The notes beneath the pieces were generated by a model. The model saw only the letters and a program-made list of their open reading frames with translations. It made no database searches and was not told the origin of the DNA. This document shows, one piece after another, positions 1 through 64,000 of a DNA stretch of 64,000 bases; position 1 is the stretch's first letter, and every line of letters begins with the position of its first letter. The stretch spans positions 2,176,001 to 2,240,000 of the forward strand of contig CBDBEV010000001.1 of assembly GCA_965204535.1 (NCBI GenBank), in the 5' to 3' direction. Both the position numbers and the translations under genes were made by a program. This DNA comes from a bacterium (GTDB lineage Bacteria > UBA8248).

Positions 1-1066
1 GCGTGAGCTTGACCGCCTGTCCCACGATCTTGATCGGCCCCATCTCGGGGTGCTCGACCTCGGGCGACATGTTCAGCCCCTGGACCTGGGGGTCGGCGAA
101 CGTCTGGTCCACCGTGTAGATGGGCCCGCAGGGGATTCCCGCCTCGTTCAGTATCTCAATCCACTCCGCACCCGGCTTCGTCCGCGTCCGGCGGGTGATG
201 GTCTCCTGCAGGACCTCTTTGTTCTCGAAGCGCTTCGGCACGCTCGCATAATCGGGATTCTCGAGGAGTTCGGGCATTTCCAGAGCGCCCACGAGGCGCT
301 CCCAGAGATGCTGGGGGCCGGACTGGATGATGATCCGCCCGTCCGCGGTCTCGAAGACGCCCGCCGGCAAAAAGGTGGGGTGGTTGTTCCCCTGCTGGGT
401 GGGCACGTCCTCGAAAAGCAGGTATCTCGCGGCCTGAAAGTCCATCATCTGAATCTGGGCTTCGAGAAGCGAGGTGTGCACCCATTGCCCCTCACCCGAG
501 ACTTCGCGCTCGAGCAGGGCGATCATAATCCCCTGCGCGAGCATGAAGCCCGCCGATAAATCAGCGAGCGGAATGCCCACCCGCATGGGGCCGCCCCCCG
601 GCTTGCCGGTGACGGACATGAGGCCGCTCAGCCCCTGGGCTGTCATGTCCAGTCCCGGACGCTTGCGGTAGGGTCCCTCCTGCCCGAAGCCGGAGATGCT
701 CCCGTATACGATGCGCGGGTTGACCGCGCGACAGGCCTCGTAGTCCACACCCAGGCGGTGTTTCACGTCGGGCCGGTAGTTCTCGATGACGACGTCGGCG
801 TCTTGCACCATGCGGAAGAATATCTCGCGGCCCTTTTCCTCGCGCAGGTTGAGGGTCATGCCTCTTTTGTTGCGGTGCAGGTTCTGCGCCTCATAGCCGC
901 CCCGGGGCTGGGCCATGTTGTCCGAAAAGCCGCTCGCGGGGGGCGCTTCTATCTTGATGACGTCGGCCCCCCAGTCCGCGAACTGGCGCACCGCCGTGGG
1001 GCCGGCACGCGCGCGGGTAAGATCGAGCACCTTGAACCGGGAAAGGGGTAGTGAATGATTCTGCAC
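1..1066 (-). CDS. CoA-transferase family III (CaiB/BaiF), 3' end runs off the window
   Basis: Not in ORF track. Manual translation from GTG at 1066 (AGGAG upstream): MQNHSLPLSRFKVLDLTRARAGPTAVRQFADWGADVIKIE...NLHRNKRGMTLNL...DADVVIENYRPDVKHRLGVDYE...INPR-like, ISGFGQEGPYRKRPGLD; typical family III motifs. Confidence 0.9.
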   Translation of the reverse strand, partial: MQNHSLPLSRFKVLDLTRARAGPTAVRQFADWGADVIKIEAPPASGFSDNMAQPRGGYEAQNLHRNKRGMTLNLREEKGREIFFRMVQDADVVIENYRPDVKHRLGVDYEACRAVNPRIVYGSISGFGQEGPYRKRPGLDMTAQGLSGLMSVTGKPGGGPMRVGIPLADLSAGFMLAQGIMIALLEREVSGEGQWVHTSLLEAQIQMMDFQAARYLLFEDVPTQQGNNHPTFLPAGVFETADGRIIIQSGPQHLWERLVGALEMPELLENPDYASVPKRFENKEVLQETITRRTRTKPGAEWIEILNEAGIPCGPIYTVDQTFADPQVQGLNMSPEVEHPEMGPIKIVGQAVKLT

Positions 1067-1231
1067 GAACGCGCTCCTGTGAAAAAATACGACGATTCAA
1101 GAATACGGGAGATTCATCCGCCCGTAAGGTAGCAGAATCGAGCGGGTTTGCGCACTGCGGGAGGGGGTGAATTTCATCATTTCAAGGCGCGCTCGCCACA
1201 GGCTCGAGGAAGCAACGAAAGGAGAGTTCCA

Positions 1232-1308
<77 letters not shown>

Positions 1309-1394
1309 ACGGGCCGCAAGCCTATCACAACCCGATCTCGTTCTGGAACCTGAGGGAATACGGAAATGACGCCGGGCCGAGGGGCCCGCGCGCG

Positions 1395-3644
1395 TCAGGC
1401 GGGCGCCGGCTGCGGCGTTTGTCCTTTTCGCCTGTTTCGCTGATACCAGTACAAGGCGGCGAACAACACTATCGCCACGAGCTGCACCACGGGGCGCGGA
1501 CCGCCGGTGAAGTCGGTGATGAGCGAGGGTCTGAACGCCGAGACGCACACCACCATCAGGATCGCACGCTCGCCCCAGTTGCAGTTGTCGGCGAAATAGC
1601 CCTGCAGCGCGGAGGCGAAGGCGAACATCGCCGCCAGTGAGACCACGCAGACCCAGCCGATTTTCAGGAAATCCGTGATCCAGATGATCTCGCCCTTGGG
1701 GCCGACGCCCTGCATCATCAAAAGCTCGAGATTGTAGATGAACACGAACGGCAAGACGGCGGTCCGCAAGTCGTAGACGAAGCCCTGCACGCCCGTCTGG
1801 ATGGGGTCGGACTTCGCTATCGCCGAGGCGGCGAACGCGGCGAGACCCACGGGCGGCGTGTCGTCGGCCAGGATGCCGAAATAAAAGACGAACAGATGGG
1901 CCGCGAGCAGCGGCACCACGAGGCCCGCCTTGCCGCCCAGGCTCACGATGACGGGCGCGGTGAGCGTCGCCATGACGATGTAGTTCGCCGTCGTGGGCAG
2001 TCCCATCCCCAGGACGAGGGAGCATATCGCGGTGAGCACGAGCATGAGCACCACGTTGCCCAGGGAGACGATTTCGATGAGTTCGATGAAGCGGCCGCTC
2101 AGGCCGGTGAGGGTGACGGTGCCGACGATGATGCCCGCCGCCGCCGTCGCCACGCCGATGCCCATCATGTTCTTGGCGCCCGCCATCATCCCCTGCCAGA
2201 CGTCGCCGAAGCTCTGGCCGAAGCCGGAGAGCACCCCGTCCCACAAGCGCTCTTCGAGTTCCTTGAAATGCGCCTCGCCGAACAAATCGCGCAGGTGGGC
2301 GACGCCCTTTTCGCGCTTCATGTCGCCCAGGACGTATATGGTGTTCTGCATGGGACGCTGGACGACGATGATCGCCATCGTCAGCAGGATCGCGTTGAAC
2401 GCCGACGCCACGGCCGACATGCGCAGGATAACCAGCGTGTAGATGAGCGCCAGGATGGGAACGACGTAGTGGATGCCGCTGATGAGCGTGTGCCAGAACG
2501 AGGGCAGTTCGTCCTCCCTCAGCGGCCTCAGGTTGAGCTTGAGCGCTTCCAGATGCACCACGTAGAAGAGGGCGATGTAAGAGAGCAGGGCCGGCAATAT
2601 CGCGGCGCGCACCACGTCGAGATACGCTAATCCCAGGAATTCCGCCATGATGAACGCGGCGGCCCCCATGACCGGCGGCATGAGCTGTCCGTTCGTGCTC
2701 GCGCCCACCTCCACGGCGCCCGCCTTGTAAGGGGGCAGACCCACTTTTTTCATGAGCGGGATCGTGAAGGTTCCCGTCGTCGCCACGTTCGCGATGGAAG
2801 AACCCGAGACAAGCCCCGTCATGCCCGAGGCGACCACGGCCGCCTTGGCGGGCCCGCCCCGGAAGCGGCCCAGGGCCGCGAAAGCCACCTGCACGAAGTA
2901 GTTCGCCGCTCCCGCCTTGTCGAGCAGGGAGCCGAACAGCACGAAGAGGAACACGAAGCTCGTCGACACCCCGATGGGCACGCCCCAGATGCCGCTGTCG
3001 CTCAGATACATGTGGTCCACGACGAATTCGAGCGGAACGCCCGGATGCGCGATGAACGAGGGCATGTAGGGACCCACGAAACAATAGAGCAGGAACAGGA
3101 TGGCGAGGATCGGAAGCGCGGGTCCGAGCGCACGGCGCGCGGCTTCTAAAAGAAGAACGACGAGAATCGCCCCCACGATGACGTCGCGCTGGATGGGGAG
3201 ACCCGAGCGCTGGATGATGTTCGCGTAGTCCCAGGCCATGTAGAGCGCGCCCATGCCTGCGAGGATCGCGAGCGCGTAATCGTACCAGGGGATGACCTCC
3301 CGCGTGGAGCGCTGGGACCGCATGAAGTAGGGAAAAAGCTGGAGCGACATACGCTGAACCCAGCTCTCGCCGGGCTTTTTCGTCCCCGGGAAGGCCAGAT
3401 ATACCATTGTGATGGCGAAGGTGAGGTGGATGCTTCTGGCGATGATCGAGTTCAGCGGGGTGTAGGCGATGTAGAGCTGGAAACAGGACCAGGTGATCGC
3501 GAGAACAGAAACCAGCCATGCCGTGAGGTTTTTGGGTTGCCTCCCGCCGGATTCCGCCTCGGCGGCGATTTCCTCCGCCGCTTGCTTCGATTCTTCGTCA
3601 ATCGCATCACTCAAGGCGTCTGCGGAATCACCCGGCTTGCTCAT
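1395..3644 (-). CDS. TRAP transporter 4TM/12TM fused permease (TAXI type)
   Basis: 749 aa hydrophobic protein; GGPAKAAVVASG, ASTNGQLMPPVMGAAAFIMAEFL, LGMGLPTTANY, HLFVFYFGILADDTPPVGLAAFAA motifs. Confidence 0.92.
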   Translation of the reverse strand: MSKPGDSADALSDAIDEESKQAAEEIAAEAESGGRQPKNLTAWLVSVLAITWSCFQLYIAYTPLNSIIARSIHLTFAITMVYLAFPGTKKPGESWVQRMSLQLFPYFMRSQRSTREVIPWYDYALAILAGMGALYMAWDYANIIQRSGLPIQRDVIVGAILVVLLLEAARRALGPALPILAILFLLYCFVGPYMPSFIAHPGVPLEFVVDHMYLSDSGIWGVPIGVSTSFVFLFVLFGSLLDKAGAANYFVQVAFAALGRFRGGPAKAAVVASGMTGLVSGSSIANVATTGTFTIPLMKKVGLPPYKAGAVEVGASTNGQLMPPVMGAAAFIMAEFLGLAYLDVVRAAILPALLSYIALFYVVHLEALKLNLRPLREDELPSFWHTLISGIHYVVPILALIYTLVILRMSAVASAFNAILLTMAIIVVQRPMQNTIYVLGDMKREKGVAHLRDLFGEAHFKELEERLWDGVLSGFGQSFGDVWQGMMAGAKNMMGIGVATAAAGIIVGTVTLTGLSGRFIELIEIVSLGNVVLMLVLTAICSLVLGMGLPTTANYIVMATLTAPVIVSLGGKAGLVVPLLAAHLFVFYFGILADDTPPVGLAAFAASAIAKSDPIQTGVQGFVYDLRTAVLPFVFIYNLELLMMQGVGPKGEIIWITDFLKIGWVCVVSLAAMFAFASALQGYFADNCNWGERAILMVVCVSAFRPSLITDFTGGPRPVVQLVAIVLFAALYWYQRNRRKGQTPQPAPA

Positions 3645-3707
3645 TCATTCGCCCCTCAAACGATTAACTCACTTCGTGAAAGATGGAAACTCGAACCGCC
3701 ACACGAA

Positions 3708-3730
3708 GCCGGGGGCGGAAAGCCCCCGGC
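3708..3730 (-). terminator. GC-rich stem-loop between TAXI receptor and permease (terminator or mRNA stabiliser)
   Basis: gccgggggc-ggaaa-gcccccggc perfect 9-bp stem downstream of the receptor stop. Confidence 0.5.
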
Positions 3731-3757
3731 CCGCGTGGTAGACGTTCGTTCGAACTG

Positions 3758-4723
3758 CTACTTCATCAGGCCCGTTTCCTTGTAATACCGCACGGCGCCT
3801 GGATGGAAGGGAGCCGAGAGGCCCCCGAGCATGTCTTTTTTCGTCAGGTATTTGAACGCCGCGTGCGTGGCGCGGAACTGGTCGAGATTACCCAAGATGG
3901 TCTTCACGACGTTGTAGACCACGTCGTTCGGCTGATTTTTGCCGGTCACGAAGGTGGCCTTCACCGCGTAGGTCGGCACGTCCTTGTCGACGCCCTTGTA
4001 GATGCCGCCCGGGATGTTCGTCATCACGTAGTAGGGCTTGCCGGCCACCAGATCCATGATGCCCTTGGCGTTGATGGGGATCATGCGGATCGCCGTGCTG
4101 TTGGAGATCTCGAGACCGCCGCCCCAGGGGTTGCCCACGGTGTAGAAGAACGCGTCGATCTTCTTGTCCACCAGCGCGCGGCTCGCCCCGCCCTGCTGCA
4201 GACCCTCGGCCTTGATGTCCTTCATGCCGATGCCGTAGATTTTCAGGATGTCCGTCGCGTTTCCGCGCTGGCCGGAGCCGGGGTTGCCGATGTTGACCCG
4301 GCGTCCCTTGATGTCCGATACCTTCATGATGCCCGAATCCGCGCGAGCGACGAGCATGACGGTCTCCGGGTGAACGCTGAAGACGCTCCTGAGGCCCTTG
4401 AAGGCTTTGCCCTTCCAGTCGGCCGTGCCGTTATACGCCTGAAAGTTCCTGTCGGACTGGGCGACGCCGAAGTTCAGCAGGCCGCGCTTGATGGCGTTGA
4501 TGTTGAACACCGAACCCAGCGCGGGACGGCCGATGCAGTTATAACCCTGGGCTTTCAGGTTCTTGTTCACCAGCTTGCAGACGTTGAGAGCCACCTGATA
4601 GTAGACGCCCGTCGTAGAACCGCCACCGACCACCAGGAATTTCGCGGCGCTTGCCGGAACCGCCGCTCCCGCCAGCGAAATCGCCACGACGGAAGCGAGT
4701 ATGAATTTCATTGTCCTTTTCAT
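3758..4723 (-). CDS. TAXI-family TRAP solute-binding protein
   Basis: Signal peptide; GGGSTTGVYY, GSVFNINAI, FGVAQSD, NIGNPGSGQR, PFHPGAVRYYKE motifs; ATG at 4723 preceded by AAGGAG. Confidence 0.92.
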   Translation of the reverse strand: MKRTMKFILASVVAISLAGAAVPASAAKFLVVGGGSTTGVYYQVALNVCKLVNKNLKAQGYNCIGRPALGSVFNINAIKRGLLNFGVAQSDRNFQAYNGTADWKGKAFKGLRSVFSVHPETVMLVARADSGIMKVSDIKGRRVNIGNPGSGQRGNATDILKIYGIGMKDIKAEGLQQGGASRALVDKKIDAFFYTVGNPWGGGLEISNSTAIRMIPINAKGIMDLVAGKPYYVMTNIPGGIYKGVDKDVPTYAVKATFVTGKNQPNDVVYNVVKTILGNLDQFRATHAAFKYLTKKDMLGGLSAPFHPGAVRYYKETGLMK

Positions 4724-5032
4724 CGCGTATTCTCCTTGAGTGAAGTGAGGTGGGTAAATAGACTTGCCGAGCATGGAACAATGAGCGTTTCCTCTGTTTC
4801 AACGGCACCCAAGAGTGTCCTCGTGGATGGCGATTCCTAGGGAAAACCTCTGAATTTCGGCATTGGCCGACTCTTTGTTCTCAGGATAATTGCCCAATCC
4901 AAGGATAATGAGCGAAAAACCCGATGTCAACAGGAAACTATATTTCAGCAGGTCATTTCCGGCGATTTGGGGTATTCTCATCGCCTGAAAAATCTCTCGC
5001 TTTTTCATTGTTATTATTTTCGAGGTTGGGGG

Positions 5033-6241
5033 ATGAATCAGACAACCTGGGACGTCATCGTCATCGGAGGCGGCATACTCGGGCTTTCCACCGCCATGGA
5101 GATCACCCGCCGCCACCCGCGCAAGCGCGTGCTCGTCCTCGAGAAAGAAGCCGGGGTCGGCCGCCACCAATCGCTCCACAACAGCGGCGTGATCCACGCG
5201 GGGCTCTACTACCGCCCCGGTTCCCTCAAGGCGAAGACCTGTGTGGAGGGCGCGGCCGCCATGGTGCGCTTCGCGCGAGAGCACGGGGTCGACCACGAAA
5301 TCTGCGGCAAGGTGGTCGTCGCCACCGAGGAGGCGGAAATCCCCCGCCTGGAGGAACTGCACCGCCGGGGTGAGGCGAACGGCATCGAGAACATCGCGGT
5401 TCTGGGACCGGAGGAACTCCGCGAGTTCGAACCCCACGCCCGGGGCGTCAAGGCGCTTCGGGTGCCTTCCACCGGCATCATCGACTATGGCGGCGTCGTG
5501 CGCGCCTACGCCCGCATCGTCACCGAGGCGGGGCAGCGCATTCAGACCGAAGCGCAAGTCACCGGCATCGCCGCCTCGAAAGGAGAAAAACGCGTCGAGA
5601 CGACGGCGGGGGATTTCGGCGGCAAGCTCATCGTCAACTGCGCGGGGCTCTACGCCGACAGGGTCGCCGGGCTCGCGGGCGGCGCGCCGCCGATGAAGAT
5701 CGTGCCCTTCCGGGGCGAGTACTACGAACTCGCGCCCGAGCGCCGCGCGCTCGTCAAGAGCCTCATCTATCCGGTGCCCGACCCGGCGTTTCCCTTCCTG
5801 GGGGTGCACTTCACCCGCCGCGTGGACGGGAGCGTCGAAGCCGGGCCGAACGCCGTTTTGGCCTATATGCGGGAGGGCTATACGAAGACCCGAATCGACC
5901 CCTACGATCTGTTCGAGACGCTCACCTATCCCGGCTTCCTGCGGCTCGCGCTTAAGTACTGGAAGACGGGGCTGGGCGAGATGGTCCGCTCCATGAGCAA
6001 ATCCGCCTTCACGCGCGCGCTGCAAAAGCTCATGCCCGAAATTCGCGAATCCGACCTTGTTCCCGCAGGCGCGGGCGTTCGCGCGCAGGCGGTGGACCGC
6101 GCAGGCGGCCTGCTCGATGATTTCGCCATCATCCGGACCGAGGGCGCGGTCCACGTGTGCAACGCCCCCTCGCCGGGGGCGACGGCGTCGCTGATGATAG
6201 GCCGCGCCATCGCAGACATGGCGGATGAGATGGGTGGCTGA
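5033..6241 (+). CDS. lhgO: L-2-hydroxyglutarate oxidase/dehydrogenase (FAD)
   Basis: VIGGGILGLSTA FAD motif, HQSLHNSGVIHAGLYYRPGSLKA, LIYPVPDPAFPFLGVHFT, GVRAQA, HVCNAPSPGATASL. Confidence 0.92.
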   Translation: MNQTTWDVIVIGGGILGLSTAMEITRRHPRKRVLVLEKEAGVGRHQSLHNSGVIHAGLYYRPGSLKAKTCVEGAAAMVRFAREHGVDHEICGKVVVATEEAEIPRLEELHRRGEANGIENIAVLGPEELREFEPHARGVKALRVPSTGIIDYGGVVRAYARIVTEAGQRIQTEAQVTGIAASKGEKRVETTAGDFGGKLIVNCAGLYADRVAGLAGGAPPMKIVPFRGEYYELAPERRALVKSLIYPVPDPAFPFLGVHFTRRVDGSVEAGPNAVLAYMREGYTKTRIDPYDLFETLTYPGFLRLALKYWKTGLGEMVRSMSKSAFTRALQKLMPEIRESDLVPAGAGVRAQAVDRAGGLLDDFAIIRTEGAVHVCNAPSPGATASLMIGRAIADMADEMGG

Positions 6242-6299
6242 ACCTAGATGGCGCAAAACCCGAAACTGGGCGGAGGCGCAGGCTCTCGCCTTGAAAACC

Positions 6300-6841
6300 A
6301 ACCCCCCCTACCCCCCTTGTCAGGGCTGTTGAAAAAGGCCTGCTCGCTCTGCATTGACCACTACTTTAATATCGGCGTCAATGCCGTTTCTGTTGTAGGG
6401 GCCGCATATATGCGGCCCTGCCTTTTCGCCTCCACGATGCGGGTCGCATATATGCGACCCCTACACACAAACAAATTTTCCCTCTCCAGGTTTATCAACA
6501 GCCCCTTGTCAGGGGGGTATGAAAAGGCGATGCGCCGCAAAAAAGAAAAAAGGATCAACTCCCCCCTTGAGGGTCTGGCTTCCCGAGGGGAAAGCCAGAC
6601 GAAGAGGCCGAGCCTTGGCGAAGGCCGATTCGGTGGGGGGTAAAATGCGTTTTACCGCTATTCTGAATTATACCCCCCACCAGTTCGCTTGCGGGCATAC
6701 GCCCTTAGCTCACTGTCTGGCTTTCCGAGGGGAAAGCCAGACCCTCAAGGGGGGAGTGAAACTTGCTCTTTCATCGGACGAGTCAAAACTTCGTTAAACT
6801 AGGTTTTTCAACAGCCCTGACAAGGGCGGGTAGGGGGGGTT
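6300..6841. repeat. Cluster of palindromic intergenic repeats bounded by a 37/38-bp inverted repeat
   Basis: 6300-6336 aaccccccctaccccccttgtcagggctgttgaaaaa is inverted at 6804-6841; inside are CCCCCTTGAGGG units, ctggcttcccgaggggaaagccag hairpins and GTAG-REP hairpins. Confidence 0.85.
6322..6505. mobile_element. MITE-like element carrying a GTAG-REP doublet
   Basis: Ends AGGGCTGTTGAAAAA / TTTATCAACAGCCCC; direct repeat TTGTC at 6317-6321 and 6506-6510; excision restores ccccccttgtcagggggg. Confidence 0.7.
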
Positions 6842-6871
6842 GCCTTTATCCCCTGAGGAGGGAGGCTTTTG

Positions 6872-8416
6872 CTACGCCTCGTCTTCGGGCGAATGCGCCG
6901 CGCGCGCCCGGGGAGCGGCGGCCTGAACCCGCGATACGGCCGCGGCGGCCTGGTGAAAGAGGATGGCGCAATAGTCGACCTCGGCGTCCGACATCTGCCG
7001 GGGCGCATCGAAATAAAACGAGGCCAGCCCCACCACTTTTCCCAGCGCGACCATGGGAAAGACCACGGCTCCGCCCACCTTTTCGCTCTTGAGCGCCTCG
7101 GGCGCGCCGTACCACTCACCGGCGTCGGGCACCTCGACGATCTCCTTTTCCCGGAGGGCGATCCTCTCCGGCAGGCCGGAGTCGGGGGAAGCGATGGCGC
7201 GCCGGTAGTCCCGGCCCAGGCGCGAGGAGCGCAACTCGAGAAACCGCTCCGTCGACTCGTCGTACAATGCGGCGTAATACCTCTCGGTCGAGAAAAAGCG
7301 CGAGACTTCCCGCGTGACGGCGAGGATGACGTCCTGGAAGTGCGCGCCCGCCGCCACGGATTCACTCATTCTCGAGATGGTGGCGAATTGCGCCGAATTG
7401 AGTCGCCGACCGGGCGCTTCCTCGCCCGCCCCGGCCTCTCGCGTCCGGGGAGTCGTGGATTCGCTCCCCCGGCCGGGCCCCAGAAAATAAAACAAGGCGA
7501 GCGAAGCGAGCCAGCCCGCCGCCATCACGCCGAGCAGTATCGTCAATCCCGAGTGCGCCTCCGGGCGCTCCGCCAGACGGACGAGCCGCAGTCGCCTCAC
7601 GCCGAGGTGGAATATGGACTGCGACATCGAGCGTTTGTTCTCGTTCGCGGCGTTGAACGCAGCGGGGTCGCAGCAAACCGGAACGCCGAGCGTCGAGGCG
7701 AGTTCCCTCTGGAAGGCCCCGTCGATGCTCTCGGAGAGAAACTTCTCCCCTCGCCTGGCGAAAAGGACCTTCTGCTCGGGCTCGGCCAACAGAAAAACAC
7801 TCTCGCCGGCAGCCGGTTCTCCCTTTCGCAAGGGCAACAGGGATTCCGCAGAAACGATGACGCCCCAAAAACCCTTGGTCGACGCCGAGGGCGCCAGCAC
7901 CAGCACCACCGGCGCGCCGTTCAGCGTGCTCGACTGAATGTCGAATCTCCTTCTCGACGCTCCCGACTCCCTTTCCCGCCTCGATAAGGAGAGAAACGAA
8001 CGCCTCGCCCCCGACCAGAGACCTTTCTCCTCGGCTCCGGGGGGCGGCATGTTCCCCACCCTGCGCGAGTCCGCAATCGCGCCTTGTTCATCGAGCAGCA
8101 CCGAGGCGGCGAAGGATTCTCTCGATTCCCCGCCCAGGAGGAACGAAAGCGCTTTCCCCTCCCTGTTCGCGACGCCCGGTACCGCCGCCATGAGAAGCTC
8201 GGCTCCCTGAATCTTCCCGAGCAGGGAGTCGACCCGGCCCCGCATCCTGGTCTTGAGGTCCTGCAGGCGCCTCGCGTCGCGCTCGGCGTGCCGGCTCAGG
8301 AGCGCGCCCTGGACGGCCCGATGGGCGAAATAAGCCGCACCCGCTGCAAACAAGGCCGTGATGAGCGCAAACAGCAGGAGAGGGGAGATTGATTTTGGGG
8401 ATTTCTCATCCATCAC
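6872..8416 (-). CDS. Membrane protein: TM, extracytoplasmic (Cache-like) region, TM, C-terminal GAF domain
   Basis: Two hydrophobic segments; C-terminal GAF-like pattern (YYAALYDE...VVFPMVALGKVVGLASFYFDAPRQMSDAEV); no output domain seen. Confidence 0.65.
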   Translation of the reverse strand: MMDEKSPKSISPLLLFALITALFAAGAAYFAHRAVQGALLSRHAERDARRLQDLKTRMRGRVDSLLGKIQGAELLMAAVPGVANREGKALSFLLGGESRESFAASVLLDEQGAIADSRRVGNMPPPGAEEKGLWSGARRSFLSLSRRERESGASRRRFDIQSSTLNGAPVVLVLAPSASTKGFWGVIVSAESLLPLRKGEPAAGESVFLLAEPEQKVLFARRGEKFLSESIDGAFQRELASTLGVPVCCDPAAFNAANENKRSMSQSIFHLGVRRLRLVRLAERPEAHSGLTILLGVMAAGWLASLALFYFLGPGRGSESTTPRTREAGAGEEAPGRRLNSAQFATISRMSESVAAGAHFQDVILAVTREVSRFFSTERYYAALYDESTERFLELRSSRLGRDYRRAIASPDSGLPERIALREKEIVEVPDAGEWYGAPEALKSEKVGGAVVFPMVALGKVVGLASFYFDAPRQMSDAEVDYCAILFHQAAAAVSRVQAAAPRARAAHSPEDEA

Positions 8417-8503
8417 ACGTCGGCCGATGCCCTCGCCGGGCGGTACGCCTTGGCAGAGGATAAGCGGTGCGCCCGCGCATCGTCGGGCAAGGGGTAGAAG
8501 CGA

Positions 8504-9523
8504 CTAGCCCGCGGGCGCCCCGTTCGTTTTCGGCGCCCCGCCATAGAGTTTTTCCGAGAAGTGGCACGCCGCGAAATGACCCGTGTTGATCTCGCGCATC
8601 AGCGGCTCTTCCGCCACGCACCTGTCTTCCTTGTAGGGACATCTCGTATGGAATCGACACCCCGCGGGGGGGTTCACGGGACTGGGCACGTCGCCGGTCA
8701 GGATCATGCGTTTTTTCTTGAGCGTCGGGTCCGGAGTCGGCACGGCGGAGAGCAGGGCTTCGGTATAGGGGTGCTTCGGTTCCATCACGACCCTGTCGGC
8801 CGAGGCCATCTCCACGATCTTGCCCAGGTACATGACGGCGATGCGGTCGCTCACGTGCTGGACGACGGCCAGATCGTGCGCGATGAGCACGAACGCGATT
8901 CCGTACTCTTTCTGCAGGTCTTCGAGCAGATTGATCACCTGCGCCTGAATCGACACGTCGAGCGCGCTGACGGGCTCGTCCGCGATGATGAGTTTGGGGT
9001 TGAGCGCCAGGGCGCGGGCGATGCCGATGCGCTGGCGCTGTCCACCCGAGAACTCATGCGGATAGCGCCGTATATGCTCGGGCCTCAAGCCCACCCGATG
9101 GAGAAGCGAGGCGACCTGTTCTTCTTTTTCCTTTCCTTTGGCGATGCCGTGGATGGTCAGCGGCTCGCCGACGATGCTGCCCACCGTCATGCGCGGATTC
9201 AGGGACGCATACGGGTCCTGAAAGATGATCTGCATCTCGCGCCTGAGTCTGCGCATCGACTCCCTGTTCAGGGAGCAGACGTCGGTGCCCTGGAAGTTCA
9301 CCTCGCCCGAGGTCGGCTCGATGAGGCGCAGGACGGCCCGTCCGGTCGTGGATTTGCCGCACCCGCTCTCCCCGACGAGCCCGAGCGTCTCGCCCGGCTC
9401 CAGATCGAAGCTTATCCCGTCCACGGCGCGCACATAGTTGCGAATCCGGGAGAATACGCCCCCGCGCACGGGGAAGTGCTTCACCATATCTCTTACTTCG
9501 AGTAGTTTCTCGGCCACGGCCAC
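8504..9523 (-). CDS. Oligopeptide/dipeptide ABC ATP-binding subunit (OppF/DppF type)
   Basis: [42 protein letters not shown]-terminal [11 protein letters not shown]...ACH. Confidence 0.95.
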
Positions 9524-9870
9524 GCCTCTCTTGTCCAGTGAAAATCCGGGTTGCGAAATAACGTATATTCAGTTTCTATCATTGCGGCCACCGGCGGGCA
9601 AGTCGAAAAGTACTATCGGCGCGGTTGGAGAATCCATCCCCCGCCCCTGGCCGTACAGGCGATTCCGCCCGGCCCGGGCGCACCCGACTGTCTCCCCCTC
9701 GTTCCCTTTCTTCGAGACGGGCCGCACTCGTGCGGGGCCGTTGATTATCGCATCCCGTTTTGCTAGGTTTGGCGGTCAGCCCGTTTCGGCGGGAACCGTT
9801 TGGCGATACCGTTCCCCGTGAATGCGCGCGAACGCGCATCGGGGCGAAAATGCTTTCCATGGAGAGGGAA

Positions 9871-10275
9871 ATGGCGGAAGAAGAAAAAGCAGAAGAAACA
9901 AACGAGACGGAAGCGCCGGAGCAGCCTGAACAGGATGAGGCGCCTGAACAGGCGGGCCCCGTTCTGACGGCGAAAGAGATCGACAAGATGAACGTGCCCA
10001 AGCTCAAGGAAGCCGCCCTGGCCTACGGCGGAAAGATATCGGGCGTCCACGGCATGGACAAGACCCAGTTGATCCGGGCGCTCAAGGAGATAAACGACAT
10101 TCCCTTGATCGAGGCGAAGCGCACCTCCAAAATCGACAGGAGCGTCGTCAAGCAGCAGATCAAGGCCCTCAAGAACATACGGGATCAGCATATCGAGGCG
10201 AAAGACGGCGTTCAGCTCAGCCGCGTGAGAAGACGCATCAAATCGCTTCGCAGGAAACTGGTGCGAACCGCTTAA
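9871..10275 (+). CDS. Small protein with Rho N-terminal-like helix-extension-helix domain and basic coiled-coil tail
   Basis: IDKMNVPKLKEAA...ISGVHGMDKTQLIRAL resembles Rho_N; acidic N-terminus; purine-rich RBS before ATG 9871. Confidence 0.6.
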   Translation: MAEEEKAEETNETEAPEQPEQDEAPEQAGPVLTAKEIDKMNVPKLKEAALAYGGKISGVHGMDKTQLIRALKEINDIPLIEAKRTSKIDRSVVKQQIKALKNIRDQHIEAKDGVQLSRVRRRIKSLRRKLVRTA

Positions 10276-10309
10276 GTTCCAGAACGATTCCTTGCCCTCG
10301 GGAGAAGCG

Positions 10310-11299
10310 ATGCCCGCACACATATCCCTGCCCCTGGCAACGAACGGGGCCGTGAGTTTCATAGACCGCATCCGGGAGGACGCTTCCCTCCTGGATCGCA
10401 CCGAACTCACCACGCTGCAGATCAACGTCGGCAAGTACTGCAACCAGAAATGCGCGCATTGCCACGTGGGCGCGGGACCGCACCGCAAGGAGATCATGAC
10501 CGGGGAGACGGCGGGCCGCATTATCGAATGGCTCGAGGACACGCAGATCCCCACCGTCGACATCACGGGGGGCGCGCCCGAACTCAACGACCACTTCAGG
10601 CGCATCGTCACCAGCGCCCGCCGCAAGGGCCGCCGCGTGATGGTTCGCTGCAACCTCACGGTCGTCTACGAGCCGGGCCAGGAGGATCTGATCGACTTCT
10701 ACCGCGAGAACCGGGTGGAGCTCATCTGCTCGCTGCCCTGTTACCTCGAAGATAACGTGGACGCCCAGCGCGGAGACGGCGTCTTTGAAAAATCCATCCG
10801 CGCGCTGCGGGACCTGAACGAGGCGGGGTTCGGCCCGCCGGGGGAACTGGAACTGAACCTCGTCTACAACCCCGTGGACGACAATCTCCCCCCGCCCCAG
10901 GAGGCGCTCGAGGCGGACTACAAACGCGAACTCCTCGAGCGCTACGGCATCCGCTTCCATCATCTCTACACCATCACGAACATGCCCATCACCCGTTTCG
11001 CCAGTTATCTGAAGGTGAACGGCAAGCTGGATTCCTACATGGCCACGCTGCGCGAAGCCTACAACCCCGAGACGCTCCCCGGCCTGATGTGCCGGAACCT
11101 CATCAGCGTGGGGTGGGACGGCGTCTTGTACGATTGCGACTTCAACCAGATGCTCGACATGTCCCTGGGCAACGGAACGCCCCTGAAGCTGTGGGACATC
11201 TCACCCGAAGACCTGCTGGGCCGGGAAATTCTCCTGGGCGATCATTGCTTCGGCTGCACGGCGGGGGCGGGTTCGTCGTGCGGAGGCGCTCTGTCCTAG
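10310..11299 (+). CDS. arsS: Radical SAM / Cys-rich protein, ArsS (arsenosugar biosynthesis) family
   Basis: LQINVGKYCNQKCAHCHV (CxxxCxxC), DITGGAPELN, LYDCDFNQML, C-terminal HCFGCTAGAGSSCGGAL. Confidence 0.85.
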   Translation: MPAHISLPLATNGAVSFIDRIREDASLLDRTELTTLQINVGKYCNQKCAHCHVGAGPHRKEIMTGETAGRIIEWLEDTQIPTVDITGGAPELNDHFRRIVTSARRKGRRVMVRCNLTVVYEPGQEDLIDFYRENRVELICSLPCYLEDNVDAQRGDGVFEKSIRALRDLNEAGFGPPGELELNLVYNPVDDNLPPPQEALEADYKRELLERYGIRFHHLYTITNMPITRFASYLKVNGKLDSYMATLREAYNPETLPGLMCRNLISVGWDGVLYDCDFNQMLDMSLGNGTPLKLWDISPEDLLGREILLGDHCFGCTAGAGSSCGGALS

Positions 11300-11435
11300 G
11301 GGGCGGAATCGCCGGGAAAATCTCTGGTTTCCTTCCAGCCTTCAAGTTATCATGTCGTCCGCGAGATTGCTTCGATATTCTCGGATACGCCATGTTCCGG
11401 CGCCGCGACACGATGTGAATACGGAGTGAATTCCA

Positions 11436-12236
11436 TTGTCTTTCCCGACGAGAGGAAACATACGGCGATTTCCGTGGCTGCGCGGACTGCTCGCCCTGAC
11501 TTTGAGCCTCGCTCTTTTGAGCGCGCCGGCTTCTACCGCCTGGGGTTCGAACCACGACATCGACGAAGAGGAACAAACGACCGACTCCATCGACCCGTTC
11601 GAGGACTTCAACCGGGCGGTCTTCGATTTCAACGAGGCGCTGGACGCCGTCATTTTCCTCCCGCTCGCAAAGATATGGGCCATATTCCCGAAACCCGTCC
11701 GCGATACGTTCCGCAATTTCATGCGCAACCTGAACGCCCCCTTCATACTGGCGAACGACGTCCTCCAGGGGGAGGGAGAGCGCGCCGGCATGACCCTGAG
11801 CCGGTTTTTGATCAACACCACCCTGGGCGTGGGGGGATTGTTCGACGCGGCGGCGGGTATGGGCGTGCCGTATCACGAGGAGGATTTCGGCCAGACCCTC
11901 GGCGCCTGGGGCGTGAAAGAAAGCGTATACCTCGTGCTGCCCGTTATCGGGCCGTCGACGGTCCGCGACGGTTTCGGCAAGGTGGGGGACGCCTTCCTCA
12001 ACCCGCTCAACTACGTGGGCGCCGCCGGCGACGATGCGGAGAAAATCCTTTTCGGACACAGGGTCGACCTGGCGGATCTCCTTTTCGGGGTGAGGCTCCT
12101 GGAAGGCGTCGACCTTCGCGAGCGCCTCATCGAACCCATCGATCTGCTCAGGAAAGACCCCCTCGCGCTTGACTACTACACCCTGATCCGCAGCGTCTAC
12201 CTCCAGCGGCGAAAGAAAGAGATTCTGAACAAATAG
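11436..12236 (+). CDS. mlaA: MlaA/VacJ family lipid-asymmetry protein
   Basis: DPFEDFNRAVFDFN, RFLINTTLGVGGLFDAA, EDFGQTLGAWG, YLVLPVIGPSTVRD, YLQRR; start uncertain. Confidence 0.88.
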   Translation: MSFPTRGNIRRFPWLRGLLALTLSLALLSAPASTAWGSNHDIDEEEQTTDSIDPFEDFNRAVFDFNEALDAVIFLPLAKIWAIFPKPVRDTFRNFMRNLNAPFILANDVLQGEGERAGMTLSRFLINTTLGVGGLFDAAAGMGVPYHEEDFGQTLGAWGVKESVYLVLPVIGPSTVRDGFGKVGDAFLNPLNYVGAAGDDAEKILFGHRVDLADLLFGVRLLEGVDLRERLIEPIDLLRKDPLALDYYTLIRSVYLQRRKKEILNK

Positions 12237-12862
12237 GATTACGCTTTGCGGCCGCCTGCTCAGCATGAGGGGGGGACTGCCGCACAGGGGGACCCGCGCC
12301 TCTTTTGTCGCGTAACCCACCACACCACCCACTCTCGAAACCGACTTTTTCAACAACCCCCTTCGGTAGGGTTTGATTGCCGAAGGGGAAATATATTCAC
12401 GCCTGTTAGATAAAATCCCGTGAATGAAGAGCATATATCGGGAGTGAATCACGAGATATCGATGTTATGGCGTGAATGGAAAGGTTTTGGTTATTCAACG
12501 CCGCCCGCCGCCGGACCATCCCCGCGTTCCGCCAGAAGGGCGCCTGGAAAATCGGGTAGGGGTAATCCGGCTAGGGAATGACCTCGGCGTCTTGTGCGCC
12601 GCTTTTCTGCGGCATCTCGGCTTTGACGGCGTTGCCGCCCACTCGGGCCTGTGCCTCGAACAGCCTGAAATCGATGCCATGGCCCTCGCTCGATGGCTTC
12701 CGGTTAACGATGGGGACAAGGATAAACGCGAATGGGTGATGAGGAAGGGGGGGTGGTTGCCCTCGTGGGGCGAAGGGGATAAAAGGCAGGGGAAGTTGAA
12801 TCAGGAGATACTCGGACCGTGATAGTTATCTAGTATTAATTCTATAAGGCTTACCCCTAAGC

Positions 12863-15800
12863 ATGAGACACACCCCTACATCTTTGTATATCGATACTGA
12901 GGTGTTCAAGCGCAATGGGCTACGTTTGAATACAGCGGAATTTGATTTGCTGAAAAGCACGTTCGTTAAGGGAGGACTTCGGTTACTTGTTCCAGCTATG
13001 ATGGAACGTGAGCTTCTTCGCCATTTCCAAAGGCAATCGGAAGAATGTGCAGATGCGGTTGAAAAGGCACAAAGCAAACATCCCTTGCCATTTTTAGAAA
13101 TGTGGTCGCCACTCTCTAGGGACGAAATAATAGATAAATGTTTCATGGAACTTAAAACGCAGTGGGAGCTTTTTAAATCGCACTTTACCGTTGAACAACT
13201 CCCACTTGTTGGGGATATCGAACGCGTAGTGGACAATTACTTTTTGGTTAATCCACCATTTTCTGAAAGAAAACGCAAAGAATTTCCCGACGCTTTTATT
13301 CTGAGCACCTTGGATGCGTATCACAAAAAGCACAAGGCAAACATAGCCGTGATTAGTGCGGATGGAGACTTTGCTGAAGCCTGCAAGACGCGACGTTACA
13401 TCCAACATTTGGCTGACCTCGAAAAGTTTGTCGACGCTTTCAAACCCGAACTTACAAGAGAGCAGTATTTCACCGAAGAGCCAGTCGATCCAACTCAGCC
13501 CATTGCAACCGAGGATTTAACGCAACTCAAAACAATATTAGACAGGGGAGCTGACGTTACCCCGCTTGAAATTAGGCGAGTGCTCAAACTGCTGAGAAGT
13601 CGTGGGCAGAACTATCACTATTTTTTTTCCAATGCCAATGAGCCAATCTGGCTTCCACACCTAAAAGACAGTGCTTTTTTCGAAAATCCTCCTGAAGTCG
13701 AACAAACTGAAGATGGTAGTTTCAAAATCCCTTTTTGGCCACCGATTCATTATCTCGAAAGTGTATTTGAATCAGTCTCTGACAAAGAGGAAGTTCTTGG
13801 TATCTTAGAGGAATTACCAAAGACGACTAACCCACGTGTGGTTGAGAGAATTGTAACCATAATTCTGAAGTCTGACGACTCGAATGACTTGGTGCGTTTT
13901 TCCGATGTGATTTTGACCTTTATTGACCATTCAGCATGGAATTATGAAAAGATTATAAGATTGCTTCAGAAGCTTTCGCTTCTGGATAAGCAAATTGGGT
14001 TGTTCTCAGAATCAGTGTTACTCAAGGTCGTTGAGTTCCAGCCGGACAAACAAGCCGAAGATAAGCAAGCCCGCTATAAAGCTGATCCCGAAGGTTGGCC
14101 ATCCCCCTTGTATCCAAAACCACGCATTGACGAGTGGGAGTACCAAGAGATTCTGGAGAAAGGCGTCCGACCTTTGGCGGAGCGTGAACCATATCAAGTA
14201 GCTCGGATATTGACAGATGCAGTTGCGACCATGATACGCCTCGGAATTCACCAGGAACAACTTGAAAAGGTTGGTGGTAATGACAGATCGGCTATTTGGT
14301 GTCAGCGCGTAAACGAACCCGTTAGAGAGCATCGAGATTCGGATGAAAATCTCGTTCAAACACTGACATTCGCATGTGAAAAAGTTTATGAAAAGACACC
14401 ACAGTTCGTGGATTTGCTTGATCAGTCCCTGCGAAACCAGCGTTGGAATATATTTCTGCGCATCCGCCAACATCTGTATGCAAAGTTTCTGGTACTAACC
14501 AAACCGTGGATCCGAGAGATGATCCTTGCTCATCAAGATTATAGCAACCGGAAGCACGACTTCGAGTTTCAGCAGATGATTCGACTCGCTTGTGAGCACT
14601 TCGGCGCTGGATTGCTCACCGAAGCCGAAAAAGAGCGGATATTCGAAGCGATCCTGAGCGGGCCATCGGAACAGGATTATCGAGACTGGATGGGAGATGA
14701 TTTTACTGAAGAGGTATTCGAATTGCAGAAACGATATTTCCACAAAATACAATTGGCCCCATTCGCTCCAGTGCTTTCCGGCGTATACAACAACTACTTC
14801 CAGGAGCTAAAACTTGAAGAAAAAAGACCGGTTGAAGATGATGATTATGCGCCTTACAAGTCTGGTGGGCCGAAGTGGATTGAGAAACGCAGTCAGAAAA
14901 CGCCTGATGAACTAAAAGAAATGGCGGATGAAGACATCCTATCATTCTTAAACGAATGGGAAAGTGTCGATCGCGACCCTGATGAATGGTGGGTGGAAAT
15001 CACTTTTGGAGCACTTGCCGAAACGTTTCAGCGGACCTTAAAAGAATTCATCATCCCAGACGAATCGCGACTAAATTTCTGGCTTAGGAATCGGGATCAG
15101 ATTAAGCGACCCATCTATGTACGGGCGATGATGTCTGCTATTCAAGAACACGTAAAGGATAAGCAATTCGATAAGCTCGAAGAGTGGTTCGACGTTTGTG
15201 AATGGATACTGCTCCACCCGGATCAACCAGAGGAAGCAGGCGTAAGCCGCAGTGATGAATCCAAAACGCATCCCGACTGGTCGAGTTCACGTCGGGTAGT
15301 GGGCGAATTTATCGGGATGTGTCTAAAGGAAGATGTCGATGTTCCCATATCGACGCGCGACCGACTCTCCACTTTATTGGGTGATCTTTGCACGCAATTC
15401 GACCAGCGATTGGATGAAGACAAACCCGTTCTTTTGAACAGGGACGATCCGTTAACGGAGGCGATCAACAACACGCGTAGCCGAGCGCTAGAGAGTTTGG
15501 TTGATTTCGGTTATTGGGTTCGTCGTCAATTGAAGGATGAGAAAGCTAATACGCCCGAAGTTTTCACAATTCTCGAAAAGCGATTCGGTCTAGAATCTGA
15601 GTGCCCACTAACCCTCCCAGAATACGCCCTTTTAGGGATGCAATATAGCAACATCAGCGTTTTGAATCGAGAATGGGCTGAAAAACACAAAAGCGACTTT
15701 TTTCTGCAAAACGACCTGCGGACATGGGCAGAGGCTTTTGGAAATTTCCTAAAATATAATCGACCCCATAGAATGACCTTCGATATTCTCCGGGATGAAT

Positions 15801-16459
15801 TTAAGTTTGGGATTGAAAAGATTGGTGAGTTGAAGACGGATAGCAAGACAGAGCTTGCTGATACGCTAGGTGAACACTTGTTCACTTATTACGTTTGGGA
15901 TGTTTATCCACTGAGGGGTCAAAATAGTCTACTGGAAATGTATTACGAAAAGACAATAGAAGATAAAGAGCGGTGGTCTCACTTGTTTGATCATGTTGGG
16001 CGTTCCCTGAAAAACAGCGGAAGAGAATTAGAAGAAGACCTGAAAGAGAGAATTATCGAGTTTTTTAACTGGCGATTTGAGCAAAGAGAATCTTCTGAAC
16101 TCAATATGTTTACATTTTGGCTAGCAGCGGAGTGTCTGGATGCGGAATGGCGGCTCAGGTCGTATTCGAAGATACTCGATGTGTGTGGGACAGAAGGCAT
16201 CAGAACATACACTCAGTTGGAATCTCTGCTAAAGATGCTCAAGAACCATACTGCGCTTGTCGTTGAGTGCTTCGCCAAATTGACTGAAGTTGCAATTAAA
16301 AGCGGTAGCAATACCTATATTCATTCCATTGACCAAGCGAAACCCATCCTTCTTGCTGGGCTGAACAGCGATAATGAAGTCGTGCGGAAAAATGCCGAGC
16401 ACGCTCGCGAGAATCTCCTGAAAGGCGATCACTTCGATCTTGTGAATCTTGACGAATAA
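12863..16459 (+). CDS. 1198-aa protein: N-terminal PIN-like domain (DUF4935/PIN_12 type) plus large helical C-terminal region; candidate defence protein
   Basis: LYIDTEVF...MERELLRHF...PPFSERKRKEFPDAFIL...AVISADGDF with acidic residues intact; gene visibly AT-richer than its neighbours. Confidence 0.75.
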   Translation: MRHTPTSLYIDTEVFKRNGLRLNTAEFDLLKSTFVKGGLRLLVPAMMERELLRHFQRQSEECADAVEKAQSKHPLPFLEMWSPLSRDEIIDKCFMELKTQWELFKSHFTVEQLPLVGDIERVVDNYFLVNPPFSERKRKEFPDAFILSTLDAYHKKHKANIAVISADGDFAEACKTRRYIQHLADLEKFVDAFKPELTREQYFTEEPVDPTQPIATEDLTQLKTILDRGADVTPLEIRRVLKLLRSRGQNYHYFFSNANEPIWLPHLKDSAFFENPPEVEQTEDGSFKIPFWPPIHYLESVFESVSDKEEVLGILEELPKTTNPRVVERIVTIILKSDDSNDLVRFSDVILTFIDHSAWNYEKIIRLLQKLSLLDKQIGLFSESVLLKVVEFQPDKQAEDKQARYKADPEGWPSPLYPKPRIDEWEYQEILEKGVRPLAEREPYQVARILTDAVATMIRLGIHQEQLEKVGGNDRSAIWCQRVNEPVREHRDSDENLVQTLTFACEKVYEKTPQFVDLLDQSLRNQRWNIFLRIRQHLYAKFLVLTKPWIREMILAHQDYSNRKHDFEFQQMIRLACEHFGAGLLTEAEKERIFEAILSGPSEQDYRDWMGDDFTEEVFELQKRYFHKIQLAPFAPVLSGVYNNYFQELKLEEKRPVEDDDYAPYKSGGPKWIEKRSQKTPDELKEMADEDILSFLNEWESVDRDPDEWWVEITFGALAETFQRTLKEFIIPDESRLNFWLRNRDQIKRPIYVRAMMSAIQEHVKDKQFDKLEEWFDVCEWILLHPDQPEEAGVSRSDESKTHPDWSSSRRVVGEFIGMCLKEDVDVPISTRDRLSTLLGDLCTQFDQRLDEDKPVLLNRDDPLTEAINNTRSRALESLVDFGYWVRRQLKDEKANTPEVFTILEKRFGLESECPLTLPEYALLGMQYSNISVLNREWAEKHKSDFFLQNDLRTWAEAFGNFLKYNRPHRMTFDILRDEFKFGIEKIGELKTDSKTELADTLGEHLFTYYVWDVYPLRGQNSLLEMYYEKTIEDKERWSHLFDHVGRSLKNSGRELEEDLKERIIEFFNWRFEQRESSELNMFTFWLAAECLDAEWRLRSYSKILDVCGTEGIRTYTQLESLLKMLKNHTALVVECFAKLTEVAIKSGSNTYIHSIDQAKPILLAGLNSDNEVVRKNAEHARENLLKGDHFDLVNLDE

Positions 16460-16744
16460 CGTATCGTTTCCACATCAACTCGCATCTATCCCACCATTCA
16501 CCCTGGATAATTCGCCCCAAGCGCGGGTTTGTTTCCTCGCTCACAAAGTCTCTGGATACCGGATAAAACCACTCCGGCATGACGGCAAAACAGAACCTAT
16601 TCGCAACTCACAATGCGAGAGCAAACCCTCCCTCATTGGTCGGCAGCCCTCCCTCCCCGGTCGCGTCGAGCCCTCATTCCTCGGGCTTTTTCAACAGGCC
16701 CTTGTCAGGGGGGCTTTTCTTTCCCCGCCCCGCTCGGGTTTGAC

Positions 16745-17095
16745 CGCGCATTTCCCCGCAATTGCCGTACCCGGGTTTTCGCGTGGACGGGCGAGAATCC
16801 CCTGCGCGCGGGGGAAAGCGTGTTCCCCGCGATTCGAGGAGGGAGAAAATGGAGGGGGCGGTTCGAGGTGAGGCGGGAAGCGCAAACGCTCCTTTCCCGG
16901 CGGCGTCCAGGCGCCCGCTCCCCGCGCGCGATTGCTCTCCCGCCTCCGCCGGAACCGGCCAAGGGGAATTTCTGAAAATACCTGAAAAACCCCGTAAATT
17001 CCCGTGGTTTCCCGTAAAAAAATGAACATTCATCTCGTTGATATATATGGAGTTAAGCCGAAATTGCCCGCCAAATTGACAGAAATTTTTTTTCG
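16745..17095. repeat. Dispersed ~300-350 bp intergenic repeat, copy A (copy B at 35153-35470)
   Basis: Shared blocks cgcgcatttccccgcaa-tgcc and gggg-att-ctgaaaa...taaatt--cg-ggttt-cc-gtaaa....tgaa-at...gttg...gtta. Confidence 0.55.
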
Positions 17096-17413
17096 TGTGG
17101 GGGTCTCGGGAAGAGGCGTCCCCGGCCGCCTTTTTGCCCGGGTCGAGCGGGCGTTCGCCGGCGTCCGCTCGCGCTCCTCGTCCGCGTCGAAGCCGCAGGC
17201 CTCGCGGCCGTCTTCACGCAGGACCTTCGATGGGGCCGGCCCCGTCTTGCCCGGTCCGATATGGCCGAGCCGCTCCCCCGTCCCCCCCTTGCGTGATGCC
17301 GCTCGCGGAACACGAGCCCCCTTGCATCACGCTCCGATTGCGCCCGCCGCTTTTCATGCGCGGAAGAATGCTGCAATATGGGGAGCCGCGATTTTTTTTG
17401 TCCGGAGGTTTTC

Positions 17414-18004
17414 TTGGAAATTCTTGTCCCCGTCGTCATCGTGGGGTGTATCACTTACGACATCGGCTCGGTTTCCGCGGCCTGGTTCGCCGCCAAGGCG
17501 CGCGGGATCGATTTGCGCGTGTACGGAAGCGGACAACTCGATTTCGCGAACGCCTGGATGGTGCTGGGAGACCGCGTGGGCGCGCTCGTCTTCATCGCCG
17601 ATTTCCTGAAGGCGCAACTGGCATTGGGCTTTGCGTGGTACATGAGCGATTCTCCCTGGATCATCGCTCTGGCCTGCGTCTGCGTGGTGCTGGGCGAGAT
17701 ACTGCCGGTGTTTCACGGGTTCTGGGGCGGACGCGGGACGGCGACCACATGCGGCGCGCTGCTCGGCGTATCGCCCCTGTCCCTGGCGATCTGCGCGACC
17801 ATCGCGCTGCTCATCGCCGTCGTCACCGGCAGGCGCGACCACGCGGAAGTCATCGCCATACTGCTCCTGCCCGCCGTCATCATCTTCGTGAGCGACGGAA
17901 ACATCCCCCTGATGTGCGCCGCCGTCATCATCACCGCGATGCTGCTCTATAAGCGCAGGGAGTTGGTCGAGAAACTGCTCGGCATCGGAAAAGACGAAAA
18001 CTAG
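17414..18004 (+). CDS. PlsY-like glycerol-3-phosphate acyltransferase homologue with degenerate motifs
   Basis: GIDLRVYGSG, DFLKA, LPVFHGFWGGRGTAT; TTG start after GGAGG. Confidence 0.75.
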   Translation: MEILVPVVIVGCITYDIGSVSAAWFAAKARGIDLRVYGSGQLDFANAWMVLGDRVGALVFIADFLKAQLALGFAWYMSDSPWIIALACVCVVLGEILPVFHGFWGGRGTATTCGALLGVSPLSLAICATIALLIAVVTGRRDHAEVIAILLLPAVIIFVSDGNIPLMCAAVIITAMLLYKRRELVEKLLGIGKDEN

Positions 18005-18022
18005 GCAAACGCCCCTGGGTCC

Positions 18023-19021
18023 TCAGGGTTTCAGAATCACCTTGATGGCCGCATCCGGCTTGTCCTGAACGGCGAACGCCTCGGGAGCTTCATCGAGATC
18101 GAGGACATGGGAAATCAGAGGCCGGCGCCGGACCTGGCCGCTTTCGACCAACTCGATGGCGCGGCGGTAGTCGTCCCCGGTCCAGGTCCATGACCCGTGG
18201 ATGGCGACGTGTTTGCGCACCACCTGGTTGAAGTCCAGATCCCCCAGGCGCTCGAACAGGGCGACCAGCACCAGACGGCCGTAATCCTGCTTCAGCATGA
18301 GCAGGCCCTCGTTCGGCGAAGACGGCGCGCCGGCGCAGTCGATCACCAGATCGGCGTTGCCGCCTCGAACGCCGAAACGCTCCACCGGCCTGGCGCCGCC
18401 CGTGAGTTCGATCACGGCTTCCACCGGGTCGGTTTCGCTCAGGTTGACGGTGGCGTCGGCGCCGAGGCGTTCGGCCATGTTCAAGCGGCGCCCGGAAGCG
18501 TCGACGACGATGATGCGGCAGTCGACGCTCGCCCGGATGGCCTGGACGCAGCCGAGACCGATGATGCCGGCGCCCAGAACGACCACCGTCTCACCGGCCG
18601 CGGGCCGTCCGAGGGACACGCCGTGCAGGGAGGTGGCCAGCGGCTCGAGCGTCGCGCCCTCCTCGAAGCTGACGGACTCCGGCAGGATGTGCGGGCTGCG
18701 CTCGGTAACGCGAACCGGCACGTACTCCGCGAATCCGCCGTGGCCCAGCCCGGTGATGCGGTCCCCGACGGAAAAGCCGCTGACCTTCTCCCCCACCTCG
18801 ACGATTTCACCGCTCAGTTCATGACCCATGATGCGCCGGTGCTCGTCAATCCGCCGCCCCAGCACCTCGAACATGCCGAGGCGGTACATGTGCAGGTCGG
18901 AACCGCAAATGCCGCACGCCTTGACGCGCACCAATACGTCATGTTCGCCGGCGCCCGGCCGCTCCACCTGCTCCACCCGGATGTCCCGCGGTCCGTGATA
19001 AACGGCTGCTTTCATCTGCAT
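18023..19021 (-). CDS. Zn-dependent medium-chain dehydrogenase (threonine/sorbitol dehydrogenase-like)
   Basis: CGICGSDLH, MGHELSGE, EPLA, LGAGIIG; lacks the four-Cys structural-Zn lobe. Confidence 0.9.
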   Translation of the reverse strand: MQMKAAVYHGPRDIRVEQVERPGAGEHDVLVRVKACGICGSDLHMYRLGMFEVLGRRIDEHRRIMGHELSGEIVEVGEKVSGFSVGDRITGLGHGGFAEYVPVRVTERSPHILPESVSFEEGATLEPLATSLHGVSLGRPAAGETVVVLGAGIIGLGCVQAIRASVDCRIIVVDASGRRLNMAERLGADATVNLSETDPVEAVIELTGGARPVERFGVRGGNADLVIDCAGAPSSPNEGLLMLKQDYGRLVLVALFERLGDLDFNQVVRKHVAIHGSWTWTGDDYRRAIELVESGQVRRRPLISHVLDLDEAPEAFAVQDKPDAAIKVILKP

Positions 19022-19114
19022 ACTCGGTTCCTTCTGCCTGGGCGGCGCCGGGTCGCCTGAATCAGATGGTCATACGGGCGGCCCGGTGCGGGAGAATACA
19101 GAAATACAGCAATC

Positions 19115-19540
19115 GACCCTCAAGGGGTTGTTGAAAAAGCCGGTATGTCGCCCTTGCGAAGATCGCTCTTCACCAACGAGAATATCAAATCAACTCCCCC
19201 TCAAGGGGGGAGTGAATAAAAAATTCTTCTCGGTGGAAGAAAAACCCCCCTGACAAGGGGGGTAGGGGGGTTGCTTCTTTGAGATGAGAAGGGGTTTTTC
19301 AACAGCCCCTTGAGGGTCTGGCTTCCCGAGGGGAAAGCCAGACGATGAAGCCGAGCGTTTTGTGTGACGGCTGAATCGGTGGGGGGACGATTCAAAATTA
19401 AAAGCTCCCCCCACCAGTTCGCTTGCGGGCTTGCGCCCTTAGCTCACTGACTCCCTCTCAAGGGGGGAGTTGATCTCTTAACCCTCATTGGTCGGGATTG
19501 ACCTTCGATACGCGGCTTCGCCGCTACTCAGGGTGAGGTC
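19115..19540. repeat. Palindromic repeat cluster with MITE-type ends
   Basis: 24-bp inverted repeat gaccctcaagggg(t/c)tgttgaaaaa at 19115-19138 and 19295-19318; aactcccc-tcaagggggag units; ccttcgatacg...ctactcagggtgagg unit. Confidence 0.8.
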
Positions 19541-19627
19541 GATACGGCGGCCAGGCGGGACGAGGGGAACGCATTCGCTCCCGAGGCATGTTGTTCAACA
19601 TGCCCGTGTGGGCCTATTTCCGCGAGG

Positions 19628-20653
19628 ATGACGAATATGACGGCGATCGATCCCCACACCCATATCTATCCCGAGCGGTTCATCGCGGACGTGCGCGCGG
19701 GCCGCTTCGGACGCACGGCGACGATAGAGGCCGACGAACACGGCGAGTGGCTCATCACGCGCGGAAAGGTGCTCGGGCGCGACTCGGAACTCAGGAACAA
19801 GCTCACGCCCCTATATTATGAGATCGAGCCGCGCTTCGCCGACATGGAGCGCATGGGCGTCGCGCATCAGGTGCTCTCCATCGGCCCCGCCATGACGCTC
19901 TATACGCTTGAGGCGGAAGCGAACAAGGAACTGGCTGCCTCGCTGAACGACGGCCTCACAGCGCTGACGGTGGAGTACCCCGACAAGTTCTCCTGCATGG
20001 CCACCGTTCCCCTCCAGGCGCCCGAAGCTGCGGCGGCGGAACTCGAACGGGCGTGCGCGAACGGTCACTTGGGCGTGATGATCGCCTCGAACGTGGCAGG
20101 GGAGAACCTCGACGGTCCGGGGTTGGACGTCTTCTGGGCGAAGGCGGAGACACTCGACATGCCCGTGTTCGTGCACCCCACGAACGTGCTGGGCGGGGAC
20201 GACCGCTTAAAGGATTTCTACCTGAGGAACTTCATCGGCAATCCGCTCGACACCACGGTCGCGGTCGCGTGCCTCATCTTCGGCGGCGTGATGGACAGGT
20301 TCCCGGGGCTTCGGTTCTATCTCTCCCACGTGGGCGGCTTCGTGCCCTGGATACGGGGACGCTGGCAGCACGGCTACGGCGAACGCAGGGAGCCCAAGGT
20401 GCATGGCGCGAAAGACCCCGAGCAGTATTTCGGCCGCTTCTATTACGACACCATCATCCACAACGCGGACTGCTTCGAGTTCGCGGCGAAGACGCTGGGA
20501 GCGGAGCGGATTCTCTACGGCACGGACTATCCGGCGGACATGGGCTATCACCAGCCCGCGCGGGATATCCCGGGCCTGAGTCGCCTCCCGGAAGCGGAGC
20601 AGGAGATGATTCTCACGACCAACGCCAGGCGCGTCTACGGGCTTGCGATATAG
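19628..20653 (+). CDS. Amidohydrolase_2 family protein (ACMSD/decarboxylase-like)
   Basis: IDPHTH, MPVFVHP, LSHVGG, FYYDT, ILYGTDYP. Confidence 0.9.
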   Translation: MTNMTAIDPHTHIYPERFIADVRAGRFGRTATIEADEHGEWLITRGKVLGRDSELRNKLTPLYYEIEPRFADMERMGVAHQVLSIGPAMTLYTLEAEANKELAASLNDGLTALTVEYPDKFSCMATVPLQAPEAAAAELERACANGHLGVMIASNVAGENLDGPGLDVFWAKAETLDMPVFVHPTNVLGGDDRLKDFYLRNFIGNPLDTTVAVACLIFGGVMDRFPGLRFYLSHVGGFVPWIRGRWQHGYGERREPKVHGAKDPEQYFGRFYYDTIIHNADCFEFAAKTLGAERILYGTDYPADMGYHQPARDIPGLSRLPEAEQEMILTTNARRVYGLAI

Positions 20654-20736
20654 GGGCTGGACAAAGCGTCTTCCGGGTGTAAAATTCAGGTAAGTATTCC
20701 AGTTCGAGCCGGTTCAACTGCAAAGGGGAAGTTCCG

Positions 20737-21024
20737 ATGGAGGAAACCACCTTCCGCGTGGGCGACAGGGTGCGCATCAAGGAGATGTACCCCGACGGCC
20801 ACCACCGGACGACGTACTTCGTGAAGGGAAAGACGGGCGTCGTCAACCGCTATTTCGGCAAATACAAGAACCCCGAGAATCTCGCCTACGGCGGCGACGG
20901 CCTGCCGCTCCGGGAACTCTACTGGGTGGAGTTCGACATCAACGATCTCTGGGACCACGAGGCGGGGAAAAAACAGGACAAACTCTATATCGAGATTTAC
21001 GAGCATTGGCTGGAGCCGGTCTAG
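20737..21024 (+). CDS. Nitrile hydratase beta subunit, C-terminal SH3-like half only (ScnA-like)
   Basis: FRVGDRVRI...GHHRTTYFVKGKTGVV...NPENLAYG...LYWVEF...DLW...DKLYIEIYEHWLEP. Confidence 0.88.
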   Translation: MEETTFRVGDRVRIKEMYPDGHHRTTYFVKGKTGVVNRYFGKYKNPENLAYGGDGLPLRELYWVEFDINDLWDHEAGKKQDKLYIEIYEHWLEPV

Positions 21025-21062
21025 GCGAATCCGCCGGCTCCCCCGTGAGCAAGGAGCACACC

Positions 21063-21827
21063 ATGGCGCACTCACACGATCACCACAACGGCGGACATGT
21101 TCACCACCACGGCGAGCATCCCCACACCTACAGCCAGGACCCCTCGGCGCACAACGCGCGGATGCAGTCCGACGACGCCTACCGCGAAGGAGCCGTGGCC
21201 CAGGTCGAGCACGACCTGGACTACTACCAGGTGCGCATGATGGCGCTGATGAACGTCCTCCGCGAGAAGGGCCTTCTCACGACGGACGAGATGCGGCGCG
21301 CGGTGGAGGAGATCTACGGCCAGAGCCCGGCCATCGGTTCGCGCATCATCGCGCGCGCCTGGGTCGATGAGGGCTTCAAGGAAAGGCTCCTGGCGGACGC
21401 GGACGCCGCCTGCGGCGAGATGGGCGTCGACACCACGGGCATCAACCGCGTGGTGGCGCTCGAGAATACCGACACGACCCGCTACATGGTGGTGTGCACG
21501 CTGTGTTCGTGCTACCCGAGGCAAATCCTCGGGCAGCCCCCCACCTGGTACAAGAGCTTCCCCTATCGCTCGAAGGCCGTGACGGACCCGAGGGGAACCC
21601 TGAAGGACATGGGCTTCGAGGCGCCCGACGACGTGGAACTCATCGTCATCGACTCGAACGCGGATTGCCGCTATCTCATCATCCCCCAGCGTCCGGCGGG
21701 GACCGAGGACTGGAGCGAGGCGCAGCTCTTCCAGCTCGTGACGCGCGATTCGATGATCGGCGTGGGCGATCCCTTAACACCCGCGCAGCTCGAGCAAGCC
21801 ATACAGGCGTCGGGGCAGGCCAGCTGA
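21063..21827 (+). CDS. nthA: Cobalt-type nitrile hydratase alpha / thiocyanate hydrolase gamma-like subunit with His-rich N-terminus
   Basis: Metal-binding VVCTLCSCYP (Co-type Thr/Tyr), ARAWVD..FKERLL, RYLIIPQRPAGTEDWSE, VTRDSMIGV; AAGGAG RBS. Confidence 0.9.
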   Translation: MAHSHDHHNGGHVHHHGEHPHTYSQDPSAHNARMQSDDAYREGAVAQVEHDLDYYQVRMMALMNVLREKGLLTTDEMRRAVEEIYGQSPAIGSRIIARAWVDEGFKERLLADADAACGEMGVDTTGINRVVALENTDTTRYMVVCTLCSCYPRQILGQPPTWYKSFPYRSKAVTDPRGTLKDMGFEAPDDVELIVIDSNADCRYLIIPQRPAGTEDWSEAQLFQLVTRDSMIGVGDPLTPAQLEQAIQASGQAS

Positions 21828-21850
21828 TCTGGGGCAAAATCGTTTCACGT

Positions 21851-21881
21851 GGCGGGGGTGGAAGCTCCCGCCGCTTTTTTT
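21851..21881 (+). terminator. Putative intrinsic terminator
   Basis: ggcgggggt-ggaa-gctcccgcc followed by a T run. Confidence 0.6.
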
Positions 21882-21895
21882 CGGGATGAGAACGA

Positions 21896-23302
21896 ATGCC
21901 CTCGCCTCGCGTCATCGCGATCCAGTTCGACGGTCTGCGGGCCGACGCTCTGAGTGAGGAGTCCACGCCGAATCTCCTCGTGGCGGCGAAGCGCGGCGCG
22001 TGGTTTCAGAATCACCGCAGCACGTTTCCCACCTCGACGAGAGTCTGCGTATCGAGCCTCGCCACCGGCGTTTATCCCCAAAAGCACGGCCTGCCGGGCA
22101 ATTCGCTCTTCTCGCGCGAACTGGGCCGAACCATCACGACGGGCTGCCATGAGAATCTCGTAAACTGGCAGCGCGCCATGGGCGGGCGTCTGCTGTTGCG
22201 GGACACCTTTTTCGAGCGGGTGGGGGGCGGCGTCATCATCAGCGCGGCGTCGAGCGGTTCCGCCTGGCTCTGGAACGCGGGCCGCGCCGCGCGCCTGATC
22301 CATCCCGTTGCGGAGTACCCTGCCGGGGAGCGCGAAGAAATAGAGGAGGCGGGAGAAATCCCCCCTGCCGGCGAGCCGGATCTTCCGCGCTGCGAATGGG
22401 CGCTCGACGTGGCGCTCGATTACGCGATCCCGAAACTCGCGCCCCCGGTGCTCGTGGCTCACCTGAGCGAGCCGGACAGCACGCAGCATCACCAGGGCGC
22501 CGCAGGCGCGGTTCACCGCCAGGCGCTCGAAGGAGTGGACAGGCTGTTCGGCGCATTCTGGGAGAGGTTTCAGGCGGAGCGCGATGACTGGAGTCAGACG
22601 AACCTTCTCCTGTTCTCGGACCACGGAGTCGTGGCGACGGCGGGCATGATCGACCTGGATGCGGAACTTGGCGATCTCCCCGGCCGCGGGGAGAGCTGGC
22701 AGGCGGCGCACAGCGAGGGGACCGCTCTTTTCTACGCCGAATCGGAAAATACGCTTATCGAACTCGCCGCGTTCTTGCGGACGAAAGAATGGGCGGGGCC
22801 ATTGTTCTCGAAAGAGGGGGATGGAGCGGCGGGCGCGCTGCCGGGGACGATGTCCCTGGGACTGGCGGGTTGCGGCGGTGCCCGCGCGCCGGATTTGCTC
22901 ATGGGCTTTCAGTGGGGCGATGGCTTTTTACGAGACGAGAACCCCGAGGGCGCGCTCCCCGGCTGGGGATATTCATCCGTCAACAACAAGGGCGGCGGCG
23001 GAACGCACGGCTCGTGCAGTCCGTATGAGCTTCGCAACTTCCTGATTGGCGCAGGCCCCGCTTTTCCGGCGGGCGCGCGGGTGGACGCGCCGACGGGCAA
23101 CATCGACCTGGCCCCCACCATCCTCTCCCTGATGGGGAGGGAGACCTCCGGCCTCGATGGAGAGCCGCTCACCAAAACGCCCCGTGCGAGGGGCGAGGAG
23201 CGGCTCTACCGGGTGGAATCGAAGGATGTCGCGCAGACCCTCTCGCGGGCGGAGGCGGACGGGCGGTTTTATCTCAATTTCGCCAGGCTGGAGAGGGCGT
23301 AG
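21896..23302 (+). CDS. Alkaline phosphatase superfamily protein (nucleotide pyrophosphatase/phosphodiesterase-like)
   Basis: IQFDGLRAD, STFPTSTR..SSLATG, SEPDSTQH, FSDHG, GTHGS, NIDLAPTI. Confidence 0.85.
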   Translation: MPSPRVIAIQFDGLRADALSEESTPNLLVAAKRGAWFQNHRSTFPTSTRVCVSSLATGVYPQKHGLPGNSLFSRELGRTITTGCHENLVNWQRAMGGRLLLRDTFFERVGGGVIISAASSGSAWLWNAGRAARLIHPVAEYPAGEREEIEEAGEIPPAGEPDLPRCEWALDVALDYAIPKLAPPVLVAHLSEPDSTQHHQGAAGAVHRQALEGVDRLFGAFWERFQAERDDWSQTNLLLFSDHGVVATAGMIDLDAELGDLPGRGESWQAAHSEGTALFYAESENTLIELAAFLRTKEWAGPLFSKEGDGAAGALPGTMSLGLAGCGGARAPDLLMGFQWGDGFLRDENPEGALPGWGYSSVNNKGGGGTHGSCSPYELRNFLIGAGPAFPAGARVDAPTGNIDLAPTILSLMGRETSGLDGEPLTKTPRARGEERLYRVESKDVAQTLSRAEADGRFYLNFARLERA

Positions 23303-23308
23303 GTTTAT

Positions 23309-23683
23309 GGGGTTGTTGACCCCCAAAGGGGTATTGCCTCCTATCAAGAGTGTTCGCCGTCATTCCAGCTTTCGCCGGAACGACGAACAAGACCGCGCCG
23401 CTTCTTGTAGGGACAGGTCGCGACCTGTCCCTACGGGCCCCCTCCCCGGTCGGGTTCGTGCCCTCGATACGGCGCGCAAGCGCGCCTACTTGGGATGAGG
23501 GAGAGTGGTTCCGCTACCTGGAGGTTTTGCAGGAGGCCCGTGGTTTCCTACATCAGGACAGGCACAGGGGCCTGTCCCTACGCCTCATTTCGAGTTCGGG
23601 GTTCCGTAGGGGCGGCCCCCCGTGGCCGCCCTTGGCGGGGGGTAAAAGCGATGCCTCCCGACGAGGACTTTTCCAACAACCTC
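23309..23683. mobile_element. MITE-like element packed with REP-type hairpins
   Basis: Ends GGGGTTGTTGA / CCAACAACCTC, flanks TTTAT / TTTAC; contains gtagggacaggtcgcgacctgtccctac, ggacaggcacaggggcctgtccctac, gtaggggcggccccccgtggccgccc. Confidence 0.6.
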
Positions 23684-23730
23684 TTTACAATCGGCGCGCG
23701 GAGGGCGGCAGGCGTGTCCCGAACGCTCGC

Positions 23731-24636
23731 CTAACGCTCGGCGTCCGTATACGCGGCGCGTTCCTCGTCCTTGAAGTCGTCCAGCAGGTTGTGCCCGCCC
23801 TCTTGTCCCTGCCGGACGGCGAAGATGGGCGGCGGCACGTCGGGGCGCCATTTGGTGGTCTCGGGCGGCTCGGGCCACTCATAGGGCAGGTGCCGGTAGG
23901 CGTTGGGCGCGTTCGCCTCTTCGAGCAGCGCGGCCATGTCCTCGCAAATCCGGCGCTGGCCCGTGTAATCGCCCACGACGCCCAACTGCCGCCCGAAGGG
24001 ATACTGGACGAAAACGGCTCTCGGCACGCAGACGCGCTCGGTGGTCTCGGGCACGTTGGAGATGATGACGGTGGCGATCCCCGCCTTTTCGATCTCGCGC
24101 TGAAGCAGTCCGCCGGACCGGTTGCAGAGCGGTCAGACCGGATAGAGGAAGGCCGCGTCCACGCCTTCGGCCTTCATCTTCTCGATCATCAGGGGCGCCG
24201 TGCGCTTCACCAGCGGGTTGAAGTTCGGGATGTAGCCCATGATGGAATAGAGCGTCTCGGCCAGCGCGCCGATTCTCCCCTCCCTCTCGAAATCGAGGAA
24301 GATGTCGACCGGCCAGGACACGTTCCTGTCCTCGGCCATGAACGAGGTGTCGACGTGCAGGTGGGAATACGCCACGTCGTCCTGGCCCGCTGATTTGGGA
24401 ATCTCCCGGTGGGTGGGGTCGCCCCAGGTGCCCTCGCGGCGCTCCCGCTCGTAATCGAAAGAAACGTCGTCCTTCATGAAGATGCCGGCCGTGGAGACGA
24501 GCGTGACCCTGCACTCGGCGAGCGGTTTCGCCATCGGCGTCCACGGCGTTTTGGCCGGGTCGGCGTGGCGCTGCGCCAGGACGCGCTCGCGCGAGGTGGG
24601 GTGAAAATAGAATCCATCTACTTTTTCTACGGCCAT
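23731..24636 (-). CDS. Selenoprotein, PrdB-like (glycine/sarcosine/betaine/D-proline reductase selenoprotein B family), Sec at codon 168
   Basis: ORFs 24133..24642 and 23731..24054 are one frame joined through TGA at 24133-24135: GVDAAFLYPV-U-PLCNRSGGLLQREIEKAGIATVIIS; parallels PrdB VDAVVLTAG-U-GTCHRS..VQRAIEEAGIPT; WTP..KPL, STAG, GDPTHREIP, SH motifs upstream. Confidence 0.9.
24098..24132 (-). promoter_or_regulatory. Putative bacterial SECIS element
   Basis: Starting at nt 13 after UGA: CGGUCC-GGC-GGACUG hairpin with G-containing apical loop; lower stem CGCUCUG/CAGCG possible. Confidence 0.65.
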
Positions 24637-24665
24637 GCTCATCCTCGAATTCGCGGTTCCAGGAT

Positions 24666-25934
24666 TCAGGCGGGAGACGCTCCTCTCTTATCTCTTTTCA
24701 CCCAGCCGAGCAACACGGCGAAGAAGCCGCAGAGAAAGAACATGAGCGCGAAGGCCGACAAGCCCCACAGATAGGAGCCGTGCAGGTCGAACAATGCGCC
24801 CGTCGTCCACGGCCCCGCCGAGCCCCAGAGGGCGAAGCCCATCATCGCCACCCCGTTCACGCGCCCGAATCCCGGGCCTTCGAAATAATCCGCGAGGATG
24901 GCCGAGCCGGTGGGCCGTATGAGGCCGAGCGCCAGACCGTTGGTTATCGTGCCGAGGTAGAAGCGGAACTCGGGGTCTCCCTTCTCGTAGGTGGCGAGGA
25001 CGAGGGCGGAGGCGATTCCGAGCGCGTTGCCGATGAGGTACGTCGGCACCCGGCCGAGGCGGTCGGAGACCGGGCTCACGAGGTTCGCCCCCACTTGGCA
25101 AAGCCCCCAGATGGCGAACAGCACGCTCGCGGTCTGAAGCGAGAAGCCCTGGTCGGTGGCGTGAGGCACCAGATGGACGAGCATGCCCGCGAAGGCGTAG
25201 GCCATGGGCAGGAACGAACCCATGAAGAAGAAAAACGGCAGGTTGTACATGGAGACCGGCGGCCCGTCGGCGGATGGAGGCGCCGGTTCCGGCGCTCCTT
25301 CTTCCGGGAGGTTCTGAACGAAGGGGGCGTCGGCGATGGTGCCTTTCTCGGACGGGTGGTCCCTGTGGAAAATGATGCAGACGGGGAGCACGATGAGCAG
25401 CGTCACGCCGGCCAGCGCGAGATAGCTCATCCGCCAGCCCAGGGCCGCGATGAGGTAGGGCGTCGCGATGTTCAGGCAGAAGGCCCCGCCCTGGCAGGTG
25501 TTGGAGATGCCCAGGGCGAGTCCTCTTTTTTTCACGAACCAGTTCGAGAGCGTGGGCACCTGGGCGATCCACGTGCTCGCGGCGAAGCCCGCGCACAGGC
25601 CGATGTACATCAGATAAAAATGCCAGAGCGAGGTGATTTGGCTCCCGATGAGCAGGGAGAGGCCGAACACCACGACGCCCGCCGACATCGACGCCCGGAT
25701 GCTCCAGCGGTCGGAAAAGATGCCCGCCAGCGGCGAGATGATCGCCTGGGCCACCATCCCGATGGAAAAAGCCGCCGCCGTCGCGCCCCGGCTCCAGCCC
25801 AGCTCGCCCGAGATTTCCTTGAAGAAGGGCCCGATGGTGGCGCGGAAGGCGATGAGGGTGATCATGACGAGGAAGACCACGCCCAGAACCACCCAGCCGT
25901 ACCAGAGGCGCGAATCGTCCCGCATGGCGTCCAT
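24666..25934 (-). CDS. MFS transporter (OFA/MCT-like)
   Basis: WYGWVVL, ELGWSR, SDRWSIR, NWFVKKRGLALG, SDRLGR; about 12 TM. Confidence 0.9.
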   Translation of the reverse strand: MDAMRDDSRLWYGWVVLGVVFLVMITLIAFRATIGPFFKEISGELGWSRGATAAAFSIGMVAQAIISPLAGIFSDRWSIRASMSAGVVVFGLSLLIGSQITSLWHFYLMYIGLCAGFAASTWIAQVPTLSNWFVKKRGLALGISNTCQGGAFCLNIATPYLIAALGWRMSYLALAGVTLLIVLPVCIIFHRDHPSEKGTIADAPFVQNLPEEGAPEPAPPSADGPPVSMYNLPFFFFMGSFLPMAYAFAGMLVHLVPHATDQGFSLQTASVLFAIWGLCQVGANLVSPVSDRLGRVPTYLIGNALGIASALVLATYEKGDPEFRFYLGTITNGLALGLIRPTGSAILADYFEGPGFGRVNGVAMMGFALWGSAGPWTTGALFDLHGSYLWGLSAFALMFFLCGFFAVLLGWVKRDKRGASPA

Positions 25935-25938
25935 GGCC

Positions 25939-27228
25939 CTAGGCGCGCTCTTCGCGCGGCATGCGCGAGAGGCTCACCACGAAAACCGCGCCCGTGACGA
26001 ACATGCAGCCCGCGAGGAGGAAACCCGCGTAGTAGTTCCCGCTCGCGTCGAAGAGCATCCCCGTCACGAGGGGGCCTAAAGCGCCCACGACCGAGAAGAC
26101 CATCATCGCGCATCCGTTCACGAGGCCGAAGCCCCGCCCCGCGAAATGATCCGCCAGAAGGGAGGACGCCGTGGGCCGGACGAACCCCAGGGCGAAGCCC
26201 ACCCCCATCGCGCCCGCGTATATCCGCCACCCGGCCGATGCTTGCGTGAAGGCGGCCAGGAGGTAGCACGCGGCCACCCCGCACACCACCCCCACCATGA
26301 AGGTGGGGAGCCTCCCGATGCGATCCGATACCGCGCTCAGCCCGTTTCCCGCGACGAGGGCCGCCCCGTAGAGGGCGAAGAGCGCGGCGCCCCCCGAGGG
26401 GGAGAAGCCCTGGTCCGTCGCGTGGGGGATCAGGTGCACCAGGACGGCGGTGAAGATATACGCGATGCTGCCGTAGATGCCGCCGAGCAGCATGAACCTG
26501 CGTGTGAAGAAAAAAGAGAACGAGGCGGTCTCTTTCTCCTTGTCCAAAGGAATGATGACGGCGGCTCTGGCGCGGGCGCGGGAGAATTCCTCGGAAGTGA
26601 GAAAAGGCGCGTCGGGCGCGGTGCGTTTCTCTCTGGGGTGCTCGCGCAGCAGCGCCGCGGCGAAGGGCAGCAAAAAAAGAAGCACGACCCCCGCCAGCGC
26701 GAGATAGCTCCCCCGCCAGCCGAAGGCCGCGATGAGCAGGGGGGTGAAGATGTTCACGATGGGCGCGAAGCCCTGGGCCGCGTGCGAAAACCCCATCGCC
26801 AGCCCGCGCTTCAAAACGAACCAGTTGGCGAGCAGTTGCACCTGGGGCAGGTTGGCGGTGAAGGCGAAGCCGAGCGAGAGCAGGAAATACATGGCGTAAA
26901 AATGCCAGAGCGCGCCGATGTAGGCCCCGATGATGAGCGCCGCCCCGTTCACGAGAATGCCCGCCCCGATCACCCAGCGCATGTTGAAGCGCTCTAACAC
27001 CCATCCCGCGAAAGGAGCCACCACCGCCTGGCCGATCATGCCCATGGTGAAGGCGGCGGCGGTCTGCGCGCGGTTCCAGCCGAACTCGCCCGATATCTCC
27101 TTGAAGAAGACGCCGATGGAGTTTCTGATGCCGATGACCACCGTCATGACGATGAAGACGCTGAGGAGGATCACCCAGCCGTACCACAGGCGCAGTTCTT
27201 TTCGTGTCTGGTAGCGCGATGCGATCAA
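25939..27228 (-). CDS. MFS transporter (OFA/MCT-like), paralogue of the downstream MFS
   Basis: WYGWVIL, EFGWNR, NWFVLKRGLAMG, HLIPHATDQGFS; probable TTG start overlapping the upstream TGA. Confidence 0.88.
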   Translation of the reverse strand: MIASRYQTRKELRLWYGWVILLSVFIVMTVVIGIRNSIGVFFKEISGEFGWNRAQTAAAFTMGMIGQAVVAPFAGWVLERFNMRWVIGAGILVNGAALIIGAYIGALWHFYAMYFLLSLGFAFTANLPQVQLLANWFVLKRGLAMGFSHAAQGFAPIVNIFTPLLIAAFGWRGSYLALAGVVLLFLLPFAAALLREHPREKRTAPDAPFLTSEEFSRARARAAVIIPLDKEKETASFSFFFTRRFMLLGGIYGSIAYIFTAVLVHLIPHATDQGFSPSGGAALFALYGAALVAGNGLSAVSDRIGRLPTFMVGVVCGVAACYLLAAFTQASAGWRIYAGAMGVGFALGFVRPTASSLLADHFAGRGFGLVNGCAMMVFSVVGALGPLVTGMLFDASGNYYAGFLLAGCMFVTGAVFVVSLSRMPREERA

Positions 27229-27563
27229 GTCGGTGACTGGTCTTTGAGCGGATGCCCCACCCAAAACGAATAGCCGGAGTAGAATTTCTCCACCCGTTTG
27301 ATGGCGTGGTCCGAGATGCGCACGCCCTCGACGGCGACGTCCGTGACGCCGGGGTGCTGCATGAGCTTCTGGCGCACGCCCAGGGCGTAGGTGACGCTCT
27401 TGAGCATGCAGCCCCGGCACGCGCCCTCGAAGCGAAGCGAGACTTCGCCCTTCTCGCTCACGCCCTCGAGCGTGATGCCCCCGCCGTGAATCTTGAGCAG
27501 CGGGCGGATCTGCGTCTCGATGATGTCCTGGACGTCTGAGATGAGGGCTTCGTGGTCGTTCAT
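27225..27563 (-). CDS. NifU/NfuA C-terminal domain protein
   Basis: IRPLLKIHGGGITL...FEGACRGC (CxxC); ATG overlaps the amidohydrolase stop (ATGA). Confidence 0.85.
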   Translation of the reverse strand: MNDHEALISDVQDIIETQIRPLLKIHGGGITLEGVSEKGEVSLRFEGACRGCMLKSVTYALGVRQKLMQHPGVTDVAVEGVRISDHAIKRVEKFYSGYSFWVGHPLKDQSPT

Positions 27564-28588
27564 CGCGCCGCTCCGTTCCAGAGTTCCTGTTTCTTCGCCT
27601 CCACGTCCACGCCGAAGATGCGCGCCTGGTTGAGGCCCAGGATGTTGCGCTTGTCCTCTTCCGTGATCTGCGGATAGCCGTAGTCGTCCTGCATGGATTC
27701 GGGGATTTCCATCTCCCATATCCACTCGATGACGGGCTTCGCGTTCCCCAGAAGCGCCATCTCCGAACCCCAGAGCACTCGCTCGGAGCCCACGTCGCGC
27801 AGCAGCCTGCCCATCCACTCGGTGAAAGTCCTCGGCGCGATCATCGGCGTGTGGCCGATGCCCGAGAGCACGAGGAACACGTTCTCGTAGCGGTTCGCCA
27901 TCCAGACGACTTCCTCGAAGTAGGGCACCGCCAGGTGGTGGACGCCGAAGAGCATATCCGGGAAATCGAGCGCCGCGCCCTCGATGTCGAGCGGGGATAA
28001 GTCGCGCAGCTTCGCCCGCGTGATGGGGTTTCCCTTGTGGAACTGGAACACCTCGACGCCCAGCTCGCGCCCTTTCTCATAGAGGGGATAGGCGATTTCG
28101 GGGTCGTCGCACGCCCAGGATTTCCCGTCCACGTGGGCGTTGTAGATTTTGATGGACCTCGCCCCCCACTCCTTCACCTGGCGCTCCATCTCCTCGCACG
28201 CGGCGGCCACGCTCGGGTACATGGGGTCCACGGCCCCGCAGAACAGGCAGCGTTCGGGATAGGCCCGGGCGAAGGCGTACTGCGCCTTCACGGGCGCGAA
28301 GCCGTCCTTATACAGATCGAACAGGGGCACGGCCTGGGCCATCGCCATGTCGGTGCCCGAATCCTCGAAGACGAGGCGGCCCATGTCCTCGACGGTCCAG
28401 CGGCGCTTGAAGCCCTCCACCGGGTGCCAGTTCGCGTAGACGTCCGTGGGCGCGGTCCGCCTCCTGCCCAGCACCTTGCTCACGTGGTAGTGGCGGTCGT
28501 ATTCGCTCTTCTCGGAGATAAGGTTCTCGTCCGAGTAGTCGTACATGTGCACCACGTTGTCGAAGACGAATACGTCGTCGCGGATCAT
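27560..28588 (-). CDS. Amidohydrolase_2 family metallohydrolase
   Basis: FDNVVHMY, IKIYNA, FHKG, VHHL, VLWGSE, KRNILGLNQAR; AAGGAG RBS. Confidence 0.85.
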   Translation of the reverse strand: MIRDDVFVFDNVVHMYDYSDENLISEKSEYDRHYHVSKVLGRRRTAPTDVYANWHPVEGFKRRWTVEDMGRLVFEDSGTDMAMAQAVPLFDLYKDGFAPVKAQYAFARAYPERCLFCGAVDPMYPSVAAACEEMERQVKEWGARSIKIYNAHVDGKSWACDDPEIAYPLYEKGRELGVEVFQFHKGNPITRAKLRDLSPLDIEGAALDFPDMLFGVHHLAVPYFEEVVWMANRYENVFLVLSGIGHTPMIAPRTFTEWMGRLLRDVGSERVLWGSEMALLGNAKPVIEWIWEMEIPESMQDDYGYPQITEEDKRNILGLNQARIFGVDVEAKKQELWNGAAR

Positions 28589-28795
28589 GAGAGGAAACTC
28601 CTTCCGTGGGACAAGAATCACCACCGCCAGATTAGCACACGGCGCGCGGGCGTGTCAGACGGGGAGGTGAATCAGGAGGCGTTTTCTCCACGGGTTCAGG
28701 TAAACCCGCAAACGGTTCGCTGTTGGACTTGAGTCCAAAGTGCGCGTAGAAAAGGCTCTGGTTTTTCACGCGGCCAGGGAATCGAGGAGCAGGAC

Positions 28796-29665
28796 ATGGA
28801 CTGGGTGACGCTCGCCGTCATAGCGGCCCTCGCGCAGGTGCTCAGAAACGCGGCGATGAAATCCATCGGCCACAAGCTCGACGAGTACATCAACGTGCTG
28901 GGGCGGTTCGCGTTCCTGCTGCCCTTCGCGGCCGCCGCGGTGTGGATGAGGGGCGTGCCCGAGATACAGCCCGGCTTCTGGTGGTATTGCGCCCTGTTCG
29001 GCTTCCTGCAGACCTCGGCCACGCTCTCGCTCTCGAAAGCGCTCCTCTACGGCTCGATGGGCGTGGTGACCTCGCTCTGGAAGCTCGCGACCATCTGGCT
29101 GGTGGTGCTCGCTTTCATCACGCTGGGCGAGGCGCCCTCGGCCTGGGGGCTTCTGGGCATCATCGTCACCCTGGCGGGCGTCTACGGGCTGAACGTCTCG
29201 CGCGCGCGGATCGGCTGGTTCGAGCCCGTGCGCGCCATATTCACCGACAAGGGGATGCGCTACACCGTGCTCGCCTCGCTGCTCTACGCGCCCTCGGTGA
29301 TCACCTTCAAGCAGGCGGCGGTGCTCTCGGACGCGACTTTCGGGACTTTCGCGACCTATGCGGCGGCGTCGATCGTCGTGCTGCCGCTCACCCTGTGGAA
29401 ATCCGCCGAACACTTCAAGGACGCGCCCAGACTCTGGAAGGGCTTCGTCTCCCTGGGGCTGTTCGCCTTCATCACGAGCCTCGCCCAGGCGGAGGCCTAC
29501 CGGCTCACGCTCACCTCCTACGTGGAGTCGGTGAAGCAGGTCGAGATTCTCCTGGCCATCGGGATCGGCTACGTCTTCTTCAGGGAGCGCGACCGCGTGC
29601 GCGAAACGCTCCTGGGCGGCGTGGTGATCCTGGCGGGGATCGTTCTCCTGATCCTGGCGGGGTGA
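28796..29665 (+). CDS. EamA/DMT family transporter
   Basis: About 10 TM, two-repeat layout, YVESVKQVEIL...GYVFFRE. Confidence 0.85.
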   Translation: MDWVTLAVIAALAQVLRNAAMKSIGHKLDEYINVLGRFAFLLPFAAAAVWMRGVPEIQPGFWWYCALFGFLQTSATLSLSKALLYGSMGVVTSLWKLATIWLVVLAFITLGEAPSAWGLLGIIVTLAGVYGLNVSRARIGWFEPVRAIFTDKGMRYTVLASLLYAPSVITFKQAAVLSDATFGTFATYAAASIVVLPLTLWKSAEHFKDAPRLWKGFVSLGLFAFITSLAQAEAYRLTLTSYVESVKQVEILLAIGIGYVFFRERDRVRETLLGGVVILAGIVLLILAG

Positions 29666-29706
29666 ATTCCGGCCGATGAGTGAGGAAAAAGGAAGCCCTC
29701 TGAGGA

Positions 29707-30002
29707 GGGGCTGTTGAAGAAGCCTGCAATGACGGCAATGGGATTCCGACTTGCCGAAGGGAGTGTAGGGGCCGCATATATGCGGCCCGTATTCCAACGG
29801 CAAAAAAGCAGGGACGCATGTATGCGTCCCCTACAACAGACCCTCCGTTTGTCGCTTGAGGGCGATTGGGAGGACACATGTCGGACATATATGTCCGACA
29901 TACATGCGGCCCTTGCAGTAGGTGAAAAAAGCAGGGTCGCATGTATGCGACCCCTACACACAAACAAATTTTCCCTCGTCGGGGGACTTTTTCAATAGCC
30001 CC
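29707..30002. mobile_element. MITE-like element with four REP-type hairpins
   Basis: Ends GGGGCTGTTGAA / TTCAATAGCCCC, direct repeat GAGGA at 29702-29706 and 30003-30007; internal sequence shared with 6322-6505. Confidence 0.75.
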
Positions 30003-30053
30003 GAGGAGGAGTGAAAAGACCTTGAGGGTCATTTCCGAGCGGAGGGGTTGGGA

Positions 30054-30437
30054 TTACCTGGTTCGCTCGATGAGTTCGCGCAGGGCCATGCGGCTTTCCG
30101 TTTGCCCGTCGATGAGTTCGCGCAGAGACGCCTTCGACTCCTCGTGCTTGGCCATCGTCTCCTCATGCTTGGCCATCGCCTCGTCGTGCTTGGCCATGGT
30201 CTCCTCGTGCCTGCGTTTGGATTCTTCCTCCCTTCGGCGGATATCCTCCATCGTCTCTTTATGCCTGCGGTCGGACTCGGTCATCACTTCGCGGTGCTTG
30301 CGCTCCGAATCGGCGGCGCGCATGGCGGCGTTCTTGTCCATCGTGCGGATGCCGTGGTAGATGAGGCCGAGGCCGGCGTAGGCGGCTGCGAGGTTCAGGT
30401 AGGCGGCGATGAGGTTGAGGTATTCGTACGTCGTCAT
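30054..30437 (-). CDS. Small membrane-anchored coiled-coil protein with His/Met heptad repeats
   Basis: N-terminal hydrophobic helix then RHEETMA-KHDEAMA-KHEETMA-KHEE; host-like codon usage; GGGGA upstream of ATG. Confidence 0.7.
   Translation of the reverse strand: MTTYEYLNLIAAYLNLAAAYAGLGLIYHGIRTMDKNAAMRAADSERKHREVMTESDRRHKETMEDIRRREEESKRRHEETMAKHDEAMAKHEETMAKHEESKASLRELIDGQTESRMALRELIERTR
30138..30210. repeat. 21-bp coding tandem repeat, about 3.5 copies
   Basis: ctcctcgtgcttggccatcgt / ctcctcatgcttggccatcgc / ctcgtcgtgcttggccatggt / ctcctcgtgc. Confidence 0.9.
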
Positions 30438-30559
30438 GTGGTTTTCCCCGGAGTGGGTCACATGGGATCCTCGCGTACGCCCAGTATAAAAAGAGGTTCC
30501 GCCCGCCGTCAAACCCCCGCGCGCAGGGAACCCGAACCCCGCTAGCCCTCCCCGCCCTG

Positions 30560-31022
30560 AAAACCAACCCCCCCTACCCCCCCTTGTCAGGGGGGCATGA
30601 AAAAGCAAGACCCCAAAAAAGGAGCAACTCCCCCTCAAGGAAGGAGTGGTTCTTCCTCTTTCACCGGATGAGTCAAACCCTTATCGGGGGAGGGGTCTTT
30701 CTTACCCCCCTGTCAAGGGGGGGTAGGGGGGGTTGCTCCCTCCACCGAGGAGAATTTTACATTCACTCCCCCCTTGAGGGGGAGTGGATGAGGTGAGGGT
30801 GTAAACCCGAAACCGAATCGGTGGGGGGAGATTTTTCTGTGACATGTCCCCCCACCACATCGGCCTTCGCATAAACCGCTCGGCCTCTGTGACTCCCCCT
30901 CAAGGGGGGAGTGAATCCCTTCTCTACTCGGTTGGGTTTGGCCCTCAAGGGTGGAAAAAAAGGTCTCCCCGAAAGGGGGGAACAACAAAAAGATCCCCCC
31001 GACAAGGGGGTAGGGGGGGTGC
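30560..31022. repeat. Cluster of CCCCCCTACCCCCCTTGTCAGGGGGG and ACTCCCCCTTGAGGGGGAGT palindromic repeats
   Basis: Multiple copies in both orientations, same units as the 6.3, 19.2 and 34.4 kb clusters. Confidence 0.85.
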
Positions 31023-31528
31023 TTTCAAGACAACGACAGGGAATTTCCAGGAAAAAAAGCCGTTCTGGGGCATAGACCCGGCAAAACGTCGGCTTGCTGG
31101 AGTCCGATAATTGCTATTATCAGAAAATATAACACCTCTCACGGCCATGTCAAGCGCAATTCCGGGGTTCCCGAAGGGGTTTCGGAGGCCGTTTCGCGTC
31201 TTTTTTCGCTTATATTTCGCCAATATGCGGCCCGAATGCGCCCCGAAACGGGTTTCCCGGCGGAAAACGGGGTTTCTGGGGGCCGTTAATAGCAATTAGC
31301 GGTCACCAGGCCGGGAAAGGTGGACGCATACCGAAGGAATCCGCCTCTCGCGGAACTGCCGGCCCGGACCATGCGTGGGCCAAGCCTACCATATTTCGGG
31401 CGGCCGAAAATACGAATCACCAGTTTGTGAAGGCCCGAAAAAAAGCTGACGAAAGGAGGTTAATCGGAGAAAGCCGGAAATTCACGGAAAATCCCTTTTT
31501 CTACTGTGTATTCAGGAGGACTCACTAA

Positions 31529-33805
31529 ATGATGTTCAAAGACAAGTATATTCACAAGTTTTACGCTTTCGCGCTGGCGGCCGTGTTCGCGCTGACGCTG
31601 GCCGGCTGCGGCGGTGGCGGCGGCGGCAGTGCTGCTGCGCCGGACCCTGACCCGCCAGCGATGCCGACAGCTTATGAGGTGGCGGTTGATGCAATCGCGG
31701 CAGCCGAGACGGAGGCAGATGCGCGGGCGGCTGTGACCGCTGCGGTGGCAGCCGGCATCACAGGCGCGCAGCTTCAGAGCCTCAACATGAAGGTCGCAGA
31801 GCGCGTGACGGCGCTGGCGGAGATGGCGGCGGAGGAGCAGCGCAAGATGCTGGTCGATGCGGCCAAGTGTGAAGCTGCGACACAGGCATGCGTGGACGCG
31901 CACAACGCGCTGATCGAAGCGTTGGAGGGCGATGTCGCCAAGCTGGCCGACGATGAGGACGCCACCAACGCCGAAGAACAGGCCGCGCAGAAGGCCCTCG
32001 AAGATGCGAAAGCGAAGCGCGACGAGGTCGCGATGGCGCTTGCCGACGATATGCGGGACACCGAGACCGGCATGAAGGTCACGGCGGCCGAGACGGCGGC
32101 CGAGGGGCTTGAGGATGCCCGGACTGCCGAGGACATCGCAGACGCCGAGGAGGCCATTGCGGCCGCCAAGAGGGCGATTGCGGAAGGCGACGACCCGGAT
32201 GCCTTCATGGCCGTGATTGAGGCAGCGGAAATGGCCGTGGCGCGCGCCAAGGAACTGAACGCCATTGATGCGGCAATCATGGCGGCCGATACGGCGGCTG
32301 ACGGGCTGGTCGACGACTCGGATGCCGACGCCGTTGCGGCTGCCCAGGCGTTGATAGATGCAGCGAAGGCGCTTGTCGCTGGAAACGAACACCTCACCGA
32401 TGCGGAAGAGACCTCCTACACCGGGGAGATCGCGGACCTCCAGCGCCCGGTCACCCTGGCGAAGAACCGCAATGACGACGCCGCGAAGAAAGAAGAGGAC
32501 GCGCGCAAGGCCGCAGAAGATGAAAAGCAGCGCAAGGCGAACGAGGCCATGGCCGCCACGGCTGCGAAGCTGTATGCGGGAATCGGTGCTCCTATGGGGG
32601 TGGTCGGCACCTACGCAACCACCGACCGCATCGCGGGCTATGCTGGAACCAACGATAGCCAGATCGCGGTGCAGATCGGCACCGACCCGGCGGCCACTGC
32701 GGCTACCGCCACTCTCTCGGAAGACAAGAAAACGACGGTCCCCGACAACCACGGCTGGGAAGGCAAGAGGTACACGCATTCGGTGACGACTGGTGCCGAT
32801 AAGGGCGACATGTACGAAGCGGTCGTCTACTCGGATGTCGGCGCACCGACGATGGGTGCGAAGTTCTCGGCTCAGTATCCCGGCACCGAAGCCTTTGTGT
32901 CCGACGCAGGGGTGGTGACCGTTGACACCACTGACCCAGATACGCCAGCGTCGAGAGTTGCCATCGATAGCTTCACCCTGTCGGCTGGTACGAAGACCTT
33001 CCCGTTGCCGGATCCGAACCCGACCGATGTAGCGGCTATCTCCGAAGCTGGCAGCTTTCACGGGGTGCGCGGCACCTACAAGTGTGTGCCGACCTCAGCA
33101 ACCGACACCTGCTCTGCCACGCTGGCCACCAAGGGTCTCACGCTTACGGGCGGTACTTGGACGTTCACGCCCACCGACGCAAATGCCCGGGTGACGGAGT
33201 CGGCGGACAGCGACTACTCCTCCTACGGCTGGTGGCTCCTCCGCACGAAGGCGGACGGCTCGCTGACCGCGGGCGCCTTTGTGGATGACAGGAACACGGC
33301 CCCCACCACCGACGTCTCTGACTTGGTGGCGGGAAGCGCCACGTATAGGGGCGGCGCAGCCGGCAAGTACGCTTTGAGCAGCGCCACGGGCGGCACGAAC
33401 GACGCCGGCCACTTCACCGCGAGGGCGACGCTTGAGGCCGATTTCGAGAAGGACGAGGTCACCGGCACCATCGACCGGTTCATGGCGGACGGCGAGTCGA
33501 AGGATTGGACCGTCGAGTTGAAGAAGTCCGCCCTCTTCAATAACGGGACTGTGATTGGTGACCCCACCCGCGACGGAATCGATCTTACGGCGGCACCCGT
33601 AGCCGACGACGTGGCCCAGAAAACAGTCTGGACCATCGGCGGGAAGGCCGAAGCCGCCGATGGCGAGTGGTCCGGAGCGCTCAAGGACACCGCTGACACC
33701 AAGACCGACACCACCGGCGTTCCGAAGGTCGGGACCGGCACGTTCTACACCGAGTACGGCACTGCTGGCAGGATGGTCGGCGCGTTCGGCGTGAAGAAGC
33801 AGTAG
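31529..33805 (+). CDS. Large surface lipoprotein: Ala-rich helical stalk and C-terminal TbpB/HupA-like beta-barrel
   Basis: Lipobox LTLAGC, Gly/Pro linker, Ala/Glu/Asp helical region, C-terminal ATYRGGAAGKY...FTARATLEADF...GTF...MVGAFGV; AGGAGG RBS. Confidence 0.8.
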   Translation: MMFKDKYIHKFYAFALAAVFALTLAGCGGGGGGSAAAPDPDPPAMPTAYEVAVDAIAAAETEADARAAVTAAVAAGITGAQLQSLNMKVAERVTALAEMAAEEQRKMLVDAAKCEAATQACVDAHNALIEALEGDVAKLADDEDATNAEEQAAQKALEDAKAKRDEVAMALADDMRDTETGMKVTAAETAAEGLEDARTAEDIADAEEAIAAAKRAIAEGDDPDAFMAVIEAAEMAVARAKELNAIDAAIMAADTAADGLVDDSDADAVAAAQALIDAAKALVAGNEHLTDAEETSYTGEIADLQRPVTLAKNRNDDAAKKEEDARKAAEDEKQRKANEAMAATAAKLYAGIGAPMGVVGTYATTDRIAGYAGTNDSQIAVQIGTDPAATAATATLSEDKKTTVPDNHGWEGKRYTHSVTTGADKGDMYEAVVYSDVGAPTMGAKFSAQYPGTEAFVSDAGVVTVDTTDPDTPASRVAIDSFTLSAGTKTFPLPDPNPTDVAAISEAGSFHGVRGTYKCVPTSATDTCSATLATKGLTLTGGTWTFTPTDANARVTESADSDYSSYGWWLLRTKADGSLTAGAFVDDRNTAPTTDVSDLVAGSATYRGGAAGKYALSSATGGTNDAGHFTARATLEADFEKDEVTGTIDRFMADGESKDWTVELKKSALFNNGTVIGDPTRDGIDLTAAPVADDVAQKTVWTIGGKAEAADGEWSGALKDTADTKTDTTGVPKVGTGTFYTEYGTAGRMVGAFGVKKQ

Positions 33806-34067
33806 CAGCGAAGAGCAAGACGCCTCAGGCTTCCGGGGCTTCACGGCCCCGGGGCCCGAGGCGAAAAGAGGAGAGCGAAAAGGGGGTTGCCCGTTGGTTG
33901 CTTCTCTCGTGAGAGCAAACTGTACCGCTCCCTGCTGTGAGTTTGAGTCCTCGAGCCGGGAACGGGAACAACGGGCGGCCCCTGTTTTCGCTTCATGAAG
34001 ACAGGCCGGCGCCCCGCTCGGCCGGGCCTCGGACCTCAGGGATTGTGTCGCAGCAACTCCCGCTTCC

Positions 34068-34104
34068 GCCGGCCCTTCGCGGGGTGTCGGCTTTTTTTTC
34101 TTTT
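34068..34104 (+). terminator. Putative intrinsic terminator downstream of the lipoprotein gene
   Basis: gccggccc-ttcgc-ggggtgtcggc followed by a long T run. Confidence 0.55.
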
Positions 34105-34134
34105 ACCCCCTTCGTCGGGGTGTTGCTTTTTTAT

Positions 34135-35135
34135 ACCCCCCTGACAAGGGGTTGTTGAAAAACCCTCCGGTGGGGAAGGAATCCCGATCATCGAATTGTT
34201 CACCGTAGGGACAGGCCCCCGTGCCTGTCCGAGGCCCTCGCGCCCTTGCTGTATCCGGGTGAATACGACCGACGGGCGGCCACGGGGGGCCGCCCCTACA
34301 ACTGCGGCGCGTAATCGCTGTAGGGACAGGTCGCGACCTGTCCCTACGGGGTGTCGCTTCCTCGGTCGGTTCGATTGCCCTCTCACTTGTTGAAAGGCAA
34401 CCCCCCCTACCCCCCCTTGTCAGGGGGGTAAGAAAGACCCCTCCCCCGCCAAAAAAGGATCAACTCCCCCCTTGAGGGGGAGTCAGCAAGACGAGGGCGT
34501 TAGCCCGAAGTCGCGCTGGTGGGGGGAGCTTTTATCCGTGGCATGTCCCCCCACCGAATCGGCCTTCGTCCAGTGGACTCGGCCTCTTCGTCTGGCTTTC
34601 CCCTCGGGAAGCCAGACCCTCAAGGGGGGAGTTGATTGCATATCTCGCGCGTGAAGGGATGATCCTCAAGGGGGGAGTTTATCTTGCTCGTTCATCGAGG
34701 CCTTTTCATACCCCCCTGTCAAGGGGGGGTAGGGGGGGTTGGTTTTGGGGCCAATCGGACAACCACAGGGGGTTGTCCCTACGCCCCGCGGACCCGTAGG
34801 GACAGGCCCCCGTGCCTGTCCGTGGCCCCGGCGCCTGTCCGTGGCCCTCGCGCCCTTGCTGTATCCGGGTGAATACGACCGACGGGCGGCCACGGGGGGC
34901 CGCCCCTACAACTGCGGCGCGTAATCGCTGTAGGGACTTCCTCGGTCGGTTCGATTGCCCTCTCACTTGTTGAAAGGACAGCCCCTCCTCGGGGCTGTCC
35001 TGCCCCCCCTACCCCCCCTTGACAGGGGGGTAAGAAAGACCTCTCCCCCGCCAAAAAAGGATCAACTCCCCCTCAAGGGGGGAGTGAATATAAAATTCTT
35101 CTCGGTGGAATAAGACCCCCCTGACAAAGGGGGAG
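34135..35135. repeat. Mosaic repeat array with a ~270-bp direct duplication (34203-34471 and 34794-35072)
   Basis: Near-identical blocks containing GTAG-REP hairpins; MITE-type end at 34148-34162. Confidence 0.9.
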
Positions 35136-35152
35136 GTGGCTTTCAAGCCGGG

Positions 35153-35470
35153 GGCGCATTTGCCCGCATTTGGCGTTACCGGGCATGCGCCCGCGCGGGG
35201 CAGGATCGGGCGCGCGAATCGGGAGGAGTTTCGATGGACACGGGCCGGATGGATTGGGAAAGAAGAAAGCGAACGGAGCCGGCGTTTCCCGCGCGAGGGG
35301 CATTCCTGAAAAATTCGAGAAATATCGATAAATTGACGGGGTTTTCCTGTAAATTCCTGAATATGCAAATGGTTGTAATCAAAAGGGTTATCATATGAAT
35401 CTGAGCGTCCCGCACTCAGATGTGGCGCAAAAAAAAGTTTTTCAGGCTCCCGCGCATTTCCCCGCAACTG
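35153..35470. repeat. Dispersed intergenic repeat, copy B
   Basis: Alignable by eye with 16745-17095. Confidence 0.55.
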
Positions 35471-35550
35471 CCCGCGTTTCCTCCCGCACCGCGTCACGCC
35501 GGCAAAGCCTCATTCATCAATCGGCTTTGACCCCCGCATTTGCCCGAAGC

Positions 35551-36519
35551 CTACTTGCGGATGGTGCCGAAGCTGAAGCCGGTGACGAGGTGCTTCTGGA
35601 TGAGGACGCCGAGGATGACCACGGGGATGGTGATGACCGTCCCGATCGCCGCCTGCGGCCCGTAGAGCCTCCCCTCCACCGCGCTCTGGAACTTGTTGAG
35701 CAGGATGGGCAGGGTGATGACCCTCGGCTGGGTGAGCGTCAGCGCGAGCAGGAACTCGCTCCAGTTCAGGATGAAGATGAACAGGAACGTCACCACCATG
35801 CCGGGCGCGACCAGGGGCATCACGACGCGGCGCAGGGTGTAGATGCGGCCCGCGCCCATGATGTGCGCGGCGTGCTCGACGGACTTGGGAATCTCCTCGA
35901 TGAAGTTCAGCATCATCCAGATGACGAAGGGCAGCGTGGTCGCGATGTAGAGGAGGCACAGGCCGGTGTAGGAGTCGATCATGCTGATCCGGTAGCCGAG
36001 GACCGTCTGGGTCGCGAAGGGGATCAGGATGGCGTAGTACATCACGACGGGGATCGCGATGATGATGGGCGGGACCATGCGGATGGTCAGGATCATGTAG
36101 CGGAAATACTTCCCCCCCACGTTGAAGCGCGAAATCGAGTAGGCCAGAAACGAGCCCAGCAGGAGCGCTGTCAGCGCGCTGACGGAGGAGACGAGCATCG
36201 AATCGCCCACCGCCCCCCAGATCGTGAAGACATGCTCGAGAACGTCGCGGTTGACGCGATCGCCCTGTCCGAACAGGCTGAAAATCAGCCGGTAGTTGTC
36301 CAGGGTGGGTTCGTATCCCCCGCCGATGAAGGACGGGAACCAGTTCGGCGGCCAGGCCAGCCAGTCGCCCGAATCCTTGAAGGAAGTCGATATCATCCAG
36401 AAGATCGGGAACATGATCATGCCCGCCCAGGTCAGCAGCGCGGCGTGGCGGAACCAGAAGAAGAGGTTGTAGCGCCTGGCGAAGGACATCTCCGCGCGCC
36501 TGCCGGCCCCGTTCGTCAT
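35551..36519 (-). CDS. Carbohydrate ABC permease (MalG-like), distal copy
   Basis: 322 aa; FPIFWMISTSFK, EAA-type loop EIPKSVEHAAHIMGA, NWSEFLLAL. Confidence 0.92.
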   Translation of the reverse strand: MTNGAGRRAEMSFARRYNLFFWFRHAALLTWAGMIMFPIFWMISTSFKDSGDWLAWPPNWFPSFIGGGYEPTLDNYRLIFSLFGQGDRVNRDVLEHVFTIWGAVGDSMLVSSVSALTALLLGSFLAYSISRFNVGGKYFRYMILTIRMVPPIIIAIPVVMYYAILIPFATQTVLGYRISMIDSYTGLCLLYIATTLPFVIWMMLNFIEEIPKSVEHAAHIMGAGRIYTLRRVVMPLVAPGMVVTFLFIFILNWSEFLLALTLTQPRVITLPILLNKFQSAVEGRLYGPQAAIGTVITIPVVILGVLIQKHLVTGFSFGTIRK

Positions 36520-36569
36520 CTCATTCCCGCCTCCCGGGCGATGGACCGCTCCCGCACGAGCAGATACAT
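36516..36569 (-). other. 17-codon mini-ORF, relic of the MalF-like permease C-terminus
   Basis: MYLLVRERSIAREAGMR* versus IYLLVRERSIVEEERMG* of 37572..38525; keeps the ATGA overlap with the next gene. Confidence 0.6.
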
Positions 36570-36606
36570 CCTGTCATTTATCCATTCCCCGCATCTGCGC
36601 GGGGGG

Positions 36607-37575
36607 CTACTTGCGGATGGTGCCGAAGCTGAATCCCGTGATGAGGTGTTTCTGGATCATGACGCCGAGGATGACCACCGGTACGGTGATGACGGTCCCG
36701 ATCGCGGCCTGCGGCCCGTAGAGCCTCCCCTCCATCGCGCTCTGGAACTTGTTGAGCAGGATGGGCAGCGTGATGACTCTCGGCTGGGTGAGCGTCAGCG
36801 CGAGCAGGAACTCGCTCCAGTTCAGGATGAAGATGAAGAGGAATGTCACCACCATGCCGGGCGCGACCAGGGGCATGACCACGCGGCGCAGCGTGTAGAT
36901 GCGCCCCGCGCCCATGATTTGGGCGGCGTGCTCGATGGTCTTGGGGATCTCCTCGATGAAGTTCAGCATCATCCAGATGACGAAGGGCAGCGTGGTCGCT
37001 ATGTAGAGGAGGCACAGGCCGGAGTAGGAGTCGATCATGCTGATCCGGTAGTTGAGGACCGTCTGGGTGGCGAAGGGAATCAGGATGGCGTAGTACATCA
37101 CGACGGGGATCGCGATGATGATGGGCGGGACCATGCGGATGGTCAGGATCATGTAGCGGAAATACTTTCCGCCCACGTTGAAGCGCGAAATCGAGTAGGC
37201 CAGAAACGTGCCCAGCAGGAGCGCGATCAGCGCGCTGATGGAGGAGACGACCATCGAATCGCGCACCGCCCCCCAGATCGTGAAAGCCTGTTCGGCGTAT
37301 TCGCGGCTGAGGCCTTCGCCGTGCCCGACGATGCTGAAAATCTGCCGGTAGTTGTGCAGGGTGGGTTCGTATCCCCCGCCGATGAAGGACGGGAACCAGT
37401 TCGGCGGCCAGGCCACCCAGTCGCCCGAATCCTTGAAGGAAGTCGAAACCATCCAGAAGATCGGGAACATGATCATGATCGCCCAGCATATCAGCGCGGC
37501 GTGGCGGAACCAGAAGAAGAGGTTGTAGCGCTTGGCGAAGGACATCTCCGCGCGCCTGTCGGTCTCGTTCGTCAT
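36607..37575 (-). CDS. Carbohydrate ABC permease (MalG-like), proximal copy
   Basis: 322 aa from ATG 37575, which overlaps the upstream stop; highly similar to 35551..36519. Confidence 0.92.
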   Translation of the reverse strand: MTNETDRRAEMSFAKRYNLFFWFRHAALICWAIMIMFPIFWMVSTSFKDSGDWVAWPPNWFPSFIGGGYEPTLHNYRQIFSIVGHGEGLSREYAEQAFTIWGAVRDSMVVSSISALIALLLGTFLAYSISRFNVGGKYFRYMILTIRMVPPIIIAIPVVMYYAILIPFATQTVLNYRISMIDSYSGLCLLYIATTLPFVIWMMLNFIEEIPKTIEHAAQIMGAGRIYTLRRVVMPLVAPGMVVTFLFIFILNWSEFLLALTLTQPRVITLPILLNKFQSAMEGRLYGPQAAIGTVITVPVVILGVMIQKHLITGFSFGTIRK

Positions 37576-38525
37576 CCCATTCGCTCCTCTTCGACGATGG
37601 ATCGTTCCCGCACGAGCAGATATATGCCGTAGAAGATGAGTGCTCCGAACATGAAGAGCAGCAGAATCGAGGCGGCCGCGCCGAAGCTGTACTTGTTGAA
37701 CTGCCACACCTGCCGCCAGAGGAAGAAAGCGATGGTTTCGGTCGAGGTGCCCGGCCCGCCGAAGGTGAGCAGTACGGACAGATCGAAGAGTTTAAGCGCC
37801 TCCATCGATCGAATGATGACGGCGATCATGATCGCGGGCTTCAGCAGCGGCAGGTGGACTTTCCAGAATATCTGCCACCTGCTTGCCCCCAGAACGCGCG
37901 CGGCGTTGGTGAGTTGTTGCGGAAGCGCGGCGAAACCCGAGAGGAAGATCAGGAACGTGAGCGACGTCCACTGCCAGACGTCGGCGAGGATGATCGCCCA
38001 CTGCGCGGCGATGGGGTGCGAGAGCCAGCGGATGCGCGGGTTCACGCCCATGGCTTCGGTGATCGGAGACAGAATCTGGTTGAGGGGTCCCGAGTCGATG
38101 TAGATCATCGAAAAGTTGTAGCCCCCCACGACCGGCACCACCATCATGGGGACCAGGAAAATCGTGATGTAGATTCGCCTCCCCCGGAATTGCTTGTAGG
38201 CCAGCATGGCGAGAAGAAAGCCGAAGAGCAGTTCGAGCAATACCGCCGTTCCCGCGAAGTAAAAAGTCCGCCCGAGCGCCCACCAGAAATCCTCGGTGGT
38301 GAGGACGCGAGTGTAATTCAACAAACCGTGAAAATAGGCCTGCTCGAAGGGCCGGTTGGCGCGCCACTTGAGGAGGCTGATGTAGATGGTGAGTATGAAG
38401 GGAACGGCGAGAAGCAGGAGGAAGGTCGCCTCCACCATGATGAACGGTATCAGGCGGAAAACCTTCTCCTGCGACAGCCAGGCCGAGAGACTCTTGCGTT
38501 CTTTTATCGTCGATGCTTGGGCCAT
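37572..38525 (-). CDS. Carbohydrate ABC permease (MalF-like)
   Basis: GLLNY, LVPMMVVPVV, ADVWQWT, AARVLGASRWQIF, LKLFD, GGPG. Confidence 0.93.
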   Translation of the reverse strand: MAQASTIKERKSLSAWLSQEKVFRLIPFIMVEATFLLLLAVPFILTIYISLLKWRANRPFEQAYFHGLLNYTRVLTTEDFWWALGRTFYFAGTAVLLELLFGFLLAMLAYKQFRGRRIYITIFLVPMMVVPVVGGYNFSMIYIDSGPLNQILSPITEAMGVNPRIRWLSHPIAAQWAIILADVWQWTSLTFLIFLSGFAALPQQLTNAARVLGASRWQIFWKVHLPLLKPAIMIAVIIRSMEALKLFDLSVLLTFGGPGTSTETIAFFLWRQVWQFNKYSFGAAASILLLFMFGALIFYGIYLLVRERSIVEEERMG

Positions 38526-38615
38526 CGTTTCTTCGTCTTCATTCGAGTCAAAGTGTTGCGCGCGGTGCGCCCGCCCCGGCTTTCACACCGGAGCGGGCGC
38601 TCTTGTGCGCGGTGT

Positions 38616-40091
38616 TTAGTTGGTCGGCGCGAACTTGTCGATGTAAGCGCCGCTGGCGACGCTCGCTCTCCAAGCCGCAATTTGCTCTTTCCGGCCGATG
38701 TCCTCGGTGATGCGGTTCCAGCCTTTTTCGACGTTCTTCGCCGCCTGCTCGGCGGAGATGTTGCCCTGCATGACCTGCGCCATGTTCTTGTCGAGCACGT
38801 TGAAGTACTCGTAGTTACCCTCGATCATGAGCAGGGAGATGGCGTTTTTCGCGTTCTTCATCGTCATCTTCACGAAAGGCTCGGTGTGCTTGGCGAGCAC
38901 GGCCTTGTTCGTCAGGTTCGACATGCGCATCGGGTCCCAGAAGCCCGCCGGGTCGGCGATGGCGATGTCGCCCTGGGTCGGGCCCGTGAACCACTGGATG
39001 AAGTAGTAGGCGAGCTCGGGGTGTTTGCTGTGCGCGTTCACCATGTAGCCGGTGCCGGCCGCCTGCGGCGCGCGGCGCACCATCTTGCCGCTCGCGCCTT
39101 TCACGGCGGGAACCGGGCAGGCCAGCTGCTTACCGCTGATCTTGCTCTTCGGGTTGCGGTTGGCGTAGCCCATCGCCGAGGGGAAGGACATGAACGAGAA
39201 GGCCCGTCCGCTGCCCCAGTGAGGATAGAGCTGCGGCGTTCCCCAGCCCTGCACGTCGGGCGGCATGTACTTGACGATCGAGGTGAATTCCTTGATCGCC
39301 CGGATGCCGTTCGGCGTGTTGATGGTGGGGTTCATGTTCTTGTCGAACAGCAGTCCGCCCATATAAGCCGGGAAGTGCCTGTAGGAGAAGTTGATGCTCC
39401 GGTAGGCCTGCGCGCCGTAGAGCGGCTGATCGAACTTCATGCCCCAGCGGGTCTGGCCCTTTTTCGTGTGGAAGAACTTGGCCATCTGCTCCCACTCGGC
39501 CATCGTGTCGGGACATCCGGGAGCCTTGCCGAACTTGGCCTTGTACTCCTTCGCGGCCGCCTTCATGACGTCCGAGCGCAGGAACAGCGCGATGTGGTCG
39601 CCGTCGAGGATGAACCAGTAGGTGTTCCCCTTGTACTTCTGCTGCGCCAGAAGGCCCGAGTCGATGCCCGTGAAGTCGGGTTTCCCCTTGGCCATGTACG
39701 CATCGAGCGGCTGGAGCGTGCCCGCGCCCACCGCGTCGGGAATGACGTAGGGGAAGTGGTTGATGACGTCGTACTGCCCCGTCTTCGCCACGGCTTCGGC
39801 CATGATCTTGGCCGGGATGTCGGTGTAGCCGTACTGGATGGAGCCCATCTCGACGCCGGTGAGCTTCTTCCATTCCCTCAGGTATTTCGGCTGGGAGTTT
39901 TTGAAGAGCGAAATCAGGAGCATGGTCTGCTTCGGATTCTTCAGATTATGCTTCTTGATGTACGCTTTCGCTCCGTTGATGGCGCGCTCCTCAACCGTCT
40001 TGCCCGGGTGGACCATGGCGGCGAAAGACGTTGAGGCCACGAAAACCGTGAAGCCGATCAGAATCAGTGTTGCGAGAAAAATTCTCTTCAT
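38616..40091 (-). CDS. Carbohydrate ABC extracellular solute-binding protein
   Basis: Signal peptide, SBP_bac_1-like motifs (YDVI, LQPLD, HPELAYYFIQW), operon position. Confidence 0.88.
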   Translation of the reverse strand: MKRIFLATLILIGFTVFVASTSFAAMVHPGKTVEERAINGAKAYIKKHNLKNPKQTMLLISLFKNSQPKYLREWKKLTGVEMGSIQYGYTDIPAKIMAEAVAKTGQYDVINHFPYVIPDAVGAGTLQPLDAYMAKGKPDFTGIDSGLLAQQKYKGNTYWFILDGDHIALFLRSDVMKAAAKEYKAKFGKAPGCPDTMAEWEQMAKFFHTKKGQTRWGMKFDQPLYGAQAYRSINFSYRHFPAYMGGLLFDKNMNPTINTPNGIRAIKEFTSIVKYMPPDVQGWGTPQLYPHWGSGRAFSFMSFPSAMGYANRNPKSKISGKQLACPVPAVKGASGKMVRRAPQAAGTGYMVNAHSKHPELAYYFIQWFTGPTQGDIAIADPAGFWDPMRMSNLTNKAVLAKHTEPFVKMTMKNAKNAISLLMIEGNYEYFNVLDKNMAQVMQGNISAEQAAKNVEKGWNRITEDIGRKEQIAAWRASVASGAYIDKFAPTN

Positions 40092-40268
40092 CTCGATTCC
40101 TCCTCCCTCCTGGTTAGGAAAGGCGATGTCATGCTTGCGAATCGCCGGGTTCGAACGCTAAGTTCCCATTAACTGATTCTTCCTGCCTTATTCCGATGTT
40201 GCCACTTCCTTGCGATACATCGTTTTCCAGACCTTTGTTATTTTTCGTTGGCCATGCAGCGCCGGCCG

Positions 40269-41342
40269 TTATTCCAGCCGCACGCCGCTTTCTGCGTCGA
40301 AAAAGTGCATGCCGCCCGATTGAAAACCGAAGCGGATTTGATCGCCGGGGCTGAACTCGCGCTCGGCGTCGACTTTGGCCACCAGAAATTCCTCATTGCC
40401 GCAGGAGAAGAAAACCAGCGTTTCGTCTCCCAGCGGTTCGATGAGCCTGACCTCCGCGGTCGCGCCCTCATCCCCGATTGTCACGTTCTCGGAACGCACG
40501 CCGAGGTTGATCGCTTTGTCTATAGCGGAGCCGGGCACAGCGCCAGGCTCGATGCTCAGCTCGAAATATTCGGAGACGAACTTCGAGGAGTCGCTGTTCT
40601 CGATGCGTCCCGAGATCACGTTCATCGTCGGCTGGCCGAAGAACGTGCCCACGAACTGGTTGGTTGGTTTTCTGTATATCCCGAGCGGGGTGTCGATCTG
40701 CTGCACGTATCCGCGGTCCATGACCATGATGCGGTCCGCCATCGTCATGGCTTCGGCCTGATCGTGGGTGACGTAGACGAAGGTGGATTTGAGTTCCTCG
40801 TGGAGGCGCTTGAGTTCGGTGCGCATCTCGATGCGCAGCTTGGCGTCCAGGCTGGACAGCGGCTCGTCCATGAGCAGGACTTGCGGCTGGGTAATGATCG
40901 TTCGCGCGAGCGCCACCCGCTGCGCCTCGCCGCCCGAGCACTGGGCGGGTTTTTTGGATAGCAGGTGGGATATCTTCATGGTCGTGGCGACTCTGGAAAC
41001 CCGCTCTTTCACGTCTGTTTCCCCGGTCTTGTCCACGCGCAGACCGAAAGCGATGTTCTCGAAGACGGTCATGTGAGGGAACAGGGCGAGGTCCTGGAAC
41101 ACCATGCCCAGGCCGCGGTCGCCCGGTTCGAGGTGGTTCACCATGCGGTCGCCGATGAACATCGTACCGCTCGTGGGTTCCTCGAATCCGGAGATCATGT
41201 TGAGCGTGGTGGTTTTTCCGCAGCCCGACGGCCCGACCACCACCATGAACTCGCCGTCACTCACCTCGAGGTCAACGCCCGCAACGGCGGTGACGGTTTC
41301 ACCGAATTTTTTCACCAGGTTTTGGAGTGTAATGGAGGCCAC
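40269..41342 (-). CDS. Carbohydrate ABC ATP-binding protein (MalK-like)
   Basis: GPSGCGKTT, SGGEAQRVALAR, LMDEPLSSLDAKLR, YVTHDQAEA, TOBE tail; GTG start assumed. Confidence 0.95.
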   Translation of the reverse strand: MASITLQNLVKKFGETVTAVAGVDLEVSDGEFMVVVGPSGCGKTTTLNMISGFEEPTSGTMFIGDRMVNHLEPGDRGLGMVFQDLALFPHMTVFENIAFGLRVDKTGETDVKERVSRVATTMKISHLLSKKPAQCSGGEAQRVALARTIITQPQVLLMDEPLSSLDAKLRIEMRTELKRLHEELKSTFVYVTHDQAEAMTMADRIMVMDRGYVQQIDTPLGIYRKPTNQFVGTFFGQPTMNVISGRIENSDSSKFVSEYFELSIEPGAVPGSAIDKAINLGVRSENVTIGDEGATAEVRLIEPLGDETLVFFSCGNEEFLVAKVDAEREFSPGDQIRFGFQSGGMHFFDAESGVRLE

Positions 41343-41715
41343 CGTATTTTTCCCCTTCAAATTCGATGGTCAATAGACATCGCCACAAACCAAAGGGCGA
41401 TGCGCTGCTTAGTCGTGAACTCTGATGAGTCTATTATGCACATGTTTGTTCTGATTTTCAAATTCTTCATGTTTTTCATACGTTTGTAAAGCCCAGGTTA
41501 TGTGAGGGGATTCAAGTTTCTCGTATTTTCTGATTTGGTTCATGGGCCGCTGCTCGGCCATTGATTTCTTGTCACTTTGCTACCTGGGCTTAAACAACCG
41601 TGAACTTCGGGATTCTTCTTTCAATTTCCCCATGTTGAATTTATTTGCATAATTGTTTAGTAGAACTAAGCAACGCTCCAACCACATTGATGCCCGGATG
41701 ATGATGGGGGCAACG

Positions 41716-42408
41716 TTGGCTGAAAAAATTCTCATCGTGGAAGACGAGATCGACATTCGCGAACTCCTCACCTACAACCTCCAACGGGAGGGATTCGGGG
41801 TCGTGGGCGCGGCCAATGGCGAAGATGCCCTGGAAGCGCTCCAGAGCGAGCAGCTCCAACTGATTGTTCTCGACCTCATGCTTCCCGATATATCCGGCCT
41901 CGAGATTTGCCGCCATATCCGGCGGGATTCCGCGCTGAGCCGGCTGCCCGTGATCATGCTGACCGCCAAGGGAGAAGAGGTGGACCGCATCGTCGGTTTC
42001 GAGTTGGGCGCGGACGATTACGTGACCAAGCCCTTCAACATCCGGGAAATGATCCTGCGCGTTAAAGCGGTGCTCGCGCGAGCGAAAACGACGCCGGCTG
42101 CGGGAAAATCACTCAGGCGCGGACCGCTGACCATCGACTCCGAGCAATACGAAGCGTCGGTGGACGGACGCCAACTCTCCCTGACGGCGACGGAATTTCG
42201 TCTTTTGCACCACCTGGCCGCTCACCCCGGTTTCGCCCGAAATCGCGACGAGTTGCTTGATGTCATCTGGGGAGAAGATAAATTCGTCACTCCCCGCACG
42301 GTGGACACGTATATCCGCCGCCTGCGGGAGAAGCTCGGCCCGGCGGGGGATATGATCCAGACGCTTCGAGGCGTGGGGTACCGGTTCAAGAAGATGTCCG
42401 AAGAGTAG
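41716..42408 (+). CDS. phoB: OmpR/PhoB family response regulator
   Basis: ILIVEDE, VLDLMLP, MLTAKGEEVDRIVGFELGADDYVTKPF, RTVDTYIRRLREKL; next to phoR and pst; start could be 41698. Confidence 0.88.
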   Translation: MAEKILIVEDEIDIRELLTYNLQREGFGVVGAANGEDALEALQSEQLQLIVLDLMLPDISGLEICRHIRRDSALSRLPVIMLTAKGEEVDRIVGFELGADDYVTKPFNIREMILRVKAVLARAKTTPAAGKSLRRGPLTIDSEQYEASVDGRQLSLTATEFRLLHHLAAHPGFARNRDELLDVIWGEDKFVTPRTVDTYIRRLREKLGPAGDMIQTLRGVGYRFKKMSEE

Positions 42409-42438
42409 TCCTCCTCGCCACCCGGAGGAAACCCGCAT

Positions 42439-44214
42439 ATGCGCAGATCCTTCTACAAGAAACTGATGGCGAGTTATCTCGTCGTCATCACCGTGGTGTT
42501 CTCGGCGGGGATGATTTACCTCCATTTCGGTCTCTCGGCCCAGTTGATGGAACAGGCGGAGGAGAACCTCGCCCGCAACGCGCGGCTAGCCCGCCGTCAA
42601 CTGGTTTCCTCGATTTCGGCGAACCCGCAAAGTGATCGCATGAATGTAGTCGCCGAGGAAATCGGCCGCGCGCTCGGCGTGCGCGTGACGGTCATATCCG
42701 CCTCGGGAAAGCTGCTCGCGGACTCCGACCTCGCGCTCGATGGCTCCGAACGAGCCGAGAGCCGCGCCGACAGGCCCGAAGTCATCGCGGCGAAAGAAAA
42801 GAGGATAGGCTCCAGCGTCCGTCGCAGCCCGAGGGGCGAGGGAGACTTGCTCTATCTGGCTCTTCCGATTAACGCGGGTCCGGTGTCCGGCGGCGTAATT
42901 CGGTTGGCCATGAGTCTTCGGGAAATCGAAGAGACCATCGCCGAGATGCGGGGTCTTCTCCTGGTGGCCGGCGCTCTCGCGTTTTTGCTCGCCATCGCGG
43001 TCAGTTTCGGGGCCGGCGTTATCGTACGCCGGGGGTTCGATGAGATTTATAGATCCGTGCAGAAGATTGCCCGCGGCGACTTCAGTTACCGCATCGCTTC
43101 GAGACGGCAGGATGAGTTGGGCGAACTCGCGCGGACCATGGACCAGCTCGCTTCGGAGGTGGAAGCCCGTCTCGATGAGCTGCGCAACGAGCGCGACAGG
43201 CTGGAAGCGATTCTCGAGGGAATGACCGAGGGCGTCATGGTCACCAACGCCACGGGGGATATCCTCCTCGTAAACACCGCTTTCAGGGAGTTCTTTCCCT
43301 CGCTGCCCGATTTCGAGGATGGCACGCCCATTCCTCTCGAAGCCGTGCGCTCCACCGAAGTGCAGGAAGCCGTGCGGGATATGCTCTCTCGCTCCGCGGC
43401 CCGGATGGAGCGTGAGGTGGAAGTCCTGCCCGCGCGCACGCTGACCTTACACGCCAAGCGGGCGAGAGCGGAGGGAGAATCGAACCTCGTCCTGGTGTTT
43501 CACGACGTCACCGAGGTGAAACGGCTCGCAGGAATACGGCGCGAATTCACCGCCAACGTCTCTCATGAGTTGCGCACGCCCTTGACGGCGATACAGTGGG
43601 CGGCCCAGACGCTCGAGGTGACTGCGCAATCAGACCCCGAGGCGACGCGGCGCTTCGCCTCGACCATCAACCGCCACGCGCGGCGCCTCTCGGCCCTGGT
43701 CGAGGACCTGCTCGAACTCGGGAGGATAGAATCCAAGGAAGAGCACGTCCGCCTCCAGGAAGTTTCCATACAGAGCGCGATGGACTCGGTCGCGCACACC
43801 CTGGCCCCCGTTGTCGAGAAAAGAGGCGTTCGCCTGGACCTGCGGGTTCCTGAAGAAGCCGACCACGTCCGGGCGGACCCGGCAGCTCTGGAGCGAGTCC
43901 TCATCAATCTGGCCGAAAACGGGGTGAATTACAGTTCCGAGGGCGGCGAAATCACCGTGTCCGGACACCTGCGCGAAGATGGCTTCGTCGAGGTTTCGGT
44001 GGCCGATCAGGGAGAGGGGATCCCCCCCGAGCATCTTCCCCGGATATTCGAGCGCTTCTACCGAGTGGATTCGGCCCGCGCTCGGGAGAACGGGGGCACC
44101 GGCCTGGGGCTTTCCATCGTGAAGCATCTCGTTCAGGAGATGGGCGGCGACGTCTGGGTCGATAGCACGCCGGGCCGGGGCTCCACCTTCCACTTCACCG
44201 TTCCCACGCCCTGA
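42439..44214 (+). CDS. phoR: Sensor histidine kinase (HAMP-PAS-HisKA-HATPase)
   Basis: EFTANVSHELRTPLTAI, NLAENGVNY, RIFERFYRVD, GGTGLGLSIVKH. Confidence 0.9.
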   Translation: MRRSFYKKLMASYLVVITVVFSAGMIYLHFGLSAQLMEQAEENLARNARLARRQLVSSISANPQSDRMNVVAEEIGRALGVRVTVISASGKLLADSDLALDGSERAESRADRPEVIAAKEKRIGSSVRRSPRGEGDLLYLALPINAGPVSGGVIRLAMSLREIEETIAEMRGLLLVAGALAFLLAIAVSFGAGVIVRRGFDEIYRSVQKIARGDFSYRIASRRQDELGELARTMDQLASEVEARLDELRNERDRLEAILEGMTEGVMVTNATGDILLVNTAFREFFPSLPDFEDGTPIPLEAVRSTEVQEAVRDMLSRSAARMEREVEVLPARTLTLHAKRARAEGESNLVLVFHDVTEVKRLAGIRREFTANVSHELRTPLTAIQWAAQTLEVTAQSDPEATRRFASTINRHARRLSALVEDLLELGRIESKEEHVRLQEVSIQSAMDSVAHTLAPVVEKRGVRLDLRVPEEADHVRADPAALERVLINLAENGVNYSSEGGEITVSGHLREDGFVEVSVADQGEGIPPEHLPRIFERFYRVDSARARENGGTGLGLSIVKHLVQEMGGDVWVDSTPGRGSTFHFTVPTP

Positions 44215-44560
44215 GCGGGGCCGGCACCTTCTAATATAGGTTTTGGTTCGGGCCGGTTTCATTGCGGGGGCGGATTTGACCCTTGCGCCCCTCGATGCGC
44301 GAAACGAAGCCGGCATCCCGAAAACCGGATTTGTCCAAAAAATCACTCGATTGCCATCCGTTCGTAACATTCCCTGTCCATTTTTTCTCTATAGTCCACC
44401 TCGTTCGGAGAGCAATCGCAGGACGAAGCACTTTTGCTCAGGGCTGTCGCCACACAGCCGCCTCAAGAAGCGATGAAGTTCTCCGGGCAAAGAAGCGCGC
44501 AGTCCATGGGGAATGCGGGAAGGTAGAGATTCACAAGTGTGGGAAGAGAGGGTCCGTCCG

Positions 44561-44626
44561 TGTCTCTGTATGTTCACAGTTTTGTCACGAAAATGTAACA
44601 AAGTATTTCGTTTTTTCCTGTAGTTT
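44561..44626 (+). promoter_or_regulatory. Pho box array and -10 element of the pstS promoter
   Basis: 11-bp periodic hexamers TGTCTC (44561), GTTCAC (44572), TGTCAC (44583), TGTAAC (44594), then TAGTTT at 44621. Confidence 0.75.
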
Positions 44627-44652
44627 CAATCCACCCATAGGAGGAAGTGAGA

Positions 44653-45654
44653 ATGAGCAGGTTTTCCAGGATTTGCGGTTTGGCCTTCGCGGCTGCGATT
44701 TGCCTCGTGCTCGTAGCGCAGCCCGCCGGCGCGGCCCTGATGGTGGACAAGAAGTTGCCCGCCTACAAGGCCACCAGCGGCGTTTCCGGGAACGTGAAGT
44801 CCGTCGGCTCGGATACGCTGAACAACCTCATGACGCTCTGGGCCGAGGGCTTCAGGCGTTCCTACCCGGACGTGAAAATCGAGATCGAGGGCAAAGGCTC
44901 TTCGACGGCACCTCCCGCGCTCATCGCCGGCACCTCGAACTTCGGCCCGATGTCGCGCGCCATGAAATCGAAGGAAACGGACGCTTTCGAGAAGAAGTTC
45001 GGCTATAAACCGGGCCGCATCCGCGTCGCCGTGGACGCCCTGGCCGTCTTCACGAACAAGGACAACCCTCTCAAGTGTCTGAGCCTGCCGCAGGTCGACG
45101 CCATTTTCTCCAAGACCCGCAAGGGCGGCATGAAGACCGATATCGCTACGTGGGGCGAGGTCGGCCTCAAGGGCATGTGGGCGAGCAAGCCCATTTCCGT
45201 CTATGGCCGCAACTCGGCTTCCGGCACGTACGGCTACTTCAAGAAAGTGGCCCTCTATAAAGGCGACTACAAAGACTCCGTGAAAGAACAGCCCGGTTCC
45301 TCGGCTGTGGTGCAGGGCGTGGCTTCCGATAAGTTCGCCATCGGCTACTCGGGCATCGGCTACAAGACAGCAGACGTGATCGCACTTCCGGTGTCCAAAA
45401 AGACCGGCGGCAAATGCTACGGCCCCGAAGCCAAGAACGCCTATTCGGGCAACTACCCGGTCGCGCGTTTCCTCTACATCTACGTCAACAAGAACCCGAA
45501 CCAGCCGCTCGACCCCCTGAGAGCCCAGTTCGTCAAGTACATCTTCTCGAAGGAAGGCCAGCAGGCCGTCATCAAAGCGGGGTTTTTCCCGGTGAACGCG
45601 GCCATCGCGAAACTGGATCTCGGCGGCCTCGGCCTCGGGTTGGGAAGCAACTAG
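44653..45654 (+). CDS. pstS: Phosphate ABC substrate-binding protein
   Basis: SVGSDT, EGKGSSTAPPAL, GPMSR, GRNSASGTYGYFK, IGYSGIGY, YPVARFLYIY. Confidence 0.95.
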   Translation: MSRFSRICGLAFAAAICLVLVAQPAGAALMVDKKLPAYKATSGVSGNVKSVGSDTLNNLMTLWAEGFRRSYPDVKIEIEGKGSSTAPPALIAGTSNFGPMSRAMKSKETDAFEKKFGYKPGRIRVAVDALAVFTNKDNPLKCLSLPQVDAIFSKTRKGGMKTDIATWGEVGLKGMWASKPISVYGRNSASGTYGYFKKVALYKGDYKDSVKEQPGSSAVVQGVASDKFAIGYSGIGYKTADVIALPVSKKTGGKCYGPEAKNAYSGNYPVARFLYIYVNKNPNQPLDPLRAQFVKYIFSKEGQQAVIKAGFFPVNAAIAKLDLGGLGLGLGSN

Positions 45655-45674
45655 TTTTTCCACACAGCGCGGCG

Positions 45675-45719
45675 GCGGGGACGGCGGAGTTGATTCGCCG
45701 TCCCCCCGCTTTCATTTTT
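45675..45719 (+). terminator. Stem-loop after pstS
   Basis: ggggacggcgga...ttcgccgtcccc followed by a T-rich tract. Confidence 0.6.
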
Positions 45720-45732
45720 GAAAAAGAGAGAT

Positions 45733-48366
45733 ATGAGCGAAGGCCGGGTTTCAGACGCTGAGGATAAAGAACCGAGAAAGCCGGGCCGGACGCGCGACTT
45801 GAGGGCAAGACAATCCGTCCGGATCATCGACAAGCTCGCCACCAATATCATCACCGTCGGCGGGCTCTTCGTGATTCTGGCCGTGCTCGGGATCATGGCG
45901 TTTCTCGTGGCAGTGGCCTTGCCGTTATTCGCCGGAGAAACGATAACCGGCTCGGGCGTCTTCCGGGTCGCTGCGCCCAAGAGCTCTCTCCTCAGCGTCG
46001 AGGTGGACGATTACAACACCATCGCCGTTCTGGTTTCGAAAGACGGCGTGTTGACGCCCGTCCACGCATCGACCGGAAAACCGCTCGCGACGTTGAAACT
46101 CGATTTCGAGGGCGCCGAGGCGAGCGCTTTCGGGCGAACGCTCAAGAGCGGAAACGTCGCCTTCGGCTTTCCCGACGGAACGGTCCGGTTCGGAAAGATC
46201 GTCTTCCGCACACAGATATTGCCGGCCGAAAGGGTTCCGAAGGGACTCACCAAAATCGACGAGCGTGATTTCACCGACGGCAAGGTCGTTTATTCGCGGA
46301 TTCCGGGCGACCAGATGCGGAAGATCTGGGTGGAAGCGGAAGTCAAGGAACCGCAGGAGGTGGCGCCGCAAGGGACGCCCATCGTGAAACTCGACTACAA
46401 GGTGGGAGGAACGCCCGAGCGGCCGAGCATCTCCTTCGCCACGGTAGACGCCGAGGGCGTGGCGCGCCTGAGCCTGACGGAGACGAAGGTCAATCTCCTG
46501 ACGGGGCGGACCACCTCGTCCGTGGAGAGCGTGGTTCTACCCGATTTGCCGCCCGGAACGCGCATCGTCGACATACTCCTCACGGAAAAGGCCGACAAGG
46601 TGTACATCGGCGTCGAGAAAGGCTTCCTGCTTCGCTACGACACCAGGAGCTTCGACGCCATTACTCTCGTGGAGAAGCGCGATCTGCTTCCCATGGATGA
46701 GAAGCTGACAGTGTTCAAGGCCCTCATCGGCGAGGAATCCATCGTCGTGGGAGGCTCCAGGGGCTCATTGAGCATCTTCTTCCAGGCGCGCAGGCCGGGC
46801 GCCACCACCTCGGACGGACTGGTGTTGGTGCGCGGCCATGAACTGGAGAAGCACGCCGCCGCCGTTTCGGGTTTTTCCACCTCCCAGCGCAGCCGGATGT
46901 TCGTCACGATGGGCTCGGGCGGAGACATCTGGCTTCGCCATGCCACGAGCGAGTCGACGCTGCTGCGCTTCAAGATGAAGGACATGACCGGCTCTGCGCG
47001 ATACATTCGCCTTTCCCCGCGCGATGACGCCATCGTCGCCACGGACGAGAAGGGCGTGGTGAATTTCTGGAAATTCGAGGCCGAACACCCCGAGACGACC
47101 TTTCATACCCTGTTCGGAAAAGTCTGGTACGAAGGCTACCCCAAACCCGAGTATACATGGCAATCCTCCTCGGGAGACGATGCGTTCGAGGAGAAGATTT
47201 CCCTCATCCCCCTGATATTCGGGACCATCAAGGGAACGGTTTATTCTCTCATCTTCGCGATACCCATCGCGGTGCTGGGCGCTATTTTCACCTCCGAGTT
47301 CATCGGCCCGGAAGTGCGCTCCGTCGTGAAGCCCGCGATGGAGATGATGGCCTCGCTCCCCTCGGTGGTTCTCGGCTTCGTGGCCGCCCTGATTCTCGCG
47401 CCCATTGTGGAAACGTGGATTGCCGCGGTCTTGCTCACGTTCATGCTGATCCCGTTTCTGCTGTTGCTTTCGGCTTATTTGTGGCAGGTGATGCCGCCGC
47501 GTGTCTCCCTCCCCCTGTCGGGATTTCCCAAGCTCGGCCTGGTGTTCTTCGTCATCATCCTGGGTTCACTGCTCGGCTATCTTATCGGGCCGGGATTCGA
47601 GAGGCTCTTGTTCGGCGGGGACTTCAAGGCCTGGGCGAACGGAAACATCGGGATAGCGACGCCGATGTTGTTCATCATTTTTTATCCCGTGTCATTCATA
47701 CTCGTTGCTTTCCTGGCCGAGCGGTTTTTGGGATATGGATGGAGACAAAAACTCAGACAGATGGACCATTCACGGGGTGCGCTCTTCGAGCTTCTTCGCT
47801 GGGGCGGCATGCTGGTCGCCGCCGGACTGCTGAGCTGGGTGACGGCCGTGGTGCTCACGGCACTCGGTCTGGATGCGCGCGGCGGGGTCATCGACACCTA
47901 TGTCCAGCGCAACTCCCTCGTCGTGGGCTTCGCAATGGGTTTCGCCGTCATCCCGCTCATCTACACCATCGCCGAAGACGCGCTCAACTCCGTGCCCGGC
48001 CACTTGAGAGCGGCGAGCCTCGCTTGCGGCGCCACGCCCTGGCAGACGGCGCTTTGGGTCATCCTGCCCACTGCGGCCAGCGGGATTTTCGCCGCCGTGA
48101 TGATCGGCATGGGCCGCGCGGTGGGCGAAACGATGATCGTCGTCATGGCGGCGGGCAACACCCCGGTTCTGGACTGGAACATTTTCTCGGGCCTCAGGGC
48201 GCTTTCGGCGAACATTGCGGTGGAGCTTCCAGAAGCCGTCAAGGACGGGACCCTCTACCGGGTGCTGTTCCTGGCGGCCCTCGTTCTCTTCGCGATGACG
48301 TTCGTCGTCAATACGATTGCAGAGGTGGTTCGCCTGCGCTTCCGCAAGCGCGCCTCGCAGTTGTGA
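45733..48366 (+). CDS. pstC: Phosphate ABC permease PstC, long form with large beta-rich extracytoplasmic insertion
   Basis: KPAMEMMASLPSVVLG, MGRAVGETMIV, LSANIAVELPEA, FVVNTIAE. Confidence 0.92.
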   Translation: MSEGRVSDAEDKEPRKPGRTRDLRARQSVRIIDKLATNIITVGGLFVILAVLGIMAFLVAVALPLFAGETITGSGVFRVAAPKSSLLSVEVDDYNTIAVLVSKDGVLTPVHASTGKPLATLKLDFEGAEASAFGRTLKSGNVAFGFPDGTVRFGKIVFRTQILPAERVPKGLTKIDERDFTDGKVVYSRIPGDQMRKIWVEAEVKEPQEVAPQGTPIVKLDYKVGGTPERPSISFATVDAEGVARLSLTETKVNLLTGRTTSSVESVVLPDLPPGTRIVDILLTEKADKVYIGVEKGFLLRYDTRSFDAITLVEKRDLLPMDEKLTVFKALIGEESIVVGGSRGSLSIFFQARRPGATTSDGLVLVRGHELEKHAAAVSGFSTSQRSRMFVTMGSGGDIWLRHATSESTLLRFKMKDMTGSARYIRLSPRDDAIVATDEKGVVNFWKFEAEHPETTFHTLFGKVWYEGYPKPEYTWQSSSGDDAFEEKISLIPLIFGTIKGTVYSLIFAIPIAVLGAIFTSEFIGPEVRSVVKPAMEMMASLPSVVLGFVAALILAPIVETWIAAVLLTFMLIPFLLLLSAYLWQVMPPRVSLPLSGFPKLGLVFFVIILGSLLGYLIGPGFERLLFGGDFKAWANGNIGIATPMLFIIFYPVSFILVAFLAERFLGYGWRQKLRQMDHSRGALFELLRWGGMLVAAGLLSWVTAVVLTALGLDARGGVIDTYVQRNSLVVGFAMGFAVIPLIYTIAEDALNSVPGHLRAASLACGATPWQTALWVILPTAASGIFAAVMIGMGRAVGETMIVVMAAGNTPVLDWNIFSGLRALSANIAVELPEAVKDGTLYRVLFLAALVLFAMTFVVNTIAEVVRLRFRKRASQL

Positions 48367-48373
48367 GGACAGG

Positions 48374-50200
48374 ATGAAGGCGAAAGAACCCAAGAAGAGA
48401 AAAGAAAAGAGAGAAACGGAAATACCCAGCCTGGAAGGGGACTCGGGCAACCATAAAGAGCCTGCTCCTGAAGTGGCGCAGCCCACCGGGGCGGGCGTAA
48501 GCCCGCCCGGCAGGACGGGACTTCGGGCGGCACTCGATTTCAAGGCCAGAGGCGAACCCTTCATCTGGGTCATGGGAGGTGCGCTCGCTCTGGGCGTATT
48601 GATGATCATCGGTTTTCTCGCGCTCGTCCTGTGGAACGGCATCGTGACGTTCTACCCGGGACCCGTCGAGGTGGTGACGCTCAAGAACGGCAAGCAAATC
48701 GCCGGCGAGCCGTTCCGATCTGAGAGTTTCCGCCCCTCCGAGGAGCAGTTGAAAGGAGTCGACCCGGAATCCCGGCGCGCCATCCGGGCGGCGGACGGGT
48801 CTGCGAGCCGCACGCTCTATAGAATCGGAAATTTCGACATCTATAACGAAGACTTCAAGTGGGCGGTGGCGCATCAGGTGGCCAAAACCGAGACGCCGCC
48901 CGGCATATTCTTCGTCGAGCGCAGGGAGTGGGGCCCGTTCATCGGTTTTATTGAAGAGTTGACGCTCGACGGCCGCCGGATCCCGGGCGAAAAAGTATCC
49001 CTGGATGCGTTGTACGCGGCCCACGGTGAGGCGGTCGATCGCAGGGAGGCCGTTCGCTACATCGAGGTGGATGAGATAGGCGCCATCAACTACTACATCG
49101 AAGAAGATAGGCTCGCCCTGCGGCGCACCGAACTCGATTACGGGAAGAAGAGTGCGGAGTATCGCACCGAGAAAGAGGAGTTCGAACGCCAGACGAAGGA
49201 GAGGCGGGCCGGATTCGTTGTACTTAAGAAGCGAATCGCCGCTGTCAACGAAGAGGATGAGAAATTCAAAATCACCCTCCGGGAGATCGGCGGACGCGAG
49301 AAACGTTTAAGGCTCTCGGAACTCGTCCGCATCTACCCGGCCAACGACCTGTCGTTCTTCGGGAAGATGGGCGTCTATTTCTCCCGGTGGGGCGAGTTTT
49401 TGACCGATGACCCGCGCGAAGCGAATACCGAGGGCGGCGTTCTGCCTGCGATTTTCGGCACCGTCATGATGACGCTGCTGATGGTCGTCTTCGTAGCCCC
49501 TTTCGGCGTTGTCACGGCACTCTATCTGCGTGAATACGCCAAGCAGGGCACCCTGGTCTCCATCGTTCGCATCTGCGTGAACAACCTCGCGGGCGTGCCC
49601 TCCATCGTCTACGGCGTGTTCGGCCTGGGGTTTTTCGCCTATACCATCGGAATTAGAATCGACCAGTTGTTCTACCCGGAGAAGCTGCCCAATCCCACGT
49701 TCGGCACGGGCGGTCTCTTGTGGGCGTCATTGACGCTGGCGCTCCTCACCGTTCCCGTGGTGATCGTGGCGACCGAGGAGGCACTCGCCGCCGTGCCCCG
49801 CTCCATGCGGGAGGGTTCTCTCGCCTGCGGCGCCTCGAAATGGCAGACCATACGGAACATCGTCCTGCCCCAGGCCATGCCGGGCATCATGACCGGGCTC
49901 ATACTGGCGATGGCGCGCGGGGCGGGCGAAGTGGCGCCCCTCATGCTTGTGGGGGTGGTGAAACTCGCGCCCGAGCTTCCTTTCGACTCCTTCTTCCCGT
50001 TCCTGCACCCCGAGAGGAGCTTCATGCACCTGGGTTTCCACATCTACGACGTGGGATTCCAGTCCAGGAACTCGGAAGCGGGGAAACCGATGGTTTTCGT
50101 CACGACGCTTCTTCTGATCACGATCATCGCTTTCATGAACGCTTTCGCCATCATGGTTCGCAACCGCCTTCGCCGGAAGTTCGTAGAAGGCCAATTCTAG
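48374..50200 (+). CDS. pstA: Phosphate ABC permease PstA, long form
   Basis: PREANTEGGVLPAIFGT, NNLAGVPSIVYGVFGLGFF, ARGAGEVAPL. Confidence 0.93.
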   Translation: MKAKEPKKRKEKRETEIPSLEGDSGNHKEPAPEVAQPTGAGVSPPGRTGLRAALDFKARGEPFIWVMGGALALGVLMIIGFLALVLWNGIVTFYPGPVEVVTLKNGKQIAGEPFRSESFRPSEEQLKGVDPESRRAIRAADGSASRTLYRIGNFDIYNEDFKWAVAHQVAKTETPPGIFFVERREWGPFIGFIEELTLDGRRIPGEKVSLDALYAAHGEAVDRREAVRYIEVDEIGAINYYIEEDRLALRRTELDYGKKSAEYRTEKEEFERQTKERRAGFVVLKKRIAAVNEEDEKFKITLREIGGREKRLRLSELVRIYPANDLSFFGKMGVYFSRWGEFLTDDPREANTEGGVLPAIFGTVMMTLLMVVFVAPFGVVTALYLREYAKQGTLVSIVRICVNNLAGVPSIVYGVFGLGFFAYTIGIRIDQLFYPEKLPNPTFGTGGLLWASLTLALLTVPVVIVATEEALAAVPRSMREGSLACGASKWQTIRNIVLPQAMPGIMTGLILAMARGAGEVAPLMLVGVVKLAPELPFDSFFPFLHPERSFMHLGFHIYDVGFQSRNSEAGKPMVFVTTLLLITIIAFMNAFAIMVRNRLRRKFVEGQF

Positions 50201-50215
50201 TGGAGATGAATTGAA

Positions 50216-51046
50216 ATGGTGTCCAACGCGGTAATGAGCGAGCAGGAAGCCGAATTCGAGGCGACGGCGTATCACCCCGTCGAGAGTGAACTGGGCAGCG
50301 TCATCGACATCGACGACTTCAGCTTCTGGTACGGCGAGAAACAGGCCCTGTTCGACAACACCATGAAAATCCAGAAAGAACTCGTCACCGCCCTGATCGG
50401 CCCTTCGGGCTGCGGGAAATCCACGCTCCTGCGCGCGCTCAACCGCATGAACGACCTTATCGACGGCATCCGCAGCGAAGGGAAGATTGCGATTGAGGGA
50501 ACCGACATCCACGACCCTCGCGTGGAAGTCATCGAGCTTCGCAAGCGCCTCGGCATGGTGTTCCAGAAGCCCAATCCCTTCCCGATGTCGATATTCGAGA
50601 ACGTGGTCTACCCCCTGCGTGTGGACGGCATCCGCGACAGGAATCTCCTGGAGGAGACCTGTGAGCGCTCCCTGCGCGACGCCGCGCTGTGGGACGAGGT
50701 GTCCGACCGGCTCCAGGACAACGCGCTCGGCCTCTCCGGCGGTCAGCAGCAGCGCCTGTGCATCGCCCGCGCGATTGCCTCGGAACCCGAGATCATCTTG
50801 ATGGACGAGCCCTGCTCGGCGCTCGACCCCATCGCCACGGCCCGGATCGAGGATCTGATAGCGCAACTAAAGGAACATTTCTCCATCGTCATCGTGACAC
50901 ACAACATGCAGCAGGCCGCCCGCGTCTCGGACAACACGGCTTTCATGTTCCTGGGCCGGTTGATTGAGTATGGGGAGACGAAGAAAATTTTCATGAACCC
51001 CATGAACGTGCGCACTTCTGATTACATCACCGGCCGATTCGGCTAG
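50216..51046 (+). CDS. pstB: Phosphate ABC ATP-binding protein
   Basis: [50 protein letters not shown]. Confidence 0.97.
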
Positions 51047-51064
51047 GCGCTGGAGGAGATTTGC

Positions 51065-51748
51065 ATGGCACTGACGAGCGGAAGGGCACACACGAGTTCG
51101 GAATTCGAGAGCGAACTCCAGGAACTCCGCCGCGTTCTCCTGGAGTTGGGCGCCAAGGTGGAGGCGATGATGGCCAAGAGCATCGAAAGCCTCACCCGCC
51201 GTGATTCCGAAATCGCCCAGACAGTCATCGAGAGCGATTTGGAAGTCAACCAACTCGAAGTCGACGTGAACGAGCTTTGCCTGCAGATAGTGGCGCTCAG
51301 ACAGCCCACTTCCGTGGACCTTCGCTTCATCACGACGGGCATGAAAATCGCCTCGGACCTCGAGCGGGTGGGCGACTTGGCGGTGAACGTCTGCGAGCGG
51401 GCGCTGGAGTTGAACGAGGAGCCTCCGCTCAAGCCCTATATCGAAATACCGCGCATGGCGAGCGCTTCGAGCCAGATGCTGCGCGAGAGTCTGGACAGCT
51501 TCATCAAGGAAGACGTGGTGCTCGCGCGCAAGGTCATAGCGAGCGACGACGAGGTGGACGACATGAACGAGGAGTTGTTCCGCGAACTTCTGACCTACAT
51601 GCTGGACAACCCGCGCAACATCAGCCGCTCGACCCGCCTGACGTTCATCTCGAAATACTTCGAGAGAATCGCCGACCACGCAACGAACATCGCAGAGGCC
51701 GTCCTCTTCATGGTGGAAGGCCGGAACCCGAGGCGTAGCGTCGATTAG
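51065..51748 (+). CDS. phoU: Phosphate signalling protein PhoU
   Basis: ALRQPTSVDLRF, DLERVGDLAVN, ERIADHATNIAE. Confidence 0.96.
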   Translation: MALTSGRAHTSSEFESELQELRRVLLELGAKVEAMMAKSIESLTRRDSEIAQTVIESDLEVNQLEVDVNELCLQIVALRQPTSVDLRFITTGMKIASDLERVGDLAVNVCERALELNEEPPLKPYIEIPRMASASSQMLRESLDSFIKEDVVLARKVIASDDEVDDMNEELFRELLTYMLDNPRNISRSTRLTFISKYFERIADHATNIAEAVLFMVEGRNPRRSVD

Positions 51749-51842
51749 CTCCAGGCTCGTTCGCCTGAATCCATTTGTTTTTCAGAAATGAATCCCGGTT
51801 TGTTTGCCTCGCCTTTTCCGGGAAACTGGCTGAAAAAAATTC

Positions 51843-52880
51843 TTAATCTGCGATTCCCAGCCTGGATTTCAGGAGTTCGTAGTTCGAGGGGTCCATTTCC
51901 AATTCGTTCCGGTTGATCGCGCGCGCGAGTTCGCTCACGGCGTCGTTGTAGGGAGTGGGAATCCCGAGTTCCTTTCCCTTTCTTGAGACGAGGCCGTTGA
52001 TGAATTCGATCTCGTTCTTGCGGCCCTTGATGTGATCGTGAATGGGCGCCGTGCGGGCGCGCGGGCCGGTGTGGCCCGTCATGGTCGTGAGGGCGTTCAG
52101 AAGCACCTTGTCCTCGTCACCGGCGAAATCATCCGCGCTCAGCCCGAAGACGGGCTCGATGTTGATGCCCATCGCCGTGCCGACCGCCACGGTCTCCTTG
52201 CCGAGTTTCACCGCGACCTCGAAGATTCCGGGAAGTTTGGCGACCTCTCTGTTCAGCAGGCCGATGAGGCCCCAGGGTCCCATGCTCATCGAGTTCACGA
52301 CGAGTTTCGTCCATTTCGTGCCCCGGATGTTGGTGGAGATGTCCACCTTGGCGACGTGGCTCAGTATTTTCTGGATTTCCTCCAGACGCGGTGTGATGGA
52401 GCCGTCCAGTTCCCCCACGGCGAACCAGGTGCCGGTGCGCGGCGTGTTGCGCTGAACGAAACCCGGGTTGAATATCTCTCCCGATAGTTCGATGCAGCAC
52501 CCCACCACGCGCTCGGGGCCGAGAATGGAAGTCGTTATCTCCTCCTCGTTCATGCTGTTCTGAAGGCCCACCAGGGCGCCGTCTGCTTTCAAGTGGGGCG
52601 CCATGAGTTCGGCCATCCAGCGCGTGTCGAAAGATTTCACCGCCAGCAGGATGAGGTCGAATTCAGGTTTCACGGAGGCCAGCTCGCACACGTGAAGCGC
52701 CTTGACGCGAACCTTCAGGTCGAGGTCCGGCATCTGGATGTGGAGGCCGTCTTTTTTCATCGCCTCCACATGCGCCGGCCACTGATCCACGATGGTGACG
52801 TCATAACCGGCGTCGGTGAGATCGGCGGCGGCGCTGCTGCCGATGGCTCCGGTTCCGAACACGGCGATCTTCTCGAACAT
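51843..52880 (-). CDS. Ketopantoate reductase (ApbA/PanE) family oxidoreductase
   Basis: VFGTGAIG, AVKS.D, LQNS, KWTKLVVN, KGRKNEIEFING. Confidence 0.85.
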   Translation of the reverse strand: MFEKIAVFGTGAIGSSAAADLTDAGYDVTIVDQWPAHVEAMKKDGLHIQMPDLDLKVRVKALHVCELASVKPEFDLILLAVKSFDTRWMAELMAPHLKADGALVGLQNSMNEEEITTSILGPERVVGCCIELSGEIFNPGFVQRNTPRTGTWFAVGELDGSITPRLEEIQKILSHVAKVDISTNIRGTKWTKLVVNSMSMGPWGLIGLLNREVAKLPGIFEVAVKLGKETVAVGTAMGINIEPVFGLSADDFAGDEDKVLLNALTTMTGHTGPRARTAPIHDHIKGRKNEIEFINGLVSRKGKELGIPTPYNDAVSELARAINRNELEMDPSNYELLKSRLGIAD

Positions 52881-53368
52881 CTCTTGCCCTCCCTGGGTTT
52901 TCATCCGCTGACGATTCCCGGATGAAACCATATGTAGCACGCCTCTCGCCGGTTTCACGACCCCTCACGAGGCTGGTTCATCCAGCGGCAAGCCACGCTG
53001 TGGCGATTTTAGCCTGTCCCCCGCCTATTGGTTGACACGCAGGTGGCAATCACTAATCATGGTCGGAATCTTGAAAAGAGAATATCTGGGCGCGGCGTTT
53101 TTTGTTCACCGCTTTGAGTCGGGCGATTTTTGGATTCCGCAGAAGATGGGAAAGCCTCGCATTTTCGAGCCGGAAATCAGCGAGGGGTTGGTTTATTGGC
53201 AGATTCGCCGGATGCCGCATCATCAAGCTGGAATCTTCCCATCCACCCATGGGTCTTTTGCCCGTCAGGAGCCTTTTACCGCCGCATCTTGTGAATCATT
53301 GGAGCATGGCATGTGAAACTCCAAGCGAACCTATCGTCGACCGGACACCGAATAAAGGAGGAGTGAAG

Positions 53369-54898
53369 ATGAAGAAAAAGTTCGTTATTTTTGGAATGGC
53401 TGTTTTCATGGCGCTTACGCTGATGTCTGGAGACGCGCTTTCCGCCAAGAAAGATCAGCTTCTCATCGGGATGCCCGGAGACCCGACGACGTTCGACCCC
53501 CATATCCGGCTCGGACTCCCCATGCTCCAGTCGTGGCCGCTCGTGTTCGACAACATCCTCGCACGCGACATCAAAGGGAAAATCATCCCCGCTCTCGCGA
53601 CGTCATGGAGTTACGTTTCTCCTACGGTGCTGGAACTCAAGCTGCGCAAGGGCGTGAAGTTCCATAACGGGGAGCCCGTCGACGCGAACGCCGTGAAGTA
53701 CAGTATCGACCGTCTGTTCGACAAGAAGATCAAAAGCCGGATACGGAATTTCTACAGGAGTGTCAAAAAAGTCGAGGTGGTCGACTCGCACACCGTGCGC
53801 ATCCACACCAAGCATCCCGACCGCTATCTCCTCTCGCCGCTGGCGGATTTCAGCGCGGTGGTCCCGCCGAAGCACTATGCTTCCAAGGACCTCAAGCACC
53901 TCGCGCGCAGTCCCGTCGGAAGCGGCCCTTACCGCCTGACGAAATGGCGCAAGGGCTCCGAGATGGTTTTCGAGGCCGCCTCCGGATACTGGGACAAATC
54001 GCGACAGCGCGTGAAGAAGGTGATCGTCAAGGTCATTCCAGAGCCGACGACGCGCGTCTCGGCGCTCGTCTCGGGCGCGGTCGACATGATCAAGGACATC
54101 CCGCCACAGACGGTCCCGATGGCGAAATCGAACCCCAACGTCGACGTGGTCGCAGGTCCCGGCCCCAAGGCGTGTTCGCTCATCATGGTTCTCAAGGACG
54201 GCGCTCCCTGGTCCGACGTGCGCGTGCGCCAGGCGGTGAACTACGCCATCGACAAGGACAGCATCATCAAGAATGTGCTTCAGGGGCACGCGACGGCGTC
54301 CATGGGGACCGTCGTCGGCCCGAACAGCTTCGGCCACAACCCGGCTCTTAAGCCCTATCCCTACGATGTGGCCAAGGCGAAGAGCCTGTTGAAGGAGGCC
54401 GGATACGAGAAGGGCTTCACCGTTCCGCTGGTCGTCCCCTTGGGACGCTATCTCAAGGGCGTGCAGGGGGCGGAGGCCATCGCGGGGCAACTCAAGAAGA
54501 TCAACATCAACGTCAAGGTCAAACCGCTGGAATACGGCGCCTGGCGCCGGAACAGCCGCTCGAAATGGAAGAAGGGCTACAAGCCCTACTGGAATTACGC
54601 CTGCCGCAACGATCTCGCGCTGCATGCGGCCTGGATGTACTCCGGGCTCCTCTACAGCAAATCGACGCACGGGGGTGTGCGGAGCGAGAAGCTCGATAAT
54701 ATGATCGTGGAAGCGCGCTCCGAGCCGGACGAAGCCAAACAGGCCGCGAAATACCGGAAGCTCGCCGCATACATCAGGGAGCAGGCTTTTCTCGGCTTTT
54801 TGTATCACCTCGATGAGATTTCCGGGAAGAAGAAAGCCGTCGACTGGAAGATGCGCTCTACGGGCCTCGTGATCGCAACCGACGCGGGCTGGAAATAA
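53369..54898 (+). CDS. Peptide/nickel ABC substrate-binding protein (family 5)
   Basis: LATSW, LRKGVKFHNGEP, PVGSGPY, DVRVRQAVNYAID, YPYDVAKAKSLL.EAGY; AGGAGG RBS. Confidence 0.93.
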   Translation: MKKKFVIFGMAVFMALTLMSGDALSAKKDQLLIGMPGDPTTFDPHIRLGLPMLQSWPLVFDNILARDIKGKIIPALATSWSYVSPTVLELKLRKGVKFHNGEPVDANAVKYSIDRLFDKKIKSRIRNFYRSVKKVEVVDSHTVRIHTKHPDRYLLSPLADFSAVVPPKHYASKDLKHLARSPVGSGPYRLTKWRKGSEMVFEAASGYWDKSRQRVKKVIVKVIPEPTTRVSALVSGAVDMIKDIPPQTVPMAKSNPNVDVVAGPGPKACSLIMVLKDGAPWSDVRVRQAVNYAIDKDSIIKNVLQGHATASMGTVVGPNSFGHNPALKPYPYDVAKAKSLLKEAGYEKGFTVPLVVPLGRYLKGVQGAEAIAGQLKKININVKVKPLEYGAWRRNSRSKWKKGYKPYWNYACRNDLALHAAWMYSGLLYSKSTHGGVRSEKLDNMIVEARSEPDEAKQAAKYRKLAAYIREQAFLGFLYHLDEISGKKKAVDWKMRSTGLVIATDAGWK

Positions 54899-55030
54899 AG
54901 GCGATGCCGCGCCTCTCTCCCGGGTGGCAACCAGCGTGCCCGGGAGAGAGCGACGCCCGAAACCCGAACACGTAATCTTGGGCGGACGTAAGGGGCGGCG
55001 TTCGGGTTTCGCCTTGTAACGGGGGGCGCA

Positions 55031-55948
55031 ATGACGGGATTTATCGTTCGGCGGATGTTTCAGGCGGTCGTGCTCATGAAGTTCGTCCTGATCTTCGTGT
55101 TCCTGCTGTTGCACCTCTCGGGCGACCCGGCCCGTATCATGCTCCCCGACGACGCCACCGAAGAGGACATCGCCGAACTCAGGAACGAGATGGGGCTCGA
55201 TAAGCCGCTGTTGACGCAGTACCTCATCTTTTTCCGCAACGTCCTGCGCGGCAATTTCGGCGAATCCTTCGAGCACGGGGAATCAGCCCTCAAGGTCGTG
55301 CTCGAACACCTTCCCGCCACCATAGAACTCGCCTCTGCCGCGTTCATCATGTCCGTCATCATCGGCCTGCCGTTCGGGTGCATCGCCGCCCTCAAGGAAA
55401 ACACCGTCTACGACAAGGGCCTGATGTTCGGCGCCGTGCTCGGCCAGGCGGTTCCCGACTTCTGGCTGGGGCTGATGATGATCCTGTTCTTCTCCGTGAA
55501 GCTGGGGTGGCTGCCGCCGTTCGGCTACGGGGAGCCGGTTCACTTCGTCATGCCGACCATCGCCGCGGGCGTGTTTCACACGGCCCGCCTCGCCCGGCTG
55601 ATGCGCTCCGAAATGCTGGAGGTGCTGCGCCAGGACTACATTCTCACGGCGTATTCCAAGGGCCTGGCCGAGAAAATCGTGTTGTTCAAGCACGCCCTCA
55701 AGAATTCGGCCATCCCCATCGTCACCATACTGGGGCTGGACCTCGCCCTCACCCTGGGGGGGACCGTCATCACTGAAACCGTGTTCGCCTGGCCCGGCGT
55801 GGGGCGGCTCACCGTCGCCGCCATCCACCACCGAGACTACCCCATCGTCCAGGCGGCGGTCTTTCTGCTCGCGCTGGGCTTTGTCTTCATCAATCTGCTG
55901 GTGGACATCATCTACACCTACCTCGATCCCAGGATTCAGTACCGATGA
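55031..55948 (+). CDS. Peptide ABC permease (DppB/OppB type)
   Basis: GDPA, GLDKPL, RSEMLEVLRQDYI, HALKNS, ETVFAWPGVG, LDPRI. Confidence 0.94.
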   Translation: MTGFIVRRMFQAVVLMKFVLIFVFLLLHLSGDPARIMLPDDATEEDIAELRNEMGLDKPLLTQYLIFFRNVLRGNFGESFEHGESALKVVLEHLPATIELASAAFIMSVIIGLPFGCIAALKENTVYDKGLMFGAVLGQAVPDFWLGLMMILFFSVKLGWLPPFGYGEPVHFVMPTIAAGVFHTARLARLMRSEMLEVLRQDYILTAYSKGLAEKIVLFKHALKNSAIPIVTILGLDLALTLGGTVITETVFAWPGVGRLTVAAIHHRDYPIVQAAVFLLALGFVFINLLVDIIYTYLDPRIQYR

Positions 55949-56862
55949 GAGGTGACAGCGATGAAGTCCTCATGACGACCGAGGAGTTCCAGCACTTCGA
56001 CGAGACTCCCTGGTGGCGGCGGCTCGCGCGCTCACTCATCGCCACGAAATCGGCGATGGCGGGCGCCGTGATATTGCTCATCGTGCTTTTCGCCGCATTG
56101 TTCGCACCCCTGATCTCGCCGCTGGACCCCACGGCGCAATCCCTCACCCGGGTGATGAAGCCGCCCATGTGGGAGGGGGAGGGGCACCTCTTCTACCTGG
56201 GCACCGACCACCTCGGACGCGACCTCCTGAGCCGGTTGATCTACGGCGCGCGCGTGTCGCTCATCGTGGGACTCTCCGCGACGCTCATGGCGGGGAGCAT
56301 CGGTCTCATCCTCGGCATGATGGCGGGCTATTTCGGCGGGCGGGTGGACTACCTGCTGATGCGGCTGGTGGATTTCGTCCTCTCGTTTCCGTTCATTCTG
56401 CTGGCCCTGGCGACAATCGCCATACTGGGGCCGAGCCTCTGGCTGATCGTCTCCTTGATCTCGTTCCGCCAGTGGACGGTGTACGCGCGCGTGGTGCGCG
56501 GCAACGTGCTCTCGATTCGAGAGCAGGAGTTCGTCATCGCCTCGCGCGCCGTCGGCGGCAGCGATTTGCGCCTCATCTTCCGCCACGTTCTGCCCAACGT
56601 GCTGGCGCCCGTCATCATCATCGGCTCCCTCTATCTGGGGCGGCTGATCGTCATCGAGGCGGGCCTGAGCTTTCTGGGGCTGGGCGTCCCGCCGCCCACG
56701 CCCACCTGGGGCGGGCTGCTGGCCGAGGGCCGCTCCTACCTGTATGTCTCGTGGTGGATCGTTACCTTCCCGGGGCTCGCCATCACCCTCACCGTGCTGG
56801 GAGCCAACCTCGTGGGGGATTGGCTGAGAGACGTCTTGGACCCGCGTCTCAGGACGCGATAG
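55945..56862 (+). CDS. Peptide ABC permease (DppC/OppC type)
   Basis: LGTDHLGRDLLSRLIYGARVSL, EAGLSFLGLG, GDWLRDVLDPR. Confidence 0.94.
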   Translation: MRGDSDEVLMTTEEFQHFDETPWWRRLARSLIATKSAMAGAVILLIVLFAALFAPLISPLDPTAQSLTRVMKPPMWEGEGHLFYLGTDHLGRDLLSRLIYGARVSLIVGLSATLMAGSIGLILGMMAGYFGGRVDYLLMRLVDFVLSFPFILLALATIAILGPSLWLIVSLISFRQWTVYARVVRGNVLSIREQEFVIASRAVGGSDLRLIFRHVLPNVLAPVIIIGSLYLGRLIVIEAGLSFLGLGVPPPTPTWGGLLAEGRSYLYVSWWIVTFPGLAITLTVLGANLVGDWLRDVLDPRLRTR

Positions 56863-56893
56863 CGGATACCCGTTCTCATTCAGGAGAAAGACA

Positions 56894-57340
56894 ATGGCTG
56901 AAGACATGATGGAAAACTACGTCGACAAGAACCCCGACGTTCAGGAACGATTCAGGAAAGCGGGGGAAATCCGCCGCGCGATGGGAATCTACGGGGAAGG
57001 CGGGCAGACCACGGGCGATTTTCTGCAAATTTCTCCGGCGCACACGCAGACCATCATGGAGTATTGCTTCGGGATGGTGTGGGCGCAGTCGGAGACGCTC
57101 GACCTGAAAACGCGCGAAATCATCGTGCTCGCCACCATGGTGGCGCAGGATCTGCCCGGTGAACTGGCGTGGCACGTACGCTCCGCTCTGAACCTGGGCC
57201 TCACGCAAGATGAGATCATCGAAGCTATCGTGCAGTGTTCCCCCTACGTCGGCCTCCCCAAGACGAACCATGCGCTCAGAGCGGCGAAGCGGGCTTTCGA
57301 TGAGGCCGAGGGTAAAGAACCGAGCGACCTGGGGCATTAG
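56894..57340 (+). CDS. Carboxymuconolactone decarboxylase (CMD) family protein
   Basis: FGMVWA...LDLKTREII, ELAWHVRSALNLGLT..EI.E...Y.GLP. Confidence 0.85.
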   Translation: MAEDMMENYVDKNPDVQERFRKAGEIRRAMGIYGEGGQTTGDFLQISPAHTQTIMEYCFGMVWAQSETLDLKTREIIVLATMVAQDLPGELAWHVRSALNLGLTQDEIIEAIVQCSPYVGLPKTNHALRAAKRAFDEAEGKEPSDLGH

Positions 57341-57366
57341 GGGGTAGTTCCTGCTCGCCGAGGGGC

Positions 57367-57855
57367 TTATTTCCCCTTGAGGAGCCTGGGCCAGTTCTTA
57401 TCGCCCAGTTTGATGTTGCCGGGGATGTCCTCCTCCCAGGCCCGCTGAACGCCCTTGCTGTAGTTCAGGTAGAGCTTGCCGTCCACGATCTTCCAGGCTT
57501 CGGGGACGATGCTGGCCGTGTAGCCCCGGCTCACGGCGTATGCGCAGTAGCCGCCGTACCGGGGGGCGTATTTTTCAGGATTCGCGCGGAACAGATCGCG
57601 GTTTTTCCCGCTCGAGAAATACCAGGTGGCGCCCTTCCACTTGTGGGAGAAGGCCTTCTTCCCCTCGACGGGTCTGCTCTCGGTGAAATAGGCCACCGGG
57701 TCATACCCCCGGATGGCGCCTCCCAGCAAAGTGGAATAAACGGGCGTGATGGCCGCAGCCGACACAGGAAGAACGAGCAAGAAGGCGGCGAGCCATGCAG
57801 TGGCCCATACTCGTCGGTGGCAAGAGTTCCATAGCGATTGATTTGGTTTGCGCAT
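57367..57855 (-). CDS. YHS-domain secreted protein (Cys form)
   Basis: AIRGYDPVAYF, W.GATWYFSS, PEKYAPRYGGYCAYAV, IVDGKLYLN. Confidence 0.88.
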   Translation of the reverse strand: MRKPNQSLWNSCHRRVWATAWLAAFLLVLPVSAAAITPVYSTLLGGAIRGYDPVAYFTESRPVEGKKAFSHKWKGATWYFSSGKNRDLFRANPEKYAPRYGGYCAYAVSRGYTASIVPEAWKIVDGKLYLNYSKGVQRAWEEDIPGNIKLGDKNWPRLLKGK

Positions 57856-57973
57856 CTTTTGAGAGATCCTCTGAAAAATCAAAGCGGCGACGTTCCGAGG
57901 GTATTCCAATCCCCGGTCACCATTATACCCCAAACCCGAAGAATTCGTTTCGCAGTCGCGGCGAAAAAACCCA

Positions 57974-58651
57974 TCAGGGGTCGTAAAACTCAGGGAGAGT
58001 GAGGTAGCCCTCGCGAGGGAGTTCCGCCTTTACTGGCAGGCCTTGTCTTAGTTTCAGCCTCTGTACGGTTCGCAGATGCGCGAGCACGTTCCAGTAGATG
58101 TGGCGCAGGACCCCGCCGATTTCCAGGTGGAAAAGGCCGGGGCGCTCTTCGTCTTCGGAAAAGCCGAAAGGGTGCAGGCGGACGGACATTCTGTGGTAGT
58201 CGACGGGCTTGTGGGGGTCTCCGGCGCGGGAGACATCCGGATCGGTGTAGTAGGTGAACGACAAGGAGCGCAGCCTCTCCTCGCTTTCACGTTCGATGAT
58301 TTCACAGCAAAGCGCGGCCCAGGGCCGCATGAAGTCGACGACGGCCTTCTTGTCGCCCGCCGCCTCGGGCGGGACGTGGCGGATTCCCCCGTCGATGAGA
58401 TTGGCGATCAGGCCGGCGGTGTCGGGAAAGGCGTAGCCTTCTCTTGTAAGCATCTCACCTGCACGGAGATACAGCCACACGGGCGTCATGAGGGCGATGT
58501 GGCGGATTTGCAAATCCATCGACCATCGCGCCCAGGGCGGCTCCTCATTGGCATAGCACATCTGCTCGTGGGTCAGGCTCTCGACTTCTTCGTAGACGAG
58601 GTCGGGATAGTCTTCGAGAGCGACTCCAAGTTTTTTCCATTCTTCATTCAT
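57974..58651 (-). CDS. Hypothetical protein, DinB/DUF664-like four-helix fold
   Basis: WSMDLQIRHIA and LRHIYWNVLAHLRTVQRLK resemble the DinB His arrangement. Confidence 0.6.
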   Translation of the reverse strand: MNEEWKKLGVALEDYPDLVYEEVESLTHEQMCYANEEPPWARWSMDLQIRHIALMTPVWLYLRAGEMLTREGYAFPDTAGLIANLIDGGIRHVPPEAAGDKKAVVDFMRPWAALCCEIIERESEERLRSLSFTYYTDPDVSRAGDPHKPVDYHRMSVRLHPFGFSEDEERPGLFHLEIGGVLRHIYWNVLAHLRTVQRLKLRQGLPVKAELPREGYLTLPEFYDP

Positions 58652-58839
58652 CGGCTTTCACCTCCGGGGCAGGCTATCACCGGAAGGTGCAATTATACCT
58701 TCTTGTAAGCAGGGGAAAAGAAGAGTAGAATTTTCCCATCTATTCGAATCATTTTATATTTGCGCACTTTTCCGTGTCGGGCTCTACGATGTCCCCGCAA
58801 GGGGGATGTTTCTATTCCTGCTCAGGGAGGATCATACCA

Positions 58840-59826
58840 ATGGCAAGAAGAATCGTTCCAATCGTTTTCGTGGCCATCGCGTTTCTCCTCACCCAGGGAG
58901 CGGCCCCTGCCTTGGGAGCCAAGGTCGTCATCAAAGTCGGCCACATGTACAGCAACAAGAACCCCACCCATTACGGGGCCATCGAATTCGGAAAGATGCT
59001 CGACAAGCTCAGCAAGGGAACCATGGAGGTGCAGGTGTTCCTGAAGGGACAGGTCGGCGACGGAAAGACGCAGTTGCAGTCGGTGCAGTTGGGCGCGATC
59101 CAGGCGACGTTCCAGGGGCTCACGCAGTTTCCGGCGTATGACAGCCTGAACCTCCCCTACTTCTGGAAGAGCACCAGGCACGTGCGCACGGTCGCCAACG
59201 GGCCGCTGTTCGAGCGCTGGCGCAAGGATTTTTTGAAAAAGCGCGGGACGATTATGGTCAGCGTCATCAACCGGGGCGCGCGGCACGTGCTCTCGCGCAA
59301 GAAGCCGCTCAAGACGCTCGCCGATTTCAAGGGCCTCAAGATTCGCGTTCCCCAGGCGCCTCCCTGGGTGCTGGCCTTCCGGGGACTTGGGTCGAAGCCC
59401 ACGCCGATGTCCTGGGCGGACGTGTATAACGCCATGCTGCTGGGCACGGTCGACGCCATGGAGAACACCCTGGAGACGCTCTACACGAACAAGTTCTACG
59501 AAGTGGGCAAACACCTGACGCTCACCTCGCACCTCTCCTCGACGTCGTACTTCATGGTGAACGACAAGTGGCACAAAGGCCTGAACAAGCAGCAGCGCAA
59601 GTGGTTCGACGACGCGCTGGCCAAGGGCATCGCCCACGCGCAGAAGATATACACCGACCTCGAGAACGCCTATCTGGACAAGTTCAAGAAAAAGGGCGTG
59701 AATATCTACAACATCAACGTGGATGAGTTCGCCAAGAAGACCGCCTCGGCCGCGGAGACGATTGGAACGAAGGGATGGGGCAAGGATTTCTTCGCGAAGG
59801 TCAAGGCCACGCGGGCGAAGTTCTAG
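58840..59826 (+). CDS. dctP: TRAP substrate-binding protein
   Basis: Signal peptide, GARH, DFKGLKIRVP, PTPMSWADVYNA..GTVDAMEN, FYEV.KHLTLTSH. Confidence 0.92.
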   Translation: MARRIVPIVFVAIAFLLTQGAAPALGAKVVIKVGHMYSNKNPTHYGAIEFGKMLDKLSKGTMEVQVFLKGQVGDGKTQLQSVQLGAIQATFQGLTQFPAYDSLNLPYFWKSTRHVRTVANGPLFERWRKDFLKKRGTIMVSVINRGARHVLSRKKPLKTLADFKGLKIRVPQAPPWVLAFRGLGSKPTPMSWADVYNAMLLGTVDAMENTLETLYTNKFYEVGKHLTLTSHLSSTSYFMVNDKWHKGLNKQQRKWFDDALAKGIAHAQKIYTDLENAYLDKFKKKGVNIYNINVDEFAKKTASAAETIGTKGWGKDFFAKVKATRAKF

Positions 59827-59876
59827 CAGAGTAGTCTGAATTCGCGCCGGGTAAGCACACGGCGCGGCAAGTAATC

Positions 59877-59915
59877 AAACACCGCCGGATATTGGTGAGC
59901 CGGCGGTGTTTTTTT
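59877..59915. terminator. Terminator between convergent dctP and dctM
   Basis: aaacaccgccgg...ccggcggtgttt plus T run. Confidence 0.7.
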
Positions 59916-59923
59916 GTGTCGTC

Positions 59924-61210
59924 TTATTCGACCGGCAGCAGCAGGTTCGGCAGCCACATGACGAACGGTGCGTAATAGACGATGGCGAACAGGGTGACGA
60001 TAAGCGGAATATAAAAAGGCGCAGTGGCCCGCACGATGGTCCAGAAGGGTACTTTCGTGATGTCCGACACCACGTAGAGAGCGAGCGCGAACGGTGGCGT
60101 GAGGTTTCCGATGACGAGGTTCAGCACCATAAAGACGCCCAGGTGCACGAGGTCGATGTCCAGCGCCTGGGCGATGGGCAGCATGACCGGCGTCACGATG
60201 AGCAGCAGGGGCGTGGGCTCCATCACCATGCCGCCGATGAGCAGGAAGATGTTGAGCACAAAGAGGATGAGCCACTTTTCCTGCAAAGCGGTCATGAGGA
60301 AATGAGCGAAGATGAAAGGGATGCGCTCGATGGTGATGAGTCGCGTGAAAACCGAAGCGGCCGAGAAAATGAACAGCACCACCGCCGTATAGATGATCAC
60401 TGTCGATAGGATGCGGGGCAGATCGGATGGGCGCACCTCCTTGTAGACCACCATCCCGAGAAACAGCGACCACGCCACGGCGAGCACGGCCGCCTCGGTG
60501 GGCGTCGTGGCGCCCGAGCCGATGCCGCCCAGGATGATCGCGGGCGTCATCAGAGCCAGAAAGGCGGAGCGGAAGCTCTTCCAAATCTGCGCGAGAGAGG
60601 CGCGCGGGTATTTTTTGTATCCCCGGTTGCGGGAGATGAAGTAGACGATCACCATCATCGCGGCGCCCATGAAGAAGCCCGGAATCACGCCGCCCAGAAA
60701 GACGCGCCCCGCCGATTCCTCGGCGATGCTCGCGTATATCACCATGATGATGCTGGGCGGGATGATGGGACCGATGCAGGAACTCGCGGCCGTAACGGCT
60801 GCGGAGAAGGGCTTGTCGTAGCCCTCCTTGGTCATGCCCTCTATTTCCACCCGGCCCAGCCCCGCCGCGTCGGCGAGCGCCGAGCCGGACATGCCGGCAA
60901 AGATGATGCTGGCGACGATGTTGGCGTGTCCGAGACTGCCGGTTAAATGGCCCACCAGCACTTTGGCGAAATCGAAAATCCTGTCCGTCACCTTCGATAT
61001 GTTCATGACCTGGGCGGCGAAGATGAACAGCGGAATGGCGATGAGAGAGTAATGCTCCAAAGCGCCGATCATGATGCTCGCCAGGAAGGTGACCGGCATT
61101 TCGGAGAGAAACGTCAGGTAAAACAGGCAGGTGAAGACCAGTGCGAAGGCTATTGGGGTGCTGAACGCGAGGAAGAAGAAAAACAGTAAAACGAGAATCA
61201 AGGCGTTCAT
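59924..61210 (-). CDS. dctM: TRAP large permease
   Basis: AIPLFIFA, FAGMSGSALADAA, IGPIIPPSI, TPTEAA, GNLTPP. Confidence 0.94.
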   Translation of the reverse strand: MNALILVLLFFFFLAFSTPIAFALVFTCLFYLTFLSEMPVTFLASIMIGALEHYSLIAIPLFIFAAQVMNISKVTDRIFDFAKVLVGHLTGSLGHANIVASIIFAGMSGSALADAAGLGRVEIEGMTKEGYDKPFSAAVTAASSCIGPIIPPSIIMVIYASIAEESAGRVFLGGVIPGFFMGAAMMVIVYFISRNRGYKKYPRASLAQIWKSFRSAFLALMTPAIILGGIGSGATTPTEAAVLAVAWSLFLGMVVYKEVRPSDLPRILSTVIIYTAVVLFIFSAASVFTRLITIERIPFIFAHFLMTALQEKWLILFVLNIFLLIGGMVMEPTPLLLIVTPVMLPIAQALDIDLVHLGVFMVLNLVIGNLTPPFALALYVVSDITKVPFWTIVRATAPFYIPLIVTLFAIVYYAPFVMWLPNLLLPVE

Positions 61211-61226
61211 GCCGATTACCTCTCGC

Positions 61227-61895
61227 TCAGACCGCCGGGGAACTCCGGTGGCCCAGTTCCGCCTTGCCCGTGATCAAACCCAACAGCTGACGCCCCGAGT
61301 GGATGATCATCAGGGTCATTCCCACCGGAAACGACGCGCTCTGGTAGGTCTGCGGGAATTCGAGGGCAGAAGAAGGATAGGTCCATTCCAGAATAGCCAC
61401 CTTGATCCCCTGGTACAGGAGCAGCAGAAGCGTCAAGAAGATGAGGACTTCGGTGATGGTGTAAATTCTTCTCTGTAAATTCTCTGGAAAGTGACCGACG
61501 AATGTTTCCATGGCCAGTTTCTCGCCGTGCTTGTATGCGAGTGCGGCGCCGAGAAAAATGGCCCAGTGGAAACACAGCAGCGTGATTTCCTCGGCCCATA
61601 CAATGGGGTCGTTCAGGACGTATCTGAAATACACCTGCATGAAGACGAGATAGCCGATGGCCGCCATGAAGGGAAACGCGAGAATCTCCTCCAGATTGCG
61701 CAGCAGGAACACACCGCCTTCGAACTTCACCTGGCGCACGAGGTATGTGATGAGGCAAGTGATGAGGATGACGGGGACGAGGTAGTGAAAAAGAGGGATG
61801 CTGATGAGCATGAGCGGCGGCTGGATCAGCGTTATGAAAACCCAGGCGACGGCCTTGAATAACGCCACGAAAGGTAGAAATATCCACTCCGACAC
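61227..61895 (-). CDS. dctQ: TRAP small permease with N-terminal hydrophobic extension
   Basis: QVYFRYVLNDPIVWAEEIT...WAIFLGAA. Confidence 0.88.
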   Translation of the reverse strand: MSEWIFLPFVALFKAVAWVFITLIQPPLMLISIPLFHYLVPVILITCLITYLVRQVKFEGGVFLLRNLEEILAFPFMAAIGYLVFMQVYFRYVLNDPIVWAEEITLLCFHWAIFLGAALAYKHGEKLAMETFVGHFPENLQRRIYTITEVLIFLTLLLLLYQGIKVAILEWTYPSSALEFPQTYQSASFPVGMTLMIIHSGRQLLGLITGKAELGHRSSPAV

Positions 61896-62009
61896 GACAT
61901 GACCCCTTATGGGGAAGCGAATGTCCGATGCCCGGGATTTCCCTTTTTCAGTATGTCCACATTGTGCAGAAGCATGGAGCCGGGGTCAACCGGTCGTTTT
62001 CGGGGCCGG

Positions 62010-63110
62010 TTAGAGGTCGCGCCACGGCTGGAGCACGGTCTTCACCTGTTCTTCCCCGGGGAACTCCCCGCCCGTGATTCGCACGGCGCGCTCCGCCTCG
62101 GCGAGCGGGAAGCGGTGGGTCACCATCTCCGTGAAGGGATAGGGAGCGTGCGCCGCGAAGTCGAGCGCGCCCCGCACGGCGTCGCTCGTGTGGCTGTATG
62201 CGCCCTGGATGCGGATTTCGCCCCACACAAGGGGGTCGAGTTCCAGAGTCCCCTCTTTCCCGCCGGTGAGCCCGGCCAGTACTACCGTGCCCATCCTCCG
62301 CACGAGCTTTGGGGCGAGGCCCGTGGCAGCCGGGTTGCCCGTCACGTCGACCACCACGTCCGCCATCCGCCCGCCCGTGAGTTCCCGGACTTCTTCTTCG
62401 GGGTCTTTTTCCTCGATGTCGATAGCGTGGTCCGCGCCGAAGCGTTTCGCCTCCTCCAGGCGCTTCGCGTCGCGCGCGAGGCCGGTGACGATCACCTGTC
62501 CCGCGCCGGTGTGCTTCGCCACGGCGCACGCGCATAGGCCTTGGGGCCCGGGACCCAGCACCACCACGGTGTCGCCGACCGAGATGTCGCCCAGGTCGTG
62601 CGCCCATCGCACCCCGTTCGCCAGCACGGCGGTGATGAGCACGGCGGATTCATCCGTGAGGCCCTCAGGCGCCTTGTGGATGCCCGCGCCCGGCGGCAGG
62701 TAGACGTATTGCCCGTAAGCGCCCCACAGGTGCGGCGGCTCCGCGCAGGAGCGCACGCTGCCGTAGACCATCGCGTCCTTGCACAGGCGGCGGTTGCCGG
62801 TGTGGCAGTACCAGCACTGGTTGCAGCCCACCTGCGCCTCCACCACGAGGCGGTCGCCCTCCTGGACGCCGAGGCGCTTCTGGACGTTCTTGCCAACTTT
62901 GGCGAGGCGGCCCACCATCTCGTGGCCCATGATGATGGGGTAGCTCCACCGGTGGGCGACCTTGCCATTGAAATACTTGTAATCGGACGAGCAGACGCCC
63001 ACCATGTCGACCTGGAGCAGGCCGTCCTCATCGCCTATCTCGGGCAGGGGGAATTCCTGCAGGCGGATTGTACCGGGCGTCTCTACGACGGCTGAAACTT
63101 CATGCGTCAT
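62010..63110 (-). CDS. Zn-dependent alcohol dehydrogenase family protein
   Basis: GVCSSD, MGHEMVG, CNQCWYCHTGNRRLC structural-Zn motif, GPGPQG. Confidence 0.92.
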   Translation of the reverse strand: MTHEVSAVVETPGTIRLQEFPLPEIGDEDGLLQVDMVGVCSSDYKYFNGKVAHRWSYPIIMGHEMVGRLAKVGKNVQKRLGVQEGDRLVVEAQVGCNQCWYCHTGNRRLCKDAMVYGSVRSCAEPPHLWGAYGQYVYLPPGAGIHKAPEGLTDESAVLITAVLANGVRWAHDLGDISVGDTVVVLGPGPQGLCACAVAKHTGAGQVIVTGLARDAKRLEEAKRFGADHAIDIEEKDPEEEVRELTGGRMADVVVDVTGNPAATGLAPKLVRRMGTVVLAGLTGGKEGTLELDPLVWGEIRIQGAYSHTSDAVRGALDFAAHAPYPFTEMVTHRFPLAEAERAVRITGGEFPGEEQVKTVLQPWRDL

Positions 63111-63140
63111 GGTCGTCTCCCGTAATTCGTTTGCACAGCG

Positions 63141-63797
63141 TCAATCGGTGTCGAACTTCTGCGCAAGGCGGGGGAAGAGGTCGCGCATGGATTCGCCCCC
63201 CGCGATGCGCCCTTTGACCTCGTTTTCGATATCCCGAATCCGGGTGACCTGCCGCTTCACCTTCTTCAGAGCGCTTTGCGGAACGACGGCCACGCCGTCG
63301 ATGTCCGCGACGACGATGTCCCCCGGCTCCACGCGCACCCCGCAGCAGGTGACGGGCTCGTCTTTCGCCACGACTTCGAGATGCTTCGGGAAGGCGAGGC
63401 TCCACACCGATTTGCTGAACACGGGGAAATCGAGGTCGCGGAGCGCTTCCAGGTCGCGCGTCGCGCCGTCGATCACGCAGCCGAGGGCGCCGCGCCGCTT
63501 GCAGACGCTGCTCGCGCCCCCGCCCCATACGGCCAGGGGAGAGCCCGCCGCGTCGACGACGACCACGGAGCCTTCCGGCACTTCTTCCACCGCGTCATAG
63601 AGGCTGAACAGCGCCTTGGCGCCCGGGTTCCGCACCGGCGCGAACACCATGGTAGCGGCCGGCCCTGCGAACCTGGGATACGTCTCGGGGGCGTTGGGCC
63701 GGGGGCCTTCCATGATGAGGTTCAGCCCCAGAGCCGTTGCGGCGTCGCCGAGCGTCGCCGTGTCGACATCCGAGAAAAAAGCCGCGTCGGAATCCAT
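63141..63797 (-). CDS. RraA / HMG aldolase family protein
   Basis: TATLGDA, AVWGG, GCVIDGATRD, VEPGDIVVADIDGVAVVP; AAGGAG before ATG 63797. Confidence 0.88.
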   Translation of the reverse strand: MDSDAAFFSDVDTATLGDAATALGLNLIMEGPRPNAPETYPRFAGPAATMVFAPVRNPGAKALFSLYDAVEEVPEGSVVVVDAAGSPLAVWGGGASSVCKRRGALGCVIDGATRDLEALRDLDFPVFSKSVWSLAFPKHLEVVAKDEPVTCCGVRVEPGDIVVADIDGVAVVPQSALKKVKRQVTRIRDIENEVKGRIAGGESMRDLFPRLAQKFDTD

Positions 63798-64000
63798 CCG
63801 GGTCTCCTTTTTTATGTTGAAGACTTGGCTGCGCGCATCCGCCATGTTCGGCATGGGGGCAGTATAATCGTTCCAGGAGAAAAACACATGAGAACCCACC
63901 AGATCACGTTCACGGTTCCGACTACGGACTCCAACACCCCCAGGAAGGGTGAACAAACCCCCCGTTCGGGCTAAGATGGGTTCATCGTCCAAGTCTGTTT

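Follow-up and report, generated by a model that had tools for sequence, protein, structure and literature searches.

A PIN-domain protein with a Dsr1/Avs7-type helical sensor, a candidate single-gene anti-phage receptor inserted between mlaA and a plsY-like gene

The stretch of DNA analysed here, 64,000 nucleotides in length and referred to below as the window, carries between mlaA and a plsY-like gene one long open reading frame (P0001) whose composition is foreign to its surroundings. What does this gene encode, how did it come to lie there, and what might it do for its host?

The gene and its insertion site

P0001 occupies positions 12863-16459 of the + strand and encodes 1198 aa, in agreement with the first-pass annotation. 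The gene is present in a single copy in the genome. Contigs from three public runs of one study, possibly the source, carry the ORF intact and without any difference. In a run from another study the flanks are covered and the ORF is not, a gap that proves nothing. The GC content of the ORF is 0.450 as compared to a genome mean of 0.605, its GC3 is 0.46 as compared to 0.81 in mlaA and 0.82 in the plsY-like gene, and a GC content this low is reached in only 8 of the 2533 genome windows (3.6 kb each). The abrupt shift in composition described earlier is therefore real for the ORF but does not extend to an island around it, since the low GC is essentially that of the ORF alone and the spacers have 54-62%.

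The two flanking genes, mlaA (11436-12236, +; Pfam MlaA) and the plsY-like gene (17378-18004, +; Pfam G3P_acyltransf), are outside the system. The spacer between them measures 5141 bp here versus 105-1357 bp in all 13 relatives fetched; similarity to these relatives ends at 12236 and picks up again at approximately 17116, defining a lineage-specific insertion at 12237-17115. The island had originally been placed at 12361-16700; its location was correct, and the insertion is larger. The exact ends cannot be placed because the spacer differs from relative to relative. The PIN-sensor gene was not found in any of the 18 same-genus genomes searched. Taken together, the data support the view of P0001 as an acquired single-gene defence candidate, patchily inserted. 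No sigma-70-like promoter for P0001 passed the scan applied, the promoter and terminator scans both performing no better than chance.

The same annotation had proposed same-orientation MITE-type ends. Two such 16-mers, 88% alike, do exist: a copy of a genome-wide IS-end motif at 12345-12360 (+), and another at 16686-16701, where it terminates a dispersed-repeat remnant (16651-16713, +) with many matches in the genome. As island ends, they are worth no more than chance: the motif core occurs 413 times genome-wide, 29 of 71 consecutive copies lying 2.5-7 kb apart share one orientation, and in 3 of 13 relatives two copies lie in the same spacer where there is no PIN-sensor gene. The motif forms the end of a 1.48-kb IS (24 full copies; DUF772 and DDE transposase), which we take to be IS1182-like, and of many short repeats. 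Both copies face one way, no reverse-oriented copy was found between 6327 and 19129, and no long inverted repeat links the two insertion ends. A MITE-bounded island or composite transposon was accordingly rejected, as the ends are not inward-facing inverted copies and the motif is a common IS end.

The left spacer holds only two short gene remnants (12496-12674, no strand assigned) with 90% and 82% matches elsewhere in the genome; judging by their motifs, they are presumably the 3' end of a Fic-like gene and a flavin-oxidase-like piece on the opposite strand. The 116-aa ORF at 12472-12822, which overlies these remnants and matches no Pfam family, is unlikely to be a gene; as an antitoxin it was rejected on the same grounds. 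No conserved small upstream gene was present in the four fused-PIN genome loci, and the earlier remark that no antitoxin gene is evident was thus upheld.

The PIN_12 effector and the helical sensor

Residues 8-170 (12884-13372, +) match PIN_12 (PF16289) with an E value of 1.9e-21 and 77.7 bits, above the curated cut-off of 32. The acidic residues D11, E48/E50, E140, D143, D167 and D169 are all present, D11, E48/E50, D143, D167 and D169 being the predicted metal-binding residues, and E50, E140, D143 and D167 are conserved without exception among the 49 fused rows and among the 41 PIN rows. The model of this domain (pLDDT 89, pTM 0.84) has a PIN fold whose best matches are the PIN domains of VapC and SMG6/Nmd4 (best Z of 8.9 at an rmsd of 3.9 over 143 aligned positions; the best Foldseek E value was only 4.9e-3), with T5 flap endonuclease among the distant ones. 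The N-terminal PIN-like domain with its acidic residues, predicted here to be an RNase, was correctly recognised at first pass, and all the motifs quoted at the time are found in the translation.

A flexible linker (aa 195-217) and a helix (aa 218-227), placed by the model and by split homologues (13445-13552, +), lead to an alpha-solenoid sensor of the Dsr1/Avs7 type, which covers aa 231-1198 (968 aa; 13553-16456, +) and was assigned by PADLOC, HH profiles and a model that is all-helical. The PADLOC Dsr1 profile matches aa 236-1069 (E 3.4e-18), beginning at the end of its N-terminal part, and its positions 1-307 have no match in P0001; it also matches six of six homologues. On EcDsr1 this profile matches the SIR2 part only, and it therefore models another Dsr1 branch. 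A deep sensor profile aligned with the EcDsr1 family at an HH probability of 98.0 (E 2.1e-13, 545 columns; reversed control 0.2), and a shallow one with EcDsr1 alone at 2.5 (E 0.018); the EcDsr1 alignment covers only aa 447-1070 of P0001. The deep profile scored 27 bits on EcDsr1 versus 225 bits on L060, a STAND-fused ATP-binding protein of 1510 aa, with which the sensor aligned over 854 columns from L060 residue 571 (probability 97.7). P0001 thus has the homologous, two-lobed helical sensor of roughly 960 aa, the STAND comparison having been made through the Avs7-like L060 rather than SeAvs7 itself, and its link to an experimentally tested sensor is a remote one.

A SIR2 protein from G037 gave no match to the shallow sensor profile and only 4 bits with the deep one, and a Dsr1 family search of 401 genomes returned no full-length Dsr1. 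A PDB sequence search with P0001 returned nothing significant, and fold searches with the sensor returned generic solenoids only. Avs4 (8dgf, Z 10.6) was rejected as a fold relative, as it scored no higher than unrelated rows. The solved SeAvs7 sensor structures (9N00, 9N01, 9YIX) were not among the matches, and may be missing from the fold library, which stops at April 2026.

The description of the C-terminal part as Trp-rich and devoid of a Walker A motif proved accurate: Trp makes up 2.6% of it, and P0001 contains no Walker A pattern and no NTPase family match, with approximately 60 aa separating PIN and sensor. In the full-length model (pTM 0.47) the PIN domain is poorly folded and the PIN-sensor arrangement is not resolved, so that the autoinhibition proposed earlier is something we purely infer.

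Homologues, gene context and the likely trigger

Our searches returned 781 homologues and, in another search, 4021 cluster representatives; full-length homologues at 50-76% identity are found in several phyla. NCBIfam holds no model naming the family, and PADLOC gives only the partial Dsr1 match. The Atlas returned unnamed clusters as well as a DUF4020 cluster at 0.89 (10% of members), which is a lead only. Seven matches in viral contigs covered PIN only, with no sensor, and no longer fusions (1737-4960 aa) were seen among 5452 candidates, which is weak evidence. One and the same sensor type is combined with PIN or with either of two further effectors, in a single fused protein or through separate genes that overlap, and the effector exchange for which the first-pass annotation had suggested looking does therefore occur. 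In the split homologues, which include a Nitrospirales pair, the gene boundary falls directly after the helix matching aa 218-227, which remains with the effector gene. A programmed frameshift at this point is disfavoured because every junction has an ATG, mostly after a purine-rich stretch, and the overlap is of constant length; inspection by eye revealed no slippery run.

Homologues were also found near defence genes, in 28 of 42 genome loci for RM or Gabija genes (27 of 42 for RM genes) versus a 3.1% background, and all four fused-PIN genome loci lie downstream of a Type I operon. The association is looser in metagenomes, where established defence genes adjoin only 7 of 17 fused-PIN loci and 8 have no defence neighbours; P0001 itself has none either. 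The domains, the effector swap and this gene context support the original proposal of a defence candidate made of one gene, in which a PIN effector and a helical sensor are joined without an NTPase.

According to the accessible text of Lee et al. (2026, PMC13581612), sensors of this type are triggered by the phage major capsid protein, the only trigger of both EcDsr1 and SeAvs7; the sensor wraps a capsid monomer, its lobes clamp, and the effector is required for killing and defence. Other activators were not ruled out by its authors. A complex model of the P0001 sensor with a stand-in T1-like capsid protein scored 0.34 as compared to 0.00 for the best of three controls, its runs sharing at least 62% of contacts at a partner pLDDT of at least 69; of the 157 solved pairs 116 reach the pass mark, as do 2 of the 215 mismatched ones, and among those that pass only 18 solved pairs, together with both mismatches, lie at or below 0.60. 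The score may reflect likeness, since a similar complex has already been solved. No host prophage capsid was found with PF05065, the one family tried.

We lean towards P0001 being a one-protein anti-phage receptor, whose sensor would bind newly made major capsid protein and thereby turn on a predicted RNase. A defence role as such is very likely, PIN catalysis can be expected with good confidence to be needed for it, and a capsid protein is the likely trigger. At rest the sensor would keep the PIN domain inactive, and an antitoxin would for this reason not be needed; once the lobes had clamped on the new capsid protein, the PIN domain would be released or dimerised and might cleave tRNA, rRNA or mRNA, and the resulting halt of translation would abort or slow the infection.

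One alternative is that this sensor branch has been retargeted, either to another phage protein or, as a guard, to a phage inhibitor of the adjoining restriction systems. The frequent RM neighbours, the Type I operons upstream of the fused-PIN genes and the distance of the P0001 sensor from EcDsr1 all point in this direction, as does the fact that tested family members differ in the capsids recognised (13 of 23 MCP rows in the accessible data). We nevertheless consider it unlikely, as no RM gene lies near P0001 or several others, the capsid complex did pass, if weakly, over its three controls, and all three tested members in the accessible record (SeAvs7, Se2Avs7 and EcDsr1) respond to capsids.

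An additional scenario retains capsid sensing but has a non-lethal PIN domain, or one acting on DNA or phage RNA, which slows the phage and leaves the host alive. PIN_12/DUF4935 substrates are uncharacterised, a flap endonuclease appears among the distant fold matches, and DSR1 expressed in B. subtilis protected, in the accessible part of its description, without culture collapse; the closest folds, however, are VapC toxins and PIN RNases, and EcDsr1 and SeAvs7 kill when co-expressed with capsid in the accessible text of Lee et al. (2026, PMC13581612), which makes this scenario improbable. The least probable reading is that P0001 plays no part in phage sensing in this host and is a self-contained toxin, an addiction gene or a passenger in decay. 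Its solitary position amid repeat and gene remnants, the lack of a promoter passing the scan and some broken homologues (L041, L164, L168) would suit this reading, but it is at odds with an intact ORF keeping every catalytic residue, with full-length homologues across several phyla, with the defence context and with the homology to immune sensors that have been tested.

Returning to the capsid-activated receptor, a widespread unannotated family would thereby gain a likely trigger, the capsid protein, and a likely output, RNA cutting. Effector switch-on in NTPase-free members of this sensor class, which the accessible text of Lee et al. does not cover, is directly testable, as natural fused and split PIN versions exist with 60% identical sensors. 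More tentatively, the branch could be a plug-and-play immune platform, in which each effector ends in a short helix (here aa 218-227) that docks it onto the capsid sensor in cis or in trans, so that nucleases unrelated to one another, PIN and two or more besides, swap at one spot, even within one restriction operon; the PIN form would then be an NTPase-free pattern receptor in which clamping on the capsid directly frees a VapC-type RNase. No such activation route is described for Avs7 or Dsr1 in the literature accessible to us.

Comparison with known systems

VapBC shares with P0001 the VapC-like PIN fold and acidic tetrad, but P0001 has no adjacent small antitoxin gene, and its PIN domain is fused to a 968-aa sensor and carries the long helical insert seen in the DUF4935/PIN_12 group. 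Cosus (Brc24), an integron cassette, likewise has a PIN12 domain, whose aspartates are needed for phage defence; it is set apart by its description, the accessible part of which gives no Dsr1-type sensor and maps escape to a tail protein (bioRxiv 10.1101/2024.07.02.601719).

With Dsr1 (defence-associated sirtuin 1; EcDsr1 WP_029488749.1; PADLOC PDLC04166) P0001 shares a single-gene architecture of N-terminal enzyme and homologous C-terminal helical sensor of about 970 aa, with no NTPase. Where Dsr1 has a SIR2 NADase (SIR2_2 of Pfam in EcDsr1), P0001 has PIN_12 and no SIR2_2, and it is therefore predicted to cut RNA rather than deplete NAD+. The sensor of Avs7 (SeAvs7, an antiviral STAND protein; PMC13581612) is equally long (561-1523), its N-terminal effectors are exchangeable, and the STAND-type L060, compared in place of SeAvs7, aligns with the full length of the P0001 sensor. 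Avs7 has a central STAND NTPase with Walker A/B motifs; P0001 lacks it, and ATP-driven tetramer assembly therefore cannot apply.

The class into which P0001 falls is that of the NTPase-free Avs7-sensor proteins, which carry "NADases, nucleases, and protein kinases" and include a Streptomyces HEPN-like RNase fusion (accessible text of Lee et al. 2026, PMC13581612). Neither version of that paper mentions PIN in its main text, although Supplementary Table 8 or the figure rings may list it, and our literature search returned no paper tying Avs7 or Dsr1 to a PIN effector, or capsid sensing to a PIN ribonuclease. Because the sensor family, with its NTPase-free members, its capsid trigger and its varied, exchangeable effectors, has already been published, P0001 is not a new kind of system, and the initial designation as a "new anti-phage system" was dropped. 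Judged from its domains and alignments, P0001 is likely an effector-swapped, NTPase-free defence protein of the Dsr1/Avs7 type.

Position and composition of the PIN-sensor gene

A single ORF of 1198 aa, as the first-pass annotation had claimed, was found at 12863-16459, and its flanking genes were identified as mlaA and a plsY-like gene, also as claimed; it is the sole copy in the 4.56-Mb genome. Its GC content (0.450, the genome mean being 0.605; equally low in 8/2533 windows) bears out the described shift in composition; the spacers around the ORF are intermediate between ORF and genome. The left spacer holds remnants of two other genes. The distance from mlaA to the plsY-like gene is 5141 bp in the window versus 105-1357 bp in 13/13 relatives fetched; the relatives' similarity to the window ends at 12236 and restarts near 17116, and a search of 30 relatives, of which 18 belong to the same genus, did not find the PIN-sensor protein. 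The whole stretch is present without differences in contigs of three runs of one study, possibly the window's source. Unrelated to the PIN-sensor gene, the window also carries an ArsS-type radical SAM gene (10292-11299) and nitrile hydratase-like alpha and beta genes (20737-21827).

The two same-orientation 16-mers at 12345-12360 and 16686-16701, at first read as MITE-type ends of an island, do exist, but this reading was rejected. Their core occurs in 413 copies genome-wide and forms the end of a 1.48-kb DDE-type IS (24 copies in the genome, e.g. L220, G000:C1:164720-166240) and of many short repeats; the same orientation is seen in 29 of 71 comparable pairs genome-wide, and 3/13 relatives have two motif copies in the mlaA/plsY-like spacer with the PIN-sensor gene absent. 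The short dispersed repeats bearing this motif are often followed by a GC-rich hairpin, and the intergenic DNA of this genome is unusually rich in repeats.

The PIN effector and the sensor

Residues 8-170 match PIN_12 (E 1.9e-21). When modelled alone (41 rows; pLDDT 89, pTM 0.84), the domain had VapC toxins and SMG6/Nmd4-type PIN domains as its top fold matches (best Z 8.9, rmsd 3.9, 143 aligned); Foldseek with the same model returned no match at E 0.001 or better. E50, E140, D143 and D167 are invariant in 49/49 fused and 41/41 PIN rows, D11 is kept in 48/49 and 38/41 (the remainder being gaps) and D169 in 47/49 and 38/41, in agreement with the PIN-like domain and acidic residues first described. 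The domain is a predicted RNase. In the accessible text of Matelska et al. (PMC5499597) the PIN_12 family is classed as VapC-like, with its function given as unknown, and in that on Cosus, a PIN12 protein, aspartates are required for phage defence (10.1101/2024.07.02.601719). Another AT-rich insert of the genome contains a further PIN_12-like gene, which stands alone and has a frame of 388 aa with 23% identity (L002, G000:C1:675.1-676.3 kb).

Residues 231-1198 were modelled as an alpha-solenoid, and no Walker A motif was found in them, as first noted for this helical part. Positions 308-1094 of the PADLOC Dsr1 profile match the sensor (E 3.4e-18) and likewise 6/6 homologues tested; in the tested EcDsr1 (WP_029488749.1) the profile matched the SIR2 part and nothing else. 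Because it covers only that part of EcDsr1, the window's sensor was compared with EcDsr1 itself. A shallow 33-row sensor profile gave a weak match (probability 2.5), and a deeper profile of 100 rows, run against the EcDsr1 family (12-row alignment), reached a probability of 98.0 (E 2.1e-13; 545 columns, aa 447-1070 versus 595-1160; reversed control 0.2). The best-conserved block was the AINNTR motif, already picked out in the first reading. An archaeal 1510-aa ATP-binding protein (L060) matched the sensor from its residue 571 (854 columns, probability 97.7), scoring 225 bits with the deep sensor profile versus 27 bits for EcDsr1. Its layout is like that of SeAvs7, whose sensor is residues 561-1523, and we infer that it belongs to Avs7. 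In genome G037 a SIR2 protein of 1222 aa that is related to EcDsr1 (L136:1884-5552, minus strand) occurs alongside a fused PIN-sensor gene, so that two branches of the sensor class coexist there. The window's genome has a further defence candidate, a frame of 612 aa with a SIR2-like domain (L059, L137; G000:C1:749594-750163), and a Legionella plasmid carries a partial sensor homologue of 789 aa, apparently N-terminally truncated, that is flanked by IS elements (L061:2720-5089).

Effector exchange and defence context among homologues

The proposed check for swapping of N-terminal effectors gave a positive answer: PIN, type A and type B effectors were all found with homologous sensors. Among the 120 of 781 homologues listed (query included), 54 carry PIN, 27 type A (a pP_pnuc_1-like N-terminus) and 39 no effector, a few of the latter being fragments. 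Of the best 150 of 4021 representatives, the PIN cluster takes in 11, type A 42 and type B 2, while 42 begin at the sensor and 53 are without the sensor start. Of the 42 genome loci, PIN is fused in 4 and split in 3, type A is fused in 2, and type B is fused in 1 and split in 29; 3 loci are of other kinds. The split PIN pairs, from three Nitrospirales genomes (L021, L023, L024, about 9300-12970; effector 235-238 aa, sensor 990 aa), overlap by 17 nt at all 3 loci and break directly after the linker helix, both frames being open. In the split type B loci (L022, L025-L027, L029-L036 and others) the effector is an unannotated helical protein of 211-241 aa, and the junction (near 9926-9954; overlap 29 nt in 27/29) is conserved and dual-coding, with a fused counterpart in L048. 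The helix before the sensor stays with the effector gene in split forms. Judged by sequence, types A and B, which may be HEPN-like, are probably related to each other (probability 71).

On a midpoint-rooted tree of 63 sensors (15/78 were removed because they shared a label and were >85% alike) PIN appears at four places; the window's protein falls into a group that also includes the split PIN pairs and four fusions from Latescibacterota, beside type A and B forms. One slot of one Type I RM locus holds a fused PIN form in L019 and a split type B form in L022. Tandem sensor-gene pairs, a fused copy beside a stand-alone or split one, were also observed (L037:6224-12808, L056:5532-12943).

Location in defence islands was likewise put forward for checking; many genome loci lie near defence genes, the metagenome loci less often. 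Within about 5 kb (359 ORFs, matches accepted up to E 1e-15), RM genes were present at 27/42 genome loci (four with a methyltransferase alone) and Gabija at 1/42, with PADLOC candidates only at 3/42 and nothing clear at 11/42; the background rate in the window's genome is 3.1%, a comparison that is no statistical test because the loci are partly kin. Fused PIN was also examined at 17 metagenome loci, left after one duplicate and the fragments had been removed, with flanks of 0.8-12 kb and matches up to E 1e-25: established defence neighbours were seen at 7, candidates only at 2 and none at 8. The window's own gene has no defence neighbours.

Proposed capsid sensing and relation to Dsr1 and Avs7

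According to the accessible parts of Lee et al. 2026 (PMC13581612; preprint PMC12803255), Avs7 and Dsr1 have a common sensor, the major capsid protein was the sole trigger in a ZL19 gene screen, the sensor lobes clamp a capsid monomer and thereby relieve autoinhibition, and NTPase-free members carry "NADases, nucleases, and protein kinases". The window's sensor would most likely bind a capsid monomer, upon which the PIN domain would be released, cut RNA and halt translation; because there is no NTPase, the switch from sensor to PIN would have to be direct. Residues 385-1094 of the sensor, modelled together with a T1-like capsid protein, scored 0.34 (best control 0.00), with contacts agreeing at least 62% between runs and a partner pLDDT of at least 69. 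This is weak support. The mark was reached by 116/157 solved and 2/215 mismatched pairs, with only 18 of the solved pairs but both mismatched ones doing so at <=0.60; a similar complex is already solved, and the pass may reflect resemblance to it.

The analysis establishes the protein's domain content, its homology, the exchange of effectors and the context; a capsid trigger, autoinhibition and an RNA substrate appear reasonably probable. Some likelihood, clearly smaller, is left to another trigger or to guarding of RM, the system most often found beside the genome loci. It is rather unlikely that the PIN domain acts non-lethally or not on RNA, as is hinted for DSR1 in the accessible text of Garb et al. 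(10.1101/2021.12.14.472415), and that the protein has no sensing role is more unlikely still.

The proposal of a new anti-phage system was not supported: the sensor is homologous to that of EcDsr1, and NTPase-free members with varied effectors are already published, going by the accessible text of PMC13581612. PIN is mentioned nowhere in the main texts of PMC13581612 and PMC12803255 or in seven supplementary files, though Supplementary Table 8 and figures may list it, and a literature search for a PIN version of a Dsr1/Avs7-type sensor found none. The PIN-armed form is a variant of the published Dsr1/Avs7 sensor design. Unlike Dsr1 the window's protein is without SIR2, and unlike Avs7 it is without an NTPase; it is neither of the two, yet most likely works like both.

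Follow-up and report, generated by a model that had tools for sequence, protein, structure and literature searches.

The arginine carried by the N-terminal half of the beta subunit (beta-N) is regarded as essential for nitrile hydratase (NHase) catalysis. Canonical Co-type NHases, such as those of P. thermophila (1ire) and P. putida (3qxe), have this beta-N half, a P14K-type activator and YPW in the metal-binding motif of the alpha subunit. Thiocyanate hydrolase (SCNase) of Thiobacillus thioparus (2dd4) has a split beta and three subunits, including a beta-N-type chain; its motif reads YPR, and an extra Arg at position beta-90 has a role in anion binding. In the three-subunit NHases, i.e., ScNHase of S. 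canus (AnhD/AnhE/AnhA) and toyocamycin NHase, an AnhD-like beta-N gene is present, a free-standing gene for the C-terminal part of beta (beta-C) precedes alpha, and no activator gene accompanies them (excerpts of PMC7329996). According to the same excerpts, the S. canus enzyme takes up cobalt directly without an activator, and it retains 4.17% of its activity when beta-N is left out, while alpha alone is inactive (Table 2 there).

Here, we analyzed a locus in a bacterial genome that has a beta-C and an alpha gene only. It lies in a window of 64,000 nucleotides (the whole stretch of DNA analyzed; assembly GCA_965204535.1, contig CBDBEV010000001.1, positions 2,176,001 to 2,240,000). The pair is a conserved natural architecture without beta-N and activator genes, a variant of the nitrile hydratase family, and it lacks the beta-N gene found in canonical NHase, SCNase and three-subunit NHase. 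Literature searches, with subscription papers largely outside their reach, found no description of such a two-gene form or of a trimer, and a phylogenetic survey that kept NHase sequences of 200-300 residues does not discuss the two-gene form in the excerpted text (PMC10098168).

A two-gene locus of the nitrile hydratase family

The features of the locus are listed in Table 1. An earlier note on this DNA had described a 95-aa beta-C fragment and a CTLCSCYPR alpha subunit followed by a terminator; both ORFs proved intact and a terminator-like hairpin is indeed present downstream. The alpha N-terminal sequence that it quoted is exact, and the His-rich tract is real. The intergenic gaps around the two genes are 83, 38 and 68 nt, thus a beta-N gene cannot fit into the locus.

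Table 1. Features of the two-gene locus (positions are those of the window)
Feature	Position	Strand	Remarks
ACMSD-like amidohydrolase-2 gene, upstream neighbor	19628-20653	+	Conserved neighbor in this family of genomes
Sigma-70-like promoter consensus, 5' of beta-C	20658-20685	+	Consensus match alone; 1 site vs 0.6 expected
Beta C-terminal (SH3-like) subunit gene	20737-21024	+	95 aa; PF02211, E 5.6e-21
Alpha (catalytic) subunit gene	21063-21827	+	254 aa; PF02979, E 2.6e-71; NHase alpha fold
His-rich N-terminal tail of alpha	21063-21125	+	10 His in 21 residues; pLDDT <50
Helix-turn-helix of alpha arm	21192-21326	+	Residues 44-88; matches beta-N hairpin 1
DEMRR motif of alpha arm	21285-21299	+	Arg78 aligned to DEFR Arg of NHase beta chains
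Metal-binding motif CTLCSCYPR	21495-21521	+	Alpha residues 145-153
Intrinsic-terminator-like hairpin and T run	21849-21882	+	Hairpin 21849-21874

The AF2 model of alpha (pLDDT 86.5) matched NHase alpha chains in both Foldseek and VIA, with 4ob1_A at Z 26.7 and an rmsd of 2.4 Å over 197 residues (VIA). The NHase alpha fold and the CxLCSC metal ligands are both present, which places the protein in the nitrile hydratase superfamily (alpha), and we take its CTLCSCY signature to be of the Co type. This fold and Cys motif are shared with ScNHase and toyocamycin NHase. Structural alignments gave ~42-48% identity to the alpha chains of canonical Co-type NHases, which have the same fold, and the model could be superposed on the SCNase gamma chain over 203 columns with an rmsd of 1.9 Å. 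On the other hand, alpha missed the cut-offs of both the canonical family TIGR01323 (232.3 vs 249.85 bits) and the SCNase family TIGR03887 (171.4 vs 291.45 bits). The motif reads YPR, whereas canonical enzymes have YPW.

In beta-C, the Arg of GHHR (Arg24) is aligned to the Arg of GHTR in NHase beta chains, which is a second-shell residue of the beta C-terminal domain and is likewise present in canonical Co-type enzymes. The H-x-R was retained in all 31 distinct beta-C sequences from loci without beta-N.

Both genes, the arm of alpha included, are under purifying selection (10/10 pairwise comparisons), with dN of 0.02-0.08 vs dS of 0.2-0.9 for the beta-C gene. A pseudogene or an assembly gap was ruled out by this selection together with the recurrence of the pair in many genomes, some of them single-contig. 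In RNA libraries of three studies, contigs of ~95% alike relatives cover beta-C and alpha, all at small shares; such contigs start at 20713 and 20721, one spans 20713-21556, and no cover was found at 21856-22325. The gene pair occurs in both sponge and seawater RNA libraries. These contigs carry neither strand nor level and DNA may be present, hence they are a weak hint of transcription.

Absence of beta-N and activator genes

The genome (4.56 Mb in 2 contigs, 95.7% complete) contains one full alpha match and one beta-C match. PF21006 (E 0.11) and TIGR03889 (E 0.32) each matched nothing in the whole genome but the arm of alpha. Our own beta-N profile (84 sequences from fetched loci; filters disabled) likewise gave the arm as its sole match in the genome (E 5.8e-6; the next match had E 3.1), aligned to profile positions 13-55 with the upstream loop included. 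The same searches readily detected beta-N in three-gene loci. No activator gene of the P14K/NhlE type was found in this genome by profile search. The absence of both genes, which had been noticed near the pair, thus extends to the whole assembly.

Distribution and phylogeny

Full-length alpha was found in 43 of the 51 genomes of the phylum and the gene pair in 40. Thirty-two of the 51 have alpha and beta-C without a beta-N gene, and 8 of these are single-contig assemblies; in one genome (G007), the only PF21006 match above the cut-off was its own alpha arm. Eight further genomes have the pair together with a canonical or three-gene cluster that has its own beta-N (two on cut contigs). Activator matches were confined to 8/51 genomes, each adjoining a canonical-type beta gene. 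The organism names on records of related loci, where given, are Nitrospinota or Nitrospinaceae. Many short matches to the alpha C-terminus were also noticed in genomes of the genus (27 in G024), which are probably nitrile-hydratase-leader RiPP precursors.

Outside the phylum, the pair was identified in four genomes. In G091, no beta-N was seen in the genome and alpha has no N-terminal extension. The alphas of G531, G507 and G387 (loci L203, L204 and L208) bear an extra hairpin-2-like helix that precedes the His tract; for G531 and G507, a beta-N gene was found at another place in the genome. In a metagenome scan (best 80 of 600 matches), every locus with enough flank had beta-N. The rule by which a locus was labeled as lacking beta-N from 440 nt of flank is fallible, as the beta-N gene of L180 lies ~1 kb further upstream.

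A quick unrooted tree of catalytic domains was built from 147 columns and, after redundancy filtering, 128 of the 161 distinct sequences. A weakly supported split (SH-aLRT 78) places all 21 rows without beta-N on the same side. The 32/32 conservation described below may therefore reflect a single event, and a single origin of the form without beta-N is possible.

The alpha arm and its relation to the beta-N hairpins

The earlier note had observed that the alpha N-terminus resembles the Arg-bearing helix of beta-N. The resemblance is borne out by the arm being the sole beta-N profile match, but the arm is no special addition: the DEMRR helix is part of the N-terminal arm that all NHase alphas have, as seen in PDB alignments and in PF02979, which aligns from residue 55. 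On 3qz5_A, the alpha model superposed over 185 residues with an rmsd of 1.7 Å and the arm in the normal alpha position. What differs is its sequence. The arm carries His50, Tyr54/Tyr55, Arg58 and Asp75-Glu76-x-Arg78-Arg79, and its DEMRR falls on the motif aligned with DEFR of solved beta chains; judged by this alignment, Arg78 is the candidate for the beta-Arg56-type Arg.

We compared distinct arms of the different locus types. DExR was present in 32/32 arms without beta-N, 27/95 three-gene arms and 0/24 canonical arms, and the set His50/Asp75/Glu76/Arg78/Arg-or-Lys79 in 32/32, 2/95 and 0/24, respectively. These counts leave out 13 arms that were contig-cut or had no beta-C match, 2 fusions and 2 three-gene arms with poor anchoring, and the rows include kin and hence are not independent. 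Some of the control sequences had been collected with an alignment rich in DExRR, so that the contrast is a conservative one. The five-residue set is constant across four lineages that are 47-60% identical. In true beta-N hairpin 1, D-x-x-R occurs in 76/82 rows. The counterpart of His50 in beta-N/alpha fusions is a His preceding hairpin 1, with a conservation of at least 90%.

Three-gene arms of the G053 class are intermediate: many score 20-38 bits on the hairpin-1 profile despite an adjoining beta-N gene, which implies that part of the arm signal is ancestry. Across the whole phylum around G053, the search proved too diluted (2/251). In hhalign comparisons, the profile of arms without beta-N scored 59-62 against hairpin 1, 50-52 against hairpin 2 and 67-69 against three-gene arms, whereas hairpins 1 and 2 scored only ~20 against each other. 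An arm near both hairpins, which are distant from one another, fits one sequence occupying three slots. At the level of sequence, these comparisons show homology of the alpha arm to both beta-N hairpins, with the residues of hairpin 1 retained in the arm. VIA alignments of the window's own model placed the arm on 2dd4_B 52-100 and 3qxe_B 12-60 in hairpin-1 register, with Z 2.3-2.5, which is within noise.

Possible pseudo-three-fold repeats and natural fusions

A segment of a natural fusion (L102) comprising hairpin 2, linker, arm and catalytic domain was folded (pLDDT 85) and compared with 48,161 solved chains. Two alpha chains ranked first, followed by three beta chains in a shifted register, with hairpin 2 on beta hairpin 1 and the arm on beta hairpin 2, which was the outcome predicted beforehand. 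The beta-chain matches were 2dd4_B (Z 8.8, 2.3 Å, 66 residues), 4fm4_B (Z 7.8, 3.2 Å, 75 residues) and 3qxe_B (Z 7.4, 4.1 Å, 77 residues), all under the Z of ~13 below which the tool advises caution with helical bundles; the next unrelated chain had Z 4.9. The AF2 model may have borrowed the beta arrangement. Foldseek on the model of hairpin 2 and arm was uninformative, with no beta chains among the matches listed. The model comparison, together with natural proteins that have three tandem hairpins, suggests a pseudo-three-fold repeat made up of the arm and the two beta-N hairpins, and we infer that the ordinary NHase alpha arm, hairpin 1 and hairpin 2 are three head-to-tail copies of one repeat.

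Single-chain alphas with three tandem hairpins also occur in nature. P0238 (6 members) and its relative P0404 (61%) form a small family with short linkers and an alpha-like His-rich start, and in P0259 (4 members) few residues separate hairpin 2 from the arm. The three hairpins follow one another head to tail in these chains. Fusions and triple-hairpin alphas (P0052, P0122, P0238 and P0259), which their sources label only as 'nitrile hydratase', resemble the window alpha in having beta-N-type hairpins on the alpha chain, but have three hairpins per catalytic domain, while the window alpha has one. In total, at least 26 natural beta-N/alpha fusions with His-rich linkers were noticed (P0052, P0065, P0121-P0133, P0144-P0148, L102 and L105), some of them with Chloroflexota or alphaproteobacterial hosts according to the source records. 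In P0136, hairpin 2 runs directly into the catalytic domain and replaces the arm; this is a single sequence on a 1-kb contig and possibly an assembly chimera.

Metal loading, substrate and genomic context

The earlier note had assigned the His tract a role in assisting cobalt loading. This proposal found no support: His-rich N-termini are also common in alphas with beta-N (at least 5 His in 37/97 of three-gene or fused type), and the Monosiga His17 linker is reported to be dispensable for metal uptake (PMC7193024). A special cobalt chaperone was rejected on both grounds. The tails of alphas without beta-N have a median of 10 His vs 4 elsewhere; the start codons were approximated in both counts. 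By analogy with three-subunit enzymes, cobalt may be loaded without an activator.

Thiocyanate had been suggested by the likeness of YPR to SCNase gamma. The structural part of this comparison is correct, as Arg153 of alpha lies at the gamma-Arg136 site, but YPR is common to most three-gene NHase-family loci and therefore does not point to thiocyanate specifically. The position of SCNase beta-Arg90 is Met77 in the window alpha and M, V, L or S in 32/32 arms; such a hydrophobic residue or Ser favors nitrile over thiocyanate. Thiocyanate as the favored substrate was thus rejected, and it is most likely, judging from these residues, that the reaction would be the hydration of an organic nitrile. 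A link to sponge aeroplysinin-1 hydratase was also considered and rejected, as that enzyme is Mn-dependent and without homology to known NHases according to excerpts of PMC3766881.

In this family of genomes, the pair usually lies 3' of two tandem ACMSD-like amidohydrolase genes, and the product may possibly be passed to these adjacent enzymes. No ACMSD-like genes were seen at the loci of G002, G003, G004, G091, G531, G507 and G387, thus the link is not universal. Close relatives (L005) have both tandem copies; here the first copy is 1.5 Mb away (G000 C2:686757-687782), and the breakpoint region (window 19021-19628) contains short palindromic repeats, suggesting rearrangement. Elsewhere in the window, a 1198-aa ORF on the minus strand (12863-16459) is seemingly more AT-rich than its neighbors and is possibly acquired DNA. 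Also on the minus strand (23731-24642), a GrdB/PrdB-like ORF (24133-24642) is followed by a short ORF (23731-24054), and the two may encode one selenoprotein via UGA.

Proposed mechanism and alternative explanations

The genes would encode a cobalt-type protein pair of the nitrile hydratase family that lacks a gene for beta-N; the arm of a neighboring alpha chain would replace beta-N and give the active-site Arg. Three identical arms would fill all three hairpin slots and rebuild the cap, such that the cap over each Cys site comprises Arg78 from a second chain and aromatics near Tyr54/55 from a third, and beta-C would give the other Arg (Arg24) to each site. We consider this reading, with neighboring arms forming a ring and supplying Arg in trans, to have about an even chance of being correct. 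Supply in trans by an oligomer of whatever kind appears somewhat more likely than not, and for a trimer specifically, an (alpha/beta-C)3 ring, the chances are evenly balanced at best. The extra hairpin-like helix in the alphas of G531, G507 and G387 would not be needed by a simple trimer and counts against it. The importance of such an Arg is illustrated by the reported inactivity of beta-R56Y/E mutants (PMC7193024). The idea of a new architecture in which alpha supplies Arg therefore stands in part: the motif is conserved and the arm is hairpin-1-like, but with the arm in the normal alpha position, the Arg would have to come from a neighboring alpha chain and not from the same one.

It is also conceivable, but unlikely, that alpha and beta-C are active without any beta-N-type Arg and that the arm motif is an inherited structural feature. 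The main support for this is ToyJ, the toyocamycin alpha, which is reported to be active alone and fully modified (Nelp 2014, as cited in the excerpted PMC7329996); the occurrence of DExR in more than a quarter of three-gene arms (27/95) and the possible single origin of arms without beta-N also agree with it. However, S. canus AnhEA has only 4.17% activity and AnhA alone 0 (PMC7329996, same excerpts), and the five-residue set is invariant across the divergent lineages and rare elsewhere. In NHase, the alpha arm packs on the beta helical domain (PMC9465369, in the part excerpted), thus without beta-N it would presumably be left partnerless.

Quite unlikely, in our view, is supply in trans by a two-fold arm swap between two alphas, with a longer N-terminal extension filling the third slot. 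Most alphas without beta-N have long N-termini, three carry the extra hairpin-2-like helix, and the arm is most like hairpin 1, all of which would suit a swap. Yet the extensions differ among lineages, the G091 alpha has none in a genome without detected beta-N, and the shifted-register model match would indicate a head-to-tail repeat.

We regard it as very unlikely that the pair is a metal-binding or otherwise re-purposed protein and no hydratase. Both NCBIfam cut-offs were missed (232 vs 249.85; 171 vs 291), the His tail is long relative to other alphas (median 10 vs 4 His), and the catalytic-domain residues Arg171, Glu182 and Phe183, which are (nearly) invariant in alphas with beta-N, vary in the group without it. 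These three residues are presumably contacts to the beta N-terminal loop. Against re-purposing, all ligands of the CTLCSC motif as well as the Arg of beta-C are retained, and the upstream enzyme neighbors are conserved.

A beta-N partner that is unassembled or too diverged for detection is highly improbable: although the genome is 95.7% complete and eight genomes have the pair alongside a further cluster that includes a beta-N of its own, the filters-off search gave no match besides the arm, none was found in 32 genomes (8 of them single-contig), and beta-N of three-gene loci is detected by these searches without difficulty. Finally, it is hardly conceivable that the arm bends back so that Arg78 serves the active site of the same chain, which is the simplest form of the earlier proposal; the arm has the hairpin-1 residues, but its spacing to the catalytic domain equals that of three-gene alphas, and the model superposes on canonical alphas with the arm included, so that Arg78 is unlikely to reach the site of its own chain.

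An evolutionary extension of the ring reading, which we consider unlikely, is that a symmetric (alpha/beta-C)3 ring was ancestral and that beta-N and the self-subunit-swapping activators arose from the arm by tandem duplication, with triple-hairpin alphas and fusions as intermediates. If this were true, the pair would be a minimal self-maturing NHase.

Implications

A natural, conserved lineage without a beta-N gene makes the purpose and origin of beta-N and of the activators approachable with two small proteins. If the ring model is true, a hidden three-fold repeat would exist in a well-studied industrial enzyme family, and the pair would offer an activator-free scaffold. As it is present in 40 of the 51 genomes of a phylum that has been little studied, and also in RNA libraries, the pair may mark an unrecognized nitrile pathway.

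Follow-up and report, generated by a model that had tools for sequence, protein, structure and literature searches.

A five-gene locus built around an amidohydrolase–Nfu gene pair that is conserved across bacteria and archaea

Results

Layout of the locus

The window analyzed here, a stretch of 64,000 nucleotides of a bacterial contig, contains five co-oriented genes on its minus strand, in the order amidohydrolase, Nfu, MFS1, MFS2 and PrdB-like selenoprotein (Table 1). The start of the Nfu gene overlaps the amidohydrolase stop (ATGA), that of MFS1 overlaps the Nfu stop (TTGA), and gaps of 4 bp and 29 bp follow. These coordinates bear out the one-strand layout that an initial annotation had read from the DNA, and Pfam agrees with its gene identities. 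Contigs of a run belonging to a separate study (X7) cover 23727-26011 and 26080-28659, so the arrangement is no product of mis-assembly.

Table 1. Features of the locus and their positions in the window
Feature	Position	Strand	Description	Basis
Amidohydrolase (core gene 1)	28588-27560	minus	PF04909 amidohydrolase-2-fold TIM barrel, uncharacterised family, 342 aa	Pfam
Nfu (core gene 2)	27563-27225	minus	Single Nfu (NifU C-terminal) domain, PF01106, 112 aa	Pfam
MFS1	27228-25939	minus	Monocarboxylate/L-lactate-type relative, TTG start, 429 aa	Pfam, SfMCT profile
MFS2	25934-24666	minus	422 aa	Pfam
Selenoprotein	24636-23731	minus	Orphan PrdB-like selenoprotein	Pfam, in-frame TGA
SECIS-like hairpin core	24106..24120	minus	CGGTCC-GGC-GGACTG	Predicted fold, orthologue conservation

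All five genes are linked in unchanged order in 22 of the 23 genomes of the host genus, and the linkage is confined to that genus; as these genomes are kin and not independent samples, the 22 linked genomes reflect a single joining event. A scan of 23300-29000 returned 0 promoter-like sites (0.8 expected), a terminator scan gave nothing above chance, and an Rfam search of the window detected nothing but one tRNA. One low-depth metatranscriptome contig crosses the MFS2/selenoprotein junction, with DNA carry-over possible; the transcription data consist of contigs from one RNA run (share 0.05), whose patchy cover is blind to transcript ends and co-transcription. The five-gene set is probably an operon, as had been proposed at the outset, but in the host genus only. 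The genus is sponge-associated. In it and in genus g22, two opposite-strand genes face the amidohydrolase–Nfu pair, one for a cobalt-type nitrile hydratase alpha and one of beta-C-terminal type.

The amidohydrolase and Nfu genes form a widespread pair

Among 98 amidohydrolase loci outside the host genus, a set that contains near-duplicates, 93 have an Nfu gene no farther than 400 nt from the amidohydrolase; three loci were too short, and two (L116 and L169) have no adjoining Nfu. Because the same holds for an in-genome amidohydrolase paralogue (68% identical), the Nfu partner is not obligatory in cis. Named hosts of the pair include Reyranella, Mesorhizobium, Paenarthrobacter and Acidimicrobiaceae. 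More distant barrel homologues gave 35 plasmid matches (27-41% identity). Fourteen of these were opened, from Proteobacteria, Actinomycetota, Bacillota, Thermomicrobiota and haloarchaea, and all 14 adjoin either a NifU gene (1) or a DUF59/"iron-sulfur cluster assembly" gene (13); by coordinates, five further plasmid matches adjoin Nfu. The amidohydrolase and Nfu genes are, together, a conserved core across phyla, in bacteria and archaea.

A four-base overlap between the two genes was counted at 74 of 107 loci, a figure that is inflated because the script took the start nearest that position and because 23 of the loci come from the host genus. Two singleton amidohydrolase–Nfu "fusions" (P0199 and P0200) proved to be frameshift artefacts with garbled linkers and truncated barrels, and none of the 26 long members of the barrel family carries a PF01106 or PF01883 domain. 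The gene after the pair encodes an MFS protein in 6 of the 42 non-genus loci with at least 4.5 kb downstream, while most loci of the close subfamily are surrounded by SDRs, regulators, ABC transporters, RidA and HbpS/GlcG proteins. Among the mostly open-access papers surveyed, no title or abstract offers a function for the pair.

The Nfu partner resembles a metal carrier

Nfu proteins, and the DUF59 proteins SufT and PaaD, hand Fe-S clusters or iron to client enzymes. The Nfu protein of the locus scores 59.2 bits against PF01106 (cut-off 27) and carries the CRGC already pointed out in the initial annotation, at C49/C52. Both cysteines, together with T58 and R90, are invariant in 70 of 70 partners. 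Its fold matches CnfU (2z51; Z 9.8, rmsd 2.1, 74 aligned), and fold and CxxC are common to the Nfu/NfuA carriers, CnfU and the C-terminal domain of human NFU1 (2m5o) among them. Unlike these, it stands alone as a single domain, is linked to one client gene and carries an additional helix at its C terminus (S84, A87 and the invariant R90). It scores 43.1 against the two-domain NfuA profile TIGR03341 (cut-off 269), and the genome has a separate two-domain housekeeping NfuA-like gene at G000:C2:2591689. By pattern, the helix motif matches no more than 3 of 13 DUF59 partners, with weak profile scores.

The barrel lacks a canonical amidohydrolase metal site

The fold of the amidohydrolase is consistently that of a PF04909 TIM barrel by Pfam, by a structure model (pLDDT 94) and by structural matches. 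The top match is BB4693 (3irs; Z 26.6, rmsd 3.1, 271 aligned, 18% identity), which was also the single match of a PDB sequence search; a search of the ESM Atlas returned unnamed amidohydrolase clusters only. ACMSD-type enzymes are marked by HxH on strand 1 and an Asp ending strand 8. In the present barrel, which keeps D10, H14, K147, Y149, H184, K185 and H218, V12 replaces the first metal His (V12-V-H14) and E276 closes strand 8, so the canonical combination is absent.

We then counted these residues over 60 full-length family representatives clustered at 50% identity; the barrel profile as a whole recovered 200 clusters (50% identity) at E <= 1e-30. H14 (59/60), H184 (58/60), H218 (60/60), K147 (59/60) and Y149 (55/60) are nearly constant, whereas only 4/60 have His at position 12, and position 276 is Asp or Glu in 17/60 (Asp in 7/60) and Gly in 39/60. 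Since the family is mostly without the first metal His and the strand-8 acid, ordinary hydrolysis by it is doubtful. C117 and C160 vary, and no cysteine is conserved across the wider family, which rules out that the barrel is itself a classical Cys-ligated Fe-S enzyme. A cluster shared between C117/C160 and the Nfu CxxC was ruled out, neither cysteine being kept in the wider family.

It is rather unlikely, in our judgment, that the barrel works as a common Zn/Mn enzyme in the manner of LigJ, LigY or ACMSD (hydrolase, hydratase or decarboxylase), with the Nfu-like protein as a structural small subunit or folding chaperone that delivers no iron. The barrel's best structural neighbors are indeed PF04909 decarboxylases, hydratases and hydrolases (13-19% identity), a GroEL gene lies beside the pair in monooxygenase clusters, and the close subfamily keeps E276 in 86/93 members and a second His, H217, in 92/93. 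As this member retains the acid E276, like LigJ and LigY, zinc-dependent hydrolysis or hydration by it is conceivable; the LigJ residue, E284, is named in a PDB title. Against such an enzyme stand the CxxC that no partner has lost, the filling of one gene slot by two different Fe-S-carrier families, and the Gly that takes the place of the strand-8 acid in most representatives. LigJ, LigY, LigW, gamma-resorcylate decarboxylase and BB4693 share the TIM-barrel fold (Z 19-27), but at no more than 19% identity and with the present barrel lacking the first metal His, and we know of no need for an Fe-S-carrier partner in any of them.

PF04909 "amidohydrolases" can also be iron/manganese redox enzymes, as in the amidohydrolase-related dinuclear oxygenases (AROs) AibH1H2, PtmU3, SfbO and DitZ (PMC13154177, PMC7782822), which are defined by an N-terminal D-x-H and a C-terminal D-x-P-H-x-D/E (PMC13154177). 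The AROs have the same fold as the barrel (Z 17-20), but their partner is a Rieske ferredoxin and not an Nfu protein. Membership was rejected, as the C-terminal motif is absent here and in 60/60 representatives and the N-terminal position reads V-V-H.

Transporters

MFS1 and MFS2 are 47.6% identical paralogues. The motifs that the initial annotation took to be unusual are present in both but are not special to them, since the genome encodes a third MFS at another site, with FATDVGFS. Against the L-lactate MFS (SfMCT)/oxalate-formate antiporter equivalog level (cut-off 320), the scores were 98.9 bits, for MFS1 with SfMCT, and 105.4 bits, which makes this the nearest named family only. MFS1 is dispensable, with full-length copies at 15 of the 18 loci inspected in the genus. 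In sister genus g22, a single MFS follows the pair and is nearer to MFS2 than to MFS1; the second MFS is dispensable.

The selenoprotein and its place in the locus

The ATG at 24636 is preceded by a GAGGA ribosome site, and a start codon has the same place in 16 printed orthologous junctions; an alternative in-frame ATG at 24642 would leave a gap of 23 bp to MFS2. An in-frame TGA at 24135-24133 lies within V-U-P-L-C, a UxxC motif, and is found in every full-length orthologue or close paralogue (present in 33 of 41 searched genomes). A hairpin with a six-pair stem and a GGC loop begins 12 nt 3' of the UGA, its core sequence identical in 20 of 30 printed orthologue rows, and the genome encodes tRNA-Sec, SelB and other Sec genes. 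From this combination of conserved UGA, hairpin and Sec machinery, typical of bacterial selenoproteins, we infer actual Sec insertion: the reading of the UGA as Sec, called in the initial annotation, is well supported by the sequence.

The protein matches the PrdB family (PF07355, 36 bits; cut-off 22) and had no match in a PDB sequence search; the genome holds three PrdB-like paralogues. The GOS selenoproteome (PMC2398784) includes 235 marine sequences with UxxC, grouped as the family "Proline reductase PrdB". The PF07355 match, the UxxC motif and Sec by UGA read-through are shared with that family and with D-proline reductase PrdB. In contrast to the latter, the protein is longer, it scores 126.7 bits against the PrdB equivalog TIGR04483 (cut-off 300), and no PrdA was found in the operon or the genome (95.7% complete), where the sole PF09338 match is a 427-aa GrdE/G-type gene within a grd cluster (TIGR04480, 33.4 against 700).

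Clostridial PrdB works together with dithiol donors. The initial annotation had joined all five genes in one pathway of import, hydrolysis and Sec-dependent reduction. Restricted to a single recent pathway in this genus, in which the Nfu CxxC reduces the PrdB-like protein, the proposal could draw on the clostridial precedent, on the gene order kept throughout most of the genus, on the short gaps without promoter-like sites and on the junction-crossing contig, qualified as above; we nevertheless regard it as improbable. The selenoprotein lies near the amidohydrolase in 0 of 98 loci outside the genus (0 of the 42 whose downstream flank reaches 4.5 kb). In 19 other genomes of the family, the selenoprotein occurs without the amidohydrolase in 12, the reverse holds in 3 and both occur on different contigs in 2, so that presence is discordant in 15/19. 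Even within the genus, 2.9 kb of opposite-strand genes separates MFS2 from the selenoprotein in 2 of 18 loci examined and the selenoprotein gene has one-base indels, possibly sequencing errors, in 3 of 18, while kinship reduces the 22 linked genomes to one event.

Comparing the neighborhoods of PrdB-like genes, a check that the initial annotation had suggested, likewise speaks against a common pathway, with the selenoprotein's closest kin adjoining unrelated genes in genomes without a detected amidohydrolase. Its nearest clade (support 94/87, under the starred level) is the copy of genus g2, whose neighbors encode a cyclase and an alpha/beta hydrolase, and none of five g2 genomes gave an amidohydrolase match; the family as a whole adjoins at least four unrelated gene sets. 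Outside the genus, the gene set is not co-conserved, an outcome that had been named beforehand as contrary to the pathway, and its hydrolytic step is itself doubtful. Of the roles first suggested for the NifU-like protein, that of a metal carrier is likely and the functional tie to the amidohydrolase stands, whereas that of a dithiol reductant for the selenoprotein is not supported. The selenoprotein is of a known orphan type and likely a later addition to the pair, although its linkage in 22/23 genomes would also fit a joint function acquired recently.

Discussion

Judged from sequence comparison, we consider it somewhat probable that the locus is layered, with an old barrel–Nfu core, likely an iron-dependent catabolic enzyme and its dedicated loader, to which the MFS and selenoprotein genes came later. 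At the level of the family, the pair is followed by a single MFS; a second MFS and the selenoprotein are additions seen in the host genus only. The Nfu CxxC would bind iron or an Fe-S cluster and pass it to, or hold it against, the His14/His184/His218 site of the barrel, which may then act on a small, oxygenated organic compound by a non-hydrolytic step (isomerization, hydration/dehydration or oxidation). Transport of the substrate, or of the acid product, would fall to the monocarboxylate-type MFS. The selenoprotein would share the transcript yet act independently as a Sec/Cys redox enzyme; like the transporters, it likely joined the transcript after the core pair. A more specific role as acetol oxidase/isomerase or diol dehydratase, considered in view of ADH, DJ-1, HbpS/GlcG and MIP neighbors, found no direct support.

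Accessory genes annotated as "amidohydrolase" and "iron-sulfur cluster assembly protein" occur in clusters of group V soluble di-iron (propane) monooxygenases (a/b in Fig. 5 of PMC9213486); the passage on them there gives these labels only and no function. The accessory barrel is homologous to ours (~30% identity, with K-x-Y, H-K and H motifs in common) and adjoins a small Fe-S-assembly-type gene. It differs in retaining HxH and the strand-8 Asp, where the barrel here has E276 and no HxH, and its partner is a DUF59/PF01883-annotated protein of ~240-280 aa with PTxWC/PTAFC, as opposed to a 112-aa CxxC Nfu domain; nor does a monooxygenase lie near the locus here. That the barrel and Nfu form a metal-handling (maturation) unit for other metalloenzymes, such as the propane-monooxygenase di-iron hydroxylase or the neighboring nitrile-hydratase-like proteins, would fit the distant homologues that immediately follow prmD-like genes and precede groEL, the facing nitrile hydratase genes and the eroded catalytic residues of the barrel. 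This is nevertheless very unlikely, given that clients of this kind are absent from the surroundings of most loci in the close subfamily and that the nitrile hydratase genes run on the other strand.

Returning to the reading of the pair as enzyme and loader, we tentatively raise a broader proposal, which we hold to be conceivable and short of probable: the pair may represent an unrecognized, cross-domain class of PF04909 iron enzymes with a three-His/Lys/Tyr site, distinct from hydrolases and AROs and in need of a dedicated partner of Fe-S-carrier fold, recruited twice, as Nfu and as DUF59.

Together, these results shift the focus from a gene string of one genus to a widespread two-gene module without an assigned reaction, with the selenoprotein adding one further neighborhood to an orphan family already catalogued. 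If the partner loads iron, many "amidohydrolase" annotations would be wrong, as was the case with the AROs. If the pair is indeed a new class of iron enzyme, this would account for the accessory genes of propane-monooxygenase clusters, which have long been without an assignment. In cultivable hosts such as Paracoccus, Rhodococcus, Ensifer or Paenarthrobacter, the module may provide a step or a maturation factor so far missing from propane/acetone oxidation.

The five genes and their linkage

The five same-strand genes, with the overlaps and gaps of the initial annotation, were confirmed, and their arrangement recurs in contigs of a separate study. Records of close relatives are labeled Nitrospinota or Nitrospinaceae, and the sole RNA run that partly covers the region derives from a sponge metagenome.

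Features of the locus and its surroundings (window coordinates)
Feature	Position	Strand	Remarks
Amidohydrolase	28588-27560	minus	Pfam PF04909
Nfu	27563-27225	minus	Pfam PF01106; ATGA junction with amidohydrolase
MFS1	27228-25939	minus	Pfam PF07690; TTGA junction with Nfu
MFS2	25934-24666	minus	Pfam PF07690; 4 bp after MFS1
PrdB-like selenoprotein gene	24636-23731	minus	Pfam PF07355; 29 bp after MFS2
EamA transporter	28796-29665	plus	divergent from operon; adjoins amidohydrolase in the genus, sister genus g22 and comparison locus L116
Facing cluster	19628-23302	plus	ACMSD-like amidohydrolase, nitrile hydratase beta and alpha, PF01663 phosphodiesterase
Zinc-binding dehydrogenase	18023-19021	minus	
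Predicted lipoprotein	31529-33805	plus	758 aa, alanine-rich coiled region; C-terminal domain resembles transferrin-binding-protein barrels (inspection only)
ORF	12863-16459	plus	1198 aa, low-GC island (GC 0.46-0.49); possibly PIN-domain or defence gene

Within the host's genus, the amidohydrolase and selenoprotein genes keep the same order, at most 8 kb apart, in all 22 genomes having both; the 23rd (G017, 79% complete) gave no amidohydrolase match. Since these genomes are kin, the linkage counts as one joining event. Among 18 other genus loci, 15 carry two full MFS genes, two carry one and one has a truncated MFS1, while opposite-strand genes (2.9 kb) occupy the MFS2/selenoprotein interval in two, and one-base indels, possibly errors, affect the selenoprotein gene in three. 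A single genus locus has a 2.5-kb insert separating amidohydrolase from Nfu, plus a TAG inside the amidohydrolase. The 2.9-kb opposite-strand insert, at L047:5145-8041 and L049:9046-11942, lies within the MFS2 3' end, with AhpD-like, polysaccharide-deacetylase-like and extradiol-dioxygenase-like genes by inspection and an MFS2-end-like remnant upstream of the selenoprotein gene.

Outside the genus, we examined 98 loci fetched by amidohydrolase, counted after removal of five genus loci and with some near-duplicates left. Nfu followed within 400 nt in 93 (three loci were too short and two were without it), but the selenoprotein was found in none of the 98, nor in any of the 42 with at least 4.5 kb downstream, where the next gene was an MFS gene in six. 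Sister genus g22 has the order EamA, amidohydrolase, Nfu and one MFS, facing nitrile-hydratase genes, with no selenoprotein in between. Among 19 other family genomes (E <= 1e-60), 12 yielded the selenoprotein only, three the amidohydrolase only, two neither and two both on different contigs; these are incomplete MAGs, in which "not found" does not equal "absent." Co-conservation of the five genes thus holds within the genus and fails beyond it.

The facing cluster flanks the amidohydrolase-Nfu-MFS core in the genus, g22 and L116, and its linkage to the core is therefore older than the selenoprotein's. Its nitrile hydratase beta gene (95 aa) has the C-terminal part only, and the alpha gene has a His-rich N-terminus and a cobalt-type CTLCSC motif. 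Upstream of 19628, a second ACMSD-like amidohydrolase is present in 17 of 18 genus loci examined (also in G014 and G022); the window instead has, around 19061-19627, the zinc-binding dehydrogenase and repeat-rich DNA.

The selenoprotein belongs to a known orphan family

The PrdB-like frame is open only if the TGA at 24135-24133 is read through, yielding V-U-P-L-C. Related genomes retain an in-frame TGA, a hairpin lies downstream, and the host encodes SelB and tRNA-Sec along with a grd cluster that contains Sec genes, all of which support its annotation as a selenoprotein. Its profile score falls below the PrdB cut-off, and the genome's only PrdA/GrdE-family gene is of GrdE/G type, inside the grd cluster. 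That glycine/sarcosine/betaine-reductase-like cluster (G000:C2:69891-76211, host genome) reads grdC-grdA(Sec)-grdE-...-grdB(Sec), is interrupted by two unrelated genes, and shows no grdD in its ORF list. UxxC PrdB-like selenoproteins are among the most abundant selenoprotein families in ocean metagenomes (235 sequences; PMC2398784), and the available text of a 2026 review gives only the clostridial prdB-prdC context (PMC13188914). The window's protein is an additional member of this already known family.

Two further PrdB-like Sec paralogues (65% and 39% identity) lie elsewhere in the host genome, away from the other four genes. Across the selenoprotein family, neighbors depend on lineage: a cyclase with an alpha/beta hydrolase, a zinc-binding dehydrogenase with an SDR, an MDMPI protein with radical SAM genes, or a dihydroorotase-like gene. 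A tree of 41 rows places the cyclase-linked copy of another genus, g2, as sister to the operon copy (94/87, below the starred level). At L050:7700-9583 (genome G032), PrdB-like Sec genes form a tandem pair, the first apparently frameshifted. The operon copy is tied to the amidohydrolase within the genus, and the family has unrelated neighbors in other lineages. A single pathway of import, hydrolysis and Sec-dependent reduction, as initially proposed from the five-gene set, is therefore unlikely, the set amounting to one joining event among kin.

A barrel paired with a putative iron–sulfur carrier

Structure prediction for the amidohydrolase gave a confident model (pLDDT 94), whose matches are PF04909 barrels with the uncharacterised BB4693 on top (Z 26.6). 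In a set of 93 close homologues, the usual HxH motif starts with Val in 69 and with Ala in 23 instead of His, and strand 8 terminates in Glu (86) or Asp (6). Across a set of 60 full-length representatives (from 148 returned), H14, K147, Y149, H184, K185 and H218 are retained in 55-60, while position 12 is His in four and Gly occupies position 276 in 39, indicating that the family has mostly lost two canonical residues. In canonical PF04909 members these serve metal binding and acid-base catalysis. An amidohydrolase-related dinuclear oxygenase was ruled out because the protein lacks the D-x-H and D-x-P-H-x-D/E motifs that PMC13154177 describes; the fold can nevertheless host iron chemistry, as AibH1H2 shows (PMC7782822). 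A 68% identical paralogue at G000:C1:639049-640071, shared by 17 of the 23 genus genomes, adjoins two M24-like peptidase genes and is divergent from succinate dehydrogenase genes.

The partner is a single Nfu domain with C49, C52, T58 and R90 invariant in 70/70 sequences; the genome also has a separate two-domain NfuA-like gene. Two apparent amidohydrolase-Nfu fusions were rejected as artefacts. Distant barrels (27-41% identity) occur in 35 plasmid records. All 14 opened, from bacteria of four phyla and haloarchaea, have an adjacent carrier gene (NifU in one, DUF59/"iron-sulfur cluster assembly" in 13), and five more, judged by coordinates, have an adjacent Nfu. Mainly because two Fe-S-carrier families fill the same slot, we infer that Nfu delivers iron to the barrel rather than acting in dithiol reduction of the selenoprotein; of the two roles first suggested, metal carrier is the likelier. 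Against an obligatory partnership, Nfu is missing in cis at the 68% paralogue and two other loci.

In four of the 14 opened records, barrel and partner immediately follow propane-type di-iron monooxygenase genes, a two-gene pair labeled without a function in the Fig. 5 legend of PMC9213486, as far as the text consulted goes. Recurrent neighbors (SDRs, alcohol and aldehyde dehydrogenases, regulators, ABC transporters, HbpS/GlcG, RidA and FAA-hydrolase genes) point to catabolism of small organic compounds but single out no one substrate.

Together, these distributions show the layering of the locus. On balance, we favor a core formed by an uncharacterised barrel-plus-carrier module, which would likely be iron-dependent and may act on small organic compounds, and which the transporters and the selenoprotein would have joined later.
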